Virus record (IMG/VR): IMGVR_UViG_3300027770_001980
Coordinates: 1-64,000 of that record
Length of the DNA: 64,000 bases
Direction: 5' to 3' (one strand)
The notes beneath the pieces were generated by a model. That model searched no databases and was not told where the DNA came from. It saw only the letters and a program-made list of their open reading frames with translations. The position numbers and the translations under genes are program-made. The first letter of the stretch is position 1, and each line of letters begins with the position of its first letter. This document shows positions 1 through 64,000 of the stretch, piece after piece.

Positions 1-228
1 GAAAGAAAATTTACCTGCGGCAAGACTAAATTTGTTCTCGAAGCATTAACTAAAAATGCCAAGGAAAAACCAATTTGGGCCGGCAAAGATGAGGAAACAG
101 GAACTGATACAGTGCTCATGGTAAATCTCGAAACCCTAACTTGGACTGTGGTACAATACGATAAAGAAATGGCCTGTGTACTACAAAACGGAGAAGGATT
201 CAAGATCAGAAGCAAGACGTTGGAATAG
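1..228 (+). CDS. partial hypothetical protein (C-terminus)
   Basis: Frame 1 is open from base 1 to TAG at 226-228 (ERKFTCGKTK...RSKTLE*). Confidence 0.6.
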   Translation, partial: ERKFTCGKTKFVLEALTKNAKEKPIWAGKDEETGTDTVLMVNLETLTWTVVQYDKEMACVLQNGEGFKIRSKTLE

Positions 229-241
229 ATGAATAAATAGG

Positions 242-270
242 TTGACATTTTAATAGTACATCTGTATTAT
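242..270 (+). promoter_or_regulatory. sigma70-type promoter
   Basis: TTGACA-17 bp-TATTAT. Confidence 0.7.
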
Positions 271-282
271 TAATGCATTATT

Positions 283-1824
283 ATGATTCAATCAATACCA
301 ATACAATTTAAAAAAACATTATCTCTAAAAAATCGTCATGTGGGATTAATCATTCCGCCATCGCCATTCTTATTGGATGAACGTGTATTTGTTAGTTTGG
401 GTATATTACGTGTCGCGGCAAGTTTAGAAGCCCAGGGAGTTGATGTAGGCGTATTGGATCTATCTGGTGTAAGTAATTATACCGAAGCATTAGAAACCTA
501 TATATCTGATGCTAAAATAGAATGGGTAGGAATTACATCAACCACGCCGCAGTTGCCAGCGGCAGTTAAATTAGCAAAATTAATAAAAGAAAAAGCACCA
601 TCATTACCAATTGTATTAGGTGGACCCCATGTGACTCTAACATATAGTGCTGTTAAAGTTGAACAAAAAGCCGGCATTATAAATGGCAGAGCAAGAAAAG
701 CTGCTAATTTATTAGAGTCATATTTCGACTATCTGGTATCAGGGGATGGCGAACTTGCTGTGTTAGAAATTTTTAAAGAAGATTGCCCCAAGGTTGTTGA
801 TGGCGACGACAACAGAGGCGATTTATTCATGACCGATGAAATATATGAAGAAACAGATATGCCGGCAAGGCATTTAGTTGATCTATCAAGTTATCATTAT
901 AGTATAGAAGGATTTCCTGCTACCAGCTTAATCGCACAATTAGGATGTCCATTTAAATGCGGATTTTGCGGAGGAAGGAATTCCAGAAGTTTAAGACTAA
1001 TCCGCACACGTAGCGAATTTTCTATTATCGAAGAAGTACGTTGGTTATATGAAAACTACGGTTATACTGGATTTATGTTCTACGATGATGAACTTAATGT
1101 TAGTAAAACTTTTATTAAATTATTAAATGGCCTATATGATTTACAAAAAGAACTCGGAGTTGAATTTCGACTTAGAGGATTTGTAAAAGCCGAATTGTTT
1201 AATGAAGCTCAAGCCGAGGCTATGTATAGAGCAGGGTTTCGTTGGATACTAAGTGGGTTTGAAGCAGCTAATCCCAGAATATTAAAGAACATTGAGAAGG
1301 TAGCAACCTTAGAAGATAATTCTCGGGTAGTTGAAATAGCACATAAGTACGGTCTAAAAGTAAAAGCATTAATGAGTGTTGGGCATCCAGGGGAAACCAA
1401 AGAGTCCATTTTAGATATAAAAGATTGGTTGATTCAGATGAAAGTTGATGATTTTGATTGTACAGTAATTACAACTTATCCAGGAACTCCATATTATGAT
1501 TTAGCTGTGCCCGATCCTACTAAACCTGGAGTATGGACATACACACACAAGAATGGTGATAAGCTTCATGCCTATGCACTGGATCATACCACTACAGCCG
1601 ATTATTATAAAGGTGATCCTAATGGAGGATACACCGCTTACGTTTTCACCGATACATTATCAGCAGAAGAAATCGTTAGTCTTAGAGACGAGGTTGAACG
1701 TGATGTTAGAGAAGCATTGAATATTCCATTTAATCCAGGCGGTGTATCTGTAAGGTTTGAACATAGTATGGGGCAAGGATTACCGGATGCTATATACAGA
1801 GAATCTAAATTGGTGAAAGAATGA
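283..1824 (+). CDS. cobalamin-binding radical SAM protein
   Basis: N-terminal B12-binding-like domain (SLGILRVAA, GITSTT, VLGGPH); CxxxCxxC motif CPFKCGFC; FYDDE. Confidence 0.85.
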   Translation: MIQSIPIQFKKTLSLKNRHVGLIIPPSPFLLDERVFVSLGILRVAASLEAQGVDVGVLDLSGVSNYTEALETYISDAKIEWVGITSTTPQLPAAVKLAKLIKEKAPSLPIVLGGPHVTLTYSAVKVEQKAGIINGRARKAANLLESYFDYLVSGDGELAVLEIFKEDCPKVVDGDDNRGDLFMTDEIYEETDMPARHLVDLSSYHYSIEGFPATSLIAQLGCPFKCGFCGGRNSRSLRLIRTRSEFSIIEEVRWLYENYGYTGFMFYDDELNVSKTFIKLLNGLYDLQKELGVEFRLRGFVKAELFNEAQAEAMYRAGFRWILSGFEAANPRILKNIEKVATLEDNSRVVEIAHKYGLKVKALMSVGHPGETKESILDIKDWLIQMKVDDFDCTVITTYPGTPYYDLAVPDPTKPGVWTYTHKNGDKLHAYALDHTTTADYYKGDPNGGYTAYVFTDTLSAEEIVSLRDEVERDVREALNIPFNPGGVSVRFEHSMGQGLPDAIYRESKLVKE

Positions 1825-2594
1825 GCAGAACATTAAAAATAATCTTAAGAACTTGTGGCAGTGTCCACGCCATACACGGTAACAGATACATCAATAAACC
1901 TAAACCGGAAATCATCAATGTATGTGTAAGCAGTCTAATCAACAGCATCAATCAAGTAACCAATCACAATATTGATTTGGTTGTTTTGGATGATCATAGT
2001 TCTCCGGAAGTAGTTGCTGATATCAAAAAAATATTAGGATACTGTAAATTTCCAAACAATTTTATCAGCGTGACCGATGGTACAGGAAATGGTCACACCA
2101 TGCGTAAGGTGTTTGAACAAGTAGAACAATCAACTGATCTTTGGTTACATATCGAAGATGATTACTTACACTTTCCGGAAAGCATACGAGATATGATTGA
2201 CACAGTTGATCAATTAGAGTCTAACACAGGGCAGCATGTGGCAATCAATCCACACGACGACATATGGCGATATACCAATCAGATATACGAAAGTTTTATC
2301 TTGTTAGGTCCATATCGTCATTATAGAACAGTCAAACATACCACATACACTTGTATGGCTACTCGTTCTATCTATGACAAGTATCGTAATCACTTCCAAG
2401 ATATCGTTACTCTTACAGAGCAGAGAGCAGATTGGGTAGAAGATAAGACTATCAACATGGTATGGAATAAGCCCGATGTCATGTTGTTCTCGCCCATCCC
2501 AAGTCTCGCATTGCATCTAATGGAAGAGAGTGGTAAGGATCCCTACATAGATGTCGAAGCATTATGGAACAGCGTTCCTAAACTATGGCAATGA
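1821..2594 (+). CDS. GT-A fold (GT2-like) glycosyltransferase
   Basis: VVLDDHS and HIEDDYLH motifs. Confidence 0.65.
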   Translation: MSRTLKIILRTCGSVHAIHGNRYINKPKPEIINVCVSSLINSINQVTNHNIDLVVLDDHSSPEVVADIKKILGYCKFPNNFISVTDGTGNGHTMRKVFEQVEQSTDLWLHIEDDYLHFPESIRDMIDTVDQLESNTGQHVAINPHDDIWRYTNQIYESFILLGPYRHYRTVKHTTYTCMATRSIYDKYRNHFQDIVTLTEQRADWVEDKTINMVWNKPDVMLFSPIPSLALHLMEESGKDPYIDVEALWNSVPKLWQ

Positions 2595-3967
2595 ATAAAT
2601 TAATCATATTCGACCTCGACGGGGTTTTAATAGACAGCAGAGAATTGCATTACTTCAGTCTTAATGAAGCATTGCATAGTATAGATCCAAAATATGTAAT
2701 AGGTAGGGATGAGCATCTATCTACATATGATGGACTTAACACTACAAGAAAGTTAAAGTTACTTTCTGAAACTAAATCATTACCTATTGAATGCCATGAT
2801 ATGGTATGGCAACGAAAACAATTGGCCACATTCGATTTGATTAAAAAATTTGATATTGATTACAAGTTAGTAGATATTTTTTCAAAACTTAAAGCATCTG
2901 GGTATATGATTGCAGTGGCCAGTAACAGTATAAGAGAAACTGTTAAACTTAGCCTATTAAGGATAGGGGTGATGGAATACGTTGATTATTATATTAGTAA
3001 TCAAGATGTTGTCCATGCTAAACCGTATCCTGAAATGTATTGGCAATGTATGACAGCGTTGAAAGTATTACCCAAAAACACACTCATCATAGAAGATAGT
3101 CACATCGGTAGACAAGCAGCCATGGATAGTGGTGCGGTATTATTGGCTGTAGAAAATCCAAATGATGTAACATGGGGGAAAATTAATTCAAGATTACAAC
3201 GTATGAATTCGCAAATGACATCAAATACTATCCCTTGGAAAGATAGCCGATTAAATGTTTTGGTGCCTATGGCAGGTGCAGGCAGTAGATTTGCCCAACA
3301 AGGATATACCTTTCCAAAACCATTGATTGAAGTTAATGGTAAGCCTATGATACAAGTGGTGGTGGAAAATTTAAACATAGAGGCTCATTACATTTTTATT
3401 GTACAGCAAGAGCACTATGAGAAGTACAATCTTAAATATCTTCTCAATCTCATTGCTCCAGGATGTGACATTGTACAGGTTAATGGAATCACTGAAGGTG
3501 CGGCATGTTCAACATTATTGGCCAAAGATTATATCAATAATGATGCTCCTTTGGTAATGGCCAATAGTGATCAATATGTAGAATGGAATAGTAACGAGTG
3601 CATGTATGCATTTTCAGCAGATGATATTGACGGCGGCATCTTAACTTTTGAAGCAAGCCATCCTAAATGGAGTTATGCGAAAATAGGTCAGGATGGATTT
3701 GTAAATGAAGTAGCCGAAAAGAAAGTTATCAGCAATGAAGCTACGGTGGGGGTCTATTATTGGAAGCACGGCAGTGATTATGTTAAATATGCCGAAGACA
3801 TGATTGCTAAGAATATTCGTGTAAATAATGAATTCTATGTTTGCCCTGTATTCAATCAAGCGATCAAAGACCATAAGAAGATCAAAGTGAAACGCATTAA
3901 TCGAATGTGGGGTATAGGTACCCCGGAAGATTTAAACAATTTTTTACAAAATTATAAAGGAAAATAA
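2585..3967 (+). CDS. HAD phosphatase / sugar-nucleotidyltransferase fusion
   Basis: N-terminal DLDGVL...KP...IEDS; C-terminal PMAGAGSRF...PKPLI...GTPEDL. Confidence 0.85.
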   Translation: MAMNKLIIFDLDGVLIDSRELHYFSLNEALHSIDPKYVIGRDEHLSTYDGLNTTRKLKLLSETKSLPIECHDMVWQRKQLATFDLIKKFDIDYKLVDIFSKLKASGYMIAVASNSIRETVKLSLLRIGVMEYVDYYISNQDVVHAKPYPEMYWQCMTALKVLPKNTLIIEDSHIGRQAAMDSGAVLLAVENPNDVTWGKINSRLQRMNSQMTSNTIPWKDSRLNVLVPMAGAGSRFAQQGYTFPKPLIEVNGKPMIQVVVENLNIEAHYIFIVQQEHYEKYNLKYLLNLIAPGCDIVQVNGITEGAACSTLLAKDYINNDAPLVMANSDQYVEWNSNECMYAFSADDIDGGILTFEASHPKWSYAKIGQDGFVNEVAEKKVISNEATVGVYYWKHGSDYVKYAEDMIAKNIRVNNEFYVCPVFNQAIKDHKKIKVKRINRMWGIGTPEDLNNFLQNYKGK

Positions 3968-3968
3968 A

Positions 3969-4559
3969 ATGAAAACAATTATCGAGGTAGGAGCAAATAA
4001 TGGACATGATACACTTCAATTTTTAAATGACACAAATAACAATGTTTTTTGCTTTGAACCTACTGTAGAATTACAAGTAGTATTACATAACAAATATAAA
4101 CATTTTAAAAACTTTCATCTAATCTCAGCTGCGGTTGATATCAATAACGGATTCCAATGGTTTAATATCGCCGGACAAGCAGATTGGGGATGTTCATCAC
4201 TATATGAATTTTCTGAAAATTTAGAACAGACATGGCCGGGCAGGCCCGATTTTAAAACTACAGATCAATATAAAGTAATGACCATGCGTCTGGATACTTT
4301 TTTTGAAAATTATAATATTACAGAAGTAGATTATTTGTGGATAGACGCTCAGGGAAATGATTTTAAAGTTTTGCAGAGTCTCGGAGATAAGATAAACATG
4401 GTTAAGAATGGTAAATGTGAAGCTGCCTATGAGACTGTTTTATATAAAAATACCAATAATAATGCTCATGATATTAAGGCATGGTTAGAGGAACGGAATT
4501 TTGAATGTCATTTCGAAAGTATATCACATGAGGCCGATGTGCATTTTAGAAGAAAATGA
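3969..4559 (+). CDS. FkbM-family methyltransferase
   Basis: EVGANNG, FEP, RLDTF, IDAQG motifs. Confidence 0.8.
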   Translation: MKTIIEVGANNGHDTLQFLNDTNNNVFCFEPTVELQVVLHNKYKHFKNFHLISAAVDINNGFQWFNIAGQADWGCSSLYEFSENLEQTWPGRPDFKTTDQYKVMTMRLDTFFENYNITEVDYLWIDAQGNDFKVLQSLGDKINMVKNGKCEAAYETVLYKNTNNNAHDIKAWLEERNFECHFESISHEADVHFRRK

Positions 4560-5011
4560 AACTAATCGCACATAGGGGACTAACCTACGGTCCAGATGTT
4601 AATCTCGAAAATCGACCTGAACAAATCGAACTGGCATTAAGTCAAGGGTTCGATTGTGAAATTGACCTCTGGGTAGTTAATTCAGAGTTCTATCTGGGGC
4701 ATGATAGACCAGACTACCCAGTTGATAAAAAATTCTTAGACAAATTTGGACTATGGATCCATGCCAAGAACCTACCAGCATTGCGGTGGTTAACTGATAC
4801 CAGCCTGTGCTACTTCTGGCATGAGAATGACGAATTCACATTGACCAGTAATAAACTTATATGGACTTATCCTGGTAAGGAATTAACTCAACGTAGCATA
4901 GCAGTATTGCCAGAGTGGCATGATCCTGAGTTCAACAACTTGCCAACTAACTGTTATGGAATTTGTAGTGACTTTGTTGTGAAAATACAACAAAAACAGG
5001 TTGACATATAG
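4556..5011 (+). CDS. GDPD/PLC-like phosphodiesterase domain protein
   Basis: IAHRG, EN, CEIDLW, LGHD, WIHAKN. Confidence 0.7.
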   Translation: MKLIAHRGLTYGPDVNLENRPEQIELALSQGFDCEIDLWVVNSEFYLGHDRPDYPVDKKFLDKFGLWIHAKNLPALRWLTDTSLCYFWHENDEFTLTSNKLIWTYPGKELTQRSIAVLPEWHDPEFNNLPTNCYGICSDFVVKIQQKQVDI

Positions 5012-5029
5012 AACATATCCACATACAAT
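5001..5029 (+). promoter_or_regulatory. sigma70 promoter P1 of tRNA array
   Basis: TTGACA-17-TACAAT. Confidence 0.7.
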
Positions 5030-5095
5030 TAGTCACATACACAGCAGCAAAGTCAAAAATATTTTTGTTTTTTTGTTCAAAAATGCAAAAACAGG

Positions 5096-5124
5096 TTGAC
5101 AGCGATGCTAAATAAATGTATAAT
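5096..5124 (+). promoter_or_regulatory. sigma70 promoter P2 of tRNA array
   Basis: Perfect TTGACA-17-TATAAT. Confidence 0.85.
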
Positions 5125-5182
5125 TAACACATACGCAGCAATAATGCAGTGTATGAAACTTAAAGGTAAATTGGAAAGTAAA

Positions 5183-5329
5183 ATGAACAACGTATCGTAT
5201 ATTAGACAACATTGCTCAATAGCCAAACAGGCAGGCTTTATGCCCTCTGCTTGGTTAGCGATTAATAGTCTGTCATATGATCGCACACCAGAGGGGAATA
5301 CCCCGGGGTCCCAGGAGACCAGAGTGTAA
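5183..5329 (+). CDS. putative attenuator leader peptide (48 aa, all 20 amino acids)
   Basis: MNNVSYIRQHCSIAKQAGFMPSAWLAINSLSYDRTPEGNTPGSQETRV*; lies between promoter and terminator. ORF track starts it upstream at a TTG inside the -35 box. Confidence 0.7.
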   Translation: MNNVSYIRQHCSIAKQAGFMPSAWLAINSLSYDRTPEGNTPGSQETRV

Positions 5330-5358
5330 TAAAATACACGCTAACTCCAAAGGACCCC
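5305..5358 (+). promoter_or_regulatory. putative antiterminator hairpin
   Basis: GGGGTCC (5305-11)/GGACCCC (5352-58), GGAG/CTCC and GTGTA/TACAC; sequesters the 5' arm of the terminator. Confidence 0.7.
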
Positions 5359-5382
5359 AGGACTAAACACCCTGGGGTTTTT
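5354..5382 (+). terminator. intrinsic terminator (attenuator)
   Basis: ACCCCAGG-actaaacac-CCTGGGGT followed by a T-tract. Confidence 0.8.
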
Positions 5383-5494
5383 GCTTTTCGAGTGTGAAGA
5401 TACAGGTAACGAGGACCTGACAGCGCACTATAAACATGCTGTAAACGGGCGGTGACGAGGATGGCTTATCTTCTTGTAGATAAAAAAATTCGTC

Positions 5495-5587
5495 ATATTA
5501 AAGCATATACTTGCCTGACTGTAAACGTCGTGGTAAACTACTAGAGAAAGGGGTTCGAATCCCCGGGACTGGTATGTGCTTTAATAT
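5495..5587 (+). repeat. inverted-repeat-bracketed cassette B1
   Basis: ATATTAAAGCATATAC / GTATGTGCTTTAATAT (16 bp); cargo has CTGTAAA and the T-arm GGGGTTCGAATCCCC. Confidence 0.75.
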
Positions 5588-5649
5588 ACACACTCGTTCT
5601 GAGTACATAGTACAAAGAGGCAGAAAGATAAACTGCTAGAGTGTGTTTT

Positions 5650-5735
5650 GGAGACGTGGCAGAGAGGTTGATTGCACCAGACTGTAAATCTGGCCCGTAA
5701 AAAGCACGATGGTTCGAATCCATCCGTCTCCACCA
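5650..5735 (+). tRNA. tRNA-Tyr(GTA)
   Basis: Cloverleaf, CCAGA-ctGTAaa-TCTGG, encoded CCA. Confidence 0.92.
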
Positions 5736-5741
5736 TATTTC

Positions 5742-5817
5742 GGGGGATTGGTATACTTGGCTAACACACCTGGTTTGCAACCAGGAGCAAACGGTTCGAA
5801 TCCGTTATCCTCCACCA
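5742..5817 (+). tRNA. tRNA-Ala(TGC)
   Basis: CCTGG-ttTGCaa-CCAGG, CCA. Confidence 0.9.
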
Positions 5818-5822
5818 AGTTT

Positions 5823-5896
5823 GCTCTGTTAGTATAATGGTATTACACCTGTTTTGTAATCAGGTTACGGCAGTTCGATTCTGTCACGGAGCACCA
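5823..5896 (+). tRNA. tRNA-Thr(TGT)
   Basis: ttTGTaa loop, TTCGATT, CCA. Confidence 0.88.
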
Positions 5897-5902
5897 AGTT
5901 AC

Positions 5903-5977
5903 GGCCTCATCATATAGTGGTTATTATACCGGCCTGTCTAGTCGGATATCGGAGTTCGATTCTCCGTGGGGTCGCCA
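5903..5977 (+). tRNA. tRNA-Asp(GTC)
   Basis: CCGGC-ctGTCta-GTCGG, CCA. Confidence 0.9.
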
Positions 5978-5982
5978 GTTTT

Positions 5983-6040
5983 AGGATAGCAACAGCAAAC
6001 TCAAAAATTTCAATGTTTATGAAACCAAAATGCTATCCTG
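5983..6040 (+). ncRNA. CAGCAA-handle RNA E1
   Basis: AGGATAGCA/TGCTATCCT helix, ACAGCAAA, hairpin TTTCA-atGTTta-TGAAA. Confidence 0.7.
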
Positions 6041-6049
6041 TTTTATTAT

Positions 6050-6124
6050 ACTCCGGTCGTCTAGTGGCTAGGACGCCAGCCTTTCAAGTTGGAGAAGCGG
6101 GATCGAAACCCGTTCGGAGTACCA
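6050..6124 (+). tRNA. tRNA-Glu(TTC)
   Basis: CCAGC-ctTTCaa-GTTGG; variant T-loop ATCGAAA. Confidence 0.88.
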
Positions 6125-6132
6125 AGTTTTAT

Positions 6133-6210
6133 CTGTGTGTGAGAAAGTCTGGTTAATCTACTCGCCTTGGAAGTGAGAAATCGTAGGTTCAAATCCTACC
6201 ACACAGACCA
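6133..6210 (+). tRNA. tRNA-Pro(TGG)
   Basis: CTCGC-ctTGGaa-GTGAG, CCA. Confidence 0.88.
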
Positions 6211-6215
6211 TATAT

Positions 6216-6290
6216 GCCGTTGTAGTCCTCTGGGAGGGCACTGGATTGTCTATCCAATTAAGGCGGGTTCGATTCCCGTCGACGGCGCCA
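6216..6290 (+). tRNA. tRNA-Asp(GTC), copy 2
   Basis: TGGA-ttGTCta-TCCA, CCA. Confidence 0.88.
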
Positions 6291-6297
6291 AGTTTAT

Positions 6298-6373
6298 GTC
6301 CCATTCATCTAGAGGCCTAGGATAGTACCCTTTCACGGTATTCACAGCGGTTCGAATCCGCTATGGGACGCCA
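6298..6373 (+). tRNA. tRNA-Glu(TTC), copy 2
   Basis: GTACC-ctTTCac-GGTAT, CCA. Confidence 0.9.
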
Positions 6374-6380
6374 AGTTTAT

Positions 6381-6451
6381 GCGCTGGATTGACATTGCGA
6401 GTTGGATTTGAAGCCAAACGCAGACAGGTTTGATTCCTGTCAGGTGCACCA
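6381..6451 (+). pseudogene. degenerate tRNA-like gene, anticodon unclear
   Basis: ACCA end, T-arm CAGG-TTTGATT-CCTG, 8-nt loop ATTTGAAG, poor D-arm. Confidence 0.55.
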
Positions 6452-6458
6452 AGTTTAT

Positions 6459-6535
6459 GCGTGGTTAGCTCAGTTTGGTAGAGCATCGGGTTGCCAACTC
6501 GAAGGTCGCAGGTTCGAACCCTGTACCCCGCACCA
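6459..6535 (+). tRNA. tRNA-Gly(GCC)
   Basis: TCGGG-ttGCCaa-CTCGA, CCA. Confidence 0.9.
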
Positions 6536-6544
6536 AAAATTTAT

Positions 6545-6622
6545 GTCTAGGTGGCGGAGTGGCCCAACGCGACAGTCTGCAAAACTGTAACACCGTCGGT
6601 TCAAATCCGACCCTAGATTCCA
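6545..6622 (+). tRNA. tRNA-Cys(GCA)
   Basis: ACAGT-ctGCAaa-ACTGT, TCCA. Confidence 0.9.
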
Positions 6623-6626
6623 ATAT

Positions 6627-6703
6627 GCGTGGTTAGTGTTTAACGGCGAGCACGGTTGGCTTCCACCCAGCAAGAAGGAGTTCGAATCTCCTACCCCGCA
6701 CCA
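6627..6703 (+). tRNA. tRNA-Gly(TCC)
   Basis: GTTGG-ctTCCac-CCAGC, CCA. Confidence 0.88.
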
Positions 6704-6707
6704 AGTT

Positions 6708-6902
6708 TTGTAAGTGTCAGCAAGAGAAAGACTCGCTAGGAAGATTCTTCGAAGGTCGACCCAGTGTAAAAGTAGATCCGGTTCGAATCCGGCTTGGCTA
6801 CGGAGCGTCTATGTCGAGTATCCCGAGTGACTTACCTCCTCCCGTCCGGACTTGCATGAATCGGGTGAATGGTTGCGATTACAGAGGTGCAACTACTTAC
6901 AA
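6708..6902 (+). ncRNA. large CAGCAA-handle RNA E2 (~195 nt)
   Basis: TTGTAAGTG/TACTTACAA closing helix, TCAGCAAG, internal T-arm CCGG-TTCGAAT-CCGG. Confidence 0.6.
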
Positions 6903-6906
6903 ATTC

Positions 6907-7069
6907 AATAAGTAAGAATCAAGTGGAAAGCAAGAGCCACAAAGTAAATAGTAGACTATCATGCTACCGCGGTAGTCTTTGCAGTGTATACTGCGTCGGT
7001 AAAGTGTAACAGCGGAATCGAGAAACACTGGGGTAAGAGTCCCAACGTAGCGGTAAGCAGAAATTTATT
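6907..7069 (+). ncRNA. unassigned structured RNA
   Basis: AATAAGT/ATTTATT closure; AGACTATC/GGTAGTCT, GCAGT/ACTGC and GGG-GTAAGAGT-CCC hairpins. Confidence 0.45.
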
Positions 7070-7144
7070 CCGCAGTAGCTCAGTCGGTAGAGTAGTTGAC
7101 TGTTAATCAATTGGTCCCTGGTTCGAGCCCAGGCTGTGGAGCCA
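7069..7144 (+). tRNA. tRNA-Asn(GTT)
   Basis: GTTGA-ctGTTaa-TCAAT, GCCA. Confidence 0.92.
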
Positions 7145-7150
7145 AGTTTA

Positions 7151-7211
7151 AGGATGCTAACCGCAAATTTATACTCTGAACTTTTAATTCAACCAGTAAA
7201 AATGCATCCTG
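7151..7211 (+). ncRNA. CAGCAA-handle RNA E3
   Basis: AGGATGC/GCATCCT helix, ACCGCAAA, hairpin TGAA-ctTTTaa-TTCA. Confidence 0.7.
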
Positions 7212-7222
7212 TTTTATTTTGT

Positions 7223-7298
7223 TGGGGTGTCGCCTAGTGGCCTAAGGCAACGGTCTTTGAAATCGTCATCATGAGTTCGAATCTCATCTCCCCTGCCA
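7223..7298 (+). tRNA. tRNA-Gln(TTG)
   Basis: ACGGT-ctTTGaa-ATCGT, GCCA; acceptor stem has mismatches. Confidence 0.82.
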
Positions 7299-7317
7299 AA
7301 CATATTAGGAGAATGCA

Positions 7318-7446
7318 ATGGCTCACAAGCAACAAGGTATTCTAACAAAGAGTCCCCAATGGTGGAAGCACCTCAAGGACTGGAAACGTGTGTTCTGGAA
7401 ATCAGAACGCCAAGCACAGAAACGTAACATTAAACAAGGAGAATGA
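7318..7446 (+). CDS. small Trp/Lys-rich protein (42 aa)
   Basis: AGGAG RBS; MAHKQQGILTKSPQWWKHLKDWKRVFWKSERQAQKRNIKQGE*. Confidence 0.6.
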   Translation: MAHKQQGILTKSPQWWKHLKDWKRVFWKSERQAQKRNIKQGE

Positions 7447-7537
7447 CATGAAACGTTCAGGTAAACGATAGTGTCAATCTTAGATCCCGTATATGGTCTA
7501 GGGTTGGCACATTAAAGACAATTTAATATGCAATCAA

Positions 7538-7611
7538 CCCTCACAAACATTAAGGTGATGTAACCGGCTCTTAACCGGTAAAACACGGATCGTTACCGTG
7601 GTGTGGGACCA
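7538..7611 (+). tRNA. tRNA-Lys(CTT)
   Basis: ACCGG-ctCTTaa-CCGGT; variant T-loop ATCGTTA. Confidence 0.8.
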
Positions 7612-7617
7612 ATATAT

Positions 7618-7691
7618 GGGATCGTAACTTAAAAGTAAAGTATCGGACTTTTAATCCGACTAAGAAGGGGCAGTACCTTCCGGTCTCACCA
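7618..7691 (+). tRNA. tRNA-Lys(TTT)
   Basis: TCGGA-ctTTTaa-TCCGA; variant T-loop GGCAGTA. Confidence 0.82.
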
Positions 7692-7770
7692 TATAAAAAC
7701 ACATTGTCCTAGGCTGTGACCTAGTCCATCAGAAGTCCTTTGAGACAGAAACAATGTGTTTCTATATGGT
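7689..7770 (+). repeat. inverted-repeat-bracketed cassette B2
   Basis: CCATATAAAAACACATTGT / ACAATGTGTTCTCTATATGG; cargo hairpin CTAGG-CTGTGA-CCTAG. Confidence 0.75.
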
Positions 7771-7910
7771 AAAGAAGAAGCCGACATGGAAAGGTAGTGC
7801 AAAGGTATACAGTTGGTCTGGTTCGAAACAGAGTAAACTGATTGTATAATGAGCGTAGCACAACCCGCATCGCACGGGTAGTTAGTGGGTTCGATTCCCA
7901 TCTTTGTTAT
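7767..7910 (+). ncRNA. unassigned structured RNA with two T-loop mimics
   Basis: TCTG-GTTCGAAA-CAGA, ACCCG-catcgca-CGGGT, GTGGG-TTCGATT-CCCAT. Confidence 0.45.
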
Positions 7911-8025
7911 CATACATGAACACATTCAACGGTAAACAGGATACCTGGCAACTGGACGCAGGGGCTATCCCGAAGATGTAGGGCACTACCACCGTAAAGT
8001 CAGGAAATGAGTGTGTTCCTATATG
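7911..8025 (+). repeat. inverted-repeat-bracketed cassette B3
   Basis: CATACATGAACACATTCA / TGAGTGTGTTCCTATATG; inner ACGGT/ACCGT helix. Confidence 0.7.
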
Positions 8026-8100
8026 GTGTCTTTAGTGTAGTGGCCTGCACCCTGCTCTGTGAAAGCGGTAGTACCGGATCGATACCGGTAAGGCACCCCA
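8025..8100 (+). tRNA. tRNA-His(GTG)
   Basis: G-1 and C73, CTGCT-ctGTGaa-AGCGG. Confidence 0.88.
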
Positions 8101-8143
8101 ATATTTATTGTAGAGCATAAATACATTTATAAGGTGCTCTGCA

Positions 8144-8527
8144 ATGTTAAACTCAATATGTAAAAATTGTTCAAAAGAATTTATTAAAGGTCGAAATACA
8201 ACAGGGACATACTGTTCACTACCTTGCACTTTTGAATCTCAAAAAAAAGAAAGAAGAGAAAATTTCTTAGAAGGAAAAATGGTTAACCGTGGATTAATGA
8301 AACAACATATGGTTGATATTCACAGTTGGCAATGTATGTGTTGTAAAAACACTGAATGGTTAGGAGTGCCAATTCCGTTGGAGTTGGATCACATTGATGG
8401 TAATGCAGGAGACAATCGACCTGAAAATTTGCGATTGCTATGTCCAAACTGCCATGCACAGACTCCAACACATAAAGCAAAGAATAAAGGCAATGGCCGC
8501 GGGAGTCGCGGATTGCCCTGGTATTAA
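8144..8527 (+). CDS. HNH endonuclease
   Basis: LELDHIDGNAGDNRPENLRLLCPNCHAQT with Cys pairs. Confidence 0.85.
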   Translation: MLNSICKNCSKEFIKGRNTTGTYCSLPCTFESQKKERRENFLEGKMVNRGLMKQHMVDIHSWQCMCCKNTEWLGVPIPLELDHIDGNAGDNRPENLRLLCPNCHAQTPTHKAKNKGNGRGSRGLPWY

Positions 8528-8529
8528 TT

Positions 8530-8603
8530 CCTCTTGTAGTTAAATGGTATAACGGCCTCTTGATAAGTGGTTATTACAAGTTCGATTCTTGTCGAGAGGA
8601 CCA
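8530..8603 (+). tRNA. tRNA-Ile(GAT)
   Basis: ttGATaa loop, ACCA. Confidence 0.85.
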
Positions 8604-8610
8604 AGTTTAC

Positions 8611-8685
8611 GCCTGGTTAGTTCAGCGGAAGAACGTCTGCCCGATTAGCGGAATGTTGTAGGTTCGACTCCTACACCGGGTACCA
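8611..8685 (+). tRNA. tRNA-Ile(GAT)-like with variant loop
   Basis: TCTGC-ccGATta-GCGGA (C33, U37); otherwise a normal cloverleaf. Confidence 0.7.
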
Positions 8686-8692
8686 AATCAAT

Positions 8693-8767
8693 GCGCCCGT
8701 AGTATAATGGATAATACACTAGGCTACGAACTTAGGAATGGTGGTTCGATTCCATCCGGGCGCACCA
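8693..8767 (+). tRNA. tRNA-Arg(ACG)
   Basis: CTAGG-ctACGaa-CTTAG. Confidence 0.9.
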
Positions 8768-8775
8768 ATAGTTAA

Positions 8776-8865
8776 GGAAGCGTGGCAGAGCCCGGCTTAT
8801 TGCAGCAGTCTTGAAAACTGCCGACCCGAAAGGGTCCGTGAGTTCGAATCTCACCGCTTCCGCCA
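8776..8865 (+). tRNA. tRNA-Ser(TGA)
   Basis: GCAGT-ctTGAaa-ACTGC, long variable arm. Confidence 0.92.
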
Positions 8866-8882
8866 ATACAATAAATAAGTCT

Positions 8883-9626
8883 ATGCGAATACATGAACTT
8901 ATTGTAGAAACTACTGAGGAAGATCGTGCTATCATTAGCCTTGCTGATGTTATCTATAAGGATCTACAGCAATATGCTGATACAGAATTAGACTACGATG
9001 AAACAGGTGTGATGCACATTGGACGCATCGGTGATCTGTTTGATACTCCGATTCCCGGACTTGATCGCGTGAGATTAGAAATATCTTCAGATGAGTCCAT
9101 AGTGGATCTGGCACGTAGACTTCACGGTAAGGCTACACCGTCAGATAGTCATTTTGGACAATGGGATCCTATGGAGAAGGCGATATCTTTAAATGCTGAT
9201 TACTTGAGCTCTAATCGTATGCGTAGTGTCATAGCACATGAATTAAGACATGCCATGGACGATATGAAATCGTTGAATAGGGCTAACCAAAGTACACGAT
9301 ATCGTACAGCAAGGAAGCCCGAGCATCAAGCAGATAAAGATGGTGCTTATCAAGCACAACCTGCAGAAATCAATGCTAGGTTTATCGAAGCGTTGAATGT
9401 GTTAGTGCCCGTCATACCAAAGTTGGCAAATTTAGAACCTGCTGCATTTAGAACAAAGATGACAGCATATATAAACAAAGCATTTGAACTTAAAGACATC
9501 GCAGATTATTATCCAGAAAAGACAGCAAGTCCACACTATAAGAGATTGCTGCAACGAGCATGGGCTTTTATTGAAAAAGAGCTGGCTCACATACGATCAC
9601 AAACAGTTGACACAGCGGCGGAATAA
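8883..9626 (+). CDS. putative Zn metallopeptidase-like protein
   Basis: HExxH (AHELRH) plus downstream EINA; start moved to MRIHEL because the track start lies inside the tRNA. Confidence 0.55.
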   Translation: MRIHELIVETTEEDRAIISLADVIYKDLQQYADTELDYDETGVMHIGRIGDLFDTPIPGLDRVRLEISSDESIVDLARRLHGKATPSDSHFGQWDPMEKAISLNADYLSSNRMRSVIAHELRHAMDDMKSLNRANQSTRYRTARKPEHQADKDGAYQAQPAEINARFIEALNVLVPVIPKLANLEPAAFRTKMTAYINKAFELKDIADYYPEKTASPHYKRLLQRAWAFIEKELAHIRSQTVDTAAE

Positions 9627-9635
9627 GTATATAAT
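9607..9635 (+). promoter_or_regulatory. sigma70 promoter (internal to array)
   Basis: TTGACA-17-TATAAT. Confidence 0.8.
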
Positions 9636-9641
9636 ATACTT

Positions 9642-9750
9642 GCGACCGTGAGTGGAACATGGCAGACCTCCGGACCGGGGATTCTCGGCGAGGGATGGGG
9701 CGAAGTCTTAGACACAGCCTTTGTAGGTTCAAACCCTACCGGTCGTACCA
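9642..9750 (+). ncRNA. Leu-type tRNA-like RNA with expanded central domain (109 nt)
   Basis: GCGACCG/CGGTCGT acceptor + ACCA, Leu-like D-loop, T-arm; no canonical anticodon arm. Confidence 0.6.
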
Positions 9751-9762
9751 GTTAAGAATTAA

Positions 9763-9851
9763 GGAATGGTCCCATAATGGTATTGGAGCAGATTGCTAAT
9801 CTGTCGGTCGTTTAATACGGCTTCCGAGTTCGAGTCTCGGTCATTCCGCCA
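9763..9851 (+). tRNA. tRNA-Ser(GCT)
   Basis: GCAGA-ttGCTaa-TCTGT, long variable arm. Confidence 0.9.
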
Positions 9852-9872
9852 AGTTGATAAAAGAAGAATTAT

Positions 9873-10670
9873 ATGATTTTAGATTGTGTTACATTTTTTA
9901 ATGAGTTAGAATTATTAGAGGGTAGATTAGAATACCTGTATGATACCGTAGACTATTTTATCATAGTTGAAAGTGATACAACTCATAGTGGTCACCCTAA
10001 ACCTTTAAACTATTTGCCTAACATACAGAGATATAAAAAATATCTGGACAAGATAATTTATTTTCCGTATCCGGCAGAAATTAAAGATCTAAATATCGAT
10101 CAAACTCTTGATAAATTTGATTACGATTCCGCACATTGGAAAATAGAGAAAAGACAAAGAAGTCATATTCTTAATGCGATAAAATTTTTCAAGGATGACG
10201 ATATAGTATTGATCAGTGATGTTGATGAGATTCCTTCTAAATCTGCTATCGAGATAGCATCCGAGCAGTTAGGAAAATCAGCAGCAGCATTTTCATTATC
10301 ACAGGATTTTTTCTTTTATAATTTTGCTCAGAGGCAAAGTTTTCCGTGGAAAGGTACTGTTGTTTCTACAAACAAATTTGTTCAACAACAAGGTCCGCAG
10401 TGGCTTCGTGATATGCGTTGGGATATTCCAACAATATTTCAAGGTGGATATCATTTGAGCTACTGGGGTGATCCAGAACGTATCGCAACTAAGATACAGA
10501 ACTTTGCACATCAGGAACTCAACAAAGAAACCTTTACAGATACCGAACGTATAAAAGAAAGAATTAAATCAGGTAACGATCCGTTTGATCGTCAACCATT
10601 GATTCCTGTAGAACCGGAATCAATTCCAAAAGACATTTATGACATATTCAACAAATATGGCAGTAGTTAA
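9873..10670 (+). CDS. GT17-family (GnT-III-like) glycosyltransferase
   Basis: FFNELELLEGRL, VESDTTHSG, SDVDEIP, GYHLSY, KIQNFAHQE. Confidence 0.8.
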   Translation: MILDCVTFFNELELLEGRLEYLYDTVDYFIIVESDTTHSGHPKPLNYLPNIQRYKKYLDKIIYFPYPAEIKDLNIDQTLDKFDYDSAHWKIEKRQRSHILNAIKFFKDDDIVLISDVDEIPSKSAIEIASEQLGKSAAAFSLSQDFFFYNFAQRQSFPWKGTVVSTNKFVQQQGPQWLRDMRWDIPTIFQGGYHLSYWGDPERIATKIQNFAHQELNKETFTDTERIKERIKSGNDPFDRQPLIPVEPESIPKDIYDIFNKYGSS

Positions 10671-10674
10671 TTTG

Positions 10675-10763
10675 TATCTCTGGTGTAATGGTATTGGAGC
10701 GGATTGCTAATCCGTCGAGTTGCGAAAGCAGCTTTCTGAGTTCGAGTCTCAGTCATTCCGCCA
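10675..10763 (+). pseudogene. chimeric tRNA-Ser(GCT) with foreign 5' end
   Basis: D-loop to CCA resembles the 9763 Ser; 5' TATCTCT cannot pair with 3' TCATTCC. Confidence 0.7.
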
Positions 10764-10770
10764 AATAAAT

Positions 10771-10847
10771 GAGTCAGTAGTTCCAATTGGCAGAACGTTG
10801 GTCTCCAAAACCAAATGTTGTAGGTTCAAATCCTACCTGGCTCGCCA
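10771..10847 (+). tRNA. tRNA-Trp(CCA)
   Basis: TTGGT-ctCCAaa-ACCAA. Confidence 0.92.
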
Positions 10848-10871
10848 AACAAAGATAGTAAATAATAGTAT

Positions 10872-10945
10872 GCGGGTATGATGTAAAGGTAACCTGAAAC
10901 CTTGCCAAGGTTTATTTGAGAGTTCGATTCTCTCTACCCGCTCCA
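10872..10945 (+). tRNA. tRNA-Gly(GCC), copy 2
   Basis: AAACC-ttGCCaa-GGTTT. Confidence 0.9.
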
Positions 10946-10949
10946 AATA

Positions 10950-11045
10950 GGCCGGACCTGTATCCATATTCCGGCTCCGCTGACGCGAAAACAGGATGGG
11001 CTGCGCTCACGGGGTTTGATTGTTTCCCGACACAACAATAACAAT
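10950..11045 (+). ncRNA. unassigned pseudoknot-forming RNA
   Basis: GCCGGA/TCCGGC stem whose loop CCTGT can pair with ACAGG (10991-95). Confidence 0.4.
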
Positions 11046-11059
11046 CACCAAACATATGG

Positions 11060-11104
11060 CCTCACCCTCTAGCAACATAGTTCTACGGTGAGGTTTTCTT
11101 TTTT
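11060..11104 (+). terminator. terminator-like hairpin inside array
   Basis: CCTCACC/GGTGAGG with a long loop, followed by a T-rich tract. Confidence 0.45.
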
Positions 11105-11165
11105 AGGATAGCAACAGCAAACATTTAAAAACTTTTCTTGAACAAAAGCCAAAAATGCTATCCTG
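11105..11165 (+). ncRNA. CAGCAA-handle RNA E4
   Basis: AGGATAGCA/TGCTATCCT helix, ACAGCAAA, hairpin CTTTT-ctTGAac-AAAAG. Confidence 0.7.
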
Positions 11166-11174
11166 TTTTATTAT

Positions 11175-11250
11175 GCCATAGTAGCTCCAATGGTAGAGCA
11201 GCGGACTGAAAATTCGTGTGTTGCTGGTTCGAATCCAGCCTATGGTACCA
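11175..11250 (+). tRNA. tRNA-Phe(GAA)
   Basis: GCGGA-ctGAAaa-TTCGT. Confidence 0.92.
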
Positions 11251-11258
11251 ATTTATAA

Positions 11259-11266
11259 TATAAATA
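11259..11266 (+). promoter_or_regulatory. T4-like late promoter TATAAATA
   Basis: Exact octamer just upstream of the ATG; it also occurs at 13684, 49547, 52268 (+) and 27083, 44861, 51988 (-). Confidence 0.6.
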
Positions 11267-11271
11267 TTTTT

Positions 11272-11991
11272 ATGAAAATTGCAATATTACTATCCGGACA
11301 ACCAAGATTTACTCAAGAGTTTCAATTATTTTTAGATAATTTAGTAGGTTATGATCAAGCAGATTGGTTTGTTTACATGACCAATAATAATCACGATCCT
11401 TTTAAAGATAATCGCATTAAAATTCCAGAGACCTGGATAAATTATGAAATAGATTGGGCCAGAGAGACTATAACAAGAAATCTTCCTCCTAACAATTTTC
11501 TCAGACGTTTCGAAATATCGAATGTACACGAACAAATTTTTCCAACTCTTCGAGAAGAACATCTATCTGGTAATCAAGCTATTTTCAAAATGCACTATAA
11601 TATATTTAAAACAAATCAATTAAGAGAAGAATATGAAACCTCTTATAATTTTAAATACGATGCAATTGTTAGAGCCCGCCCCGATGTTGGACTTAATCAG
11701 ATAATAGATCTTCGAAAATTTGATTTGTCGACCAGGGGAGTCTTTATGCCTTGCCCTTTTTATGGACACCCAGGGAGAGAGTCTAATGATTTGATTGGAT
11801 TTGGTAATTCGGAGGTCATGTCTATTTACAGTAATGCCTTACATCATTTCAAAGAATATAGTGATGCTGGAGAAATAGTTTGCCCTGAAACACTATTATC
11901 ACGGCACTTGATTACAAATAATGTATCACGTATAAAATCTGATTTTAGTCACATTTTTCGAACTCTGCCTTTAGATCCTAAATGGTTTTGA
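11272..11991 (+). CDS. glycosyltransferase-like protein, paralog 1
   Basis: MKIAILLSGQPRF...KYDAIVRARPD...NDLIGFG; start reassigned out of tRNA-Phe. Confidence 0.6.
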   Translation: MKIAILLSGQPRFTQEFQLFLDNLVGYDQADWFVYMTNNNHDPFKDNRIKIPETWINYEIDWARETITRNLPPNNFLRRFEISNVHEQIFPTLREEHLSGNQAIFKMHYNIFKTNQLREEYETSYNFKYDAIVRARPDVGLNQIIDLRKFDLSTRGVFMPCPFYGHPGRESNDLIGFGNSEVMSIYSNALHHFKEYSDAGEIVCPETLLSRHLITNNVSRIKSDFSHIFRTLPLDPKWF

Positions 11992-12010
11992 GTGTCTGAA
12001 CTAATTACAT

Positions 12011-12097
12011 GGAAGATAGAAGTGCCGGGCACTAAGCAACTTGGAAAGTTGTTCCACTCTGAAAGGGGTGACAGTTCGACTCTGTTATCTTCCTCCA
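12011..12097 (+). tRNA. tRNA-Ser(GGA)
   Basis: GCAAC-ttGGAaa-GTTGT, long variable arm, atypical D-arm. Confidence 0.8.
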
Positions 12098-12117
12098 ACA
12101 CACTAAAGGAGCATAAC

Positions 12118-12180
12118 ATGTTAGTAATAGGATTATTAGTAATCATGGGTATGCTCTATTTGATTATTAGAAAGTTATAA
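12118..12180 (+). CDS. 20-aa hydrophobic peptide
   Basis: AAGGAG RBS; MLVIGLLVIMGMLYLIIRKL*. Confidence 0.5.
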   Translation: MLVIGLLVIMGMLYLIIRKL

Positions 12181-12181
12181 T

Positions 12182-12257
12182 GGTAGAGTAGCATAGCGGC
12201 TAATGCACCAGCTTCATACGCTGTCGATCGTGGGTTCGAGTCCCACCTCTACTACCA
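12182..12257 (+). tRNA. tRNA-Met(CAT)
   Basis: CAGC-ttCATac-GCTG. Confidence 0.85.
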
Positions 12258-12262
12258 ATCAA

Positions 12263-12382
12263 TGTCGTTGTCGTCTAATGGTAGGACGCTTATAAAAGGT
12301 TATCCTGTTAAGGATACAGTCAGCACAATCAAATTCCATGTCAAGGAAGAGATCTGGGTTCGAATCCCAGCTGCGACCCCCA
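12263..12382 (+). ncRNA. tRNA-like RNA with branched anticodon domain (~120 nt)
   Basis: Acceptor, D-arm, T-arm and CCA present; the centre holds TATCC-TGTTAA-GGATA and TTCC-atGTCaa-GGAA hairpins. Confidence 0.65.
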
Positions 12383-12388
12383 GTTTAT

Positions 12389-12464
12389 GTACATGAGCCC
12401 GAAGATTGAGGGTACCGTTAATTGAGACGGCGAAAGGCGATTGAGATGATACCCATGTACGCCA
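12389..12464 (+). ncRNA. 76-nt tRNA-like RNA lacking a TPsiC loop
   Basis: Perfect GTACATG/CATGTAC + GCCA; GCCC/GGGT and CCGTT/GACGG arms. Confidence 0.55.
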
Positions 12465-12466
12465 AG

Positions 12467-12615
12467 TTTCGAGATAGACGTAGAGATCGAGTCCCCTGTA
12501 CGCTAGTGCCCTATTTCTTGAGCATGACACACCAGTAGCAGTATCGGGTCAAGCAAAACTCTCTCATACGAGACAAACCAATGAGTCCTTGAGAAAGATA
12601 GTTGGAGGCTCGAAA
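12467..12615 (+). ncRNA. unassigned structured RNA (~150 nt)
   Basis: TTTCGAG/CTCGAAA closure; CTTGA/TCAAG and CTCAT/ATGAG helices. Confidence 0.45.
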
Positions 12616-12623
12616 ACCTATAT

Positions 12624-12709
12624 GCTCTGGTGCAGGGAATTGGAAGACCGGCAACGTTGAGAACGTTGTGACCTAACAGGTGTGGGTTCGAGTCCCACCC
12701 AGAGCACCA
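12624..12709 (+). tRNA. tRNA-Leu(GAG)
   Basis: CAACG-ttGAGaa-CGTTG. Confidence 0.88.
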
Positions 12710-12713
12710 ATTT

Positions 12714-12787
12714 AGTTCCTTAGTTTAATGGCAGAACACTACCTCGACACGGTGACAATGAAAGTTCGATTCTTTCAGGAACTACCA
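12714..12787 (+). tRNA. tRNA-Val(GAC)
   Basis: TACC-tcGACac-GGTG (C33 variant). Confidence 0.8.
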
Positions 12788-12877
12788 TATATAAAAACAT
12801 ATTAGGCCCTCGGTCGTAGACTTGAGTTGCGGGTATAGTGCCTTCCAAGCCGTGGACTCGAATGTGTTTTTATATAT
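12787..12877 (+). repeat. inverted-repeat-bracketed cassette B4
   Basis: ATATATAAAAACATATT / AATGTGTTTTTATATAT (17 bp); cargo has tRNA-Gly-like GCGGGTATAGT and GC-ctTCCaa-GC. Confidence 0.75.
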
Positions 12878-12905
12878 GAAAGTTCGATTCTTTCAGGAAC
12901 TACCA
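12876..12905 (+). repeat. 30-bp direct repeat of the tRNA-Val 3' end
   Basis: ATGAAAGTTCGATTCTTTCAGGAACTACCA, identical to 12758-12787. Confidence 0.9.
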
Positions 12906-12906
12906 A

Positions 12907-12981
12907 CTCTCTATAGTTCAATGGATAGAACACATTCCTCCTAAGAATGGGATGCAGGTTCGATTCCTGCTGGAGAGACCA
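12907..12981 (+). tRNA. tRNA-Arg(CCT)
   Basis: CATTC-ctCCTaa-GAATG. Confidence 0.92.
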
Positions 12982-12993
12982 AATAAATATTAT

Positions 12994-13070
12994 GCCCCGT
13001 TACGCTAATTGGTAGTGCGGATTCTCTCAAAAGGAGTTGGCTGTCTGTTCGAATCAGACACGGGGTACCA
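12994..13070 (+). tRNA. tRNA-Leu(CAA), short variable arm
   Basis: ATTCT-ctCAAaa-GGAGT; 77 nt. Confidence 0.78.
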
Positions 13071-13075
13071 CTTAT

Positions 13076-13150
13076 CGGTCTTTAGTGAAATGGATATCAT
13101 CTTTGTCTTCGAAACAAAAGTTGTGGGTTCGATCCCTGCAAGACCGGCCA
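13076..13150 (+). tRNA. tRNA-Arg(TCG)
   Basis: TTTGT-ctTCGaa-ACAAA. Confidence 0.9.
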
Positions 13151-13154
13151 ATCT

Positions 13155-13228
13155 GCTCCTATAGGTAAATGGTATACCAGCACTTTGGTAAAGTGCAATT
13201 ACAAGTTCGATTCTTGTTAGGAGCACCA
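13155..13228 (+). tRNA. tRNA-Thr(GGT)
   Basis: GCACT-ttGGTaa-AGTGC. Confidence 0.9.
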
Positions 13229-13236
13229 AAAAAAAC

Positions 13237-13265
13237 TTGACACACCGACAGAAATACAGTATAAT
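13237..13265 (+). promoter_or_regulatory. sigma70 promoter (internal to array)
   Basis: TTGACA-17-TATAAT. Confidence 0.8.
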
Positions 13266-13330
13266 TACTACATAGACAGCAAACGATAGAGTTAGTTGTT
13301 GTGTGTTCATTAACAATACAAGTTGGTTTT

Positions 13331-13414
13331 GCGGGTGTGGTGGAATGGTATACACAGCAGACTTAAAATCTGCCGCTGAAAAGCATGCCGGTTCGAGTCC
13401 GGCCACCCGCACCA
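13331..13414 (+). tRNA. tRNA-Leu(TAA)
   Basis: GCAGA-ctTAAaa-TCTGC. Confidence 0.92.
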
Positions 13415-13518
13415 TATTGAAACACATTGTGGAGAGCACTGTGTAGATTGAGAAGGTTTGATTCCGACTCACTACATCACTCGGTATCCTGCGGCCGCAA
13501 CAGTGTGCTTCAATATGG
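13412..13518 (+). repeat. inverted-repeat-bracketed cassette B5
   Basis: CCATATTGAAACACATTGT / ACAGTGTGCTTCAATATGG; cargo TGTAG/CTACA helix with GGTTTGATTCC T-loop mimic. Confidence 0.75.
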
Positions 13519-13522
13519 TGTT

Positions 13523-13641
13523 ATATTAAAATATACTTTTCGTCTCCAGTAGCCCAAACCCGGGGGAATCGCATATTGAGAATGTGCATAGCACAACGGT
13601 ACAGCAAGCATAAGACACTTGTTGGAAGTATGTTTTAATAT
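13523..13641 (+). repeat. inverted-repeat-bracketed cassette B6
   Basis: ATATTAAAATATACTT / AAGTATGTTTTAATAT; cargo GCATATT/AATGTGC hairpin. Confidence 0.72.
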
Positions 13642-13647
13642 GATTCC

Positions 13648-13680
13648 CTGGCGTTCGTATAATGGATAATACAGGGGATT
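13648..13680 (+). pseudogene. 5' half of a split tRNA-Arg(TCT)
   Basis: CTGGCGT acceptor strand, D-arm, GGGGA-TT; its partner half is at 14447-14488. Confidence 0.8.
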
Positions 13681-13698
13681 TAGTATAAATAGATATAT

Positions 13699-13775
13699 GC
13701 GACTGTAGCTCAGTTGGATAGAGTACCCGGCTTCTACCCGGATTGTCGGGGGTTCGAATCCCTCCAGTCGCACCA
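13699..13775 (+). tRNA. tRNA-Arg(TCT), replacement copy inside the insertion
   Basis: CCGG-ctTCTac-CCGG, full cloverleaf. Confidence 0.88.
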
Positions 13776-13790
13776 TTTAGTAGAAAATGT

Positions 13791-14429
13791 ATGTATCAAA
13801 AACTAACAAACTGTAAGCATTGTAATATCTCTTTAGAGAGTATGAATGCCAACGAAAGGGCAAACCATTCGAGATGGTGTACATCAAACCCTAAACGGGT
13901 TGAATATGTAAATGCGCTGGCCAAGCATAGAGAAAATATTGTCGCTCCTCGAAATCAATTTGTTAAAGCAAAAGACGAGGGACGACCTGTTCCAAAAGGA
14001 ACAATGACCGGAAAACCCGGAACGATGTTAGGTAAGAAACATTCTCTGGAAACAAAGCAACATCTTAAAGAAAAAGCGTTAGCAAGCCCACATAGAAGAT
14101 TAGTTAGGTCCATTAGAAAATATACACAAAAGGATGGAACTATTGTTAATTTAGATTCTTCTTGGGAAGAAGCATTGGCAATTCGCCTTGATGAACTTAA
14201 TGTTAATTGGATCCGACCCAAGCCGATAAAATGGATAGATGACAATGGTATAACCCATAACTATTTTCCAGACTTTTATCTTGTTGATTTCGACGTATAT
14301 TTAGATCCAAAAAATCCTTATGCTATTAAGGCACAGGAAAGCAAAATAAAATGTTTGACAAAACAGATAAAAAATCTTATAATCATAAGAGGATTAGAAG
14401 AGTGTAAAAATTATACCCCTATAGTTTAA
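13791..14429 (+). CDS. putative homing endonuclease (NUMOD3-like repeat + PD-(D/E)xK domain)
   Basis: GKKHSLETKQHL; DSSWE...YFPDFYL...YLDPKN. Confidence 0.7.
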   Translation: MYQKLTNCKHCNISLESMNANERANHSRWCTSNPKRVEYVNALAKHRENIVAPRNQFVKAKDEGRPVPKGTMTGKPGTMLGKKHSLETKQHLKEKALASPHRRLVRSIRKYTQKDGTIVNLDSSWEEALAIRLDELNVNWIRPKPIKWIDDNGITHNYFPDFYLVDFDVYLDPKNPYAIKAQESKIKCLTKQIKNLIIIRGLEECKNYTPIV

Positions 14430-14488
14430 TGGTAAAACGGCGGATTTCTACTCCCTAAATAGCAGTTCGATTCTGTTACGCCGGACCA
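14415..14488 (+). pseudogene. chimeric tRNA: foreign 5' half + 3' half of Arg(TCT)
   Basis: 3' TCTAC-TCCCT...ACGCCGG-ACCA complements 13648-13680, not the adjacent ACCCCTAT...GGCGGATT. Confidence 0.75.
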
Positions 14489-14499
14489 AAGATTTTATT

Positions 14500-14589
14500 G
14501 CGAGCGAGACTTGGAGTCCGAGGGGTCTTATATGCCCTTTCCGCCAGATTAGCGGCTTTGAGAGAGTTCGATTCTCTCCGCTCGTACCA
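14500..14589 (+). tRNA. tRNA-Ile(TAT)-like with long variable arm
   Basis: GGGT-ctTATat-GCCC, short D-arm, extra CCGC-cagatta-GCGG hairpin. Confidence 0.65.
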
Positions 14590-14638
14590 CCTATCACAAT
14601 TAGGTTCTTTTGTTAAAATATCATATAATTAATATATT

Positions 14639-15340
14639 ATGAACAATGAAAAACATCAACCTATTACAGTGGTAGTGCCTACCATGTGGAGACATTCTCC
14701 ATTTTTAGATTTTGCACAGGACTTCTTAGAATTAAATGTAGTCGAACATTTAATCATCATCGACAATGATATCTCAAGAAGACCCAACCATCCGGTATTG
14801 ACCAATTCCAAAATAACTATTTTTGAATTTGGAAAAAATATATTTGTCAATCCTGCTTGGAACTTAGGAGTCAACAACAGCAAAACTAATATTGTTTGCA
14901 TATTGAATGATGATTTAAATTTTGATATCAGATTATTCAATAGAGTATCTAAGTTTATTAAACCTGATATGGGTGCAATAGGATTGAGTAACGGAATAGC
15001 AGAATTTGGACAAACAATTTTAACTGACGGAATGATCAATTTTGAACCATTTCATGGACAGATATGTGAAGGATTTGGTAATCTCATGTTTGTACATAAA
15101 TCTACATGGAAAGATATACCCGAAGGGTTGAATATCGCATATGGAGATAATTTCATTTTCGAACAAAATCTTTACAACAATCGAACAAACTATTTTATTG
15201 TTAATATGTTTCATCACCATGCAGCATCTACCACAGTTAAAGAAGTATTAAAAGATAAAGATGTGAAAGATGTTTTTTGGCTACGAGAAAGTCTTCTATA
15301 TAAAGACATCAAGGTCAAATTAATGAATAGAACATTTTAG
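14639..15340 (+). CDS. GT2-like glycosyltransferase
   Basis: VVVPTMW, IIDND, VNPAWNLG, LNDD, YGDNFI. Confidence 0.7.
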   Translation: MNNEKHQPITVVVPTMWRHSPFLDFAQDFLELNVVEHLIIIDNDISRRPNHPVLTNSKITIFEFGKNIFVNPAWNLGVNNSKTNIVCILNDDLNFDIRLFNRVSKFIKPDMGAIGLSNGIAEFGQTILTDGMINFEPFHGQICEGFGNLMFVHKSTWKDIPEGLNIAYGDNFIFEQNLYNNRTNYFIVNMFHHHAASTTVKEVLKDKDVKDVFWLRESLLYKDIKVKLMNRTF

Positions 15341-15350
15341 AAAGAATAGT

Positions 15351-15425
15351 GGGCTTTTAGCTTAATGGTAAAGCAGTCGACTCATAATCGATTGAGTGTA
15401 GGTTCAATTCCTACAAAGCCCACCA
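15351..15425 (+). tRNA. tRNA CAT (Ile2/lysidine-type or Met)
   Basis: GTCGA-ctCATaa-TCGAT; GGGC acceptor resembles Ile2. Confidence 0.82.
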
Positions 15426-15466
15426 TATCTCAAAGTTAGAGATAAATACTCTAACCGGAGCACGTA

Positions 15467-15895
15467 ATGTTAAAAGAATATACATGTAAAGATTGTGGTA
15501 AAGAAGGAAAAGAAAATTTTTATCAATATCGATATCAATGCAAATCTTGTTGGAATAAACGCACATATCAATCAAGTAGAGATAAATTAGATTTACTCAT
15601 ACACGAAAGAGGCGGAAAATGCGAAAGATGTGGATACAATAAATGCATGGATGCTTTACAGTGGCATCATATAGATCCTACAATTAAAGAGTTTGGAATA
15701 AGCAAACAACGAGGTGCATCGATAGAAGTATTACGAAAAGAAATTGATAAGTGTTCTTTATTATGTGCAAACTGTCATGTCGAGGTACATGCAGAAATGC
15801 GAAATAAAGGATATAAAGTTGTCAGAATTACCCATCCAGAATTTAAAGAAAGATATTTTTCTGGTAAGGGATTTTTAGATTTAATGCGGGTGTGA
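15467..15895 (+). CDS. HNH endonuclease
   Basis: CERCGYNKCMDALQWHHIDP...LLCANCHVEVH. Confidence 0.85.
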   Translation: MLKEYTCKDCGKEGKENFYQYRYQCKSCWNKRTYQSSRDKLDLLIHERGGKCERCGYNKCMDALQWHHIDPTIKEFGISKQRGASIEVLRKEIDKCSLLCANCHVEVHAEMRNKGYKVVRITHPEFKERYFSGKGFLDLMRV

Positions 15896-15972
15896 TGAAA
15901 TTGGTAGACTTCCGGTCCTTAGAAGTCCGGGTTCGAAAGAGCGTGCTGGTTCGAGTCCAGTCACCCGCACCA
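15886..15972 (+). tRNA. tRNA-Leu(TAG)
   Basis: ctTAGaa loop, long variable arm. Confidence 0.85.
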
Positions 15973-15979
15973 TTATAGG

Positions 15980-16008
15980 TTGACAACTTACCTACATAGT
16001 TGTATAAT
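15980..16008 (+). promoter_or_regulatory. sigma70 promoter
   Basis: TTGACA-17-TATAAT. Confidence 0.8.
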
Positions 16009-16029
16009 TAATTTTAATAAAAGGAAAGT

Positions 16030-16206
16030 ATGAAAACAACTGCAACATTTCGATTGAATAAGCGTTTCAAAACACTTATCTCTGCTATGCCATTTAAGAG
16101 CCAAGAACAACGTGACCATTTTCGTCACATGATGATCGAGGCACAGGTAGCAGCAAATACCATTGTCAAGAGTTCTAAGGACCGTAACAACAACCGAGGT
16201 GAATAA
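16030..16206 (+). CDS. hypothetical protein (58 aa)
   Basis: AAGGA RBS; MKTTATFRLNKRFK...RGE*; coupled to rpoZ. Confidence 0.65.
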   Translation: MKTTATFRLNKRFKTLISAMPFKSQEQRDHFRHMMIEAQVAANTIVKSSKDRNNNRGE

Positions 16207-16430
16207 TGAAAACTCCAGATTTTGTTAACAGTCTTGACACCGACAAGTGTGTGTCTAACATTGGTAGCCGATTTGATTTAGTTATTGTTGCTGCTATTCG
16301 TGCCCGCGAGTTGAATCGTGGTCATAGAAAAATGGTCAATAGTCCAAATGGTAATATTGTTAGTGCTCTGCAAGAAATCGAAGCAGGACACATTGGGCGT
16401 GATTACTTGCGAAAGGTTCGTCGACCATGA
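16206..16430 (+). CDS. rpoZ: RNA polymerase omega subunit homolog
   Basis: SRFDLVIVAAIRAREL...IVSALQEIEAGHI matches the RpoZ family core. Confidence 0.8.
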   Translation: MKTPDFVNSLDTDKCVSNIGSRFDLVIVAAIRARELNRGHRKMVNSPNGNIVSALQEIEAGHIGRDYLRKVRRP

Positions 16431-16603
16431 GCAAAGGTTCCAGACAGCGTCCAACAGATCTAAATAAGTTTCGATCAAACTACGATGCTATCTTCCGAAA
16501 GCCTTCTCCAAAAGAAGTAGATGATGCTCAAGCAGAAGATGAAGCATTCAAGAGAGTTGAAGAACAGCAATCACAAGTTCGAGACAGTGACCAAGGCGGC
16601 TAA
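16427..16603 (+). CDS. hypothetical protein (58 aa)
   Basis: MSKGSRQRPTDLNKFRSNYDAIFRK...GG*; ATGA overlap. Confidence 0.6.
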   Translation: MSKGSRQRPTDLNKFRSNYDAIFRKPSPKEVDDAQAEDEAFKRVEEQQSQVRDSDQGG

Positions 16604-16616
16604 TAAATAGAGATGC

Positions 16617-16690
16617 GCCCTACTAGTACAATGGTAGTACACTGGTTTTGTAATCCTGTGATGGCAGTTCGATTCTGTCGTAGGGCACCA
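16617..16690 (+). tRNA. tRNA-Thr(TGT), copy 2
   Basis: ttTGTaa loop; weak anticodon stem. Confidence 0.8.
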
Positions 16691-16698
16691 AGAGATAT

Positions 16699-16772
16699 GC
16701 GGGGTTCGTAAAATGGTATTACCTTAGCCTTCCAAGCTAAAGTCAGGAGTTCGATTCTCCTACCCCGCTCCA
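16699..16772 (+). tRNA. tRNA-Gly(TCC), copy 2
   Basis: TTAGC-ctTCCaa-GCTAA. Confidence 0.92.
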
Positions 16773-17041
16773 AGTCTATGCAATATGTTTAGTGCTCTAT
16801 TACGCAGCCGTTGAGTAAACTCCGACTCTGATAACACGCCTTTAGCAAGATTACACTTGCGACATGTTACTTGTAAGTTATTGAAATCAGTGGTGCCACC
16901 TTGTGATTCTGGAATGACATGATCCATATGTATTTCAGAGTCTGACAAATCGTCATCACAATAAACACAGTAGAGGCCATCGCGTTCAATAACTCTACGG
17001 CGTAGATTTAATGGTATGCGTTCTTTTTTTTGTAGCATCAA
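16760..17041 (-). CDS. HNH endonuclease
   Basis: RDGLYCVYC...MDHVIPESQGG...NLQVTCRKCNLAKG. Confidence 0.85.
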   Translation of the reverse strand: MMLQKKERIPLNLRRRVIERDGLYCVYCDDDLSDSEIHMDHVIPESQGGTTDFNNLQVTCRKCNLAKGVLSESEFTQRLRNRALNILHRLGAG

Positions 17042-17076
17042 AAATATTTAGTAAATAGAGTTTTAATGTATTAAGA

Positions 17077-17151
17077 GCCTGGTTAGCTCAGGGGGAGAGC
17101 GGCTGCTTTACACGCAGCGGGTCGGCGGTTCGAAACCGTCACCGGGTACCA
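17077..17151 (+). tRNA. tRNA-Val(TAC)
   Basis: GCTGC-ttTACac-GCAGC. Confidence 0.92.
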
Positions 17152-17159
17152 GTTTTATT

Positions 17160-17891
17160 TTAAATCCATCTTGGATCCAATGGTAAATCTCTCAGAGAAT
17201 TATCAAAATTTCCGGGTGTATAAGAAATTTTGTTTGAATTTAAATGATGTCCAAGAATAGCTTCTGGACCAAAATCCAATACTTGTTTTTCATATTCTTC
17301 AAGATGATTTATGACATCCGAATAGATTGTCATAACATCAGAGTTTCCAAATGCAAATTGATCGTTTGACTGAGAAACCTCTCCATACCATCTATTGCCA
17401 GGCATGATAACAACTTGAGAACTTAGATCATAATTGTTGATATTTAATTCAATTGGTAATCCAATATCAGTTCGTGTTCTAATTACTGCATCATATTTAA
17501 AATTATTCTCTTGTTCGTAGTTTACTCTTAACTGATTAACCTTGTATAGATTATAATACATATTGAATATATTATCGGTACCTATACCTCGATAATCTCG
17601 AACAGGAGGCCATTGTTGAAGATGAACATCGGATATTTCAAATTTTTTAAGAAAATTGTTGTTTGGTAAATTTTCAATTATTTTGGATGTAGCCCATTCA
17701 ATGTCATAATTAATCCATTTATCGTGAGGTGGAATAATATGAGAATTTTTTATTTTTAAGTCTTCTCTGGTAGGACTGTTGGTAAGATACACAAACCAAT
17801 CTGCCTGATTGTAACCTTTTAAATTATTTAGAAAATTTCTGAGGTCGCCGGTGAATCTCGGTTCTCCAGGAAGTAGTATAGCTATTCTCAT
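17160..17891 (-). CDS. glycosyltransferase-like protein, paralog 2
   Basis: MRIAILLPGEPRFTGD...KYDAVIRTRTD...NDQFAFG. Confidence 0.6.
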   Translation of the reverse strand: MRIAILLPGEPRFTGDLRNFLNNLKGYNQADWFVYLTNSPTREDLKIKNSHIIPPHDKWINYDIEWATSKIIENLPNNNFLKKFEISDVHLQQWPPVRDYRGIGTDNIFNMYYNLYKVNQLRVNYEQENNFKYDAVIRTRTDIGLPIELNINNYDLSSQVVIMPGNRWYGEVSQSNDQFAFGNSDVMTIYSDVINHLEEYEKQVLDFGPEAILGHHLNSNKISYTPGNFDNSLRDLPLDPRWI

Positions 17892-17922
17892 AAATAATAT
17901 TTATGTTAGCATATAACGATGA

Positions 17923-18159
17923 TTGATTGATTATTTATTGGCTTTTTTTGCTATCTTCTTCACTGACATCTTTTATACATATTACTTGAAGGCTGTGCAT
18001 GAAGAGCAAACACTAAAGGCCAGTTGCTGGGCAACGATAGTCTATGTGGTTGCGGCAGTGGCAATTATAGAGTATAATAGTAATCATATGTTATTGATTC
18101 CAGCGGCAGCGGGTGCATTTTGTGGCACTTGGGTTGGAATGAAAATTAGAAAGAGATAA
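17923..18159 (+). CDS. small membrane protein
   Basis: About three hydrophobic segments. Confidence 0.6.
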   Translation: MIDYLLAFFAIFFTDIFYTYYLKAVHEEQTLKASCWATIVYVVAAVAIIEYNSNHMLLIPAAAGAFCGTWVGMKIRKR

Positions 18160-18160
18160 T

Positions 18161-18239
18161 CTCCGGTTCGCCTAACCTGGTTATGGCACCTCGTTTGGGA
18201 CGAGGAATAATGTGAGTTCGAATCCCACACTGGAGACCA
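18161..18239 (+). tRNA. tRNA-Pro(TGG), copy 2
   Basis: CCTCG-ttTGGga-CGAGG. Confidence 0.88.
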
Positions 18240-18246
18240 AAGAACA

Positions 18247-18410
18247 GCGGATAAGTTACATTATCCAGTATGAGTCGCTAAGGTAGGTACCTAATCCTTA
18301 GGGCAAGTAATAGTACACAATAGCGATGTAACAGGAAGTAGTGATCTACTCACCGGGACGGGCCTCAAAACGAATCCCACCAAGTTAACTCGCCATGGCA
18401 CACGGCGTAC
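18247..18410 (+). ncRNA. unassigned structured RNA
   Basis: GGATAA/TTATCC, TAAGG/CCTTA, AGTAG/CTACT, GGGA/TCCC and CGCC/GGCG hairpins between two tRNAs. Confidence 0.45.
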
Positions 18411-18438
18411 AATAGGACAAATTGTGTGGCACGAATAT

Positions 18439-18512
18439 TGCGGGATAGAGTAACGGTAATTCAGAAGTCTCATAAGCTTCAAATCTTGGTTCGATTCCAG
18501 GTCCCGCTTCCA
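18439..18512 (+). tRNA. tRNA-Met(CAT), possibly initiator-like
   Basis: GAAGT-ctCATaa-GCTTC; 1:72 mismatch, but lacks the GGG/CCC anticodon stem. Confidence 0.8.
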
Positions 18513-18517
18513 GTTTT

Positions 18518-18624
18518 AGGATGCATCCAGCAAACACTTTTTGCCACCAAAATCAGGCAGGCCGTGCAATTGGGCACCGTAGTTGAAATAGGGGTTCGAT
18601 TCCCGGCGATACTACAGCATCCTG
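18518..18624 (+). ncRNA. CAGCAA-handle RNA E5 with tRNA-elbow mimic
   Basis: AGGATGC/GCATCCT helix, CCAGCAAA, D-arm-like GTGC-AATTGG-GCAC, T-arm GGG-TTCGATT-CCC. Confidence 0.7.
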
Positions 18625-18639
18625 TTTTCCCAAATTGTC

Positions 18640-18668
18640 TTGACAAGACGCGAGTTTTGTTATACAAT
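18640..18668 (+). promoter_or_regulatory. sigma70 promoter for E6-E7-DUF2828
   Basis: TTGACA-17-TACAAT. Confidence 0.75.
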
Positions 18669-18700
18669 ATGTACATGTTAAGAAATTAACAGTAAGTTTT

Positions 18701-18833
18701 AGGTTAGGTACAGCAACTATTCATTACTATGGACTGCTACTTATCACATTCGGACATCAAACTCCGAATTTAAGTAGATAGAGGAGTTTCGATAAGTCTC
18801 CTCGATAAAAATAAAAAGTAGACAACTAACCTG
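18701..18833 (+). ncRNA. CAGCAA-handle RNA E6
   Basis: AGGTTAG/CTAACCT helix, ACAGCAAC; CTACTTA/TAAGTAG, ATTCGGA/TCCGAAT and GAGGAG/CTCCTC arms. Confidence 0.7.
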
Positions 18834-18841
18834 TTGAATAT

Positions 18842-18896
18842 AGAATGTTAACAGCAATCTTATATTTCATTTATATCGAAAATAAAATACATTCTG
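18842..18896 (+). ncRNA. CAGCAA-handle RNA E7
   Basis: AGAATGT/ACATTCT helix, ACAGCAAT, TTTC-a-ttTATat-c-GAAA; ends about 15 nt before the DUF2828 ATG. Confidence 0.65.
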
Positions 18897-18910
18897 AAAG
18901 GTAAATTAAA

Positions 18911-20326
18911 ATGAACGCATTTGTAAACGCAATCGCAAACCAAGAAGCCCGTACTGCCAATGGCATGAAGGCTCGTAAGTCAACCGCCAACAAGTGTGTT
19001 GACCTGTTCTACAACATCGGTGCAAGCCGTGGTAAGAACATCATCCCTGCATTCACTGCGGCTTATGTTGAAAACTTTGACATGGCTCTGCGTATCGCAC
19101 AATGGGCTCGTGATGTCCGTGGTGGTGCAGGCGAACGTGAACTATTCCGTAGTGTACTTGTACACTTGGAAAAGACTGATCCAGATGCCGCTATGGCTCT
19201 GTTGAAGAAGATCCCAGAAGTGGGTCGTTGGGATGACATCTTTGTCTTTCAAACTCCTGCGTTGAAGTCTGCTGCTTACACAATGTTGGGTGACGCACTA
19301 CGTGCATCAAACGGATTGGCAGCTAAGTGGACACCACGTAAGGGCAAGATCGCAGCAGAAGTCCGTGAGTTCTTCGGAATGAGCCCAAAGTTCTACCGTA
19401 AGAGTCTTGTGGCTCTGACCAAGGTCGTTGAAACACAAATGTGTGCCAAGGACTGGGACAACATCAACTTCAGTCACGTACCAAGCGTGGCTGCTCGTAA
19501 CTACAAGAAGGCTTTCGGACGTAACACTCCAAAGTTTGCTGAGTACGTGGCTGCATTGGTTAAGGGCACACCTGGTGTGAAGGTTAACGCTAACGCGATT
19601 TTCCCACACGATGTGTTGAAGGGTCTAATTGGTTCGTACAACCGTACCAAGTTGTCTAAGACAGATCTGGATCACATCACTGCACAATGGAACGCTTTGC
19701 CAAACTACGTTGGAGATGCCAGCATCCTTCCAATCGTGGACGTAAGCGGCTCTATGAGTTGCAAGGCAGGTGGTGAAGGTACTGTTACCTGTATGGATAT
19801 TTCTGTTAGCCTTGGCTTGTACTTGGCTGATAAGAACAAGGGCGTGTTCAAGGACACATTCTTGACATTCAGTGACAAGCCTGATTTGATGACTCTTAAG
19901 GGCGACATCGTCCAAAAGTTGGATCAAATGGAAACAAGCGACTGGGGTATGAGCACAAATCTACACGCAGCATTTGAAAAGATTCTGAGTGTGGCAGTTA
20001 AGGGCAATGCTCCTCAAGAAGACATGCCAGCAATGGTACTAATCTTGAGCGACATGCAATTTAACCAATGTGTTAAGCATGACGACAGTGCCATGGAAAT
20101 GATCGAACGCAAGTTCGAAGCAGCCGGATACACTTGTCCAAAGGTTGTTTTCTGGAACCTAAACAGTTCTGGCAATGTACCAGTCAAGTCAGATAAGAGC
20201 GGTGCCGCTCTTGTAAGTGGATTTAGTCCAGCAATCATGGCCAGCTTGCTGGGTGCGGATGTGGAACAATTCACTCCAGAAGGTATCATGCGTAAGACTG
20301 TAATGGTTCCACGCTACGATCTGTAA
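18911..20326 (+). CDS. DUF2828-family Ro60/TROVE-like vWA protein
   Basis: T-NG start, VDLFYNIGASR, ARDVRGGAGER, GRWDD, AKWTPR, MIDAS DVSGSM, SDMQF, FWNL, LVSGFS; strongly biased codon usage. Confidence 0.8.
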   Translation: MNAFVNAIANQEARTANGMKARKSTANKCVDLFYNIGASRGKNIIPAFTAAYVENFDMALRIAQWARDVRGGAGERELFRSVLVHLEKTDPDAAMALLKKIPEVGRWDDIFVFQTPALKSAAYTMLGDALRASNGLAAKWTPRKGKIAAEVREFFGMSPKFYRKSLVALTKVVETQMCAKDWDNINFSHVPSVAARNYKKAFGRNTPKFAEYVAALVKGTPGVKVNANAIFPHDVLKGLIGSYNRTKLSKTDLDHITAQWNALPNYVGDASILPIVDVSGSMSCKAGGEGTVTCMDISVSLGLYLADKNKGVFKDTFLTFSDKPDLMTLKGDIVQKLDQMETSDWGMSTNLHAAFEKILSVAVKGNAPQEDMPAMVLILSDMQFNQCVKHDDSAMEMIERKFEAAGYTCPKVVFWNLNSSGNVPVKSDKSGAALVSGFSPAIMASLLGADVEQFTPEGIMRKTVMVPRYDL

Positions 20327-20347
20327 CAGTTATAGAGATATAACTCC

Positions 20348-20383
20348 AAACCCTGCCAACCTCGGTTGACAGGGTTTTTTTTT
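20348..20383 (+). terminator. intrinsic terminator overlapping next promoter
   Basis: AAACCCTGCCAAC-CTCG-GTTGACAGGGTTT + T-tract; TTGACA(20366)-17-TATAAT(20389). Confidence 0.85.
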
Positions 20384-20400
20384 GAGTGTATAATATAGTC

Positions 20401-20628
20401 ATGTATAAAGTAACTTATGACAACATAGAAATAAACTGTTCTTCATTGGAAGAAGCAATGTCTTTCTCAAAGAAGACTAACAAATTTGTAAACATCAAAG
20501 GTCCGGACTTCGAAGTCTGTGGTATATTCGGTGTTGACAGTGTTCGGGATGGTAAGACACCAGATGGAGTAGCATACACATGGAACAAGGCCAGCCGCAT
20601 TGGCCGTGTCCAGAAAGCACTTGTATAA
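20401..20628 (+). CDS. hypothetical protein
   Basis: ORF after promoter; start at MYKVTY. Confidence 0.6.
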   Translation: MYKVTYDNIEINCSSLEEAMSFSKKTNKFVNIKGPDFEVCGIFGVDSVRDGKTPDGVAYTWNKASRIGRVQKALV

Positions 20629-20632
20629 AATC

Positions 20633-21193
20633 ATGGATAAAAATCTCGAATCTTATGTAAGAGTATATACAGATGTGTTTAGCCATGATTTTTGTAAACA
20701 AGCCGTAGAAGAACTAAAAAATTCAAATTTTGAAATTCATAGATTTTATGACCCTAAAAAAAATTCATATCAATCATTTGATAAAGAATTATCGGTAAGC
20801 AATTATAAAATTTCAAGAGAGGTAGAATTATATGAAGGAGTATGGAATTCCTTACAAAATTATGTATATGATTTTAAATTTCCATGGTTCGCCGGATGGA
20901 ATGGTTTCCTTGAAATACGATTCAACCAGTACAAAATAAATACCCAAATGGCAGAACATTGTGATCACATTCATAGCATGTTTGATGGACAGAGAAAAGG
21001 AATACCGGTTTTGAGCGTGGTAGGAGTATTAAACGACGATTACGAAGGTGGTGAGTTTATTATGTGGCAGGACACCAAAATAGAACTTATAACCGGAGAT
21101 GTTTTGATATTTCCTTCTAATTTCTTGTACCCCCACCGTGTAAATGAAGTAACCAAAGGTACACGTAATACATTTGTATCCTGGGTATGGTAA
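20633..21193 (+). CDS. 2OG-Fe(II) oxygenase (P4H-like)
   Basis: HCD...LNDDYEGGEF...FPSNFLYPHRVNEVTKGTR. Confidence 0.88.
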   Translation: MDKNLESYVRVYTDVFSHDFCKQAVEELKNSNFEIHRFYDPKKNSYQSFDKELSVSNYKISREVELYEGVWNSLQNYVYDFKFPWFAGWNGFLEIRFNQYKINTQMAEHCDHIHSMFDGQRKGIPVLSVVGVLNDDYEGGEFIMWQDTKIELITGDVLIFPSNFLYPHRVNEVTKGTRNTFVSWVW

Positions 21194-21202
21194 GGATGAA
21201 TC

Positions 21203-21397
21203 ATGAAAATTAATAGAATAGTTAACGAACACTTAAAGGCTTACCAAATTACCCAACAGACTTTGGAAAAGCAAAAGGAACAACAGTTCCAACATGCTGT
21301 AGAAAAGAAAAGACTGGATAGGATTGAGGAAACCCGAGTCGAAAGAGCCAAAAGATTAGGACTGGATAAAGGTACTAATGTAGATTTAGATTGTTAA
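21203..21397 (+). CDS. hypothetical protein
   Basis: ORF with RBS. Confidence 0.6.
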   Translation: MKINRIVNEHLKAYQITQQTLEKQKEQQFQHAVEKKRLDRIEETRVERAKRLGLDKGTNVDLDC

Positions 21398-21411
21398 CAG
21401 AAAGGTAAATC

Positions 21412-21648
21412 ATGACATATAGAACAATTACCACAGATGTTGAAGTTGACTTGTCAGAGTTCGACACTGAGGATCTTATCGAAGAGTTAGAAGACCGGGG
21501 AGAATGGCCCGGAATCAGTTCCGGTGACGTTCAATTTGATGCTAAAGAATTGCTGGAAACAATCTGGAAGAAGCGTCGACTGGGAAACCACGATTACCAA
21601 ACAGAACTGGACCAGTTGATCTATGCTGTATTAGGTCATGTCATATAA
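21412..21648 (+). CDS. hypothetical protein
   Basis: Acidic ORF with RBS. Confidence 0.65.
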   Translation: MTYRTITTDVEVDLSEFDTEDLIEELEDRGEWPGISSGDVQFDAKELLETIWKKRRLGNHDYQTELDQLIYAVLGHVI

Positions 21649-21761
21649 TGTATATTACCAACCAGCGCGGCGACATTAAATTGCCATATGAACCCGGATT
21701 GTTAGAATGGTTGAATGAGAAATATCCATATTCAAAATATCGTATCGTAGAAAGTAAATAA
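21648..21761 (+). CDS. hypothetical 37-aa protein
   Basis: TAATG coupling at both ends; MYITNQRGDIKLPYEPGLLEWLNEKYPYSKYRIVESK*. Confidence 0.5.
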   Translation: MYITNQRGDIKLPYEPGLLEWLNEKYPYSKYRIVESK

Positions 21762-22222
21762 TGCCAAAATTGTATATGTTGGTTGGAGTGCCGTGTTCCG
21801 GTAAAAGTTCGTGGCATTGTGATCAAGAATGGCTGCAGGATGCTGCTTATATCTCCACAGATCGCTATGTTGAAGAATACGCTAAGAATGCAGGCAAGAC
21901 CTACAGCGAAGTCTTTAAAGAAGTCATGCCCGAATGCGTGAAATACATGACCGGAGATGTTGTCCATGCCCGTGAAGCAGGGCAAGATATCGTTTGGGAT
22001 CAGACCAGCACCACTGTGGCGAGTCGTGCTCGTAAGTTCAAGATGTTGCCCGATTACTATTCTATCGCAGTGGTATTCCGTACCCCTCCTCGAGATGAAT
22101 TGGATGTGCGACTGTCAGGCCGTCCTGGCAAGCATATTCCAAAATCGGTCATCGACAGCATGATCGAAGGATGGGAAGAACCCTCTATGGACGAAGGCTT
22201 TAAGGAAATTTGGTATGTCTAA
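21761..22222 (+). CDS. P-loop kinase (AAA_33 / polynucleotide kinase-like)
   Basis: LYMLVGVPCSGKSSW, ISTD, WDQT, R...R lid. Confidence 0.8.
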   Translation: MPKLYMLVGVPCSGKSSWHCDQEWLQDAAYISTDRYVEEYAKNAGKTYSEVFKEVMPECVKYMTGDVVHAREAGQDIVWDQTSTTVASRARKFKMLPDYYSIAVVFRTPPRDELDVRLSGRPGKHIPKSVIDSMIEGWEEPSMDEGFKEIWYV

Positions 22223-22472
22223 AGCAGAAATCGTACATAAAGACAAACTAGGACGAGTATTGAACATTGGAGATGCAGTTTGCTATCCGGATCGTAATAG
22301 TCTCGAGTTTGGAACTGTTAGGAAAATCAATCCCAAAATGATCACAGTTTGGGAAATGGGGTCTCACAGCACATGGTACACAGGCAGTAGAAAATACCCT
22401 CAGGATCTAATTAAAGTAGAGGGTCCAGAAGTTACTATGTATTTGCTCAAAATGAATGCTGCTGGCAATTAA
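22215..22472 (+). CDS. hypothetical SH3/KOW-like protein
   Basis: DKLGRVLNIGDAV pattern. Confidence 0.55.
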   Translation: MSKAEIVHKDKLGRVLNIGDAVCYPDRNSLEFGTVRKINPKMITVWEMGSHSTWYTGSRKYPQDLIKVEGPEVTMYLLKMNAAGN

Positions 22473-23287
22473 TGCCAGCTTGGATCATCTATAACGGTTC
22501 GACATAGTTGTCTAAATCCACCGCGTTGATAAGAAATATTATTCACAGTTAAATGATAACCTAACAACGTTTCTGGTCCAAGGTCTACTCCTCGATCATT
22601 ATACATTTTTATATGATTTACAAGATCAGTATATATGGTCATATTATCCGAGTTACCAAATGCAAATTGATCATTGATAGGAGTAGATGATCCATGCCAA
22701 TCGTTATCAGGCAGGATTATAGTATTAGGACCTAAATTAAAATTTCTTAAATCTACTTCATTTAATAATGCACTATCTGCCCTTGTCCTAATCACTAAGT
22801 CATATTTAAAATTATGTAATTTTTCATATTCGGTTCTTAGTTGATTCGATTTGAATATATTGTAGAATTGCGAAAATATCCTGCGAGGGGTATACCATTT
22901 CATGAGATCTGATTTTCCATACTTCTCGTATAACGATACCACATCCGGCCAGGTTTGACTTTCAACATCCGATATTTCAAATCCTTTAATAGAATTATTA
23001 GAAGGAAGGTGTTCTGTTATCTTATCGATAGCCCATTTTTTACCATAATTTGCCCACGAATTGGGTATAGTGCCGTGATGAAAACGTGGAGAGTTTTTCT
23101 CCCATTCCTCATCGGTATGTAAAGTGGGATCCCACTTTACTGTTTTATAAGAAGGATCGGGTGGTGTATAGTTATTAGTTAGATAACAAAACCAATCTGC
23201 TTGATCGTATCCTTTTAAATTATTTACAAATATACGAAAGTCTCCGGTGAATCTGGGTTCACCCGGTAATAAAATTGCTATTCTCAT
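22469..23287 (-). CDS. glycosyltransferase-like protein, paralog 3
   Basis: MRIAILLPGEPRFTGD...KYDLVIRTRAD...NDQFAFG. Confidence 0.6.
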   Translation of the reverse strand: MRIAILLPGEPRFTGDFRIFVNNLKGYDQADWFCYLTNNYTPPDPSYKTVKWDPTLHTDEEWEKNSPRFHHGTIPNSWANYGKKWAIDKITEHLPSNNSIKGFEISDVESQTWPDVVSLYEKYGKSDLMKWYTPRRIFSQFYNIFKSNQLRTEYEKLHNFKYDLVIRTRADSALLNEVDLRNFNLGPNTIILPDNDWHGSSTPINDQFAFGNSDNMTIYTDLVNHIKMYNDRGVDLGPETLLGYHLTVNNISYQRGGFRQLCRTVIDDPSWH

Positions 23288-23339
23288 GAAGTATTTAATT
23301 AAACACTATTCTTTCAATATAAAGTTTGAAAGTGTTTGG

Positions 23340-23368
23340 TTGACATCTAACGGTTTTTACTGTATAAT
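23340..23368 (+). promoter_or_regulatory. sigma70 promoter
   Basis: TTGACA-17-TATAAT; further TTGACA-17 promoters at 23989, 24776, 27865, 37260 and 63553. Confidence 0.75.
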
Positions 23369-23388
23369 AATAACATAAAGGAAACATC

Positions 23389-23979
23389 ATGCCAGCAGTA
23401 TTTTTAGTCAGTGACACACATTTTGGACACAAAGGTGTATGCCACTTCACACGGAATGACGGTGTGACCAAATTACGCCCATGGGATACGCCTGAGGAAA
23501 TGGACGAGGCCATGGTCAAGTCCTGGAACGAACGTGTGGGTCCCAAAGACAAAGTCTACCATTTAGGTGATGTTGTTATCAACCGTAAATCGTTGGTCAC
23601 CATGTCCAGATTAAATGGAGACAAGGTGTTAATCCGCGGCAACCACGATATCTTTCCAGATGATGAGTATCGCAAGTATTTCCGTGAATTACGGGCATAC
23701 CATGTGGTTGAAGGAATGATCATGAGCCACATCCCTATACATGAAGAATCATTGGGGAGGTTTGGTGTGAACATCCATGGTCACTTGCATGCCAACAGGG
23801 TCATGAAGCGTGGCCCAGCTGCTGGTGAATTTGTTACTCAAGTTGTTGATCCACGGTATCATTGTGTATGCGTAGAGCATACTGACTTCGCTCCTATCTT
23901 ATTTGAAGATGTTAAAAAGCGTATCGTCGATGAAGGTGGCGAGATTGGGTTTAGGAGCGGCAACGGTCCTACAATGTAA
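23389..23979 (+). CDS. calcineurin-like metallophosphoesterase
   Basis: SDTHFGH, LGD, GNHD, SH, HGHLH. Confidence 0.88.
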   Translation: MPAVFLVSDTHFGHKGVCHFTRNDGVTKLRPWDTPEEMDEAMVKSWNERVGPKDKVYHLGDVVINRKSLVTMSRLNGDKVLIRGNHDIFPDDEYRKYFRELRAYHVVEGMIMSHIPIHEESLGRFGVNIHGHLHANRVMKRGPAAGEFVTQVVDPRYHCVCVEHTDFAPILFEDVKKRIVDEGGEIGFRSGNGPTM

Positions 23980-24047
23980 ACAAGGTAGTTGACATCTTGA
24001 TAAAACCGTGCTATAATATTGTTTTAACTAAGCGATTTCGGAGTTGA

Positions 24048-24287
24048 ATGATGAACGAACGAATTAAACAACTTGCTCTACAGGCTGGATTTAATGAATA
24101 TATCAATGAAAATTTATGGCCTGAAGAACAACCTGAGTTTAATAACCTAATGGAAAAGTTTGCCGAGTTAATTGTTCAGGAATGTATTGATATTATTGCC
24201 CCTTATTCTGTTAGAATGATTAAACCAGGTGAAAGATACCTACACCCTATTCAAGAAATACAAAAAAATTTCGGAGTTGAAGAATGA
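24048..24287 (+). CDS. hypothetical protein (FGVEE family)
   Basis: EKFAELIVQEC...FGVEE. Confidence 0.65.
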   Translation: MMNERIKQLALQAGFNEYINENLWPEEQPEFNNLMEKFAELIVQECIDIIAPYSVRMIKPGERYLHPIQEIQKNFGVEE

Positions 24288-24541
24288 ACAAACAAATTCA
24301 AAAACTTTATGATCAGGCTGACAAGTTTGCCAAAGAGAATCGCACACAAAACATTGCTGCCCCAGGCAACAACTACTTTGAACTGTTTCACGAAAAGTTC
24401 GCCGAGTTGATTGTTCGGGAATGTGTTGACAGGGTAACATCAAAGGCAAATGGGTGGGGTGATATGACTGGGTTTGCGATCAAAGAATCTATCCTAGATT
24501 GTGCTAAAGATTTGAAAGAACATTTCGGAGTTGAAGAATGA
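24284..24541 (+). CDS. hypothetical protein (FGVEE family paralog)
   Basis: EKFAELIVREC...FGVEE. Confidence 0.65.
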   Translation: MNKQIQKLYDQADKFAKENRTQNIAAPGNNYFELFHEKFAELIVRECVDRVTSKANGWGDMTGFAIKESILDCAKDLKEHFGVEE

Positions 24542-24762
24542 TAGAAATTTTTATTCCCGTGCTGTTCATGTGCCTGAATGGCAACTGTGAGTTTATGCAG
24601 GCAAAGATACATTATCGCAACGAAGAAAAATGCAGAGAATCAATCGAAGAACAGAAAACCTATATGCTTACTATGGTCAAAAAGACCGGGAAGAAGGAAT
24701 TTGATGTTTTAGAGGGCACTTGTATTAATGCCAAAGTTGACGATATGAAAAATAAAGTATAA
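24538..24762 (+). CDS. hypothetical protein
   Basis: ORF with Cys pattern. Confidence 0.55.
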   Translation: MIEIFIPVLFMCLNGNCEFMQAKIHYRNEEKCRESIEEQKTYMLTMVKKTGKKEFDVLEGTCINAKVDDMKNKV

Positions 24763-24851
24763 ACACCGAAATCACTTGACATCATTAACTTTATAGTTTA
24801 TACTGGTAGATTGTTGATAACTACTTAACCGCTAACCAGAAGGAGGTCTTT

Positions 24852-25421
24852 ATGACTACTATCGAGCTAGAACGGGGAGAAAAAGATACAGGATCAGTCG
24901 CAAAAATACTCAATTGGGTGTTAATGATTGTGGCTCTTGTGTGTAGTGTATGGCTGCTAAACTGGGCAGTTGAAGATAAATTTTCCCGAAGTGATGTGCC
25001 TGAAAATTCTACAGTCACAGCAGAAATGCGAGAACGACAATTAGGTTGTCTTGCTAAAAATATATATTACGAAGCCGGAGGTGAACCTTTCGAAGGAAAG
25101 ATTGCTGTGGCACAAGTTACTATGAATCGTGTAAACAGCGGCCAATTTCCCGGCGATGTTTGTAAAGTCATTTACCAAAAGAATGTATTCTACGAAAAGG
25201 TAGTTTGCCAATTCAGTTGGGTTTGCGATCGTGTATCCGCATTTAAACCCGCTAATGGCAACAACTATGACGAAAGCATGGTTGCCGCACAGAAGGTGCT
25301 ATTAGAGGATTACCGTCTTCCGAGCCTGAAAGAAGCATTGTATTACCATGCTGACTATATAAACCCAGGGTGGAAGAAAGAGAAAGTTGCGAAAATCGGA
25401 CATCACATTTTTTACAAGTAA
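24852..25421 (+). CDS. SleB-like cell wall hydrolase
   Basis: TM anchor; CLAKNIYYEAGGE, VAQVTMNRV, CQFSW, YYHADY, IGHHIFY. Confidence 0.9.
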   Translation: MTTIELERGEKDTGSVAKILNWVLMIVALVCSVWLLNWAVEDKFSRSDVPENSTVTAEMRERQLGCLAKNIYYEAGGEPFEGKIAVAQVTMNRVNSGQFPGDVCKVIYQKNVFYEKVVCQFSWVCDRVSAFKPANGNNYDESMVAAQKVLLEDYRLPSLKEALYYHADYINPGWKKEKVAKIGHHIFYK

Positions 25422-25430
25422 GGAAATATT

Positions 25431-25757
25431 ATGAGCTCACCATTTTTGGATTATGTAGAACGCATTCCAAATAAAATCTATGTGTTTCTGGATGAACATC
25501 TTGGACACATCAGTGCCAGAACTTTGGGCTGGATCACTATCATCCTGCTACACTTTGCCAGTATTCCTACACTATTAGCAGTGTTGATGGCTAAAAGTGA
25601 TAGATTGCCTCCTATCGATCTAATGGTGTTTGTTTGGGCTGCTTTGATCACATTGTTCTTCAAGAGCTTGATTGAACGAAATACTTTGTATATCGCGACA
25701 ATCTGTATGGGATTTGCGGCACAGACTTTCTTGATGGGACTAATCCTTTTCAAATAA
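25431..25757 (+). CDS. membrane protein
   Basis: Three hydrophobic helices. Confidence 0.65.
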   Translation: MSSPFLDYVERIPNKIYVFLDEHLGHISARTLGWITIILLHFASIPTLLAVLMAKSDRLPPIDLMVFVWAALITLFFKSLIERNTLYIATICMGFAAQTFLMGLILFK

Positions 25758-25767
25758 TAAATACTTG

Positions 25768-26019
25768 ATGCAAATCAAGGAACTACTCGCCGAAAAGACT
25801 TTGCCCACACCCACTGCCAGTCAGTGTTCGATTGGGCATTCTCGTTTGAGCAATGTGCGTTATTCACAATGCGTCAGTCATGGATTATTGGCACATGACA
25901 GTGATCATACTGCTGGAACTGGAAAACAAGGTGTTAAAGGTTCCGGAGTGAAACTAAAAGGCAAAAAGATGAAAAGTGCTCGCCACGGTGGAACAGTCAA
26001 AGACTACAGCGGCAAGTAA
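25768..26019 (+). CDS. small basic protein
   Basis: MQIKELL start after TAAATA; K/G-rich tail. Confidence 0.55.
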   Translation: MQIKELLAEKTLPTPTASQCSIGHSRLSNVRYSQCVSHGLLAHDSDHTAGTGKQGVKGSGVKLKGKKMKSARHGGTVKDYSGK

Positions 26020-26388
26020 TCAATCGTCATCCATATTAAAGGTATCAACTGCCTTCTTCAACAATTCCTTGTGTGTTAGTCCAGCATATCTGTCATCCAA
26101 CTCATAGAATTTTTCTTCCTTGATATCGGGTAATTCAACACCCAACATCTCCATAAGTTCAAGATAACTGATTTCTTCACAGCGTAGTTGACTTACCCAT
26201 ATGCAGGTAATGAACATACACATGAATACGATTCGTTGATCGTCGACATAATTTTCATTACACCAATCTTGTGTTTTCTCAAGATAATGCGCGATGTCTT
26301 CTATGCGATCCTCTAATTGAGCAATCCATGCTTTAGTGTGTTCTCTGGACCAATAGTTCATACTCTGAAACTCTCTCCACATCCGCAT
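26020..26388 (-). CDS. hypothetical protein
   Basis: ORF downstream of iscA. Confidence 0.6.
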   Translation of the reverse strand: MRMWREFQSMNYWSREHTKAWIAQLEDRIEDIAHYLEKTQDWCNENYVDDQRIVFMCMFITCIWVSQLRCEEISYLELMEMLGVELPDIKEEKFYELDDRYAGLTHKELLKKAVDTFNMDDD

Positions 26389-26681
26389 CTGTCCCTCTCG
26401 TTAGGATTCTTGAATTCAAATCCTTCGTTAAGACCTTGTCTCACATAATCTATTTCCATATTTTGAAGATAGACTTCATGCTTGATATCAACTACAACAG
26501 CGAAGCTCGGTTGGATATAATTGATAACACCAGGCTCGGGCTCAAATTTATCGATGTATTCTAACACATAGGCCAGTCCGGAACAGCCTGTTGTTTTCAC
26601 TCCTACCTTGATACCAACCCCTCCACGCTGTTCTAACAAGCGTTTGATCTTATTCGTGGCTGCATCAGTTAGCGTGATCAT
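26358..26681 (-). CDS. iscA: Fe-S cluster A-type carrier (IscA/HesB)
   Basis: ITLTDAA, GCSGLAY, GFEFKNPN, CGCGESF. Confidence 0.92.
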   Translation of the reverse strand: MITLTDAATNKIKRLLEQRGGVGIKVGVKTTGCSGLAYVLEYIDKFEPEPGVINYIQPSFAVVVDIKHEVYLQNMEIDYVRQGLNEGFEFKNPNERDRCGCGESFRV

Positions 26682-27051
26682 GCTTTTCTCGATAGTCCTT
26701 TACCGCCGCTTTGATCGCATCCTCTGCAAGTATTGAACAATGAATTTTAACTGGGGGGAGGGCAAGTTCATTAGCGATTTCGCTATTTTTGATGCTGCCC
26801 GCTTGATCAAGACTCATCCCTTTAACCATTTCAGTAATGAGCGAACTGCTGGCAATGGCACTACCGCAACCGTATGTCTTGAATCGTGCATCTGTGATGA
26901 TACCATCCTTACCGACTTTGATTTGTAGTTTCATCACATCCCCACAAGCAGGTGCTCCCACCATACCTGTGCCAATTGTATCGTCGATATCAAATTTACC
27001 TACATTGCGTGGGTTTTCATAATGGTCAATCACTTTGTCGCTGTAAGCCAT
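26665..27051 (-). CDS. iscU: Fe-S scaffold protein IscU
   Basis: MAYSDKVIDHYENPRNVG, GAPACGD, FKTYGCGSAIAS, LPPVKIHCSILAED. Confidence 0.95.
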   Translation of the reverse strand: MAYSDKVIDHYENPRNVGKFDIDDTIGTGMVGAPACGDVMKLQIKVGKDGIITDARFKTYGCGSAIASSSLITEMVKGMSLDQAGSIKNSEIANELALPPVKIHCSILAEDAIKAAVKDYREKHDHAN

Positions 27052-27138
27052 AGTATCTTCCTTTTTTGTTGTATTGCCAAGGTATTTATAGTATAATAAA
27101 TTGTGGTACATAAATATATATGCTATCAAAGGAGCACT

Positions 27139-27864
27139 ATGGTCCCTACAGTCGATTGGTCATCGTTGGATCGAAAAGGCCTCGCCGAGTATATTTGGTC
27201 GCTGGCTCCGAAAATAATAAACCAACCTCTAAGTGTTGATCAATTCCACGGTATGATATATCGCCGTTTGAAAAAGCATCTTCCATTACGCATCACTAAA
27301 ACACGATACGATAAAGTAGAACCCAACACTGTATTCGTTGGTGGATGCTATTACAGCATATGGGACCAAAAGAATAAGAACTGTATCGAATTGTCATTGT
27401 TTTACAATCCCGTTGATAACCATTTAAAGATCAATGCCCGTAAATTTCAAAGAATATGCATAGTGATTGCAGACACAATACTGCATGAAATCATACATAT
27501 GAGACAATTCCGCAGACGTGATTTCAAAGATCTCCCAGATTATCCCAGCACAGCACGGAGAGCATCTAAACGAGAAGAACAGAGTTATTTGGGCAACAGT
27601 GACGAAATTGATGCATATGGATTCAACATAGCCTGCGATCTAATGGATAGATATCAACAAAATACCAACGATGTAGTCAAACATTTGAATCTGGATCAAC
27701 GAGACAAACGATTAAAATGTGACGAATGGTATATGTATCTCAAGGCATTTGATCACGATCACGATCATCCCATCATCAAAAAAGTAAAGAAGAAGGTTTT
27801 ACAATATCTACCAAATGCCATAATTGGTAAACCATATCGAGATCGGTATTGGATAAATCAATAA
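27139..27864 (+). CDS. putative Zn metallopeptidase-like protein
   Basis: HExxH (LHEIIH), YLGNSDEIDAY. Confidence 0.55.
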   Translation: MVPTVDWSSLDRKGLAEYIWSLAPKIINQPLSVDQFHGMIYRRLKKHLPLRITKTRYDKVEPNTVFVGGCYYSIWDQKNKNCIELSLFYNPVDNHLKINARKFQRICIVIADTILHEIIHMRQFRRRDFKDLPDYPSTARRASKREEQSYLGNSDEIDAYGFNIACDLMDRYQQNTNDVVKHLNLDQRDKRLKCDEWYMYLKAFDHDHDHPIIKKVKKKVLQYLPNAIIGKPYRDRYWINQ

Positions 27865-27899
27865 TTGACATAGTATAACATTCATGCTATACTGTTAGC

Positions 27900-28130
27900 A
27901 TGACATTTAAAACTCACCAAAGTCGGATACGAACTATTAAACCAGGTGATCCGCGATTTAACATTGTGGATAAATTTGTCACCGCTCCTCGAGCAGGATT
28001 TGAGATCAGTCAACGATGTCCGGAAAATTATCGTGACCTATTACAGGAATGTATTGGGCATGGTTGGATCAAACCTGTTGCTCATGTGCATGAGCGAGAA
28101 TTACTTTTTATGGGACTCAGTCAAGAATGA
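27900..28130 (+). CDS. hypothetical protein
   Basis: ORF after promoter. Confidence 0.6.
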   Translation: MTFKTHQSRIRTIKPGDPRFNIVDKFVTAPRAGFEISQRCPENYRDLLQECIGHGWIKPVAHVHERELLFMGLSQE

Positions 28131-28981
28131 ATATGCAGATGCCAGGCACCATGGGAGGTGCTAAACTAAACTTTGATAGACCAAAATACGATAGTATAGG
28201 AATTATAGGTCTAGGATTTGTGGGCACTGCCATCGAACGTTCTTTAGAATTTGATACAAAACTTGTCATCATGGATCCTGCCAAAGGCCATAATGCTACA
28301 TATAAAGATCTAATGGAATGTAGTGGAATCTTTGTATGTGTACCAACTCCGCAAGACGACGACGGTACTTGCGATACCAGTATAGTGGAGGAAATCCTAA
28401 ACAATTTATATGCTTGTAGATATCAAGGTGTCATTATCAGTAAATGCACAGCACCACCCGATCAGTATGACCTATGGAATCTACAACATCCCAATTTAGT
28501 TCATGCTCCAGAATTCCTTACTGCTGCCAATGCCAATGATGATTATGCGGTGGGCAAATTTGCTTTTGTTGGTGGCCGGGTTCCTGCTTATGTACGAGAG
28601 GCAGAAAGAATCATCCGCATGTCACAACGCAGTTTAGAAACCGTTGTTCATTGTACCGCAGGTGAAGCGGCAATGGCCAAATATGCCATCAATACGTTTA
28701 TGGCCACTAAAGTTGTGTTTATGAACGAGATACAAGAACTATGTTCTAAAACTGGCGTAGACTATAATCGGGTTGCTCATATGGTTGTACAAGACAATAG
28801 GATTGGTAAAAGCCATATGCAGGTGCCAGGGCCAGATGGTGCTTATGGATTTGGAGGTGCATGTTTCCCCAAAGATACCAGTGCCTTGTTGAAATATGCC
28901 GAACAGAATGGTTCCGTAATGAATGTTCTTGATGCAGCGGTAAAGAAAAATACAATACTTAGGTTGACGGAACCTAAATAA
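28127..28981 (+). CDS. UDP-glucose/GDP-mannose 6-dehydrogenase family protein
   Basis: GLGFVG, CVPTP, PEFL, AKYAINTFMATK, GFGGACFPKD. Confidence 0.9.
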   Translation: MNMQMPGTMGGAKLNFDRPKYDSIGIIGLGFVGTAIERSLEFDTKLVIMDPAKGHNATYKDLMECSGIFVCVPTPQDDDGTCDTSIVEEILNNLYACRYQGVIISKCTAPPDQYDLWNLQHPNLVHAPEFLTAANANDDYAVGKFAFVGGRVPAYVREAERIIRMSQRSLETVVHCTAGEAAMAKYAINTFMATKVVFMNEIQELCSKTGVDYNRVAHMVVQDNRIGKSHMQVPGPDGAYGFGGACFPKDTSALLKYAEQNGSVMNVLDAAVKKNTILRLTEPK

Positions 28982-29011
28982 CAATGTATTATAAAGCATT
29001 GGAGAATAAAA

Positions 29012-29815
29012 TTGACAGAAGAAAATAGAGTGTTTAAACCAGATCCGTTGTTATCAAACGAGTCTGAAGAGTTTGTTCCGTTAGAAGGACAAAGAATTTA
29101 TGTGAAGAAGAAAGATGCTCCCCAAGGTACATATCTTAGCACAGCCTTGCGAGAAAGGATGAAAACAGATGGTAAGAGATTCTGGGCAGGAGATAATGTC
29201 AGTGACTATATTACCGAATTGGACAAGGAACACCTGATCAACGAAGCAACAGCAGCATTTGAAAAGGTCTTAGATACATTGCTAATCGATCGTGAAAATG
29301 ATCCTAACAGCAAGGGCACGGCACGACGTTTGGCCAAGATGTATTTCAATGAAATCATGGCTGGTAGATATGAACCGGGTCCGGATGCAACCGCATTTCC
29401 GAATGATAGTGATGACAGATATGAAGGCATGTTAGTAGTTCGTAGTGAACTGAAATCCATGTGTAGTCATCATCACCAACCTGTTAGTGGTGTGGCTTAT
29501 ATCGGAATATTGGCCGCACAGAAGTTAATAGGATTAAGTAAGTATACACGCATCGCACAATGGTGTGCTAGACGCGGTACTCTACAAGAAGAACTTTGTA
29601 ACGACATTGCTCGTGAAATCATGAAAGCCACAGACAGCCAAAATGTTGCAGTCTATATCCAGGCCACTCATGGTTGCTGTGAGAACCGTGGTATAATGGC
29701 ACATAGTAGTCTAACCCAAACTACTGTATTGCGCGGCGCATTTAAAGATGATGCCAGCGTTAAGAAAGAGTTCTTTGACAATATCAAACTACAGCAAGAA
29801 TTCGCTCCGAGATAA
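29012..29815 (+). CDS. folE: GTP cyclohydrolase I
   Basis: SMCSHHHQP, GLSK, RRGTLQEEL, ATHGC. Confidence 0.95.
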   Translation: MTEENRVFKPDPLLSNESEEFVPLEGQRIYVKKKDAPQGTYLSTALRERMKTDGKRFWAGDNVSDYITELDKEHLINEATAAFEKVLDTLLIDRENDPNSKGTARRLAKMYFNEIMAGRYEPGPDATAFPNDSDDRYEGMLVVRSELKSMCSHHHQPVSGVAYIGILAAQKLIGLSKYTRIAQWCARRGTLQEELCNDIAREIMKATDSQNVAVYIQATHGCCENRGIMAHSSLTQTTVLRGAFKDDASVKKEFFDNIKLQQEFAPR

Positions 29816-29840
29816 AACCTAATAACATATAAGGATAAAA

Positions 29841-30605
29841 ATGAAAAAAGGTAAACTAAACATTCCAAGTCGCACCCCTATTGCAAATGCAGCTGGTGCT
29901 ATGCAACCACCATCCAGCTATATGCAAGCGGCAATGGGTCAACAGCAACAACCAATGCAAGCTCAGCGGCCATCCGGACAACGTCCAAGCGTTATGATCG
30001 CTGTTCCTGCTATGGAAATGGTTAATGCAGAATTTGCACAACATTTAGCAATGGCGGCTGCTAATATGGTTGCTAATGGAATTAAAATCAACTGTGCATT
30101 TAACATTGGATCAGTTATTACTATTGCTCGTCGTAATCTTGTTGATATCTTTATGAAATCAGACTTTGAGTATATCTGGTGGGTTGACAGTGATATGAAA
30201 TTTCCAATTGATGCACCATTACGTTTATTGAATCGTAACAAACCAATCGTAGGTGCTAACTATCGTCGTCGTCGTTTCCCTAATCCCAACTTCACCGGTA
30301 TGAGTGGTGGTGCAGGCACATTTACTGAATTTCAAACAACTGACAATAGTCCAGCAATGGAACTAATCGATGTTCTACCACATGGTATGGTATTGTGCAA
30401 ACGTGAAGTATATGAGAAGATTCCACAACCACATTACTTACAAGAATATATTCCTCACCTAAATCTCGAAATTGGTGAAGACATTTTCTTCTGTCAACAA
30501 GCACAGAAGGCAGGATATCAGTTGTGGTGTGATCAAGAACTAAGCCGCGAAATTGCACACATTGGTATTTTCCACTTTAACTACAACCTGAGTGTGCCTA
30601 AATAA
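29841..30605 (+). CDS. GT2-like protein with Q/P-rich N-terminus
   Basis: WVDSDMKFP, VGANY, GEDIFFC. Confidence 0.65.
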   Translation: MKKGKLNIPSRTPIANAAGAMQPPSSYMQAAMGQQQQPMQAQRPSGQRPSVMIAVPAMEMVNAEFAQHLAMAAANMVANGIKINCAFNIGSVITIARRNLVDIFMKSDFEYIWWVDSDMKFPIDAPLRLLNRNKPIVGANYRRRRFPNPNFTGMSGGAGTFTEFQTTDNSPAMELIDVLPHGMVLCKREVYEKIPQPHYLQEYIPHLNLEIGEDIFFCQQAQKAGYQLWCDQELSREIAHIGIFHFNYNLSVPK

Positions 30606-30619
30606 AAGAAAGGATTCCT

Positions 30620-30784
30620 ATGTTTGAATCTATTGAAATACGCAAAGTTAAAAACGGTGTTATCGTTACTTTGCGTAGCGACGACGATGAAGATCAAGAA
30701 TACGTTTATGATACCGATCGCAAGGCTATCAAATTCGTAAAAGATCTTCTTGACGTCAAAACTAAAGAGCAAGCCCCGGCTTGA
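30620..30784 (+). CDS. hypothetical 54-aa protein
   Basis: AGGA RBS; MFESIEIRKVKNGVIV... Confidence 0.6.
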   Translation: MFESIEIRKVKNGVIVTLRSDDDEDQEYVYDTDRKAIKFVKDLLDVKTKEQAPA

Positions 30785-30790
30785 TAAATT

Positions 30791-31276
30791 ATGACAGTTA
30801 AGAAAAAATATGCGGTAGGTGATACTGTTTGGATATACGGTATTAATAGACTTGATAACAAGTCTGTACAGGGTACTGTAATAAAAGTGTTTACCATTGA
30901 TTACGGCAACTATAATAAAGAGCCGAATTATCTTGTAGAAGTTCCTACCGAGATTGAACCATTGTTAGAAGTCCGTACATGGCATACTATTAGTCAAACC
31001 AAAGATGGCCATGTTGGCGGTATCCGTGATGCTTTTAGTAATACAGACGCTGCACATAAAATGTTGTTAAGAACCGGCGTGGCGATTATTTCAACAGATG
31101 ATGAAGTATCTGAAGATGGTACAGAAACTACCAATGAAGACGATATGTATGACGATGGACCAAGTCCTGAGCAAATTCATGCTGCTATGCTACGTTCACA
31201 AGAGTCCGGAACTGTTCCTCCCATGAGTCCTACCAAGTCATCTAAACGTCGATACTTTAAGAAAAAGAAAGTATGA
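30791..31276 (+). CDS. hypothetical protein
   Basis: ORF. Confidence 0.65.
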   Translation: MTVKKKYAVGDTVWIYGINRLDNKSVQGTVIKVFTIDYGNYNKEPNYLVEVPTEIEPLLEVRTWHTISQTKDGHVGGIRDAFSNTDAAHKMLLRTGVAIISTDDEVSEDGTETTNEDDMYDDGPSPEQIHAAMLRSQESGTVPPMSPTKSSKRRYFKKKKV

Positions 31277-31587
31277 CAACCGATCCATGGCAGCATATGC
31301 TTCGGCAACTCGAACCAAAATATCACAATTGGAAATATCTTTTGGAAAAGGATTCTGTTTTTGTAGTTAACATTCATAAACTTGGAAAGTTAGGATGGCG
31401 TATTCGAATTACAGAACAGAACGGGTTTACCTATCCCGAAGGGCTCGATGAATGTGTTGAATGGGCTACTGAACAATTAGCATCATGGCCCGACTGTAAA
31501 AAGATGGCATGGGATATGTGGGACTTTAAGCATCGTAGGGATGCTGAAAAATTTAAAACATTGTTTACATTAAAATGGGCAAGGTAA
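31273..31587 (+). CDS. hypothetical protein
   Basis: ORF, Trp-rich. Confidence 0.6.
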   Translation: MTTDPWQHMLRQLEPKYHNWKYLLEKDSVFVVNIHKLGKLGWRIRITEQNGFTYPEGLDECVEWATEQLASWPDCKKMAWDMWDFKHRRDAEKFKTLFTLKWAR

Positions 31588-31886
31588 GATGGGAACGATC
31601 CTACGATGGCGACCAAGTTGTCATCAAAGAGATTCATAAGGCTGTGGTTCATCGTTTTCGATTAGGTGATGTAGAAGACCCGGACTTGTATGCTGCTCAA
31701 CCTTTATACGAATGGGAAAAGAGTGACCCGGGCCAGTTTGTCATGAAACATGCCGTAGATAAACCGGAATGGCATAGGCATCTTGATCAGTTTAGTTACG
31801 GATATGAATATGCTATAGTAGCAGAGTTAGAGATGAAGAAGTTAAGTGAGTTTTATTTAAGGTGGGGACCGGTGGGGAAATTATAA
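31575..31886 (+). CDS. hypothetical protein
   Basis: ORF. Confidence 0.6.
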   Translation: MGKVRWERSYDGDQVVIKEIHKAVVHRFRLGDVEDPDLYAAQPLYEWEKSDPGQFVMKHAVDKPEWHRHLDQFSYGYEYAIVAELEMKKLSEFYLRWGPVGKL

Positions 31887-31898
31887 AAAGGAACAATA

Positions 31899-32867
31899 AT
31901 GAAAATACTATTTCACAATAATCAACTCGATATAAGAGGTACCACAGTATCTGTAACCGATTATGCAAGGTATAATCAAGAAATATTAGGTAATGAGAGT
32001 ATTATCTGCTACGATGCTACTATAAGACCAGATGGAAACAACGGAACAGATCCCGGGGTACGCGAAGGACTTGAAAACTCATTTAAAATAATTGGTCACC
32101 AAGGACCCGATGATGTTAAAAAAATCATCGATCGAGAAAAAATCGATTTTGCTTATTTCCAAAGAGGTGGGTGGCCTGAATTTATACCAGATAATTGCAA
32201 AACTGGAGTACATGCAGTATTTCAATGTAATGACCCACACGGTGATATATATGCCTATATATCAGAATGGTTATCTGAGGCCATGGCACAAAAGCACGGG
32301 ATATCTCCTCGACCGTGGGTTCCATACCCTGTATATCTTCCACCTCCTACAAGAAATTATAGAGAGGATTGGGGTATTCGCCCGGACCAATTTATTTTTG
32401 GTAGGCACGGTGGACGTTTTACTTTCGATTTAGGATTTGTTCAGAAACAAATTGCTTATCTGTTAGATACTCGAGATGATTTTGTTTTTGTATTCATGGG
32501 AACAGACCCTTGGATAAATCATCCTAATGTTAGATTTTTAAATCCAGTACATGATCTACAAACCAAATCTAATATCATAAACACCTGGGATGCAATGATA
32601 CACGGCAGATCACATGGGGAAAGTTTTGGTGCAGCGGTGGCAGAAGCATTGTTTTTAAATAAACCTGTACTATCGTGGGAGGGAGGAAATGATCTACATC
32701 ATGCTAAAGTTTTAAATAATTCCGGTTTACTTTATTCAGAAAATACACTTTGGGAAAAAATGAATAACATACGAGAATTGGCCAAGAAAGAAGATTGGTC
32801 AAAACGAGTAGAACAATTTAAACCAGCAGTGGTGATGGATAGATTTGATAAAGTTTTTTTAAGGTAA
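31899..32867 (+). CDS. GT-B (GT4-like) glycosyltransferase
   Basis: RGTTVSVTDYA, GRHGG, GESFGAAVAEA...KPVL. Confidence 0.75.
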   Translation: MKILFHNNQLDIRGTTVSVTDYARYNQEILGNESIICYDATIRPDGNNGTDPGVREGLENSFKIIGHQGPDDVKKIIDREKIDFAYFQRGGWPEFIPDNCKTGVHAVFQCNDPHGDIYAYISEWLSEAMAQKHGISPRPWVPYPVYLPPPTRNYREDWGIRPDQFIFGRHGGRFTFDLGFVQKQIAYLLDTRDDFVFVFMGTDPWINHPNVRFLNPVHDLQTKSNIINTWDAMIHGRSHGESFGAAVAEALFLNKPVLSWEGGNDLHHAKVLNNSGLLYSENTLWEKMNNIRELAKKEDWSKRVEQFKPAVVMDRFDKVFLR

Positions 32868-32871
32868 TATA

Positions 32872-33054
32872 ATGGAAGCACAATTTAAAGTAGGTGATCT
32901 TGTTGAAAAGGTTGGTGGTGACTACACATTCGTGGGTCATGTAGTAGCAGTATTTGCTAAACTAAGTGGAGCAATTCGTTTGGTCGTTGAAGATGATCGC
33001 GGTGTTCTTCATGTATATAGCGAAAAGATTCTTCGTTTGGTGGAGGCACAATGA
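32872..33054 (+). CDS. hypothetical protein
   Basis: FKVGDLVEKVGGDY. Confidence 0.65.
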   Translation: MEAQFKVGDLVEKVGGDYTFVGHVVAVFAKLSGAIRLVVEDDRGVLHVYSEKILRLVEAQ

Positions 33055-33410
33055 CCAATCCTTTTCGTGATCAAGAAAAATTTATGAGGGCTTGCGACCA
33101 AAGTGTCACAGGTGATCAAAAACAATACGATATGTACATCAGTCTAATTGAAGAAGAAGTTAACGAACTACAAGAAGCAGAAGATGATACAGAAACATTA
33201 GATGCACTTATTGATATACTTGTGGTCACCATTGGTGCTATCCATAGTATGGGTGCAGATGGTGAAGGTGCTTGGAAAGAAGTTATGGCAACTAACTTTG
33301 CCAAAATAGATCGAGAGACAGGTAAGGTACGCAAACGTGAGGATGGAAAAGTCTTAAAGCCTATTGGGTGGACACCTCCTGAGTTATCTCCATTTGTAAG
33401 GAAAGAATGA
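33051..33410 (+). CDS. MazG-like/PRA-PH NTP pyrophosphohydrolase
   Basis: LIEEEVNEL, DALIDILVV, N..K...R.DGKVLKP. Confidence 0.85.
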   Translation: MTNPFRDQEKFMRACDQSVTGDQKQYDMYISLIEEEVNELQEAEDDTETLDALIDILVVTIGAIHSMGADGEGAWKEVMATNFAKIDRETGKVRKREDGKVLKPIGWTPPELSPFVRKE

Positions 33411-33658
33411 TGGCAACTAAAAAGAAATCCAAAGTAATCGAATCTGCTGATGTAGCAGAAATGATTAATAAGCCTTCGGGCGGTTGGCCCATGATGAATC
33501 AAGGTACACATCTAACAGTAAAAACATTCGAAGATGGTAGAACTGAACTAATTTGGAACGATGCGGCATTGACACAAGAAGTTAATGCTGCTATACTAAG
33601 TACAGAGAATAAAACTATAGCGATTACATCAGAATCAAAACGTAAAAAAGTAAAATAA
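33407..33658 (+). CDS. hypothetical protein
   Basis: ORF. Confidence 0.55.
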   Translation: MMATKKKSKVIESADVAEMINKPSGGWPMMNQGTHLTVKTFEDGRTELIWNDAALTQEVNAAILSTENKTIAITSESKRKKVK

Positions 33659-33659
33659 A

Positions 33660-34388
33660 ATGTCAACAACAAAACAGGAAAACTATCCAAGCGATAAATC
33701 TTTTTGGCACGGATTTGATGAATTCTACGAAAAGTATTTTGAAAATAGAACATTTAATAACATTGCCGAAATTGGGGCTGCAGGTGGAGCATCGATCAGG
33801 TGGTTGTTGGAACGTTTTCCTAACAGTCACATTTATGGTGCAGACATTATTGGACGCACAAATAAATGCCCGGTTGACGACCGATATAAATTATTTCAAA
33901 TAGATCAAAGTAATGTTGAACAATTAAAATATTTCCTAACTCAAGCATCATATGATCTTATTATTGAAGATGGTTCCCATCATCCTGCCCATCAGATATT
34001 AAGTTTAATTGAGGGTATCAAGGTACTTGTACCTAAAGGTATCTATATATTAGAGGATATTCATACCAGTATGAGTGCAATCGCTTCCGGAAATGCCGGA
34101 AACGCATTATCAGTATTGTTGGGTATTCAGCATTACAGGAGATTAAATATTTCAATTGATAGAGGTATTGCTCAAAAAATATCTTACAATAGTTTAATGT
34201 CTATAGATGAGGTCTTACTATTAGAAGAACATATTGACACAATAGAACTATACAAGAGATCACGTCTGCCCGATTGGTGTGCTGTTTGTAAATCTATAGA
34301 CTTTAATTTTAGTCAGTTTAGATGCGGATGTGGAACAGGAATTTTTAGCTACGATGATAGCATGACCTTTGTTATCGTTAAAAAATAA
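33660..34388 (+). CDS. class I SAM-dependent methyltransferase
   Basis: EIGAAGG, IYGADI, IIEDGSH, GIYILEDI. Confidence 0.8.
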   Translation: MSTTKQENYPSDKSFWHGFDEFYEKYFENRTFNNIAEIGAAGGASIRWLLERFPNSHIYGADIIGRTNKCPVDDRYKLFQIDQSNVEQLKYFLTQASYDLIIEDGSHHPAHQILSLIEGIKVLVPKGIYILEDIHTSMSAIASGNAGNALSVLLGIQHYRRLNISIDRGIAQKISYNSLMSIDEVLLLEEHIDTIELYKRSRLPDWCAVCKSIDFNFSQFRCGCGTGIFSYDDSMTFVIVKK

Positions 34389-34410
34389 TTATATTAACAG
34401 GAGACAGAAA

Positions 34411-34623
34411 ATGGCAACAGCAAAATCGGTAAGCAATCTCAGCGACAAACTGGTAAAAGTAAATGAGAATTTCTCAATCAATATGTATGACAATGGCTTC
34501 ATGATTGAAGTCGGCGGTCGTAATAAAAAAGGCGATTATACCAATGCTAAAATCATGTGCTCAAATGTTGAGCAACTTGTAGCATTGGTAGCAGAAGCCT
34601 GCTCAATGGAACGTGACTCATAA
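34411..34623 (+). CDS. hypothetical protein
   Basis: AGGAG RBS. Confidence 0.65.
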   Translation: MATAKSVSNLSDKLVKVNENFSINMYDNGFMIEVGGRNKKGDYTNAKIMCSNVEQLVALVAEACSMERDS

Positions 34624-34907
34624 TGCAGATTAAAATCGCAGGTATCAAGTATGATATCATACTTAAATCAAGTGAAGAGATGCATGGTGGAATTGGCCTG
34701 GCTAATTTTAACACACAAGAAATTTGGGTCAATGAAACATTTTCTTCTCAAACTAAAACAATAGCATATTGGCATGAGACTATACATATCTTAAGTGATT
34801 CATATAATCTCAAATTAAATGAAGAGAACGTCAAATATTTGACTCATGCACTTATAGCATTGCTCGAAGATAACCCTGGAATAGTTGAACAATTTAAAGG
34901 AAATTAA
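34623..34907 (+). CDS. HExxH domain protein
   Basis: YWHETIH. Confidence 0.55.
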   Translation: MQIKIAGIKYDIILKSSEEMHGGIGLANFNTQEIWVNETFSSQTKTIAYWHETIHILSDSYNLKLNEENVKYLTHALIALLEDNPGIVEQFKGN

Positions 34908-34908
34908 A

Positions 34909-35415
34909 ATGGCAATCTGGACCGTTAGCACATACTACAAAAAATCTTGTCAAGAAGTTGAACATTGGGTCCGCCAAAATGGTGATGGTAAAATAATCAC
35001 AACCAACGGATTCCGTTTTGGTGAATGGACTGTGGAAACTACAGACGACAATCCTCCGGAGTTTGAATTCACTTATGTTCCAGGCGGTGATGGTCGTCGA
35101 GACAGCCTCGACATGTGCAACCTTGAAGGCAACAACATCGAAAGTTCAGAACTTGTTGAAATGTTCGACGGTGGTTGCTGGTTTGAAACTGATTTCTATG
35201 ACCTTGATGATGCGGAACAAGAAGAACTTGAAAACTTCATCGAAGAAAACAGCATCTATGATTTAGAGGATCGCGAAGATGATCCATGGTATCCGGATGA
35301 AACTGAATGGTGGATATGGGGACCTATTGAGATTAAGAACGCTGACGGCGACCGTGTGCGTATCATTATTGCAGACGACGACGGCAATGTCGTTGATTTT
35401 AAAGACGAAGAATAA
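34909..35415 (+). CDS. hypothetical acidic protein
   Basis: ORF. Confidence 0.7.
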   Translation: MAIWTVSTYYKKSCQEVEHWVRQNGDGKIITTNGFRFGEWTVETTDDNPPEFEFTYVPGGDGRRDSLDMCNLEGNNIESSELVEMFDGGCWFETDFYDLDDAEQEELENFIEENSIYDLEDREDDPWYPDETEWWIWGPIEIKNADGDRVRIIIADDDGNVVDFKDEE

Positions 35416-36260
35416 TGGCACAACACAGTAACTATTGGAGTTGTAGTCCTTTCGCAGATTGGATCCGAGGTACTACCAAATTAAAAATGGGTACCAGCGA
35501 AGAATGGCACGAGTGGGAATCTCGTGCAAAACGAGATTATCCCATCCGTTGGTGGATTGCAGAAGAAGGTCTTGGGCATCTACAAGACTTCGTTACATGG
35601 CCCGTAAGGAAAATATATGATATCAAATACTACATTAACAACCGTTGGATTAGTCACACTCATGCTCTTACCGCTCATCCCCGGGATATTAAGCCGGGTG
35701 AATGGAGGGATGTGGGCAACCGCTTTCTGCCTTGCTTATTCAATGAGTTGGTTGATTTTGTTGAAATAGAACAAGCCTGGCATCACATTGCCTGGAACGA
35801 TGAATCCAAAGAGAAGTTCAAAGCACCATTCTGGGCCAGTGGTTGGTTCCGTTGGAGAACTTGGCGTTGTCCCGAAGCAGGTATTGCTTCACTTGATTGG
35901 TCAATGAGTTTGGTTTGGGACAAGGACTGGGGTGTAGACGAAACAAGTCCAGAATTTGGCAAGCCTACCAGTCAAGCAATCCGTGCTAAGGAAATCAAAG
36001 AACTATATCTATGGTGGACCACTGTATATCCTGCTCGACCAGATCCCATGGATGCCAGTGGGTGGAGTGAATACTGCGATCGTCTGCGTATAGAACAAGG
36101 TAGTGACCGCTGGATTGGAATGAAATCAAAGAGCCCCGAGACCGAAAAGATGGGAAAGAAAGCACTCAAACTATCACAAAAGATTGAAGAGGCCTACGAT
36201 AAAGAAGATGAGGCTATGATGATTCGTTTGATTAAGATAAGAGATAGCCTATGGACCTAA
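35415..36260 (+). CDS. hypothetical Trp-rich protein
   Basis: ORF. Confidence 0.7.
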   Translation: MAQHSNYWSCSPFADWIRGTTKLKMGTSEEWHEWESRAKRDYPIRWWIAEEGLGHLQDFVTWPVRKIYDIKYYINNRWISHTHALTAHPRDIKPGEWRDVGNRFLPCLFNELVDFVEIEQAWHHIAWNDESKEKFKAPFWASGWFRWRTWRCPEAGIASLDWSMSLVWDKDWGVDETSPEFGKPTSQAIRAKEIKELYLWWTTVYPARPDPMDASGWSEYCDRLRIEQGSDRWIGMKSKSPETEKMGKKALKLSQKIEEAYDKEDEAMMIRLIKIRDSLWT

Positions 36261-36421
36261 GTTGCCCTAAATGCGATACAAAATCATACTCTTCTGAATA
36301 TGATACTTACTACTGCGAATCTTGTAACGAGTGGTTAGAGGACATCTGCACAGACCGAGATTGTAAATTTTGTAATAGTAGACCTGCCAAGCCCAATGAC
36401 CGACATATCCAGGAGTCCTAA
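36251..36421 (+). CDS. small Zn-finger-like protein
   Basis: CPKC, CESC, C..CKFC in 56 aa. Confidence 0.5.
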   Translation: MDLSCPKCDTKSYSSEYDTYYCESCNEWLEDICTDRDCKFCNSRPAKPNDRHIQES

Positions 36422-36983
36422 TCGGCATACCTTTCAAAGAGACAACTATATCAAACGTTGTCTCGAGGAAGGCAAAAGTCTCGACGATCCAAATGTTAAA
36501 GCTATGATTGATATGTATAACAGTTGGGCGCTTAGAGATGAAGAAAATCTAACCGACACCGAGTGGCAAGAGAACAATATGGAGTTCGATATGCGTAGTG
36601 CCGACTGGATGGTTGCCAAGGTCCGCGAAAGTCGAGTCTACGCTCAACACCTCTATGCTGCCATGTGCAATAATGAGTTCCAAAAACTCGAAGTGTTCCC
36701 TATTCTTAAAGACCAGCGTTGGAGTGCCAGTTGGAGATATGCTGGTGGCATAGTAGCGGACATGCGCGGAGAAGGTGATTACATCGATTGGTATTGCTCT
36801 GGTATTGGAAATAGCGATCCGTTAGAGGACGGTGAATGGGAACGAATGACCGCTGAGCAGCAAACCGTCTATAAAGAAAAAGAAGCATCTGTCGGCGAAG
36901 GCATGATCACTGATGAGATCAAAGATGACCTAAAGCGGTTAGGTTGGATATTCCGTGACGGCGATTTTGATGACATGCGATGA
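36396..36983 (+). CDS. hypothetical protein
   Basis: ORF. Confidence 0.7.
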   Translation: MTDISRSPNRHTFQRDNYIKRCLEEGKSLDDPNVKAMIDMYNSWALRDEENLTDTEWQENNMEFDMRSADWMVAKVRESRVYAQHLYAAMCNNEFQKLEVFPILKDQRWSASWRYAGGIVADMRGEGDYIDWYCSGIGNSDPLEDGEWERMTAEQQTVYKEKEASVGEGMITDEIKDDLKRLGWIFRDGDFDDMR

Positions 36984-37270
36984 GTAAACCTGTTGTCCTG
37001 ACCGAAGATCAATGGGCTAAAGTATACGATATCATTGCCAAAACCTATCCACATAGTGTGTTGTTAATACGCAACAGGATGAAGGAAGTTCTGGGTTTCA
37101 CTGTACGCAGACATGCAGAATGGCTCAAATATGATGGAGAGGATCACGAATTTGTCCCTCGACATTCATACAAAGAACTGATATGTTTAGATTTCTACAA
37201 TGAGCCAAAAAGAACCATGTTTTTGTTGAGATATTCGGACATAATTGGTAAAACCACTCTTGACAATTAG
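36980..37270 (+). CDS. hypothetical protein
   Basis: ORF. Confidence 0.6.
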   Translation: MSKPVVLTEDQWAKVYDIIAKTYPHSVLLIRNRMKEVLGFTVRRHAEWLKYDGEDHEFVPRHSYKELICLDFYNEPKRTMFLLRYSDIIGKTTLDN

Positions 37271-37321
37271 ACAAAATCGCTGTATAATTACTATATTGAA
37301 CAGCAACACTTGGAGTAATAT

Positions 37322-38524
37322 ATGGTAACAGCAGTTAAAAAAGTAGCAGTAAAGAAGGTTCGCGTAACTTCGCAAAGCATTCGTGAAAATGCCAAACGCG
37401 ATTTGAGCCCAAAATGGGACGGTGCTGGAGACATGAGCCCAACTGAATATGCTGCTTATTTCCGCGAAGCAATGAAATACTACCGTTTGGAAAGTTCTGG
37501 CAAAGAACTCAAGCCAAAAGTCATCGATTGGATGGGTCGTAACGATTACACCCGTGATCAAATACAAGCATTCAAGAAAACTAAAGAGTGGCGTTGTAAC
37601 CTGACCATGGGTGCTATCGCAAGTTGCTTGCTCAAAGGTATGCCAGCAACTAAACAAGGTTGGAACAACAATGCAAGTTCTGCAGAATGGCTCAAAGAGC
37701 AAATCGCCGATGCTGTAGAAGCAGGCAAGTGGGATATTGAGGAAGTCGAAGCGGTTAAGACTGCCAAAGCAGTGGCGCCAGTTATGAACATCCAAGATCG
37801 CATCCGTGAGCAGGCAGTGGGCATGAGCGATGAGATCGATGCTGCTATCGATTCGTGGATCGTTGATCCTAATGCTTTTGATCCCAAAGCATTCAAGATG
37901 GTTAGTCTGTTGCGTGGCAAGGGTGCCAAGGCAGCACAGGCTCGCTATATCAAAGGTTTCTTTGCTAACGGTCTGGCAGAACTCAAAGAACTCGCCAGTG
38001 GACATGCTGATGACCAATTGAAAGAAGGTTATCGACATGTTAGTCGTAAGAATGTCAACAAGTTGATCGAGTTCTACGAAAGCATTGCACAGGCTTGCGA
38101 GCAGATTGCCGCAGAAGCCAAAGTGTTGAAGAAGCCCCGTGCTAAAAAGGTCAAGCCCGCAGAGGAATTGGTCAAGCGTATCAAGTTTAAGATGACTGAT
38201 GACAAGTTGGGTGTGGCTTCAGTGCCGGCTGCTGGTTTGATTGGTGCCCAGGCTGCTATTGTTTACAATTCCAAGACTCGCAAGTTTGGTATGTATATCG
38301 CTAAAACTTCAGCAGGCTTGAATGTTAAAGGTACCAGCATCATCGACTTTACTGAGAAATCAGTACAGAAAACTTTGCGTAAGCCTGCAGAACAGTTGAA
38401 AGACTTTAAACTGCAAAATACGCAACGGCGTGTTGAGACTTGGTTGGGTGCCATCAAGGCCACTGATACTATGTTGAATGGACGCATGAATGCAGACATC
38501 ATGATCTTAAAAGTGTTCAAGTGA
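37322..38524 (+). CDS. hypothetical 400-aa protein, probably highly expressed early gene
   Basis: Own sigma70 promoter, GGAG RBS, biased codon usage. Confidence 0.75.
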   Translation: MVTAVKKVAVKKVRVTSQSIRENAKRDLSPKWDGAGDMSPTEYAAYFREAMKYYRLESSGKELKPKVIDWMGRNDYTRDQIQAFKKTKEWRCNLTMGAIASCLLKGMPATKQGWNNNASSAEWLKEQIADAVEAGKWDIEEVEAVKTAKAVAPVMNIQDRIREQAVGMSDEIDAAIDSWIVDPNAFDPKAFKMVSLLRGKGAKAAQARYIKGFFANGLAELKELASGHADDQLKEGYRHVSRKNVNKLIEFYESIAQACEQIAAEAKVLKKPRAKKVKPAEELVKRIKFKMTDDKLGVASVPAAGLIGAQAAIVYNSKTRKFGMYIAKTSAGLNVKGTSIIDFTEKSVQKTLRKPAEQLKDFKLQNTQRRVETWLGAIKATDTMLNGRMNADIMILKVFK

Positions 38525-38661
38525 TCAACAGAGATATTATTTTAGCGGTAAGAGAAATGACTGATCGTCATTTCACAGTATCGGATATTGCTGCTAAACT
38601 TAATATCGGCGTTGAACTTGTTCAAATGGCTATTGATTTTATTAACAATATGTTAACATAG
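38521..38661 (+). CDS. small HTH-like protein
   Basis: GTG start; TVSDIAAKLNIGVELV. Confidence 0.45.
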   Translation: MINRDIILAVREMTDRHFTVSDIAAKLNIGVELVQMAIDFINNMLT

Positions 38662-38668
38662 GTGTAAT

Positions 38669-39025
38669 ATGACAGGCTGGAATACAATCAAAAATCTTCG
38701 AGATATTGAAGCACGGGCAGACTTGCTGGGTATGATGTTGGCACCTTACCGTCATGATGATCGTTATGGCGAAAATGTAGCACTGGTGCCCAAGGATCAG
38801 AACTCATTGCCCATCTACACCCGTGATGCTCAGCTATTTGCTGGCTCACTCGAAGGTGCTAATCATTTCATGCAAGGTATCATGTGGGCACGAGATTACG
38901 ATCTTTTCACCATTGATAAAAATCTCAATGCCAAGCGAGCTCGAAAAGAACAAGACCTGCGTAATAAAGAATTGATGGAAATTATTAAAAATAGTGATAA
39001 GCGAGATAAAAATGAAACTGTCTGA
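38669..39025 (+). CDS. hypothetical protein
   Basis: ORF. Confidence 0.65.
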   Translation: MTGWNTIKNLRDIEARADLLGMMLAPYRHDDRYGENVALVPKDQNSLPIYTRDAQLFAGSLEGANHFMQGIMWARDYDLFTIDKNLNAKRARKEQDLRNKELMEIIKNSDKRDKNETV

Positions 39026-39428
39026 TCATAGTAAACAACGACTGCAGGCGACTTTTACTGAATGGGGCGTGGACGAATTGGACTACATGGGCCCTATGTA
39101 TGAATATTTGATCAATGGATTTGAGCCAGGTAGTTTCTTTACTGCGGTGTTGGCTAATAACTTCATGGATGCCGTGAGGTCCAGCCATCCTGCTAACACT
39201 ATTCCTGCTCTTAAAAAATTAGCAGGATGGATTACTGAACACATGCCCAAGCAAGCCTGGGGCAGTTACAATCAAGTGAAATCCTGGCTGGCCTTGGCAG
39301 ATCACGAGCGTAGAGCAATATTGGAAGAATGTCGTCTGATCTATACGACCAAACAGGAAGTCATGTTGATCTTGAAGGGTATGCCTGTCATACACACTGA
39401 TGATTTTTTGAGAATGGAGAATTGCTAA
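39012..39428 (+). CDS. hypothetical protein
   Basis: GFEPGSFFTAVLANNF. Confidence 0.65.
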   Translation: MKLSDHSKQRLQATFTEWGVDELDYMGPMYEYLINGFEPGSFFTAVLANNFMDAVRSSHPANTIPALKKLAGWITEHMPKQAWGSYNQVKSWLALADHERRAILEECRLIYTTKQEVMLILKGMPVIHTDDFLRMENC

Positions 39429-39429
39429 T

Positions 39430-39720
39430 ATGAGCACAGAAGAAGATAAATTCAAACACAGCCGGCGATTGCTCAAAGACGATAATGCTGTAAAGAAACA
39501 GACTAAGATTGCTAAAACTTTTGGAGTGCCGGTTAAGGAGCCACATAAGTTTGCTAAACAACATGCTATGGATTGCGGTAATCCACAATGTTTGCTTTGC
39601 TCAAGTGAAAAAGTTTTAGGAAGAAAGACTATTAAAGAAAGACGATTTGATCAAGATGTGGATACACCTTCCGACCGACGCAGTAATGGAGTAAAACCCA
39701 ATGAAGAAGATCTACTATGA
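39430..39720 (+). CDS. hypothetical protein
   Basis: H...CGNPQCLLC Zn-binding-like motif. Confidence 0.65.
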   Translation: MSTEEDKFKHSRRLLKDDNAVKKQTKIAKTFGVPVKEPHKFAKQHAMDCGNPQCLLCSSEKVLGRKTIKERRFDQDVDTPSDRRSNGVKPNEEDLL

Positions 39721-40156
39721 AAAAGTCGGCGCACGGTATGTTCCCGTAGCCGAATATGATAGCGAATACTTGGATAGTTTCTCCAAAGGTACTCACATTG
39801 TCATGTGCTATCCAGGTGGACAAAGTCGTAGATACAACATCGATCCTGACTATGCTGGAATGATTGCCGCCGGGCGTGTGGCCGAAGAAGCCATGGGCAA
39901 GGCCATGTATGACGCCAGTCAACTGAAGCCAAGCAAGAAACCAATTACATCTGGACAACGACGAGCATGGCGGAAACTGGCCAAAGAGTTTGGTGAGGAA
40001 CTATATCAATTGAATGGAGTCAGCACACACGATATTGTCCAAGAAGGCCTAAAGGCTTTACATAAGGAAGCAGATGTGTTATACTCTAATCCAGCAGTGA
40101 AAAAAGCATACGATCACTTTATTTTAATGTGTAAACTAACCAAGGAACAATCATGA
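39701..40156 (+). CDS. hypothetical protein
   Basis: ORF. Confidence 0.65.
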   Translation: MKKIYYEKVGARYVPVAEYDSEYLDSFSKGTHIVMCYPGGQSRRYNIDPDYAGMIAAGRVAEEAMGKAMYDASQLKPSKKPITSGQRRAWRKLAKEFGEELYQLNGVSTHDIVQEGLKALHKEADVLYSNPAVKKAYDHFILMCKLTKEQS

Positions 40157-40689
40157 TCACTCTTAAAGATTTTATGGAAACAGTCAACTACCGTATCACA
40201 GAAGGTAGCAACTATGGCTGGAGTTGTTTTGGATTCAATGCCTATATATTGGATTATTGGAATGGTGACCATAGTGGTTACAGCATGGTCATCACATTTG
40301 ATACTAAAACTCAAGTGGTTTACATGGTAGAGGCACACGATTTTAAAAATCAGAGAGCATATCGTATGATCAACCCTGCCTTCACAGCGGCACACGATAC
40401 TGAAGTTAAGACCCGTGGTATTGAAGATCAAGCATGGGAAGATGATAACGGCGAGCCTGTCAAATACACTGATCTCGATGTAGATGCTGACTTCTTAGAA
40501 AAGGCTCGTGCTATCGTTGCTGGTGAAGACTACGATACTCGTGTCCAGATTTCAGTTGATTTCACGAATGAAGAACTATTGCAGTATGCTATAATGGCAC
40601 ATGAACAAGATATCACCCTGAATGCACTTATCGAAGGTGCTCTTCGTGATATGATTGACCGCCACGATTTATTGAAAGAATGGAAGTAA
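40153..40689 (+). CDS. hypothetical protein
   Basis: ORF. Confidence 0.7.
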   Translation: MITLKDFMETVNYRITEGSNYGWSCFGFNAYILDYWNGDHSGYSMVITFDTKTQVVYMVEAHDFKNQRAYRMINPAFTAAHDTEVKTRGIEDQAWEDDNGEPVKYTDLDVDADFLEKARAIVAGEDYDTRVQISVDFTNEELLQYAIMAHEQDITLNALIEGALRDMIDRHDLLKEWK

Positions 40690-40962
40690 ATGACATTGCC
40701 CGATGAACGCTATCGTGCGGTCATGGAAACTATGCGTTTCCTTACAGATTTACAATCCACAGAAGTATATCCCAGGGTGCCTAAAATAGTGAGGAAACAT
40801 GCCCTAAGCCTGTTGCGTCATTATCCCAGTGCTTGGGATATGAAGGTAGCATCTGAGAATGCGCCAAATATATTCCAAAAAGAAATGGAACCACTTTATC
40901 GTATGGTTAAGAAATACGATATGGAAAAGAAAGAACAGAATGAAAATCGGCCTGAGTTATAG
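40690..40962 (+). CDS. hypothetical protein
   Basis: MTLPDERYRAV...LLRHYP. Confidence 0.65.
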   Translation: MTLPDERYRAVMETMRFLTDLQSTEVYPRVPKIVRKHALSLLRHYPSAWDMKVASENAPNIFQKEMEPLYRMVKKYDMEKKEQNENRPEL

Positions 40963-41362
40963 TCGTTGTATCCGAGACATCGTCGACGGTGTTGTGGATA
41001 TCGATGATGTATTAGTAGTCATCTCCCGTACCAACTTTGATCCCAAAGATGACGAGCAGTGGGCGGGCATTTGGGCGGGCTATCACGACCGTAGCGGAGG
41101 ATGGAGCAATAGCGAATGGTACGGCTATCCAGACACCGACGAAGTTAAATTCCGCGATGTAACAATCAAACTATGGGATGCTGGTAAGTTCCATCAACCT
41201 CGCAAGTTCGGAGCAAACCCTGCTCGCCGTCCAGAATACTGGTTAGAGACTTGTTTGCCAAGCAGTGAGTTAGAGCGTAATCCAGCAGCCAAGATCGCAT
41301 GGAATAACTTCCAAGTGGTTGCAGGATTGACCAATGTGACATTAGACAAAGATTATCAATAA
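40940..41362 (+). CDS. hypothetical protein
   Basis: Start at MKIGLSYSRC. Confidence 0.65.
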   Translation: MKIGLSYSRCIRDIVDGVVDIDDVLVVISRTNFDPKDDEQWAGIWAGYHDRSGGWSNSEWYGYPDTDEVKFRDVTIKLWDAGKFHQPRKFGANPARRPEYWLETCLPSSELERNPAAKIAWNNFQVVAGLTNVTLDKDYQ

Positions 41363-41371
41363 GGACATATT

Positions 41372-41956
41372 ATGTTAGTACCAATGGTAGTAGAGAAGAC
41401 AGGTCAAGGCGAACGAGCCTTTGACATTTTTAGTAGATTATTGAACGAAAGAATTGTATTCCTAAATGGAGGAGTGGACGATCACAGTAGCAATCTTGTA
41501 GTGGCACAGATGCTACATTTAGAGAGTGCCGATAGTGAGAAGGATATCCACTTTTATATCAACAGCCCCGGTGGCGTGATTACCAGTGGCATGGCTATCT
41601 ACGATGTCATGCAATTTGTCAAACCAGATGTATGCACTTATGTCATGGGTCAAGCCTGTAGCATGGGCAGTTTCTTGGCACAGGCAGGAGCTAAAGATAA
41701 GCGTTATATCTTACCACATGCTCGCCATATGATACACCAACCCAGTGGTGGTGCTCGTGGTATGCAGAGTGACATTGAGATCCAATACAAAGAAATCACA
41801 CAGATGAAGAAGATGTTGACAGACTTGTATGTTCAACATAATACGGCAGGCAAGACCTATGCTGACTTCGAGCGTGATATGGATCGTGATACATTTATGA
41901 GTGCTGAAGAAGCATTGGCATATGGATTGGTTGACAAAATTATCGATAAGCGTTAA
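41372..41956 (+). CDS. clpP: ATP-dependent Clp protease proteolytic subunit
   Basis: [33 protein letters not shown]. Confidence 0.95.
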
Positions 41957-41975
41957 ACTTACGATAAATATCAAC

Positions 41976-42035
41976 AGCGGTCTCCGAGCATCAACCCGCT
42001 ATACAAATTCTGCTGCCTATGCTATAACATAGGAG
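41976..42035 (+). promoter_or_regulatory. putative riboswitch-like leader of queD
   Basis: AGCGG/CCGCT stem, loop AGCA can pair with TGCT; CCTATG/CATAGG hairpin buries the SD AGGAG. Confidence 0.45.
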
Positions 42036-42042
42036 AAAAAGC

Positions 42043-42549
42043 ATGTCAACATTACAACCTGTACAATATAAGTACACCAGCACCAAAGAATACATCGACG
42101 CATTTCCATGCGCCTATCGACAATGGAGAGCCGATAGTCATTGCAATATGAATCACGGTTATTCATTTAGTATGAAGTTTTACTTTGGAACCAACGAGTT
42201 AGATGTCCGTAATTGGGCGGCAGACTATGGAGGATTGAAGGAACTTAAAAAAATCCTCGAAGATCAATTTGATCATACTACATTGGTCGCTTACGATGAT
42301 CCAGAACTCGAGTTCTATAAAGAAATGGAACGCCGCAAGTTAGCCAAACTTACAATCCTACCAAGATTAGGTTGTGAGAGTCTGGCAGACATGCTGTACA
42401 AGTATGTAAATGGTGTTTATATTCCAGACTACTGGGGTGAAGGTGAGAGTAAGCGTCTATGGTGCTATCGCGTAGAAGTTCGCGAGACACAGGCTAATAT
42501 GGCTTTCCGTGAAGGACATCGTGAGTGGAATGAGGATCTGTTTGAATGA
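42043..42549 (+). CDS. queD: 6-carboxytetrahydropterin synthase (PTPS/QueD)
   Basis: AHRQ-like CAYRQW, SHCNMNHGYS, DYGGLK, FDHT, VEVRET. Confidence 0.85.
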   Translation: MSTLQPVQYKYTSTKEYIDAFPCAYRQWRADSHCNMNHGYSFSMKFYFGTNELDVRNWAADYGGLKELKKILEDQFDHTTLVAYDDPELEFYKEMERRKLAKLTILPRLGCESLADMLYKYVNGVYIPDYWGEGESKRLWCYRVEVRETQANMAFREGHREWNEDLFE

Positions 42550-42818
42550 ACGATAAAGAAAAAGAAGTAATGGACATTCTTCAAGAGGAATGTGCCGAAG
42601 TGATCCAAGCGGTTAGTAAATGTAGCCGCTTTGGTATCGACAATTACAAACCCGGCAAACCCTTAACCAACAGAGAGCACCTTGAAGAAGAACTCGGTGA
42701 CCTGTTGGCTATGGTTGATATCATGCTGGAACAAGGCATTGTAAGTATGGCCAAGTTAGATGAAGCCAAAGCAAATAAAAAACACAAACTCAGGAAATGG
42801 TCTACCATTTATGACTAA
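42546..42818 (+). CDS. MazG-like pyrophosphatase
   Basis: [11 protein letters not shown]...LEEELGDL. Confidence 0.75.
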
Positions 42819-43740
42819 AAAAGTATTAGTAACAGGTGGGGCTGGTTTCTTAGGAAGCCATCTTTGTGATAGATTAGTAGCACAGGGTCATCATGTTCTA
42901 TGTGTTGACAACTACTTTACGGGTAGTAAGAAAAACATTGAACATCTGTTGGATCATAAGAACTTCGAAGTGATCCGACAAGACATTTGTATTCCACTAT
43001 ATGTCGAAGTAGATGAGATTTACAATCTCGCTTGTCCAGCAAGTCCACAGCATTATCAGCACGATCCAATCCAAACAATGAAAACATCAGTTATTGGGGC
43101 TTTCAATATGCTGGGTTTGGCCAAACGTACCGGTGCTAAGATTCTACAGGCCAGTACAAGTGAGTGTTATGGTGATCCAACTGTGCATCCACAACCTGAA
43201 GAATATTGGGGTAACGTGAATCCTGTAGGAATACGTAGTTGTTACGATGAAGGTAAACGTGCTGCTGAAACATTGTTTATGGACTATCACCGTAAACATA
43301 ATGTCGATACTCGAATCATGCGTATCTTCAATACCTACGGTCCGAGGATGGCAGAAGGTGACGGCCGAGTAGTCAGTAACTTCATTGTGCAGGCTCTGCG
43401 TGGTGAAGATATCACCATTTACGGTGACGGAAGTCAAACTCGCAGTTTCTGTTACTATGAAGATAACTTAGATGGTATGATGGCGCTAATGGCGAGTGAT
43501 TATCATGACCCAGTTAACATCGGCAATCCTGATGAGTTTACCATAAAAGAACTGGCCGAAGCTGTAGTTTATATGATCAAAAGCCCCAGTAAAATCATAT
43601 ATTTGCCCTTGCCACAGGATGATCCAAAACAAAGAAAACCCGATATCGCCAGAGCGAAAGAGATTTTAAATTGGGAACCCTCGGTACTGTTAGCAATTGG
43701 ATTGGATAAAACGATTGACTATTTCCGTGAAATCGTGTAA
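42811..43740 (+). CDS. UDP-glucuronate decarboxylase-like NAD-dependent epimerase/dehydratase
   Basis: [50 protein letters not shown]. Confidence 0.92.
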
Positions 43741-43749
43741 AATAATACT

Positions 43750-43866
43750 ATGAACTATACTATTCGCTGGCAACAATTTTATCACAATTGGCAACCTATT
43801 GAGTTACCGATTACTGATTTTACTGAAGCATTGGCGGTTATTAACATGATTAAGGCAAAGAAATGA
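43750..43866 (+). CDS. hypothetical 38-aa protein
   Basis: MNYTIRWQQFYHNWQPIELP... Confidence 0.45.
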   Translation: MNYTIRWQQFYHNWQPIELPITDFTEALAVINMIKAKK

Positions 43867-44042
43867 CAACTACAGCAACATCCTGGACAGTTACATTAGA
43901 AGAAGCAGACGACGGTAGCGGCGACCTTGTCATGCCATTGCCCGAAGAGTTCTTAGCCATGCAAGGATGGAAAGAAGGCGATACGCTGGATTGGCAAGAT
44001 AACGAAGACGGTTCATGGACTCTATCGAAAGTTGAAAAATGA
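43863..44042 (+). CDS. AbrB/MazE-like small protein
   Basis: GDLVMPLPEE...GWKEGDTLDW. Confidence 0.6.
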   Translation: MTTTATSWTVTLEEADDGSGDLVMPLPEEFLAMQGWKEGDTLDWQDNEDGSWTLSKVEK

Positions 44043-44082
44043 CTAATTCCACCGAGATGTGATCATTCCTTTTTTCCAACCT

Positions 44083-44841
44083 TTAAAGAATTTTATTTTT
44101 ACATTGGTTACCGTGCCATCTTTTATACATAGACGGACTTGCTAGTTTGTTACAGTGTCCGCATTTAATCTTAGGAATATTTTTCAATTTTTGTTTATGT
44201 TCTTCGGATAATTTTTTACCTTTTAATTTTTCTGATATTGCTTTCTTATGATCTTCTGATTTTAATATCCCCTTATTGTAAGAATGCCCGGCATTTTTAT
44301 TAGATATTAATTTTTTAGATTCGTCTGAATGAGTCTTTCCAAACATAAAATTATTTTCACCCGAATTAGATTTAGAAATTTTTTGTTTATGGGCATCTGT
44401 TAACACTTTTCCAGAATTCCATGGTTGTTTTCCTAAGTGAGCATTAGACATTCTTTGTCTAGACTCAAGTGAATGAAATTTTCCATACATTGGATTCCCT
44501 GATCTGGACATAGCCATAGACTGTTCGTTTGCAAATATTTTCCTCGAGTTCTCATACAACTTTGATCTATATCTATTTTGATAAGGATTGTTAAGATTTG
44601 ATAGCGCATTGAGCGCAAAAATCATCGATCTTTTATTTTTTCCAAAAGTAATTTTAGTTAATAATAGATGGCAAATAAAATGTTCTTTGGCAGTTAGGTC
44701 TACTAAATTTTCTTTATTGTTTGACCCTCCCATTGACCTTGGAATAATATGATGTGATTCAACATATCCGTCGATAACTCTTGACTTTGCCCTATATATG
44801 ATGTTATAATAATATTTGAAATACTTATTTTCGACGAACAT
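44083..44841 (-). CDS. HNH homing endonuclease with NUMOD3 repeats
   Basis: ESHHIIPRSMGG.N...NLVDLTAKEHFICH; GKTHSDESKK repeats. Confidence 0.9.
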   Translation of the reverse strand: MFVENKYFKYYYNIIYRAKSRVIDGYVESHHIIPRSMGGSNNKENLVDLTAKEHFICHLLLTKITFGKNKRSMIFALNALSNLNNPYQNRYRSKLYENSRKIFANEQSMAMSRSGNPMYGKFHSLESRQRMSNAHLGKQPWNSGKVLTDAHKQKISKSNSGENNFMFGKTHSDESKKLISNKNAGHSYNKGILKSEDHKKAISEKLKGKKLSEEHKQKLKNIPKIKCGHCNKLASPSMYKRWHGNQCKNKIL

Positions 44842-45914
44842 TGCAATCTCCCTGTGTGTTTATTTATACTAACGAAGTCCTACTTGTTTACAAAATGACA
44901 ATCAAAAAAATTGGGTTTGCTTGCAAAATTTCAGAATTTAATTCTAAAAATGAAGTAGTATCTATCCCAGAATATAATTCTAGAAGCACTACAGTCTCTT
45001 GGTTAAATAGACAGAGTAAAGATGTTGCTGAAACAAAATTGTGGGAATTAATGGAACACAATATTGAAGCGGCTAAAAAGGCGGTAGAATATGTTGGAAA
45101 TTTGGAAAAAAGTCTTAGGTGTTTTCGCCTTAGTAGCGATATGCTGCCTGTTTATACCCAGTCTGATTGGAGTTATTTCTGGCGTAGGAATGATGTTCGC
45201 GACTATTGTGATCGCAATCTTCTCGTTGTTGGGGATAGTGCTCGTAGCAATAATGTACGCCTTAGCTTTCATCCTGGGCAGTTCACTGTTCTTGCTTCTA
45301 TTAATCCCGGTATTGTTGACAGGTCTATAGATGAGTTCGAATATCACGCCGATCTCGCCCGCTGGATGGGTTTTGGAAAATCGTTCCAAGATTTCAAAAT
45401 CAACGTCCACATATCGGGTAAAGAAGGCCCTGATGGTATCCGCCGCGCCTACAACCGACTTAGCACCGAAGCCCGTAATTGTATTACGATTGAAAACGAA
45501 GAGAACGCATGGGGATTAAATGATTGTCTTACACTTACTGATATCTTACCTATCGTCCTTGATGTCCATCATCATTGGATCAACTCGGGAGAATATATTT
45601 CCCCTAATGACCCGCGTGTTCAACAAGTTATTAATAGTTGGAGGGGTGTTCGCCCTACTATGCATTACAGTGTTAGCCGCGAAGATATACTCCCAGGCTT
45701 TTCCACTGTTGATCGCCCAGAGTTGGAGTTATTGCTAGAAGATGGATACAAAAAGCAGAAACTCAGAGCACATTCTGATTTCTACTGGAATACAGCAGTG
45801 AACGAATGGGCACTGAGCTTTTTGGATCGATTCGACATCATGGCAGAGAGTAAAGGCAAGAATTTAGCCAGCTTCGCATTGCACGAGCAGGCTAAACAAT
45901 TAGGCCTTCTGTGA
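44841..45914 (-). CDS. uvsE: UV-damage endonuclease
   Basis: IGFACK, FRLSSD, RLSFHPGQF, TIENEE, LDVHHH, MHYS, HSD. Confidence 0.9.
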
Positions 45915-46253
45915 TTTAGTTTTCTTTTCAGCTTTAACAACTGTTAATTTAGGAGCCTTGGCTTTTGCCGGGGCTTTTTCTTTAACAGGTTTTTCCGCAA
46001 CTACTGCTACCTTAGGGGTACGTGGTTTACGTGGCTTCTTGGCAGGTTCCGCAACAACTTCAGGAGCAGTAACTGCTGGTGGAATAAATTCCAATGTAGT
46101 CATTCCCTGAGTTGGAGGAACATCATATGCATGAGACACTGGTGGTTCAACTTTATATGGTGCAGCAGGTGTAGTCACTGCATCTAATGGATGAGCAAAA
46201 TTACGTTCACTTGCGGGTTTACCTACGAAAAACTCTTTGATTTTTTTAAACAT
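45900..46253 (-). CDS. K/A/P-rich histone-like protein
   Basis: PAKKPRKPR...KAPAKAKAPK tail. Confidence 0.55.
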   Translation of the reverse strand: MFKKIKEFFVGKPASERNFAHPLDAVTTPAAPYKVEPPVSHAYDVPPTQGMTTLEFIPPAVTAPEVVAEPAKKPRKPRTPKVAVVAEKPVKEKAPAKAKAPKLTVVKAEKKTKSQKA

Positions 46254-46326
46254 GATTCATTTCCTTTAAGAATTAAATGTTACTATTATTTACCTCGGCT
46301 AAATATCTGACAATAAAAATATATAT

Positions 46327-46536
46327 ATGATTGATCAAAATGACGAGGAAGTACACGATTATGATGACGAATTTGGACCCGGAGACTTTGGTTTTGTGAT
46401 AGGACCAGATGGGGAATTAAAAAGTATGATGATTCCAGAGGATTTAATGGAAGATCCTCCAAAAAATATCAAAAGAATAATGAAAATATTTGGTATACGT
46501 GATCTTCAAGAGGTCACAATTAAAACTCTGCACTAA
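46327..46536 (+). CDS. hypothetical acidic protein
   Basis: ORF after TAAATA. Confidence 0.6.
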   Translation: MIDQNDEEVHDYDDEFGPGDFGFVIGPDGELKSMMIPEDLMEDPPKNIKRIMKIFGIRDLQEVTIKTLH

Positions 46537-46602
46537 TTTCAAGTTAATATTTAAGTACCTAAATTAATAAATAAGGTATAGATTAACTATGGACACCAAA
46601 TT

Positions 46603-49551
46603 ATGACCGTAAGAGCACCCCTATCAGAAGTTTTAGCAGACCCAGGGCTAACCAATCCCACATTAGCAGACACACTTTTTATAGTCGCTCAGGGTGGGGT
46701 AGAGCAAAAACTTACTGCGACTCGTGCAGGTTTATTGTTGAGTAACACCGGTTATGTAGGAAGTCGAGGATATACTGGATTTACTGGCAGTTATGGATAT
46801 ACTGGAAGTCGAGGATATACTGGAAGTACCGGTTATGTAGGAAGTCGAGGATATGCCGGAAGTTATGGATATACTGGAAGTTATGGATACACTGGTTCAA
46901 GAAGTACAGCAACCGGATATACTGGTAGTTATGGTTATTCGGGTAGTAGGGGATTCAGTTATGCGGGTAGTAGAGGAATAACCGGATATGCCGGTAGTAA
47001 AGGTGATCAAGGACCTCCAGGAAATAGCGTTCCAAATCCATACTCTAATACAACAACAAATATTGCCGGAGGAATAGCTGGAAATATACCTATACAACGA
47101 GCTACCAGTTCAACAGCATTTATATCAACTGGCTCTATAGGCAGTTTATTACAATATCAGGCAGGAAATACTGCCACCTGGGTTAGTACTTCTACTCTTA
47201 AAGTAGGAATTTCCGGAAAAAGTGATCAAATTTACGTAACAAGTCTTCCGGCTTCAGGAAGAACCGGAGATCAATACCTAATGCTATCGAATGGTGTTAG
47301 TGACTATTATGGGGCTGGAATACAATCAGACATAACATATAATGTTACTAATAAGGTATTAACTGTTCCATACGTATCTATAACAAGCACAGACGAATCA
47401 TTGTCAACTATTACCGGTGCATTACAAGTTGTCGGCGGTGTTGGTATAGGTGGTTCTATAAATGTATTCAATACTGCTACAATATTTAATAATACCCCGT
47501 CTATATCTACAGTAACAGGTGCATTGATCGTAACAGGCGGGGGCGGGATCGGAGGTGATTTGTGGGTTGGTGGAATAATCCATGGGACAATATCAGGAAG
47601 TATTTCTTCAGCAAACGATATTAATGGAGGAACCGCTGGACGATTATTATATCAAAGAGCAGTCAATGATACCGACTTTCTAAGTGCTGGAAACAGTGGA
47701 CAAATATTAATTAGTGCAGGAGCATCGGCAAATGGGCCGACATGGACAAATACATCAAGCCTAAGAGTAGGATATGCTACAAATATCATAGGTGGTAGAG
47801 CAGGATATATGCCTTATCAATCCGCAGTTGATGCAACACGATTCCTTGCTATAGGTACAGCAGGATATGTATTAACTGTTAATGCTGCTGGAACCGCTCC
47901 GGAGTGGGCCGAAAATACAGGTGGCGGTGGCGGTAGTGTAAATGTTGATACTGCTAACAATTTAGCAGGTGGACTTTCTGGCGTTATACCTTACCAACAA
48001 CTTGCAGGCTTGACAGGATTTACAGCACAAGGAAATATCGGTGATGTATTAACCAGTGGAGGTACTGGTGAGCCAACTTGGGCCGCTGCCAATAGTGTAA
48101 TAACCGACTTCCAGGGCGGGGCAGCAGGTAGTTTAATTTACCAATCGGCAACTGATAACACGGCATTTTTAGATATCGGAACAGCGGATCAGGTATTGGT
48201 TGTGAATGCAGGTGCAACTGCGCCTCAATGGAAAACATTAACAAGTTTAAATGCCGATTATGCAGGAACTGCTACAAATATAAAAAATGGATCAGCAAGT
48301 CAGATTCCTTACCAGGTAAGTGCAGGCTTAACTGCATTCTTTGGTCCAGGTACCAAAGGACAATTATTAGTTAGTGCTGGTACTACTTCAACTGGTCCTG
48401 TATTTACAAATACGGCCAGTATTATAGTCGGCTATTCTTCAAATATTGTAAATGGAACCATTGGGCAATTATTATATCAATCCAGCACCAGTACTACTGG
48501 TTTCGTTGGACCCGGCACCACAGGACAGCTTTTAGTTAGTCAGGGATCAGCTGCACCACAATATAAAGGTGCATCAACTATAACAGTTGGATACGCAAGT
48601 AATTTAGCAGGCGGTGGTGTAGGACAAATACCTTATCAAAATGGAGTTGGAAGTACAAGATTCACCAACACCGGTACGACCGGGCAAATTCTAATGAGTG
48701 ACGGAGTAAATGGCCCTTATTGGATCAATACCTCAACTTTAAAGTCCAATAGTACCAATTATGCTGATATTGCTGGTTCTCTTACCAATTCGTTAACAAT
48801 CGGTACAGGGTTATCAGGAAGTACAAGCAGTACATATAATGGATCTGCTGCAATTACAATTACCAATGCCGGTGTTACCAGTAATGTAGCAGGTACCGGC
48901 ATTGGAGTAAATAGTTCAACCGGTGCTGTTACTATTACAAACAATGGTGTTACCAGTATAATAGCAGGTACCGCTATTGGGGTAGATAGTTCAACAGGTG
49001 CGGTCACAATTACAAACAATGGTGTAACCAGTGCAGTAGCAGGTACTGGAGTTGGTGTATCAGGATCGACCGGTGCGGTTACATTCAGCATTGGGCAAGC
49101 AGTCGGTACTGGAGATAACGTACAATTTAATAGTTTAGGTGTTGGAACAGCAGGAAGCGGCACCACTGGTGAGATACGTGCTACTAATGAAATTACAGCT
49201 TACTATTCAGACCGTAGACTCAAAGAAAATGTTAAAGTTATTAATAACGCAGTTGAAAAAGTATTAAAATTAAACGGCATTACCTATACACCAAACGATC
49301 TTGCCGAATCATATGGATATGATAAAACTAAAAAATTAGTTGGACTATTTGCCGATGAAGTTGAAGCAGTTTTACCAGAAGCAACACGCCCTGCACCATT
49401 TGATACTGATGAGAATGGAAATAGTAAATCTGGTGAAAATTATAAAACTATTCAATATGAAAAACTTGTTCCATTGTTAATTGAGGCAATAAAAGAATTG
49501 TCCAACGAAATTAATAATTTAAAAAATAAAGCCGGTAATCGTATCCTATAA
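46603..49551 (+). CDS. tail fibre with collagen-like repeats and C-terminal intramolecular chaperone
   Basis: GY(T/A)GS triplet repeats, repeated GG.AG.IPYQ units, YYSDRRLKEN (S74-like) and coiled-coil end. Confidence 0.85.
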   Translation: MTVRAPLSEVLADPGLTNPTLADTLFIVAQGGVEQKLTATRAGLLLSNTGYVGSRGYTGFTGSYGYTGSRGYTGSTGYVGSRGYAGSYGYTGSYGYTGSRSTATGYTGSYGYSGSRGFSYAGSRGITGYAGSKGDQGPPGNSVPNPYSNTTTNIAGGIAGNIPIQRATSSTAFISTGSIGSLLQYQAGNTATWVSTSTLKVGISGKSDQIYVTSLPASGRTGDQYLMLSNGVSDYYGAGIQSDITYNVTNKVLTVPYVSITSTDESLSTITGALQVVGGVGIGGSINVFNTATIFNNTPSISTVTGALIVTGGGGIGGDLWVGGIIHGTISGSISSANDINGGTAGRLLYQRAVNDTDFLSAGNSGQILISAGASANGPTWTNTSSLRVGYATNIIGGRAGYMPYQSAVDATRFLAIGTAGYVLTVNAAGTAPEWAENTGGGGGSVNVDTANNLAGGLSGVIPYQQLAGLTGFTAQGNIGDVLTSGGTGEPTWAAANSVITDFQGGAAGSLIYQSATDNTAFLDIGTADQVLVVNAGATAPQWKTLTSLNADYAGTATNIKNGSASQIPYQVSAGLTAFFGPGTKGQLLVSAGTTSTGPVFTNTASIIVGYSSNIVNGTIGQLLYQSSTSTTGFVGPGTTGQLLVSQGSAAPQYKGASTITVGYASNLAGGGVGQIPYQNGVGSTRFTNTGTTGQILMSDGVNGPYWINTSTLKSNSTNYADIAGSLTNSLTIGTGLSGSTSSTYNGSAAITITNAGVTSNVAGTGIGVNSSTGAVTITNNGVTSIIAGTAIGVDSSTGAVTITNNGVTSAVAGTGVGVSGSTGAVTFSIGQAVGTGDNVQFNSLGVGTAGSGTTGEIRATNEITAYYSDRRLKENVKVINNAVEKVLKLNGITYTPNDLAESYGYDKTKKLVGLFADEVEAVLPEATRPAPFDTDENGNSKSGENYKTIQYEKLVPLLIEAIKELSNEINNLKNKAGNRIL
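46747..47020 (+). repeat. coding tandem repeats (GYTGS/GSRGY)
   Basis: 9/18-bp units such as GGATATACTGGAAGT. Confidence 0.8.
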
Positions 49552-49577
49552 ATAATATAAACAACCGGAGTTAAACC

Positions 49578-49910
49578 GTGTCAAGCACAATAACAAATTA
49601 TAGTAATTTAATCGATGTAAATTTTCCTGTACCAGGGGCAGATAATGATACTCAAGGATTTAGGACCAATTTTATTGAGATCCAAGAAGCATTAAAAGTT
49701 GCCAGTAACGAGATAACTGCTCTACAATTGGCTAATAGTAATCCTTCTAACGTCAAGCTGAATAGTTATTCAGCAACAGAACTTAGTAATTTAGGAACCA
49801 ACCTCGATGATGGTACTATGGTGTTTTTAGCCAGTGGGTATAATAGACCCGCATATTTCCATTCCGGTACATGGTATATAACTACCGGAACTGCTATTTC
49901 TCTTACATAA
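49578..49910 (+). CDS. hypothetical virion-associated protein
   Basis: FPVPGADNDTQGFRTNF; TATAAATA upstream. Confidence 0.6.
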   Translation: MSSTITNYSNLIDVNFPVPGADNDTQGFRTNFIEIQEALKVASNEITALQLANSNPSNVKLNSYSATELSNLGTNLDDGTMVFLASGYNRPAYFHSGTWYITTGTAISLT

Positions 49911-50156
49911 ATGTTTCATCCATTGCTTCCGGATTTGTCAACATTAAAAGACGAAGACGTAGACAAAAAAATAACCGAATTAATGCAGAAATATTTCCAA
50001 GCATCGAGATCCGGACAGAGCGGTGTGATGCAACAAATCTCCGTTATTTTGGAATCTTATAAAAACGAACAATATGCCAGGCAAAAAAGAGCCAGCGAGA
50101 AATTGATGCAGAATAGAAATCAAGATCTGGACAGTTTTATCAATGTAGATCGTTGA
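49911..50156 (+). CDS. hypothetical protein
   Basis: ORF. Confidence 0.65.
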   Translation: MFHPLLPDLSTLKDEDVDKKITELMQKYFQASRSGQSGVMQQISVILESYKNEQYARQKRASEKLMQNRNQDLDSFINVDR

Positions 50157-50187
50157 CATCTTAGAAAAGATAGTATAAACTACTAAG

Positions 50188-50706
50188 ATGAATATTGATA
50201 AATTTGGTGCTGTATTTGTGTCTGCTGAGGAAATGTTTGATAGCATTTATTCAGGTAAGATCAAAACATTCGATAATATCTACTTAGATAAAACAACCGT
50301 AAATCAATTTAATTCGGCAAAAAATACCAACAGAGATAAATTTGATTCTTTCAAAGAACAAGATCCTAATGATATATCGTTAGAGAAATTTGATACCAAT
50401 TTACAAAACAATTGGTTTATGCCCGAGAAATATAAGAGTTTTGATATCAAAGGGTGGTGTTTAGATTGCTGTACAACACCTACACAAATTGCCCGGGTAA
50501 ATGAAGAATTAGAATTATTTGCCCAATATGATATGATCGACCTGTTGTGTTATCTTAAATACTTGGTAGATACAATGAGAGAGCACAATATAGTATGGGG
50601 AGTAGGTCGTGGTAGTAGCGTAGCCAGTTATTGCTTATACTTGTTAGGTGTTCATAAAATAGACAGTATTAAATACGATCTCGATATTCGAGAATTCTTA
50701 AAATAA
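50188..50706 (+). CDS. stand-alone fragment of DNA polymerase III alpha (DnaE)
   Basis: RVNEELELF...LVDTMRE...GVGRGSSVASYCLYLLGVH.ID. Confidence 0.8.
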   Translation: MNIDKFGAVFVSAEEMFDSIYSGKIKTFDNIYLDKTTVNQFNSAKNTNRDKFDSFKEQDPNDISLEKFDTNLQNNWFMPEKYKSFDIKGWCLDCCTTPTQIARVNEELELFAQYDMIDLLCYLKYLVDTMREHNIVWGVGRGSSVASYCLYLLGVHKIDSIKYDLDIREFLK

Positions 50707-50716
50707 GGAGAATTAA

Positions 50717-51019
50717 ATGGGAATTATACATAGAACCATGCAAGGAAAAGTAGTTGACATGGAAAAATTAATGAGCCAACATGAGCTCATGCCAGCCATC
50801 GGTAACGTAAAAGTAAATGCCAGAGGCGACGAATTAGGACCCGGCGGTAAAATTATTAAAAAGCGCGAGGATATCATGGCCGAATATTACGAAAGTAATC
50901 CTAAAGCCGTTCCTGAAAACTCTCGCCCTGTACAGGCAAAACCTCCAAGAGAAGCTCCTGTACAACAAGAGGCAGTGACTCCTACCAGAAAAACAAAGGC
51001 CAATACTGATGAAAGTTAA
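50717..51019 (+). CDS. hypothetical protein
   Basis: RTMQGKVVDME...VNARGDELGPGG. Confidence 0.7.
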   Translation: MGIIHRTMQGKVVDMEKLMSQHELMPAIGNVKVNARGDELGPGGKIIKKREDIMAEYYESNPKAVPENSRPVQAKPPREAPVQQEAVTPTRKTKANTDES

Positions 51020-51347
51020 AGGTAAAATTATTCCGATACGAGATTCGGTAATTGTGTCGGATATGAATTTCGATATGGAGAGAACTACCACTGGACTTTA
51101 TATCCCAACCGACAATGGTAAAACACAAGGTATACACCCTCGATGGGGCCGTGTATGGGCTATTGGTCCTGATCAACAGGATGTTGCTATCGGTGATTGG
51201 GTTTTAGTAGAACATGGTCGATGGACAAGAACTATAGAGTTTGAAGTCGATAATGGTAATATCGTTGAACTACGTAGAGTAGATACTAATGCTATCATGG
51301 CAACTGCTGAGGAAAAACCGCAAGACTGGATGCGGTCCATAGCATAA
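51009..51347 (+). CDS. groES: GroES-like co-chaperonin
   Basis: PIRDSVIV, TTTGLYIP, GRVWAIGP, V.IGDWV. Confidence 0.75.
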   Translation: MKVKGKIIPIRDSVIVSDMNFDMERTTTGLYIPTDNGKTQGIHPRWGRVWAIGPDQQDVAIGDWVLVEHGRWTRTIEFEVDNGNIVELRRVDTNAIMATAEEKPQDWMRSIA

Positions 51348-51351
51348 AAAT

Positions 51352-51378
51352 AAAAGGGCTTATTAAGCCCTTTTTTTA
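51352..51378. terminator. bidirectional intrinsic terminator
   Basis: AAAAGGGCTT-ATT-AAGCCCTTTTTTT between convergent genes. Confidence 0.8.
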
Positions 51379-51381
51379 CGA

Positions 51382-51963
51382 TTAAACAAAATTCTTTTTA
51401 ATTAGTTCTATTATGTTGGGATCTCTCGAAGCAACTCCAAGTCCTGCAGAATGAATAAAATTTATTTTATAGGGCATTTCAAATTCATGAAAAAATCTGC
51501 CAACGTCTGCCGGAAATGCTTCAGTATCATGAAACATAACTACTGACTCATCTTTTAGAAAATCTTTCCAGGTGTTCCAATCATATGTCACTGCATCATA
51601 TGTATGAAATCCATCGATATGTAATATATCAATTTTCTTTTGCCATGTTTTTGCTACCTGATCAAAGAACCCTTTAATAAATGTAATATTATTAAATTCA
51701 TATTTGTCTTTTGTGGTATTAACATATTGGAAAGTATCCCTAATACCTGCATGATAGTCACCTTCGAAACTATCAACACCATATACATTTCCAATACCCA
51801 TTTCGGCAAGATAAAAAGTACTATGTCCAAAATCTACACCTAAATCAACTGTGATATCCGGTCTCATAGTTTTTACTAACCAGTTGGCAAAACTTCTATG
51901 ACCTAACCATGCACTCGGCCGTTCTTGAGTAATTATATCACATGCTAAATGTTTGTTTGACAT
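51382..51963 (-). CDS. class I SAM methyltransferase (Methyltransf_24-like)
   Basis: VDLGVDFG, GVDSF, LHIDG.HTY, FHD. Confidence 0.85.
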   Translation of the reverse strand: MSNKHLACDIITQERPSAWLGHRSFANWLVKTMRPDITVDLGVDFGHSTFYLAEMGIGNVYGVDSFEGDYHAGIRDTFQYVNTTKDKYEFNNITFIKGFFDQVAKTWQKKIDILHIDGFHTYDAVTYDWNTWKDFLKDESVVMFHDTEAFPADVGRFFHEFEMPYKINFIHSAGLGVASRDPNIIELIKKNFV

Positions 51964-52035
51964 AGAATCCTTTATATTGGTATATTATATTTATAAACCC
52001 GTTGACTTATAGACTAACAAATTGTATAATATAGT

Positions 52036-52239
52036 ATGAAGACAAGAGAACAAATTATTACCGGTATGTGCATGACTTACAGGCACGATTACGGTTTAGA
52101 CAAACATCCTGACGATGCTGCTTTTGTGGCAGGTATGACCGGATCTCAACGCAAAGCATTATGGAATCAAATGGCACAAATATTTGATAACGACATTTGG
52201 CCACACATGATGTTTCGATACGGGGATGACTGGCGATGA
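52036..52239 (+). CDS. hypothetical protein
   Basis: ORF after TTGACT-17-TATAAT. Confidence 0.6.
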   Translation: MKTREQIITGMCMTYRHDYGLDKHPDDAAFVAGMTGSQRKALWNQMAQIFDNDIWPHMMFRYGDDWR

Positions 52240-52293
52240 TTAACTTTTGAGATATTACATGTCTGAGTATAAATAGTATTTTAGGATACTATT

Positions 52294-53016
52294 ATGAGCA
52301 AAAAAGCAACCTTATCAGAATTTATAGTAAAAGCAGAAAATATACATAAAAAATTTTATACATATGAAAATGCTGTATATATTGATGCATTAACAAAGTT
52401 ATCTATCACATGCAAAGAACATGGAGAATTCTGGCAAACTCCTGGTGATCATGTTTATGGACACGGATGTCCGCAATGCAAGGCGGTTAAAAGATCATGT
52501 AAATGGACTGATATAATTTTGTTATTTCAAGAAAAACATAATGGGTACTATTCATACGACGAAACTACATACATAAGAAATAGCATAAAAATGAGAATAA
52601 TATGCCCCGTGCATGGAGAATTTTGGCAAAAACCCGAGTTGCATAAAAACGGATCAGGCTGTAAACTATGTACTGCAAGTGGTGGTCCCGGAAAGTATTG
52701 CGAAACAATTTTTAATAGAAATCCTGAACTCAAGTTAAAGAATGGATATTTGTATTTTATAGAATTACATGATGCAGATGGTTCTAAATTTTATAAAATA
52801 GGAATTACTGTTTCAATGAAAAATAGATTTTATAAATTTATAGAAAAAAATAATGGAAAAATATGTTGGATCAATGAAGATACATTATACAACTGTTTTT
52901 TAAAAGAACAATATGTACTTAAAAAATATAAACATGTATCATACATACCTTCCAGTTTAAAAATAGGAGGAAAACACGAATGCTTTTCAAAGGAATTATA
53001 TACAGATGATATTTAA
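52294..53016 (+). CDS. putative homing endonuclease with Zn-ribbon repeats
   Basis: Two C..HGEFWQ.P..H..G.GC..C repeats; C-terminal LYFIEL...YKIGIT. Confidence 0.7.
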   Translation: MSKKATLSEFIVKAENIHKKFYTYENAVYIDALTKLSITCKEHGEFWQTPGDHVYGHGCPQCKAVKRSCKWTDIILLFQEKHNGYYSYDETTYIRNSIKMRIICPVHGEFWQKPELHKNGSGCKLCTASGGPGKYCETIFNRNPELKLKNGYLYFIELHDADGSKFYKIGITVSMKNRFYKFIEKNNGKICWINEDTLYNCFLKEQYVLKKYKHVSYIPSSLKIGGKHECFSKELYTDDI

Positions 53017-53470
53017 CAAACTCAAAGATCTTAAATCTCAAAATAAAAAAATTGGTATTGTTTTTAGTGCATGGGACCTTTTTCATGCTGGCCATATTGC
53101 TATGTTAGCAGAAGCAAAGAATCATTGTGATTACTTGATTGCAGCATTACAAACTGATCCAACCATTGATCGCCCAGACAGTAAAAATCCACCAATCCAA
53201 ACTATTGTAGAACGACAAATACAGGTCAGCACTAATCGCAATGTGGACGAAGTAGTTGTATATCAGACAGAAAAAGACTTGGAAGACCTCTTGCTTATTT
53301 TGCCTGTTGATGTTAGAATATTAGGTGTAGAGTATAAAGACAAAGACTTCACTGGTAAGGATATTTGTCTCAAGCGCGGAATTGAAATTGTCTACAATGG
53401 ACGAGATCATTCCTTTAGTAGTAGCAGCCTACGCAAGCGTGTGGCAGAAGCAGAAGGAAGAAAGAAATGA
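53006..53470 (+). CDS. glycerol-3-phosphate cytidylyltransferase-like (TagD family)
   Basis: DLFHAGH, ALQTDP, R.H.FSSS. Confidence 0.85.
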   Translation: MIFNKLKDLKSQNKKIGIVFSAWDLFHAGHIAMLAEAKNHCDYLIAALQTDPTIDRPDSKNPPIQTIVERQIQVSTNRNVDEVVVYQTEKDLEDLLLILPVDVRILGVEYKDKDFTGKDICLKRGIEIVYNGRDHSFSSSSLRKRVAEAEGRKK

Positions 53471-53760
53471 ACTGGTTAAAACGACGACTACGTATTTGGG
53501 CATTTAGCGACAATGAATCCGACCTGATAACATCAAATAAGGTAAGGAAGGGATCCCTTACTATATCCGCCGACGAAACTCTTAGCTCAGACCCATTACG
53601 TCTAAGCATCTATCGTGCCAACGGTGGAATAGTTGTTGAGACTCGTACATATGATCGTCAGAAGGATCGTAATCAAACTCAACTACACATCGTAGGGCAT
53701 GATGAAGATCTCGGTCGCAGTCTAAGTAAAATCATCACCATGGAGTCATTACGTGGATAA
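53467..53760 (+). CDS. hypothetical protein
   Basis: ORF. Confidence 0.65.
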   Translation: MNWLKRRLRIWAFSDNESDLITSNKVRKGSLTISADETLSSDPLRLSIYRANGGIVVETRTYDRQKDRNQTQLHIVGHDEDLGRSLSKIITMESLRG

Positions 53761-54004
53761 GTGTACCATCTGTAAAAAAGAATATAGTCCAGATTGCGAC
53801 TACAATCAAGGACGCTGCCCACATCATCCACCAATGCTGAATATCCAACCCAAAGATACCAGCAAAGGACATTTTTATGTTAGTATTGTAAAGAGTATGT
53901 TTCGTATTGGGGCAGGCGGATGCCTAATGCAAGGCAACTTGTTTTTTGCCGGCTTCTTACTAATCTTTGCGGAAATATTAGGCATTGTCGAGGAGTTAGT
54001 GTAA
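53753..54004 (+). CDS. hypothetical membrane protein
   Basis: Cys-rich N-terminus, hydrophobic C-terminus. Confidence 0.6.
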   Translation: MDKCTICKKEYSPDCDYNQGRCPHHPPMLNIQPKDTSKGHFYVSIVKSMFRIGAGGCLMQGNLFFAGFLLIFAEILGIVEELV

Positions 54005-54005
54005 A

Positions 54006-54197
54006 ATGTATGATAAAGAAGCAGTAAGAAAACGCATGAATGAATTAATGGAACCAATTGATCGTCAGATTATGATGAGTGATTCCAGAGAAGAATTGTT
54101 GATGTTGGCATGTGCTATGCAACAACGCACAACTGAAATTTTTGATGCCGAACTTGGTGTGAATGGTAGAAAACGAATGTATGAGGATTATGTATGA
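54006..54197 (+). CDS. hypothetical protein
   Basis: ORF. Confidence 0.6.
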   Translation: MYDKEAVRKRMNELMEPIDRQIMMSDSREELLMLACAMQQRTTEIFDAELGVNGRKRMYEDYV

Positions 54198-55114
54198 TTG
54201 AATTATGGGTCGAGGCATATAGGCCAAAAAAAGTCAGCGACTATGTGTTCAGAGATGACGCACAGCGTAGACAAGTTAACTCTTGGATCAAGGAAGGCAG
54301 TATTCCTCATCTATTGTTGAGCGGTGCGGCTGGCATTGGCAAGACCACGTTGGCCAAAGTTCTATGCAATGAACTCAACATCGAAGAATATGATATATTA
54401 GAGATCAATGCGTCGCGTGATAACAACGTAGAAACGGTACGTGATAAGATCATCAACTTTGTGCAGATGATTCCGTTTGGTCCTTTTAAGGTAGTATTAT
54501 TAGATGAAGCAGATTATCTCACTCCTAACGCACAGGCAATCCTACGAGGAGTTATGGAGACCTACAGTAACCATAGTAGGTTTATTCTTACTTGCAATTA
54601 TCCGAATAGAATTATTCCTGCTCTCCATAGCCGCTGCCAGGGCTTTCACATCGAAAAAACCGATCTAACTGAATACACGGCACGGGTGGCTACTATTCTT
54701 GTAGAAGAGGCTGTAGAGTTTGATCTCGATACATTGGATACATATGTCAAAGTAGCATATCCAGATTTACGTAAATGTATTAATATGGTACAGCAAAATG
54801 TCAGCGACGGTCGACTACAAACTCCCACAGCAGGTGAAGAAGGTGTAAGTGACTACAAGATCGAAATGGTTGAGTTGTTTAAGAAAGGCAAGATTAAAGA
54901 AGCAAGGACATTGCTATGTGGTCGTGCTCGCCCAGAAGAAATGGGTGATATCTTTAGATGGTTATATGACAACTTAGATCTATTTGGCAAGACTGAAGAA
55001 CAGAAAGATTCGGCATTGTTGATCATCAAACAAGGACTGTGTGACCATGCGATTTGTGCCGACAGCGAGATAAATTTAGCAGCAACTTTGACAAAACTGG
55101 CTCGTCTACAATAA
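54194..55114 (+). CDS. clamp loader subunit (RFC small subunit / T4 gp44-like)
   Basis: LWVEAYRP, GAAGIGKTT, EINAS, LDEAD, SRC, DLRK. Confidence 0.92.
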   Translation: MIELWVEAYRPKKVSDYVFRDDAQRRQVNSWIKEGSIPHLLLSGAAGIGKTTLAKVLCNELNIEEYDILEINASRDNNVETVRDKIINFVQMIPFGPFKVVLLDEADYLTPNAQAILRGVMETYSNHSRFILTCNYPNRIIPALHSRCQGFHIEKTDLTEYTARVATILVEEAVEFDLDTLDTYVKVAYPDLRKCINMVQQNVSDGRLQTPTAGEEGVSDYKIEMVELFKKGKIKEARTLLCGRARPEEMGDIFRWLYDNLDLFGKTEEQKDSALLIIKQGLCDHAICADSEINLAATLTKLARLQ

Positions 55115-55116
55115 AC

Positions 55117-55155
55117 AAACCGCACAGTCGATGCAGGTCGAATACTGTGCGGTTT
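55117..55155. terminator. hairpin between convergent genes
   Basis: AAACCGCACAGT / ACTGTGCGGTTT. Confidence 0.7.
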
Positions 55156-55176
55156 ATCGTTGTTATTGTAAGTTAG

Positions 55177-55941
55177 TTAATCGCTGGTTTCTTCCTTATA
55201 GATTTTTAATACTTCCTTAACGACTGGATGTCGTTCAATATCTCGAGTTTCAAATCTCGCCATTGCGATCATTCGGCAATCACCTCCTCCATCGAACAAT
55301 CCGCAAAACTCTAGGAGACCGTTTTCACTAGGACGGTCGGCTTGGTTTAAATCTCCAGTAACTACCATACGAGAATTGTTACCAATTCTTGTTAATAGCA
55401 TCTTCATCTGACTCGGTGTAGCATTTTGCATTTCGTCAGCAATGACAAAAGCATTTTTAAATGTTCTACCTCTCATGTATGCCAATGGTGAAATCTCAAT
55501 AGATCCATCCTCTAACATACTGGCTATCTCTTTAGGATGATAGTATTCTTCAAAGACATCAAATATAGGTCTTGTCCAGGGTGCCATTTTGGCATTTAGA
55601 TCCCCGGGTAAAAACCCATGTTCTTCATCTACCGAAACAGCGGGGCGGGTTACAATTATCTTACTGATAGACCCTTCCTTGTACAATTTAATTGCCATCT
55701 GTACGGCCAACATTGTTTTGCCCGTACCGGCTGGGCCGATGGCTAAAATAATGTATTTCTTGGGGTTTTTTAGCAATTCAAGATAGTTCTCTTGACTTAG
55801 GTTACGTGGAACTATATTGACTTGCTGGCTGCGTTTTAAGTAGGTCTTAATTTGTATTAAGTTACTATGTGGTTCTTTATGGAATCGTGGATCTCGTTGT
55901 TCACTCATATCCCTGTCCCTTCTTCTATTAGCTCTAGGCAA
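55177..55941 (-). CDS. phoH: PhoH-like ATPase
   Basis: GPAGTGKT, TRPAV, GFLPG, AYMRGRTF, DEMQN, GDLNQAD; TTG start after GGAGG. Confidence 0.93.
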   Translation of the reverse strand: MPRANRRRDRDMSEQRDPRFHKEPHSNLIQIKTYLKRSQQVNIVPRNLSQENYLELLKNPKKYIILAIGPAGTGKTMLAVQMAIKLYKEGSISKIIVTRPAVSVDEEHGFLPGDLNAKMAPWTRPIFDVFEEYYHPKEIASMLEDGSIEISPLAYMRGRTFKNAFVIADEMQNATPSQMKMLLTRIGNNSRMVVTGDLNQADRPSENGLLEFCGLFDGGGDCRMIAMARFETRDIERHPVVKEVLKIYKEETSD

Positions 55942-56087
55942 TTTTACCTCCTTGGTGAAGATCGACCTGCAACAATATTTAAAAGTTATTTCAAAATACC
56001 CGCTCAAAGGCATTGATTTTGGATCCCGGCTGATTTAAGGGTTAGTATCGGTTGAGAATGGATAAATATTCTATATAGAGAACCCCT

Positions 56088-56609
56088 ATGCACGACATTA
56101 TAGACGTAATTAAAAACCTACAAACACTGAGTGAAAACAATAGTGCATTTAAAGTGCTCAAAGACTTTGAAAGAGTCATTGACGAATTAGATGTTTATGT
56201 GTTTAAAAATTGGGAAGAAGGCGAACTTATCGCCGGACCTGATGTAAATCGCTATGATGTAAAATGTAAGTTTATGTGGACACGCGAAAACATGCCTGAT
56301 CCTAAAGGTGGCAAACGATTAGTAGACTACGGTTGTCAAGTGGTATTTGCTAAAGAATCAGTTATGATTCCACGTAAGATTAAAGAACCAGGTGATTTCC
56401 GTCCTGGCACAAAGAAAGGCAAGATTGATGCACATCCTATTTGGACTGTGACTATTACTATGCCAAAAAAATTAATGCAAGATGTTTATGTGGGTAAAGA
56501 AAACAAAGAGAATAACCGAATGGCAGAATTAATGAAATATAGCCAACAAGATGCAGAAGTTGAAAATACCGCACAGGAATCACCAGAGGAGGCACCAACT
56601 AATGCGTAA
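56088..56609 (+). CDS. hypothetical protein
   Basis: ORF after TAAATA. Confidence 0.7.
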   Translation: MHDIIDVIKNLQTLSENNSAFKVLKDFERVIDELDVYVFKNWEEGELIAGPDVNRYDVKCKFMWTRENMPDPKGGKRLVDYGCQVVFAKESVMIPRKIKEPGDFRPGTKKGKIDAHPIWTVTITMPKKLMQDVYVGKENKENNRMAELMKYSQQDAEVENTAQESPEEAPTNA

Positions 56610-57342
56610 TTTAAATGAAGGACTAAGATCCGGAGACCTTGAAAACTATGTTTCGGAACTCTTTACTGTTGACCAATATAGAAGCAAAATGGGCGAAGAC
56701 AGTGATGTTATAGTTTTAGGATTCCATGTGCGTGAAAAGAATCCTGCTATTGATATGATGGAATTTATCGAACGTGGATATGATTTTATTCTCGACGCCG
56801 ACATGAGTGCCGGTGAAGAAAATGACGGACAATATCAAGTGTTTGTTGAAATTGAAAGAACCCCTAATCTCAAAACACAATTGAAAGAATTGTTAGGCGG
56901 AGTTGGACAATTATGTAATTGCAGTGAATGGAGATTCCGCTATCAGAAGTCTAAAAATAGTTTGGAATTTAATGAAGAAAATATTACCGAGGCTATCCCA
57001 ATGACTAAACAAGATTACGAAGGCAAGATTATGGAAATTAAAAATACCGATATTAGAGAATTCTTTGATCAAGGTATAGTCAATGTCGATCTTGCGGAGG
57101 ATAACACACTGATATTCAGCAAACCATATGCTGGCGATATCGCTGCTAAATTTATCGCGATTGGCGATTATGAAGATGTTAAGAATACTGTTCCTGGACC
57201 TATCTCTTTAGATGAGAGCAGCCAAAGCCAAATGTTCTTCTTGACCAAATATATTGGCAATTATGAAATTAATAAAATTGGTAATAAATTCCTAATCAGG
57301 AATGGAGATAGGGCAGTAGTCTTAGAAAAAGATAGGTGGTAA
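56602..57342 (+). CDS. hypothetical protein
   Basis: Start at MRNLNEGL. Confidence 0.7.
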   Translation: MRNLNEGLRSGDLENYVSELFTVDQYRSKMGEDSDVIVLGFHVREKNPAIDMMEFIERGYDFILDADMSAGEENDGQYQVFVEIERTPNLKTQLKELLGGVGQLCNCSEWRFRYQKSKNSLEFNEENITEAIPMTKQDYEGKIMEIKNTDIREFFDQGIVNVDLAEDNTLIFSKPYAGDIAAKFIAIGDYEDVKNTVPGPISLDESSQSQMFFLTKYIGNYEINKIGNKFLIRNGDRAVVLEKDRW

Positions 57343-57343
57343 C

Positions 57344-57805
57344 ATGTGGTTAATGGATTTCATGCCTGACTGGATATTCCACGCAATACTATTGGCAGGT
57401 TCACTGGGCTTAATAGCCAGTTTCATATTAAATTTTATTCCTACTTTCAAACTTTATCATTTACCTCTGCAGGTCATATCTGTATTGCTAATCGCATTAG
57501 GTATTTGGTTCGAAGGTGCTATGAGTAATCAAGCAGAATGGGAGGCTAAGGTTAAAGATTTAGAAGTCAAGGTAGCAGAAGCACAGGCACAAAGCCAAGA
57601 AGAAAATATCAAGATCGTAACTAAAACGGTTAAACAAATACAAGTGATTCGAGAACAAGGACAAAATATTATCACCTATGTGGATAAGGAAGTAGTCAAG
57701 GACCGAGAGGTCGTTAAGTTTGTAGAGAACTGCCCTATTCCCGAAATCATCATCAGCACACATAATGCAGCAGCATTGAATAAAATCATCGAGGATAAGA
57801 AATGA
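57344..57805 (+). CDS. putative inner-membrane spanin (Rz-like)
   Basis: N-terminal TM helices, coiled coil, C-terminal Cys; precedes a lipoprotein and the endolysin. Confidence 0.55.
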   Translation: MWLMDFMPDWIFHAILLAGSLGLIASFILNFIPTFKLYHLPLQVISVLLIALGIWFEGAMSNQAEWEAKVKDLEVKVAEAQAQSQEENIKIVTKTVKQIQVIREQGQNIITYVDKEVVKDREVVKFVENCPIPEIIISTHNAAALNKIIEDKK

Positions 57806-58092
57806 ACTTGATTAAATTATTCGTCCTGGTAATTTTTATCATACTGGCATTTTTAATGACAGGATGTAGCACTACTGTTCCTGTAACAGCAAGATTCCCA
57901 GATGCACCTGTGTTGATATTAGAAAAATGTCCACCATTGAAAACCATCGAAGGTGAAAAAGTTTCTATCACTGATCTCATTAAAACCGTCACCCAAAATT
58001 ATACTACATATTACGAATGTGCAGAAAAGAATAATGCTTGGGTAGAATGGTATCAAACACAAAAACCAATATTTGAAAAGGTAGGAAAATAA
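57802..58092 (+). CDS. putative outer-membrane spanin (Rz1-like lipoprotein)
   Basis: Lipobox LMTG-C, Pro-rich segment. Confidence 0.65.
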   Translation: MNLIKLFVLVIFIILAFLMTGCSTTVPVTARFPDAPVLILEKCPPLKTIEGEKVSITDLIKTVTQNYTTYYECAEKNNAWVEWYQTQKPIFEKVGK

Positions 58093-58716
58093 ATGTCAAA
58101 CTTTATTTTAAACAAATCACAGTTATCACAACTTATCCCAGGTAATCCATATATTGATTATTGGTATCACGCATTAGAACAAGCATTGCCGGATTATGAT
58201 ATTAATACTCCAAACCGTGTCGCTGCTTTCATGGCACAATGTGCTCACGAATCCGGTGGGTTTAGAGCACTGAAGGAGAACTTGAATTATCGTGCCGTTA
58301 CGTTAAGAAAAGTATTTCCTAAATATTTCCCCAGTGACGATATCGCTAACGCATATGCAGGTAAACAAGAAATGATCGCTAACCGTGTTTATGGTGGACG
58401 TATGGGCAATGGAGATGAAAATAGTGGAGATGGATTTCGTTATTGTGGACGTGGTTTGATACAACTTACCGGTAAACAAAATTATCAAGCATTTGCCGAC
58501 AGTATTGAAACACCAGTAGAAGATTTGCCAGAATATTTGGCCACATTTGAAGGTGCTGTCCAAAGTGCTTGCTGGTTCTGGGAAAGTAACAATTTAAATC
58601 AATTTGCCGACAAAGGTGATATTTTAACAATGACTAAACGTATCAACGGTGGTACTATTGGTTTAGAGGATCGTATCAAACACTACGAACATGCATTACA
58701 TGTATTAGGAGCATAA
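58093..58716 (+). CDS. GH19 family endolysin
   Basis: FMAQCAHESGGF, ENLNY, YCGRGLIQLTG, TKRINGG. Confidence 0.92.
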   Translation: MSNFILNKSQLSQLIPGNPYIDYWYHALEQALPDYDINTPNRVAAFMAQCAHESGGFRALKENLNYRAVTLRKVFPKYFPSDDIANAYAGKQEMIANRVYGGRMGNGDENSGDGFRYCGRGLIQLTGKQNYQAFADSIETPVEDLPEYLATFEGAVQSACWFWESNNLNQFADKGDILTMTKRINGGTIGLEDRIKHYEHALHVLGA

Positions 58717-58717
58717 C

Positions 58718-59170
58718 ATGTCAACACAAGAACATGATATTGAAGCATTAGTTAAAGATGTAAAAGAATTACGGGATGCTCAGATGGCTGCTGCCAGTAA
58801 AGGTGGCCTGGTCGAGAAGATAACCTTTGCAGGAATACCCATCATGTTTTCATGCATAGTGTATCTCATGACGGCATTGAGTGCAGCCAGTCATGATCTA
58901 ACTGTGCTACAAAGCAAAATCAATGTGGTAGTGAGTGCCGAAAACAAGGCCATTCCGCCTCAAGGCACCACTATCGAGATGGAAAAGATCAAGGAAGAAG
59001 CAGCACTGGCCCGAGCAGCAATGACCCTGGAGCGTGTGAAAGACTTTGCTGCCATGAGAGAAGAATCAGCATTGAGCCGAGCAAAAATCCGTGAAGACTC
59101 GGCCTTGGCCCGTGCAGATTTGGATAGTCGCATTGATTTACTTGAATACAAAGTATTTGGCAAAAGATAA
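58718..59170 (+). CDS. membrane protein with coiled coil
   Basis: One TM segment. Confidence 0.6.
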   Translation: MSTQEHDIEALVKDVKELRDAQMAAASKGGLVEKITFAGIPIMFSCIVYLMTALSAASHDLTVLQSKINVVVSAENKAIPPQGTTIEMEKIKEEAALARAAMTLERVKDFAAMREESALSRAKIREDSALARADLDSRIDLLEYKVFGKR

Positions 59171-59181
59171 AGGAGCAGAAC

Positions 59182-59718
59182 ATGGCAGACGAAGCAAAAC
59201 CATTATCACGTAGCGAGCGTGAAGCACAGATCAAAGACAAGTCGGGATTAGTCATTGTCTTTATGGCATTATTTTTAGCAGGTAATACCTACATTGCTAA
59301 TAACTTTAGCAGTATTGCTCAAACTAACTTATTAAAAGCCAGTAACACATATGGATTTTATCAATCTAAAAGTATCAAGCAAAGTATTGCTGAAGGGCAA
59401 TTAGAAGATGCCAAACGAGATAAGGACAAAGATCGTATCGCTAAATTAGAAGCAAAGATTGCTCGATATGAAAGTGAACCTGACAAAGGTGAAGGTAAGA
59501 AAGAACTTCTTGAAAAAGCAAGAGCACAAGACGCTGCTCGCGATGAAGCAAGATTGCATACTCCATGGCTAACATTTGCTGGTATGTTATTCCAATTAGC
59601 AATCGTGTTGTTATCTGCCGCTATATTAACTGTCAATAACAACATGTATAGAGCCAGTTGGGTAGTCGGCGGAGTAGGACTGTTTCTAATGGCACAGGGC
59701 TATTGGCTATTCTTTTAA
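59182..59718 (+). CDS. DUF4337-like membrane protein
   Basis: YQSKSIKQ, FQLAIVLLS, three TM segments. Confidence 0.6.
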   Translation: MADEAKPLSRSEREAQIKDKSGLVIVFMALFLAGNTYIANNFSSIAQTNLLKASNTYGFYQSKSIKQSIAEGQLEDAKRDKDKDRIAKLEAKIARYESEPDKGEGKKELLEKARAQDAARDEARLHTPWLTFAGMLFQLAIVLLSAAILTVNNNMYRASWVVGGVGLFLMAQGYWLFF

Positions 59719-59785
59719 CTAAACTACATACTTAACTTTCCGCTCTACCGCTTTAAATAATAGCATACTATTATGGAGCGGCACA

Positions 59786-59989
59786 ATGTGGATTACAAAA
59801 CCCGGAATAATGATCTCCGCAATCGCGACATTATTCCTTACGACCGCTGATCCACAACCAAAAAGCCCTGATAAAAATAAAGAATACGTATGTGTTCGTT
59901 GGTCAGGTTCCGGTGACTTTAGTCAAAATCAACCCAGCATCTGTTTACAATGGGAACTAAAGGATAAGCCTTGGTTTAGGAAGACTTAA
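59786..59989 (+). CDS. small exported protein
   Basis: Signal-like N-terminus, two Cys. Confidence 0.5.
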   Translation: MWITKPGIMISAIATLFLTTADPQPKSPDKNKEYVCVRWSGSGDFSQNQPSICLQWELKDKPWFRKT

Positions 59990-60481
59990 ATGATAGATCC
60001 GTTTACCGCCTTTGCGTTGGCCCAAGGTGCTGTTGCTGGTATCAAACAGGCTGTGAAACTGGGCAAAGACATCAACGGACTCATACACGAGTTTAGTGAT
60101 TTTTATAAGGCCGCAGATGAAGTTCATAATGCCAGTATAAAATTAAAAGTTCAAAGCATCAGGATGAGTGATGCCGAAATTGGAGCACAGGCTTTGAAAA
60201 TGGCTATGGCATCCAGAGCATTAAGACAGCATGAAAAAGAATTAAAAGATATATTGTTCTGGTCCGGCAATGCTGATGTTTACTATGAAATGCAGGCCGA
60301 ACGCAAACGCATGATGGAAGAACGTCAGGCAGAAGAAAAACGTATAGAAGAACAGAAACAAAAAGACCGAGAGATGAAGGCTCAGGCTATAATGGCCACA
60401 CTATGGCTCATGGGAAGCCTTTGTATCGTCATTCCCCTCTGCACTATCCTATTCCAATTAATAACCGTAAAACATCTGTAA
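59990..60481 (+). CDS. membrane-anchored coiled-coil protein
   Basis: MIDPFTAFA; C-terminal TM. Confidence 0.65.
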   Translation: MIDPFTAFALAQGAVAGIKQAVKLGKDINGLIHEFSDFYKAADEVHNASIKLKVQSIRMSDAEIGAQALKMAMASRALRQHEKELKDILFWSGNADVYYEMQAERKRMMEERQAEEKRIEEQKQKDREMKAQAIMATLWLMGSLCIVIPLCTILFQLITVKHL

Positions 60482-60528
60482 ATCCTAAAAGTGCATAAAT
60501 ACTGATACACTACACTAGGAGCGTTATC

Positions 60529-62586
60529 GTGATTCAGAAAATAAAAAGTGGCCTCATGGCCGCCTTACTTGCCTTCGCGACCATTGGTCAGGCACAAAAT
60601 GTAATAATAGAAAATGAATATGTTAGAGCAGGTGTTAACTTGTCTACAGGAACGTTGGGCTCAGGGGGTGCCACACGTCCTGGACTACAATACGATAACA
60701 CCGGAACGCATACTTGGCCTTGCAGTAGTTGCCAAGGCGACTATCTAACACCAGGTAGCCCATTTGAAGGCTTTACTGTTAGAATAGAAGATAGTTCAGG
60801 AACATTGATCCGTTCATATACAAATAATAACACCGGAACTAAAAGTATCACAGGTGGTGTTTGGTCAGGAAGTCCTACAGCAGCCAGTGCCATATGGGCT
60901 GCATCTACAGTAGACTTTGATATTACACATACCTACAGTCTACCAAGCGGACAGAAATACATTGATATAAACACACAATTTACTGCATTGGCTGCTATGC
61001 CAAAGTTATATTTTGGTCGTTATATTGACCCGGACGCGATGCCTATGACAGGCGATACCAGTGCTACTGATAACGTATTAGGTTATGGTGCCATCCCTGC
61101 AAAGAACGTGGTATTCTCCGAAGCCACTGTCAGTCGTTATGCATTGGGCTTATACACATCACAAACCACAGGTAGTTATGGTGCAGGTATCAGTTCATCA
61201 TGGTCTACTAATCCAAAAGATTATCTTAATAACACTGGAGGACTAACTGTAGTTAGAGGTGACTATACTATTGGATTAGGATTCATGGTAAGTGGAGTTA
61301 GCATAGGCGACATCGTTAATTTCCAATATGCTTACATATTTGGACCAAATGCATTTAGTGCAGCAGATTCAGCAGTGACAGGTGGTGCCGGTGGTGGAAC
61401 ATCAGGTACAGTACCAGGCGGCGGCACATTAGTCGACGTTGGAAGTGCTACATCATCTGGTGGTAGTTCATCCACTTCTACTCCTACCGTAACTGGCACA
61501 AGCACAGCAACTATTACAGTTTCCGATACTACCGCGGCTTCAACAACATTGCCGGTGGTAAGAGGATCTTTAGCACATCATACAGCAAGCGAAAGTGATA
61601 CTACACAAACTATCGCAAGAGAAACAACAACTACAGTAACAACTCCAATGGAAAGAAGATTGGTCACAAAAGTTAGAACAACTACTACATGGAGTGATGG
61701 TACTACAACTACAAGCGATAGTGCTACTACTACAACTACTACTGTATCAAATTCAGTAGCGACCAGCGTAGCGAATGCAAGTTTCTCCGGACGTATTGAT
61801 CAAGCAAGCCAACTATCCGGTATAAACAAAGATCTATTAAGTGGTATTGCTGTAAATCCATTCCGTGGAGATATGGTAGCAACTGAAGATGGACACTTTT
61901 TCATAGGTGGTGGACAAGCGACATCGGAGATGAAAAAGGGTTATGGTGCCAGCAGCGATTCCTTTAAACTTGGTGGAGATTTGAATATCAATAGTGATTG
62001 GCGTTTGGGTCTAAACTACAACAAAATTGATACTACTCTTACAGGGTCTGATAGCAAGACCAAACAAGATAAACAGGCAGTGGGTCTATACAGCATCTAC
62101 AAAACTGACGGCGATATTGTAATGGTGAATAATTTTAACTATGGACAAAATGACATCAGCAATAGTCGTAGCGTAGGCGGATTGTTCAACAATGCCTATA
62201 CAACAACGGGAAGTGATTTATGGGTTAACCACAGAGTTTATGCTCCTGAAATTGACAATGCAATTCGTCCTTTTGCTGGATATTCTGTAATACATTCAGA
62301 AACAAATGGTTACAAAGAGTCCGGTAGTGTACAAAGTGCAAGAACAGTGGGCAGCACCAGCAGCGATACTGGATATGCAGAAGCAGGCGTTCGTGTTAGC
62401 AAAAGAATCAACGATTTTGCTGTAACAGGCGAATTTGCTATGAATTCTGATACAAAAGTTACTGCTGAAGCAGGTATTACATATTCTCCATACAAAGATA
62501 TGAGTGTTGGTTTATATGGAACTACCCAACAAGGGCTTGAAAATAAGACAGATACGTGGGCTTTAAAAGGTGTAATGAGATTTTAA
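60529..62586 (+). CDS. autotransporter-like outer membrane protein
   Basis: Signal peptide, Thr/Ser-rich linker, amphipathic beta-strand C-terminal domain ending W-x-L-x-G-x-x-x-F. Confidence 0.65.
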   Translation: MIQKIKSGLMAALLAFATIGQAQNVIIENEYVRAGVNLSTGTLGSGGATRPGLQYDNTGTHTWPCSSCQGDYLTPGSPFEGFTVRIEDSSGTLIRSYTNNNTGTKSITGGVWSGSPTAASAIWAASTVDFDITHTYSLPSGQKYIDINTQFTALAAMPKLYFGRYIDPDAMPMTGDTSATDNVLGYGAIPAKNVVFSEATVSRYALGLYTSQTTGSYGAGISSSWSTNPKDYLNNTGGLTVVRGDYTIGLGFMVSGVSIGDIVNFQYAYIFGPNAFSAADSAVTGGAGGGTSGTVPGGGTLVDVGSATSSGGSSSTSTPTVTGTSTATITVSDTTAASTTLPVVRGSLAHHTASESDTTQTIARETTTTVTTPMERRLVTKVRTTTTWSDGTTTTSDSATTTTTTVSNSVATSVANASFSGRIDQASQLSGINKDLLSGIAVNPFRGDMVATEDGHFFIGGGQATSEMKKGYGASSDSFKLGGDLNINSDWRLGLNYNKIDTTLTGSDSKTKQDKQAVGLYSIYKTDGDIVMVNNFNYGQNDISNSRSVGGLFNNAYTTTGSDLWVNHRVYAPEIDNAIRPFAGYSVIHSETNGYKESGSVQSARTVGSTSSDTGYAEAGVRVSKRINDFAVTGEFAMNSDTKVTAEAGITYSPYKDMSVGLYGTTQQGLENKTDTWALKGVMRF

Positions 62587-62629
62587 TCCAAAAGATAATA
62601 AATATCAGTACACTTAACTGGAGTACACT

Positions 62630-63196
62630 ATGGCCGACGAAGAAGTCAAAATGAGCGCAAGCGAGAAGAAAAAAGAAGATTGGATGAATTCAAAATGGCG
62701 TCCAATGATGGGCTGGATGTACATGTCCGTATGTACTTTTGATTTTGTACTTGCACCTGTTATGTGGAGTCTATTACAAAGTCTAAGCCACGGATCTGTG
62801 CAAACACAATGGCAACCATTGACGTTACAAGGTGCTGGTTTATTCCACATCGCAATGGGTGCTGTTCTTGGTATTGCTGCACACGGTCGTACACAGGAAA
62901 AACTAAATGGTGCTAACAACGGTGGAATGCAACTCCCTTCTAATGCAGGAACTACATATGTTCCACCGGGAGCAACACCACAAGCAGGAGGTATGAACAA
63001 TGGCGGATTCAATGTACAAACAAGCAGTCCGTCAGCATTTGGCTCTCAGGCAGCAGGAGGAGTTAGCAACTCCGGTGGATTTGGCGCATCAGCACCAACA
63101 GGCTTTAATAGCAATCCAGGCTTTGGACCGCCTGCGGTTACTACAGGATTTGGAGGAAAACCAGCACCTGTACAACCACCACAACCTTTACTATAA
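62630..63196 (+). CDS. putative 3-TM holin with low-complexity tail
   Basis: WRPMMGW...WQPLTLQGAGLFH.AMGAVLG. Confidence 0.6.
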   Translation: MADEEVKMSASEKKKEDWMNSKWRPMMGWMYMSVCTFDFVLAPVMWSLLQSLSHGSVQTQWQPLTLQGAGLFHIAMGAVLGIAAHGRTQEKLNGANNGGMQLPSNAGTTYVPPGATPQAGGMNNGGFNVQTSSPSAFGSQAAGGVSNSGGFGASAPTGFNSNPGFGPPAVTTGFGGKPAPVQPPQPLL

Positions 63197-63205
63197 GGAG
63201 TAGGT

Positions 63206-63328
63206 ATGTTAGAAACATTATTTTGGATCATCGTTGGAGCATTTATAGGATGGAATTTTCCACAACCTGCTTATGCTAAAATGCTACAAGAAAAATACTT
63301 ACAAAAGTATATAGATAAATTTAAATAG
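63206..63328 (+). CDS. small membrane protein (40 aa)
   Basis: AAGGAG RBS; MLETLFWIIVGAFIGWNFPQP. Confidence 0.55.
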   Translation: MLETLFWIIVGAFIGWNFPQPAYAKMLQEKYLQKYIDKFK

Positions 63329-63336
63329 GAGTTGGT

Positions 63337-63546
63337 ATGAATAAACTATTAGAAATATTGTTATTAAGCATGGTAGTCAGCACAGCATATGCTGGTGGCG
63401 AGATGAAAGAAGTATGCCACGATAAAATGGACAAGGCCGGCAAGCCTGTAATGAAGAACGGTCAGCCCGTTCAAGAGTGTAAGAAAATCAAAGTGCATAA
63501 GAAATTAGAAGGCACCGCGGTTCCAGAGGATAAGAAAAAGAAATAA
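63337..63546 (+). CDS. small exported basic protein
   Basis: Signal peptide, two Cys. Confidence 0.6.
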   Translation: MNKLLEILLLSMVVSTAYAGGEMKEVCHDKMDKAGKPVMKNGQPVQECKKIKVHKKLEGTAVPEDKKKK

Positions 63547-63604
63547 AAGTTCTTGACATCACTCGGAAGGTATAGTATAATTACTACTATACCTTTTTTC
63601 TATT

Positions 63605-64000
63605 ATGGATCATTATACAACTTTAGGCGTTGACAGAAACGCAGGACCAGAAGACATCAAGCAGGCCTATCGAAAATTGGCCATGAAACATCACCCTGAC
63701 CGAAATGGCGGAGATGATAGCAAATTCAAACAACTACAGGAAGCATACGATACCTTGAGTGATCCGGGCAAACGTCAACAATACGACAACCCAATGCCAC
63801 AAGGTTTCCACGGTGGACCTCCTCCGGGATTTGAAGACATGTTCTCACATATGTTTGGAGGAAATCATCCATTTGGCGACATATTTGGACGTAGGCCACA
63901 ACCTGTGAGAAACAGGAATTTGAATATGCAAACAGATATTACCTTTGAAGAGTCATTCTTTGGTAAGAATCTCATTGCCACTATCCAACTACCGTCGGGT
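63605..64000 (+). CDS. dnaJ: DnaJ-class J-domain protein (partial)
   Basis: HYTTLGV...[16 protein letters not shown]; G/F-rich linker; runs off the window. Confidence 0.9.

What the first reader, a model, noticed from the sequence alone, without database searches (positions are those of the whole stretch)
16030..16603. Phage-encoded RNA polymerase omega subunit lacking the MAR N-terminus
Seen: an RpoZ core under a consensus early promoter, with N-terminus MKTPDF. Known: in E. coli the omega N-terminal residues (A2, R3, V4) form ppGpp site 1 with beta-prime. Inference: swapping omega could blunt the stringent response and keep tRNA promoters active when tRNAs are uncharged, which fits the array theme.
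Basis: partly seen in the sequence, partly recalled or inferred. Interest (0 to 1): 0.62.

Follow-up and report, generated by a model that had tools for sequence, protein, structure and literature searches.

The report
Jumbo-phage RNA polymerase omega subunit gene
A giant freshwater phage carries its own copy of the smallest subunit (omega) of bacterial RNA polymerase, inside its tRNA gene array. This copy has lost the N-terminal residues that help bind the starvation signal ppGpp, but sister phages keep them, so escape from ppGpp cannot be the only reason phages carry omega.

Summary
Window 16206-16430 (+) encodes a 74-aa RpoZ/omega homologue (Pfam PF01192 50.9 bits, TIGR00690 41.9 bits, both above cut-off). 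Its model superposes on E. coli omega. It starts MKTPDF, has no MAR, and lies in a coupled three-ORF cassette behind a perfect TTGACA-17-TATAAT promoter, between tRNA genes. The contig is a 221-kb T4-like jumbo myovirus from lakes. No beta or beta' gene was detected in it or in two complete relatives, so this omega must act on host RNA polymerase.

Viral omegas form one group, always in tRNA or tmRNA arrays, and under purifying selection. All 100 proteobacterial omegas examined start MAR. The window's sublineage replaced MAR(I/V)T with a variable extension plus an invariant DT(D/E)KC.

- Sister phages of the same lineage (DNA polymerase 61-65% identical) encode omegas that keep MARIT.
- One contig carries both types.
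- ppGpp site 1 is the weaker of the two sites at initiation.
- The phage promoters have AT-rich discriminators and should resist ppGpp anyway.

Most likely this is a functional replacement omega, with loss of ppGpp site 1 as a derived extra. I found no published phage-encoded omega.

The parts
15886..15972 (+). tRNA-Leu(UAG) immediately upstream of the promoter
   Evidence: ARAGORN. It is part of a 41-tRNA array at 5650-18512.
15980..16008 (+). Perfect sigma-70 consensus promoter: TTGACA, 17 nt, TATAAT (-10 at 16003-16008), followed by an AT-rich discriminator
   Evidence: There are 19 perfect copies in the 221-kb record, clustered at 5-64 kb (+) and 216-221 kb (-). The closest relatives have the same promoter upstream of omega.
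16030..16206 (+). orfA, a 58-aa basic protein of unknown function and first gene of the cassette, with an AAGGA Shine-Dalgarno at 16021-16025
   Evidence: No Pfam, NCBIfam, PHROG or Atlas match. Homologues lie near omega in only 3 of 23 viral loci.
16206..16430 (+). Phage omega (RpoZ homologue), 74 aa, MAR-less, with a 6-residue N-terminal extension and the DTDKC motif. GAGGTG Shine-Dalgarno at 16196-16201; the start overlaps the orfA stop (TAATG).
   Evidence: Family membership. Fold. Predicted beta' interface. Family and conservation. Purifying selection.
16427..16603 (+). orfC, 58 aa with a basic N-terminal half and an acidic C-terminal half, unknown function. Its start overlaps the omega stop (ATGA).
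   Evidence: No family match. The Atlas gives only viral hypothetical clusters below 0.9. It occurs within 1.5 kb of omega in 7 of 23 viral loci.
16617..16772 (+). tRNA-Thr(UGU) and tRNA-Gly(UCC), starting 14 nt after orfC with no terminator between them. They are probably co-transcribed with the cassette.
   Evidence: No + strand terminator-like site between 16008 and 16772. Co-transcription is an inference.

Best explanation
The gene encodes a functional omega subunit made early in infection from a strong host-type promoter. It binds the host beta' subunit in place of, or in addition to, host omega. This keeps host core polymerase omega-loaded while the phage, which has no detectable polymerase of its own, drives heavy transcription of its early genes and its 41 tRNAs.

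In the sublineage that includes this window, the ancestral N-terminus MAR(I/V)T has been replaced by a variable 5-12 residue extension followed by an invariant DT(D/E)KC. This removes the free N-terminus and Arg3 and puts an Asp where Thr5 was. Polymerase carrying this omega most probably no longer forms ppGpp site 1. It would then escape the site-1 effects of ppGpp, which are modest on initiation and include slowed elongation, in starved lake hosts that are probably Betaproteobacteria.

Shown: family membership, fold, conservation, gene order, and loss of MAR. Inferred: assembly into host RNA polymerase (supported only by a model), loss of ppGpp binding, and any benefit to the phage.
For: - Family and fold. 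The ORF passes the curated cut-offs for omega. The AF2 model (pLDDT 81) superposes on E. coli omega at TM 0.72-0.75 and rmsd 2.0 A.
- Predicted binding. Complex prediction used E. coli beta' 340-942 plus 1131-1407. ipSAE was 0.76 against a best control of 0.01, run agreement at least 84%, partner pLDDT at least 75. That mark was reached by 51 of 78 solved complexes and 2 of 108 mismatched pairs.
- Predicted contacts. Contacts are at beta' 474-488, 905-912 and 1360-1364, and also at 417-418 and 613-615, which are the site-1 residues R417 and K615. They touch omega residues 8 and 10-13.
- No phage polymerase. No beta, beta' or sigma-70 region 2 was found in this record or in complete relatives G003 and G004. 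The large ORFs are baseplate and tail proteins.
- One viral group. 21 viral-type omegas lie on one side of a branch with SH-aLRT 96.
- Conserved context. All 22 viral-type loci scanned (20, 2) place omega in or beside a same-strand tRNA array.
- Selection. pN 0.13 against pS 0.72 between the window and L003.
- MAR pattern. All 100 proteobacterial omegas start MAR. All 46 full-length close family members lack it and keep DT(D/E)KC.
- Literature. Omega residues 2-5 and beta' R417 and K615 coordinate the ppGpp phosphates (PMC7676912). The MAR motif predicts site 1 (PMC6912228). Site 1 slows elongating polymerase (PMC13192712). 17-25% of purified E. coli polymerase particles lacked omega (PMC13192712), so there is room for exchange.
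- Host. A proteobacterial, probably betaproteobacterial, host is likely. The best cellular matches are 66-68-aa MARITVEDCL..IPNRFQL omegas that align end to end. Sister phages carry Rfam beta_tmRNA at 102-171 bits. The genome uses sigma-70 consensus promoters and Shine-Dalgarno sites.
Against: - Omegas in phages of the same lineage retain MARIT (L008-L012, L019/G004, L023, L024), so MAR loss is not required for the phage's use of omega.
- Site 2/DksA dominates ppGpp control of initiation, and E. coli lacking omega still shows stringent control in vivo (PMC7676912 and Gentry 1991 cited there).
- An E. coli polymerase with omega delta2-5 plus three beta' substitutions still bound ppGpp only about 2-fold worse (PMC7676912).
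- The phage promoters have AT-rich discriminators and should be intrinsically insensitive to ppGpp.
- The complex score may reflect memory of the many solved E. coli polymerase structures, and E. coli beta' is a stand-in for an unknown host.
- The host is not identified. Two omega-bearing tRNA-array contigs were binned with a Crocinitomicaceae (Bacteroidota) MAG.
- No clear RNA evidence of expression was found.
Confidence: 0.55

Rival explanations
1. Generic omega supply. The phage omega simply raises or maintains omega occupancy, aiding beta' folding and assembly, stabilising transcribing polymerase and favouring sigma-70. The altered N-terminus has no consequence for ppGpp control that matters to the phage.
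For: - MAR-retaining and MAR-less omegas occur in sister phages in the same tRNA-array context, and they share the viral C-terminal motif EIEAGHIGRDYL.
- The residues before DTDKC vary in length and sequence, as expected for an unconstrained tail.
- Omega is known as an assembly chaperone and a stabiliser of transcribing polymerase (PMC5811629, PMC13192885).
Against: - The segment replacing (I/V)TVEDC is not degenerate. It is a new, nearly invariant motif, DT(D/E)KC, kept across at least 46 protein clusters.
- The complex model places it at beta' R417 and K615.
- Every proteobacterial omega examined keeps MAR, so its loss is unusual.
Confidence: 0.25
2. Docking platform. The phage omega gives host polymerase a phage-specific surface (the DTDKC segment with its invariant Cys, or the GHIGRDYL C-terminus). 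A phage regulator, perhaps orfA, orfC or a late-gene activator, would use it to redirect transcription, as GafA uses omega to activate gene-transfer-agent genes.
For: - A direct activator-omega interaction is documented for RcGTA (PMC9638019).
- The viral-specific conserved motifs differ from all bacterial omegas.
- Omega is translationally coupled to two small unknown ORFs.
Against: - orfA and orfC are near omega in only a minority of relatives.
- No partner has been identified.
- In the model the DTDKC segment faces beta' rather than solvent.
Confidence: 0.12
3. Host shut-off. The protein is a dominant-negative omega that poisons assembly or activity of host polymerase.
For: Many phages encode small polymerase-binding inhibitors (general knowledge). 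The gene sits behind an early promoter.
Against: - No phage-encoded polymerase was found in this record or in two complete relatives, and the genome is full of host-type promoters. The phage therefore needs an active host polymerase.
- The beta'-contacting core is conserved like a normal omega.
Confidence: 0.04
4. Non-functional passenger. It is a recently captured host gene, or a bacterial contig mis-called as viral.
For: tRNA arrays of large phages accumulate small mobile ORFs, for example the HNH endonucleases at 15467-15895 and 16760-17041. One 'phage' database hit did turn out to be bacterial.
Against: - No cellular omega is more than 51% identical.
- The gene is kept across phages whose DNA polymerases are only 61-75% identical, with pN well below pS.
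- The contig encodes T4-like virion proteins.
Confidence: 0.02

Closest known systems
Short omega (RpoZ, 66-68 aa) of Betaproteobacteria/Burkholderiales-type genomes (loci L119-L139)
   Same: It is the best-scoring cellular relative: 41-44% identity and up to 54.7 bits, aligned end to end. It has the same length class, the same RGH..K.V.S...V.AL.EI.AG..G...L.KV layout, a Cys at the EDC position, and no acidic C-terminal tail.
   Different: The cellular proteins all start MARIT(V/I)EDC and have IPNRFQL. The phage protein has a 6-residue extension, DTDKC, IGSRFDL and the viral GHIGRDYL motif. It is encoded in a phage tRNA array rather than a chromosome.
E. coli omega and its delta2-5 variant (ppGpp site-1-defective RNA polymerase)
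   Same: About 39-46% identity in the core and a superposable fold. The predicted contacts fall on the beta' regions that bind omega and include site-1 residues R417 and K615. Like delta2-5, the phage protein lacks A2, R3, V4 and T5 (PMC7676912).
   Different: The phage protein adds residues rather than deleting them, puts Asp at the T5 position, lacks the 20-residue acidic C-terminal tail, and is a natural, selected variant.
MAR-retaining omegas of sister jumbo phages (e.g. G004, 343 kb, 99% complete; L008-L012, L019, L023, L024)
   Same: Same viral group (SH-aLRT 96), same tRNA/tmRNA-array context, same C-terminal GHIGRDYL motif and similar length. They come from phages of one lineage, with DNA polymerase 61-65% identical.
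   Different: They keep MARITSEKAV, the site-1 motif, and are 44-54% identical to the window's protein.
Rpb6 homologues of nucleocytoplasmic large DNA viruses
   Same: They are virus-encoded members of the same Rpb6/omega superfamily (general knowledge, not tested here).
   Different: Those viruses encode the whole multisubunit polymerase, and their Rpb6 belongs to it. Here no large subunits are encoded, so the subunit must join the host enzyme.
Other phage measures against the stringent response (phage MazG; portal proteins, PMC13483052)
   Same: They share the proposed goal of escaping growth restriction by (p)ppGpp. A MazG-like ORF also lies in this window at 42546-42818.
   Different: They use unrelated proteins and mechanisms. 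None of them replaces a polymerase subunit.

Membership tests
RNA polymerase omega / Rpb6 (PF01192; TIGR00690 rpoZ) | Sequence profile match above the curated cut-off | tested here: met
   PF01192 scores 50.9 bits against a cut-off of 26. TIGR00690 scores 41.9 bits against 23.6. The genome-wide scan gives a single hit.
RNA polymerase omega / Rpb6 (PF01192; TIGR00690 rpoZ) | Helical omega fold | tested here: met
   The AF2 model has pLDDT 81 and helices at 12-19, 22-37, 50-59 and 66-71. The top 30 Foldseek hits are all omega chains, with TM 0.72-0.75 and rmsd 2.0-2.4 A to E. coli omega.
RNA polymerase omega / Rpb6 (PF01192; TIGR00690 rpoZ) | Binds beta' (regions D and G and the C-terminal tail) as a polymerase subunit | tested here: inconclusive
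   This is a model only. ipSAE is 0.76 against a best control of 0.01, and the contacts are at beta' 474-488, 905-912 and 1360-1364. The score may come from memory of solved E. coli complexes, and the host beta' is unknown. Pull-down or reconstitution is needed.
RNA polymerase omega / Rpb6 (PF01192; TIGR00690 rpoZ) | Chromosomal context typical of proteobacterial rpoZ (gmk-rpoZ-spoT) | tested here: not met
   The gene lies between tRNA genes in a phage array. The typical context is seen in the bacterial record. Context is not a defining feature of the protein family.
ppGpp site-1-competent (proteobacterial) omega | N-terminal Met-Ala-Arg motif, with residues 2-5 lying directly at the beta' R417/K615 pocket | tested here: not met
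   The N-terminus is MKTPDFVNSLDT, and N8, S9, L10, D11 align with A2, R3, V4, T5. 100 of 100 proteobacterial omegas have MAR. The motif is defined in PMC6912228 and PMC7676912.
ppGpp site-1-competent (proteobacterial) omega | Measured ppGpp binding or response of polymerase carrying this omega | not testable with these tools
   This needs DRaCALA or in vitro transcription with reconstituted enzyme.
Subunit of a phage-encoded multisubunit RNA polymerase (phiKZ/AR9 type) | Phage genes for beta- and beta'-like subunits | tested here: not met
   PF00623 and PF00562 give no match at E <= 0.1 in G000, G003 (100% complete), G004 (99% complete) or G005. The large ORFs match baseplate and tail-fibre PHROGs. 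Very divergent subunits cannot be fully excluded.

The most novel reading that the evidence does not exclude
A lineage of freshwater jumbo phages reprograms host RNA polymerase by swapping in its own omega subunit. In one sublineage the swap deletes ppGpp site 1, making the enzyme partly blind to the stringent response. This would be the first phage-encoded replacement of a core polymerase subunit used as an anti-starvation strategy. The MAR+ and MAR- phage omegas would form a natural allelic series for studying what site 1 does in vivo.
Probability: 0.35. Interest if true: 0.8.

Novelty: new variant of a known kind. Interest (0 to 1): 0.6.

Why it matters
Omega is the least understood core subunit of bacterial RNA polymerase, and the in vivo role of ppGpp site 1 is still debated. 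Phages are known to modify host polymerase with small inhibitors, sigma-like factors or ADP-ribosylation. I found no report of a phage that supplies a core subunit of the host enzyme. There is no PHROG family for it and no genuine hit among 50,697 deposited phage records.

A conserved viral omega family would give a ready-made comparative experiment on several questions: what omega and site 1 contribute to transcription in slow-growing cells, how large phages keep tRNA and early transcription running in oligotrophic hosts, and whether omega exchanges on assembled polymerase. The family is always embedded in tRNA arrays and has natural MAR+ and MAR- forms, including one contig with both. It also flags a likely annotation trap, because these genes and their tRNA arrays get binned into bacterial MAGs.

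Tried and rejected
- Megablast of 15400-17200 against deposited phages found no match.
- tblastn of omega against the phage collection gave 8 hits. The one whose context I read ('Acinetobacter phage MD-2021a', gmk-rpoZ-spoT) is a bacterial chromosome stretch. Two records are Salmonella genomes by their titles. The remaining hits show the same 46% match as those genomes and were not followed up.
- PHROGs have no family for omega, orfA or orfC. Pfam and NCBIfam have nothing for orfA or orfC. The Atlas gave only sub-threshold viral hypothetical clusters for orfC and nothing for orfA.
- I considered a Bacteroidota origin or host, because two omega-bearing contigs sit in a Crocinitomicaceae MAG and one grouped with MAR-less viral omegas in the tree. 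I rejected the origin. Both contigs are tRNA arrays of the phage type. None of 150 other Bacteroidota genomes matches at 1e-4, whereas 377 of 401 Pseudomonadota genomes match at 0.01. The phage also uses TTGACA/TATAAT promoters and Shine-Dalgarno sites. A Bacteroidota host is not strictly excluded.
- A phage-encoded multisubunit polymerase, sigma-70, RelA/SpoT or DksA was not found in G000, G003, G004 or G005.
- Expression evidence is inconclusive. Contigs of one metatranscriptome run cover only diverged fragments of orfA and orfC, and none of the four runs covers the omega core. Contigs cannot show transcription.
- The complex prediction passed, but it is reported as model support only.

Full report
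**What is there.**
- The flagged span 16030-16603 holds three small + strand ORFs: orfA (16030-16206, 58 aa), the omega homologue (16206-16430, 74 aa) and orfC (16427-16603, 58 aa). They are joined by TAATG and ATGA overlaps.
- A perfect TTGACA-17-TATAAT promoter lies at 15980-16008. AAGGA and GAGGTG ribosome-binding sites precede orfA and omega.
- The cassette sits between tRNA-Leu (15886-15972) and tRNA-Thr/tRNA-Gly (16617-16772), inside an array of 41 same-strand tRNA genes at 5650-18512.
- No terminator-like site separates the promoter from the downstream tRNAs, so a joint mRNA-tRNA transcript is likely. This is an inference.

**Is it omega?**
- Only the middle ORF is omega. It passes Pfam PF01192 (50.9 bits, cut-off 26) and the NCBIfam equivalog TIGR00690 rpoZ (41.9 bits, cut-off 23.6).
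- Its closest solved relatives are the omegas of Vibrio cholerae and E. coli polymerase.
- An AlphaFold2 model (pLDDT 81) has four helices and a coil for residues 1-11. It superposes on E. coli omega at TM 0.72-0.75 and rmsd about 2 A.
- The HMMER alignment puts phage residues 14-68 on E. coli 8-64. The phage protein therefore has six extra N-terminal residues, with N8, S9, L10, D11 where E. coli has A2, R3, V4, T5.

**Is it a phage, and whose polymerase does it serve?**
- The window is the first 64 kb of a 221,356-bp IMG/VR virus record, estimated 62% complete, with 39% G+C.
- The record encodes T4-type baseplate wedge and hub proteins, tail fibres and virion proteins.
- Its family B DNA polymerase is nearest to Sinorhizobium phage Phosso (51%), Agrobacterium phage Atu_ph07 (45%) and the Rak2/GAP32 group (42%).
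- No beta, beta', sigma-70 region 2, RelA/SpoT or DksA gene was found in this record, nor in two essentially complete relatives (G003, 383 kb; G004, 343 kb) or in G005.
- The record carries 19 perfect sigma-70 consensus promoters, where about 0.03 are expected by chance. They cluster at 5-64 kb (+) and 216-221 kb (-). The phage therefore depends on host polymerase, and its omega must act on the host enzyme.
- I ran a complex prediction with E. coli beta' 340-942 and 1131-1407 as a stand-in. It scored ipSAE 0.76 against a best control of 0.01, with run agreement at least 84% and partner pLDDT at least 75. That mark was reached by 51 of 78 solved complexes and 2 of 108 mismatched pairs.
- The predicted contacts are at beta' 474-488, 905-912 and 1360-1364. 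In addition, beta' 417-418 and 613-615 touch omega residues 8 and 10-13.
- This supports binding in the normal omega position but does not show it, because the pass may come from memory of solved E. coli structures.

**The family.**
- 48 metagenomic proteins of 70-76 aa match at 54-100% identity, and 23 IMG/VR loci encode relatives. The contigs reach 383 kb.
- The sequence occurs in freshwater and lake metagenomes from several studies.
- In all 22 related viral-type loci scanned for tRNAs (20, 2), omega lies in or beside a same-strand tRNA array. In several loci a permuted tmRNA is also present.
- The gene is under purifying selection: pN 0.13 against pS 0.72 between the window and L003.
- The DNA polymerases of G003, G004 and G005 are 75%, 65% and 61% identical to the window's, far closer than any cultured phage, so this is one phage lineage.
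- In a maximum-likelihood tree the 21 viral-type omegas lie on one side of a branch with SH-aLRT 96, opposite 100 proteobacterial omegas. With 90 columns, the finer branching is not reliable.

**The N-terminus.**
- All 100 distinct proteobacterial omegas retrieved start MAR(V/I)T.
- The viral omegas come in two kinds.
- The window's kind has no MAR. It includes all 46 full-length members of the close family and the relatives L002-L007, L014-L017 (G003), L022, L025 and L150.
- In that kind, a stretch of 5-12 residues, variable in length and sequence, precedes a nearly invariant (I/V/L)-D-T-(D/E)-K-C. This replaces the bacterial (I/V)-T-V-E-D-(C/A).
- The other kind keeps MARITSEKAV or MARISSE. 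It includes L008-L013, L018, L019 (G004), L023 and L024. Two members of its branch have altered termini: L021 starts MAQ and one L020 copy starts MTESRARYT. Both kinds share the viral C-terminal motif EIEAGHIGRDYL.
- One 15-kb viral contig (L020) carries a DTDKC-type omega together with that MTESRARYT copy.
- Because the cellular side is uniformly MAR, the simplest reading is that MAR was ancestral in the viral group. It was then lost once at the base of the DTDKC sublineage, after which a new motif became fixed.

**Host.**
- The host is not identified.
- In an even sample of 401 Pseudomonadota genomes, 377 matched at E <= 0.01.
- The best matches are 66-68-aa omegas reading MARITVEDCL..IPNRFQL. 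They align end to end with the phage protein at up to 44% identity and 54.7 bits.
- None of 150 other Bacteroidota genomes matched at 1e-4.
- The tmRNAs in the MAR-retaining sister phages match Rfam beta_tmRNA at 102-171 bits, above the gathering score of 84.
- Shine-Dalgarno-like motifs precede 36% of crude ORF starts, against 7% background.
- Together with the sigma-70 consensus promoters, these points favour a proteobacterial, probably betaproteobacterial, host whose own omega would carry MAR.
- Against this, two omega-bearing tRNA-array contigs were binned into a Crocinitomicaceae MAG. I take that as mis-binning, but it could reflect co-abundance with a host.

**How it most likely works.**
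- The literature in the held library gives four relevant points:
  - Omega residues 2-5, with beta' R417 and K615, coordinate the ppGpp phosphates at site 1 (PMC7676912).
  - The MAR motif predicts site 1 and is conserved in Alpha-, Beta-, Gamma- and Deltaproteobacteria (PMC6912228).
  - Site 2 with DksA has the much larger effect on initiation (PMC7676912).
  - Site 1 allosterically slows elongating polymerase (PMC13192712).
- The window's omega lacks the free N-terminus at position 2 and lacks Arg3. It has Asp at the Thr5 position, and the model places this segment against R417 and K615.
- It is therefore reasonable to expect polymerase carrying this omega to lack a working site 1. This is an inference and has not been measured.

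- MAR-retaining omegas in sister phages show that the lineage's basic reason for encoding omega is something both forms share. The most plausible candidate is keeping host core polymerase omega-loaded, assembled and stable during very heavy early and tRNA transcription. Omega is sub-stoichiometric even in purified E. coli enzyme (PMC13192712).
- The phage promoters, including the one before this cassette, have consensus hexamers, 17-nt spacers and AT-rich discriminators. From established promoter kinetics these form stable open complexes and are little inhibited by ppGpp. Protection of the tRNA promoters is therefore not needed, and relief of elongation slowing would be the more plausible gain.
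- E. coli lacking omega still shows stringent control in vivo (Gentry 1991, cited in PMC7676912).

**Rival explanations.**
- Generic omega supply with a neutral N-terminal change (0.25).
- A phage-specific docking surface on polymerase, by analogy with GafA-omega (PMC9638019) (0.12).
- Host shut-off (0.04).
- A functionless passenger (0.02).

**Novelty.**
- The protein family is known, but a phage-encoded omega that serves the host enzyme appears undescribed.
- No paper in the held library reports one, and PHROGs v4 has no such family.
- The only 'phage' record annotated with rpoZ is a bacterial gmk-rpoZ-spoT region.
- I rate this a new variant of a known kind. It is of moderate to high interest, chiefly because the MAR+ and MAR- viral forms offer a natural experiment on ppGpp site 1.

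- Reads were laid on 1.8 kb only.
- No alternative genetic code was used.

Noticed in passing
window 5650-18512: An array of 41 same-strand tRNA genes covers nearly all amino acids, with several internal perfect sigma-70 promoters (5096, 9607, 13237, 14355, 15980). It includes a tRNA-Ile(UAU) at 14500-14589 with an atypical anticodon position. Rfam adds a further tRNA-like hit at 7618-7688.
   Followed up: partly
window 15467-15895 (+) and 16760-17041 (-): HNH endonuclease ORFs flank the omega cassette inside the tRNA array. The second is strong (HNH_5, 60 bits); the first is below the cut-off. They are probably homing endonucleases, which may explain why gene order around omega varies between relatives.
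   Followed up: partly
window 42043-43740: A 6-pyruvoyl-tetrahydropterin synthase/QueD-like ORF (42043-42549) overlaps a 90-aa MazG-like pyrophosphohydrolase ORF (42546-42818), followed by an epimerase/dehydratase-like ORF. MazG is also present in complete relatives G003 and G004. Whether it acts on (p)ppGpp is unknown.
   Followed up: partly
genome G000 216879-221043 (- strand), outside the window: Eight perfect consensus promoters share a conserved downstream sequence (TATAATACACACATAGACA...). They are spaced 200-1300 bp apart at the far end of the contig, suggesting a second early region or part of a terminal repeat.
   Followed up: no
L020 394-570 and 4974-5192: One 15-kb viral contig carries two omega genes of different N-terminal types, MKPTNVASRGTDINTDVCV and MTESRARYTSEEAAL, in one tRNA array.
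   Followed up: partly
L013, L018, L019, L021, L024: The MAR-retaining sister phages carry permuted tmRNA genes that match Rfam beta_tmRNA (102-171 bits), with tags such as ANDEVYALAA. L018 has two copies.
   Followed up: partly
L019 1291-1751 (G004): A GOLLD RNA (RF02032, 221 bits) lies in the tRNA array of the 343-kb sister phage, overlapping a tRNA-Arg. No GOLLD was found in window 1-30000.
   Followed up: no
L149 and L150 (genome G002, contigs C15 and C274): Two phage-type tRNA-array contigs, each with a MAR-less omega, are binned into a Crocinitomicaceae MAG. No other omega was detected in that MAG. This is either mis-binning or a hint about the host.
   Followed up: partly
L154 (CAKLQH020000003.1 146697-154909): A 240-kb record deposited as 'Acinetobacter phage MD-2021a' contains pilVW, ispH, gmk-rpoZ-spoT and bfr, which is bacterial chromosome. 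The label looks wrong.
   Followed up: partly
window 60556-62586, 283-1824 and 46603-49551: Other notable ORFs are a 676-aa protein with an autotransporter beta-domain (50 bits), a B12-binding radical SAM protein, and a 982-aa tail fibre with collagen repeats and an S74 chaperone domain.
   Followed up: no

What the first reader, a model, noticed from the sequence alone, without database searches (positions are those of the whole stretch)
41976..42045. preQ1-I-like pseudoknot and SD-sequestering hairpin upstream of queD
Seen: a 5-bp P1 (AGCGG/CCGCT), a 15-nt loop starting with U and ending AAC, an A-rich linker, loop AGCA pairing with TGCT, then CCTATG/CATAGG hiding AGGAG. Known: class I preQ1 riboswitches have this topology and control que genes. 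The match is partial, so the ligand could be preQ0/preQ1, a pterin or a protein.
Basis: partly seen in the sequence, partly recalled or inferred. Interest (0 to 1): 0.6.

Follow-up and report, generated by a model that had tools for sequence, protein, structure and literature searches.

The report
Phage queD leader pseudoknot, riboswitch-like
The 70 bases in front of this giant phage's queD-like gene fold into a small RNA pseudoknot that is conserved, with compensating base changes, in hundreds of related freshwater phages; it looks like a new relative of the preQ1 riboswitch that controls a gene for making modified guanine.

Summary
Alone it is not convincing: the fold energy z-score is -1.41, and no Rfam family, including preQ1-I, II and III, matches even at E<=10. 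Comparison settles it. 195 related loci from uncultured jumbo phages gave 149 distinct sequences of the same motif.

- **P1:** pairs in 100% of cells, and three of its five pairs show compensatory changes.
- **P2:** this pseudoknot helix pairs in 85-88% of cells and covaries at 3-4 of 4 positions.
- **Unpaired bases:** about ten are invariant, including the C just before the 3' strand of P1.

There is one copy per genome. It lies directly upstream of a QueD-like gene in 188 of the 195 loci, and in six more before one inserted ORF that precedes queD. These genes fall into three subfamilies only 38-39% identical to each other. The usual cluster is FolE-[motif]-QueD-(MazG)-QueE, with no QueC or TGT found.

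In all three kinds of expression platform, the P2-3' strand is also the strand that masks the ribosome-binding site. I therefore infer that ligand binding turns translation ON, the reverse of known preQ1 switches.

My best reading is a new preQ1-I-like riboswitch candidate. Its ligand is untested; a 7-deazaguanine or a pterin is most likely.

The parts
41931..41970 (+). Promoter-like elements just upstream of the aptamer: TTGACA-17-TAAACT (41931-41959) and GATAAATA (41963-41970)
   Evidence: scores the sigma-70-like site 10/12. In 86% of 148 distinct upstream regions a TAAATA, TATAAT or TAAGTA hexamer ends mostly 5-11 nt before P1. Function is inferred, not shown.
41976..41980 (+). P1 5' strand AGCGG
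   Evidence: Pairs with 41996-42000. 100% of 225 cells are paired. Observed variants are AU<->UA, GC<->UA/CG and CG<->UA/AU.
41981..41986 (+). L1 (UCUCCG). The first three nt are N-C-U in the family, followed by a spacer of variable length.
   Evidence: CU at positions 2-3 is present in >=90% of sequences.
41987..41990 (+). P2 5' strand (AGCA; GGCA, GGCG, GGUG, GGCU or GGGC in relatives)
   Evidence: Covaries with the tail.
41991..41995 (+). L2 (UCAAC), ending in invariant C41995 next to P1-3'. This is the position of the ligand-specifying C in preQ1-I.
   Evidence: The C is invariant in the QueD-anchored alignments A2 and A3. The preceding base is U 83%, C 11%, A 5%. Comparison with PMC11625349.
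41996..42000 (+). P1 3' strand CCGCT
42001..42013 (+). L3 AUACAAAUUCUGC. It is A-rich and then carries the conserved YUCUGC. A42003, A42005, A42007, U42009, C42010 and C42013 are invariant.
   Evidence: Invariant columns. Conserved in all three platform types.
42014..42017 (+). P2 3' strand UGCC in the family register. The alternative register in this sequence is UGCU 42011-42014. It overlaps the first two bases of the anti-SD strand.
   Evidence: and for the overlap with the masking strand.
42016..42033 (+). SD-sequestering hairpin CCUAUG / loop CUAUAA / CAUAGG
   Evidence: Present in the minimum-energy fold and in 104 of 149 distinct family sequences. A few lineages show compensatory variants, such as CCUAUA/UAUAGG and CUCUAUU/AAUAGAG.
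42031..42045 (+). Shine-Dalgarno AGGAG (42031-42035) and start codon ATG (42043-42045)
42043..42549 (+). QueD-like T-fold protein (PTPS family), 168 aa, with the motif CxxxHGY
   Evidence: Pfam PF01242, 55 bits. phrog_2389 'QueD-like', 1.8e-34. NCBIfam QueD scores 33 bits against a cut-off of 89. It is the only PTPS gene in the genome.
42546..42818 (+). MazG-like NTP pyrophosphohydrolase. Its start overlaps the queD stop, so the two are probably co-translated.
   Evidence: MazG follows QueD in 30 related loci.
29012..29815 (+). GTP cyclohydrolase I (FolE), the first enzyme of the same pathway. Here it lies 12 kb away; in many relatives it sits directly upstream of the motif.

Best explanation
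Window 41976-42035 encodes the 5' leader of the queD-like mRNA. It folds into an H-type pseudoknot aptamer built like a class I preQ1 riboswitch:
- a 5-bp P1;
- a loop carrying the 5' strand of P2;
- an invariant C next to the 3' strand of P1;
- an A-rich L3;
- the 3' strand of P2 in the tail.

I propose that it binds a small planar metabolite of the GTP-to-7-deazaguanine pathway that has a guanine-like face. The candidates are CDG, preQ0, preQ1, 7-deazaguanine, or a pterin intermediate such as H2NTP or CPH4.

The 3' strand of P2 (UGCC) is also the start of the strand that masks the ribosome-binding site. Here that is CC pairing with GG of the SD. Forming the pseudoknot should therefore free the SD and turn translation of queD (and the overlapping mazG, and queE in relatives) ON.

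Shown: the structure, its conservation, its gene association and the strand overlap. Inferred: ligand binding, the identity of the ligand and the ON direction.
For: Structure:
- P1 is 100% paired, with 3/5 pairs compensatory.
- P2 is 85% paired on an unfitted alignment and 88% on a CM-fitted alignment of 97 sequences, where all four pairs are compensatory.
- Cognate loop/tail duplexes average -5.04 kcal/mol, against -3.88 +/- 0.21 for permuted pairs; 0 of 2000 permutations reached the observed value.

Conserved unpaired bases: about ten are invariant.

Specific association:
- My covariance model finds one copy in the own genome (54.6 bits, E 2e-16).
- It finds one strong copy in each of five 95-100% complete relatives.
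- A QueD-like ORF follows the motif directly in 188 of 195 loci, in three subfamilies only 38-39% identical. tblastn places a QueD-like gene downstream in 193 of 194.
- Where another ORF is inserted, QueD follows it.

Pathway context:
- Relatives have FolE-[motif]-QueD-(MazG)-QueE.
- The own genome has FolE and a QueE-like gene.

Resemblance to preQ1-I: UC or AC before P1-3', an A-rich L3 and H-type topology (PMC11625349).

Platform: in all three platform types the P2-3' strand has probability 0.60-0.75 of pairing with the SD-to-AUG window in unconstrained folds. Imposing P1+P2 raises SD exposure from 0.31 to 0.53, with no case of decrease.

Promoter: promoter-like hexamers end mostly 5-11 nt before P1.
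Against: - No ligand has been tested.
- No Rfam preQ1 model matches.
- L1 and L3 differ from every preQ1-I type.
- ON control of a biosynthetic gene by its own end product would be illogical, so either the ligand is a precursor or other signal, or the direction is wrong.
- The fold-based ON argument is partly built in, because blocking a strand can only expose its partner. The effect on whole-RBS accessibility is small (0.47 to 0.54).
- In the window itself P2 is weak: 3 bp plus an A.C mismatch, or a slipped 4-bp register.
- G.U versus A.C counts in P2 do not by themselves prove RNA-level selection (14 versus 23).
- In the main type, part of L3 and the hairpin loop also match a sigma-70 promoter. 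Some of the sequence conservation may therefore be at the DNA level.
Confidence: 0.6

Rival explanations
1. It is a protein-binding translational operator. The pseudoknot and its conserved single-stranded bases are recognised by a phage protein (QueD itself, or a RegA- or gp32-style repressor), which sets how much QueD is made. No small molecule is involved.
For: Phage translational operators are often small hairpins or pseudoknots; this rests on established knowledge of T4 gene 32 and regA and was not tested here. The evidence for structure, conservation and RBS overlap fits this equally well. No known riboswitch model matches.
Against: The RNA core stays nearly constant while the downstream protein diverges to 38-39% identity in three subfamilies. 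The layout and the invariant C before P1-3' copy a known metabolite aptamer. No candidate binding protein was identified.
Confidence: 0.17
2. It is a true preQ1-I riboswitch, a divergent 'type IV'. It binds preQ1 or preQ0 in the classical pocket and represses queD when the host's 7-deazaguanine pool is full.
For: A 5-bp P1 with G-C pairs at the top, an invariant C preceded by U (83%) or A, an A-rich L3, a 4-bp P2, and a que-pathway gene downstream.
Against: RF00522 and the other preQ1 models give no hit at E<=10. L1 lacks the UU motif. L3 is about twice as long, with an extra invariant YUCUGC. P2-3' is not the SD, so the known OFF mechanism cannot operate as described. These phages lack QueC, so preQ0 and preQ1 are not their own products.
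Confidence: 0.15
3. Conservation is mainly at the DNA level. The region is a promoter cluster: a late-type TAAATA element, then TTTACA-N17-TATAAT. The inverted repeats are operator or terminator remnants, and no RNA switch exists.
For: 94 of 104 distinct main-type sequences carry a 9-11/12 match to a sigma-70 promoter whose -35 lies in L3 and whose -10 lies in the hairpin loop. Upstream hexamers are conserved.
Against: A promoter does not explain the compensatory changes in two interleaved helices. It does not explain the invariant spacer bases AAAYUCUGC. It does not explain why the same core is conserved in the 44 sequences of the other two platform types, which have no such promoter. No terminator-like U-run is present. 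The window's own copy lacks the -10 T6.
Confidence: 0.05

Closest known systems
preQ1-I riboswitch (Rfam RF00522; types I-III, e.g. B. subtilis queC, T. tengcongensis, E. coli)
   Same: A small H-type pseudoknot. A 5-bp P1 closed by G-C pairs. A cytosine directly before P1-3', preceded by U (type I) or A (types II and III). An A-rich L3 placed to lie in the P1 minor groove. A 3-4 bp P2 formed with the 3' tail. It sits in the leader of a queuosine/7-deazaguanine pathway gene and has a translational expression platform (PMC11625349).
   Different: No covariance-model match. L1 is N-C-U plus a 3-9 nt spacer, not UU. The loop is 11-19 nt. L3 is 13 nt with an additional invariant YUCUGC. P2-3' is the anti-SD or anti-AUG strand rather than the SD, so the predicted logic is ON. 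It was found only in uncultured freshwater jumbo phages, which have FolE, QueD and QueE but no QueC.
Other H-type pseudoknot riboswitches (SAM-II, SAM-V, preQ1-II, guanidine-III, fluoride)
   Same: Pseudoknot topology, with the loop-tail helix coupled to the ribosome-binding site.
   Different: None of their Rfam models matches. The gene context is unrelated to SAM, guanidine or fluoride.
Phage 7-deazaguanine DNA-modification clusters (FolE/QueD/QueE, with or without QueC, DpdA, DpdL, MazG; Hutinet et al. 2019, 2023)
   Same: The regulated genes belong to this gene set. The window's QueD-like protein is 44-52% identical to the QueD of ACP17, vB_DshS-R5C, Me-ZS1 and others. FolE+QueD+QueE without QueC, with a MazG-like neighbour, recalls the gene set of Cellulophaga phage phiST (PMC10516641).
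   Different: That paper does not contain the word riboswitch. In four cultured phages the queD gene abuts its upstream gene, leaving no room for a leader. No DpdA/TGT was detected here with Pfam.

Membership tests
preQ1-I riboswitch (RF00522) | Scores at or above the Rfam gathering threshold of the family covariance model | tested here: not met
   No preQ1-I, -II or -III hit at gathering threshold on the window. None at E<=10 on 41900-42120 or on six short loci from six genomes.
preQ1-I riboswitch (RF00522) | H-type pseudoknot: a 5-bp P1 and a P2 formed between the hairpin loop and the 3' tail | tested here: met
   P1 100% and P2 85-88% paired, with compensatory changes and a permutation test.
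preQ1-I riboswitch (RF00522) | Specificity cytosine directly 5' of P1-3', preceded by U (type I) or A (types II and III) | tested here: met
   The C is invariant. The preceding base is U in 124, C in 17 and A in 8 of 149 sequences. The criterion is taken from PMC11625349.
preQ1-I riboswitch (RF00522) | UU motif on top of P1-5' (types I and III), with a short L1 | tested here: not met
   L1 begins UCU, CCU or ACU and runs 3-9 nt before P2.
preQ1-I riboswitch (RF00522) | A short A-rich L3 (about 6-8 nt) leading straight into P2-3', which contains SD bases (OFF switch) | tested here: not met
   L3 is 13 nt with an added invariant YUCUGC. P2-3' overlaps the anti-SD or anti-AUG strand, not the SD.
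preQ1-I riboswitch (RF00522) | Binds preQ1 or preQ0 | not testable with these tools
   Needs in-line probing or ITC.
Riboswitch (generic cis-regulatory metabolite sensor) | A conserved structured 5' leader with covariation and conserved unpaired nucleotides, tied to genes of one pathway across divergent genomes | tested here: met
   149 distinct sequences. Three QueD subfamilies. FolE/QueD/QueE context. One copy per genome.
Riboswitch (generic cis-regulatory metabolite sensor) | An expression platform whose alternative pairing overlaps the aptamer | tested here: met
   The P2-3' strand pairs with the SD-to-AUG window with probability 0.60-0.75 in three different platform types. This is a thermodynamic model only.
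Riboswitch (generic cis-regulatory metabolite sensor) | Direct ligand binding that changes gene expression | not testable with these tools
QueD (CPH4 synthase, TIGR03367) for the downstream gene | Scores above the NCBIfam equivalog cut-off and carries the CxxxHGH zinc/catalytic motif | tested here: not met
   33 bits against a cut-off of 89.25. The motif reads C-N-M-N-H-G-Y. It does belong to Pfam PTPS and to PHROG 'QueD-like', and it sits in FolE/QueE clusters. It is therefore QueD-like, with the enzyme activity unverified.

The most novel reading that the evidence does not exclude
This is a new riboswitch class, not merely a preQ1 variant. It reuses the preQ1-I scaffold to sense a different compound: CDG, 7-deazaguanine, or a pterin precursor such as H2NTP or CPH4. 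It switches translation ON, giving jumbo phages metabolite-level control over 7-deazaguanine hypermodification of their DNA. In most members a sigma-70 promoter embedded in the leader provides an unregulated route that bypasses the aptamer.
Probability: 0.3. Interest if true: 0.85.

Novelty: new variant of a known kind. Interest (0 to 1): 0.72.

Why it matters
- Few riboswitches are known in phages, and I found none reported for the 7-deazaguanine DNA-modification pathway.
- This motif has more than 190 sequenced examples, clean covariation and a 50-nt core. It is easy to synthesise and test against a short list of ligands.
- If it binds something other than preQ1, it adds a ligand to one of the smallest aptamer folds. 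It would also give the first ON-type member of that fold.
- It also gives a way to study how uncultured freshwater jumbo phages time or tune guanine replacement, and it marks that phage clade.

Tried and rejected
- **Single-sequence folding:** not significant, and the minimum-energy fold uses an alternative pairing, CAGCGG/CUGCUG. That pairing is not kept when P1 varies (my reading of the sequences), so I rejected it.
- **Rfam:** only noise hits (freshwater-2 13.7 bits, frameshift elements, msr).
- **Terminator of clpP:** rejected. There is no U-run and no terminator call, and the motif travels with queD whatever gene lies upstream.
- **G.U versus A.C counts in P2, as a test of RNA-level and strand-specific selection:** not discriminating (14 versus 23). 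Most A.C cases are the window-type AGCA/UGCC, where a slipped register exists.
- **Motif in cellular genomes:**
  - A strict pattern over 185,579 species genomes hit only one MAG.
  - My covariance model over 151 genomes of that MAG's order gave five weak hits (22-27 bits). The two I inspected lie inside a coding region and at a terminator-like hairpin between convergent genes. Two others have stems with almost no loop. None matched an Rfam family. I took them as false.
- **Motif in GenBank phages:** blastn of a consensus-like member found nothing. Four cultured-phage queD genes have no leader.
- **Second copies:** none in the own genome. There is one weak extra hit in G005 (18 bits) and one degenerate copy in L094.
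- **QueC and TGT/DpdA:** not found with Pfam models. Distant DpdA3-type proteins could escape these models.
- **The look-up of sequencing runs:** I did not try another route, so there is no expression or 5'-end evidence.
- **Literature:** six searches found no description of this motif.

Full report
**What is in the window**

The stretch 41957-42042 is the intergenic region between a ClpP gene (41372-41956) and a 168-aa PTPS-fold, QueD-like gene (42043-42549). The stop of the QueD-like gene overlaps the start of a MazG-like gene (42546-42818).

The window is the first 64 kb of a 221-kb IMG/VR virus record, estimated 62% complete. It carries 39 tRNA genes, so it is a jumbo phage.

- AGCGG 41976-80 / CCGCT 41996-42000
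- a 15-nt loop
- AGCA 41987-90 / TGCT 42011-14
- CCTATG 42016-21 / CATAGG 42028-33, over AGGAG 42031-35

**One sequence alone is not convincing**

The RNA fold of 41957-42060 has z = -1.41. It prefers CAGCGG/CUGCUG to the proposed P1.

Rfam 15 gives only tRNAs at gathering threshold. At E<=10 on 41900-42120 it gives only noise and no preQ1 class. The same holds for short loci cut from five near-complete relatives.

**Comparative evidence**

I collected related sequences in two ways:
- A search with the QueD-like protein in IMG/VR found at least 578 loci. The best 80 have 84-96% protein identity.
- A DNA pattern for the core found at least 120 further viral contigs, and a single record among 185,579 species genomes. 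That record is a 183-kb contig of a Haliscomenobacter MAG.

Parsing gave 195 loci and 149 distinct motif sequences.

*P1.* On a QueD-anchored MAFFT alignment of 46 sequences, P1 is paired in 100% of 225 cells. Three of its five pairs change on both sides: AGCGG/CCGCU becomes ACCGG/CCGGU, UGCGG/CCGCA, AUCGG/CCGAU, AGUGG/CCACU or AGAGG/CCUCU. No shuffle in 500 reached the observed values on four of the five measures; six did on the count of pairs changed on both sides. Slid controls pair in 41-60% of cells.

*P2.* The loop-tail helix covaries. Observed strand pairs include GGCG/CGCC, GGUG/CACC, GGCU/AGCC, GGGC/GCCC, GGCA/UGCC, GACA/UGUC, GGCAU/AUGCC, GACAU/AUGUC, GACGC/GUGUC and ACGAC/GUCGU. Three tests support it:
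- On an unfitted alignment of the 4-bp class, P2 is 85% paired with three of four pairs compensatory. No shuffle in 500 reached this, and slid controls pair in 38-67% of cells.
- On a CM-fitted alignment of 97 sequences, P2 is 88% paired with all four pairs compensatory.
- A cognate-versus-permuted test on 45 loop/tail classes gave -5.04 against -3.88 +/- 0.21 kcal/mol, with 0 of 2000 permutations as low.

*Register.* The family register puts P2-3' directly after an invariant CUGC.

*Invariant unpaired bases*. The list also includes the G-C pairs that close P1:
- G41979 and G41980
- C41995, C41996 and C41997
- A42003, A42005 and A42007
- U42009, C42010, C42013 and C42017

**Specificity and gene context**

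A covariance model of the core (R1) finds exactly one copy in the own genome, at 54.6 bits. It finds one strong copy in each of five 95-100% complete 330-354 kb relatives.

The ORF directly downstream is QueD-like in 188 of 195 loci. These fall into three subfamilies that are only 38-39% identical; tblastn places a QueD-like gene downstream in 193 of 194 loci. In six more loci one ORF is inserted and QueD follows it:
- a cupin
- a 243-aa ORF with no Pfam match
- a 293-aa ORF with no Pfam match

The common cluster in relatives is FolE-[motif]-QueD-(MazG)-QueE. In the window's phage these genes are dispersed: FolE at 29012-29815, and a QueE-like gene at genome position 90889-91731.

Pfam models found neither QueC nor TGT/DpdA in the own record or in the five complete relatives. 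Each complete genome has a single PTPS-family gene.

The protein has CxxxHGY rather than the QueD signature CxxxHGH, and it scores below the NCBIfam QueD cut-off. However, it is 44-52% identical to the QueD of cultured phages that carry bona fide 7-deazaguanine clusters. FolE+QueD+QueE without QueC, with a MazG-like neighbour, recalls the gene set of Cellulophaga phage phiST, whose DNA carries 7-deazaguanine (PMC10516641).

**Comparison with preQ1-I**

According to the review PMC11625349, class I preQ1 riboswitches share these features:
- They are H-type pseudoknots.
- P1-3' is preceded by UC (type I) or AC (types II and III).
- L3 is A-rich and contacts the P1 minor groove.
- P2 buries SD bases in the gene-off state.

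Here the C is invariant. It is preceded by U in 83%, C in 11% and A in 5% of sequences; the window has A. L3 starts A-rich and P2 has 4 bp.

The differences are:
- L1 is N-C-U plus a spacer.
- L3 is 13 nt with an extra invariant YUCUGC.
- No preQ1 covariance model scores.

The motif works like preQ1-I in its layout, but it fails the family's membership tests.

**Expression platform and direction**

Three platform types occur:
- *Main type, CC UAUG...CAUAGGAG* (104 distinct sequences, including the window). The two C's that end P2-3' are the bases that pair with GG of the SD.
- *G(C/U)CAUUG...CAAUGGC.* The P2-3' strand pairs across the start codon.
- *AUGUCGUCAAACUU...GAUGGCA.* UGUCGUC pairs with GAUGGCA, again across the start codon.

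In unconstrained ensembles the P2-3' strand has probability 0.60-0.75 of being paired to the SD-to-AUG+3 window in all three types. Imposing P1+P2 raises SD exposure from 0.31 to 0.53, with 65 of 141 sequences rising by more than 0.2 and none falling. Whole-RBS exposure rises only from 0.47 to 0.54.

I infer that pseudoknot formation competes with RBS masking, so a ligand would switch translation ON. This is an inference from topology and a crude energy model, and the direction is partly built into the constraint. An ON switch fits a precursor or signal ligand better than an end product.

**Transcription**

In the window a sigma-70-like site (TTGACA-17-TAAACT, 41931-41959) and GATAAATA (41963-70) precede P1. 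In 86% of distinct upstream regions a TAAATA, TATAAT or TAAGTA hexamer ends mostly 5-11 nt before P1. This would place the 5' end at the aptamer.

The main platform type also embeds a near-consensus sigma-70 promoter. Its -35 (TTTACA or TATACA) is at the P1-3'/L3 junction and its -10 (TATAAT or TAAAAT) is in the hairpin loop, in 94 of 104 sequences. None of the 44 sequences of the other two types has it. It could give aptamer-less, unregulated transcripts. It cannot explain the covariation, or the conservation of the core in the other types.

**Distribution**

- blastn of a consensus-like member against 50,697 GenBank phage records found nothing.
- Four cultured-phage queD genes abut their upstream genes.
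- R1 hits in 151 genomes of the MAG's order were confined to two contigs of that MAG. The five other, weak hits look false: one lies in a coding region, one is a terminator-like hairpin, and two have stems with almost no loop.
- Six literature searches found no description of the motif.

**Verdict**

The structure is strongly supported by covariation. The element is a phage-specific, preQ1-I-like pseudoknot leader of queD.

| Claim | My estimate |
|---|---|
| A structured cis-regulatory RNA exists here | about 0.95 |
| It is a metabolite riboswitch | about 0.6 |
| The ligand is a 7-deazaguanine or pterin-type compound | about 0.5 |
| It acts ON | about 0.5 |

I did not use read laying or the large protein searches. 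No step needed referral.

Noticed in passing
window 42000-42027; relatives e.g. L059:2919-2994: A near-consensus sigma-70 promoter is embedded in the leader. Its -35 (TTTACA or TATACA) is at the P1-3'/L3 junction, followed by 17-18 nt, and its -10 (TATAAT or TAAAAT) is in the SD-hairpin loop. It occurs in 94/104 main-type sequences and 0/44 of the other platform types. The window's own copy is weak (TATACA-17-TATAAC). It could produce transcripts that bypass the aptamer.
   Followed up: partly
L094:5-56 and L094:68-997: A second, degenerate copy of the motif (P1 ACCAG/CUGGU, tail CUUCGC, 31 bits) lies in front of a 309-aa class-I methyltransferase-like ORF. It is 1 kb upstream of the normal copy that precedes queD.
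   Followed up: partly
L066:2115-2996 (also L174, L181); L131:6409-6750; L142:4432-5163: ORFs are inserted between the motif and queD: a 293-aa protein with no Pfam hit, a cupin, and a 243-aa protein with no Pfam hit. The leader seems to tolerate, or attract, gene insertions downstream.
   Followed up: partly
window 42043-42549: The QueD-like protein has CxxxHGY instead of the QueD signature CxxxHGH, and Y/F where the first zinc histidine is expected. This holds in all three subfamilies. It is the only PTPS-fold gene in each complete genome.
   Followed up: partly
window 5650-18509: An array of 39 tRNA genes, all on the + strand.
   Followed up: no
window 28127-28981, 29012-29815, 42811-43740: Sugar-nucleotide genes flank the deazaguanine genes. 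A UDP-glucose dehydrogenase lies directly before FolE, and a UDP-glucuronate decarboxylase-like epimerase lies directly after MazG. UXS-FolE-QueD order recurs in some relatives.
   Followed up: no
window 44083-44841 (-) and 44892-45914 (+): A NUMOD3-repeat, homing-endonuclease-like ORF lies next to a UvdE UV-endonuclease gene.
   Followed up: no
L090 (G006:C1:164385-164434) and L217 (G006:C58:25260-25307): A MAG labelled Haliscomenobacter sp. carries the motif on two contigs (183 kb and a smaller one). These are probably phage contigs binned with the MAG. This is either a hint that the host is in Saprospiraceae/Bacteroidota or a binning artefact.
   Followed up: partly
G000:C1:89922-90827 (-) next to QueE-like 90889-91731 (+): A second radical-SAM protein (301 aa, weak viperin/SPASM-like hits) is divergently placed beside the QueE-like gene. 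A TIGR02466-family protein lies downstream.
   Followed up: no
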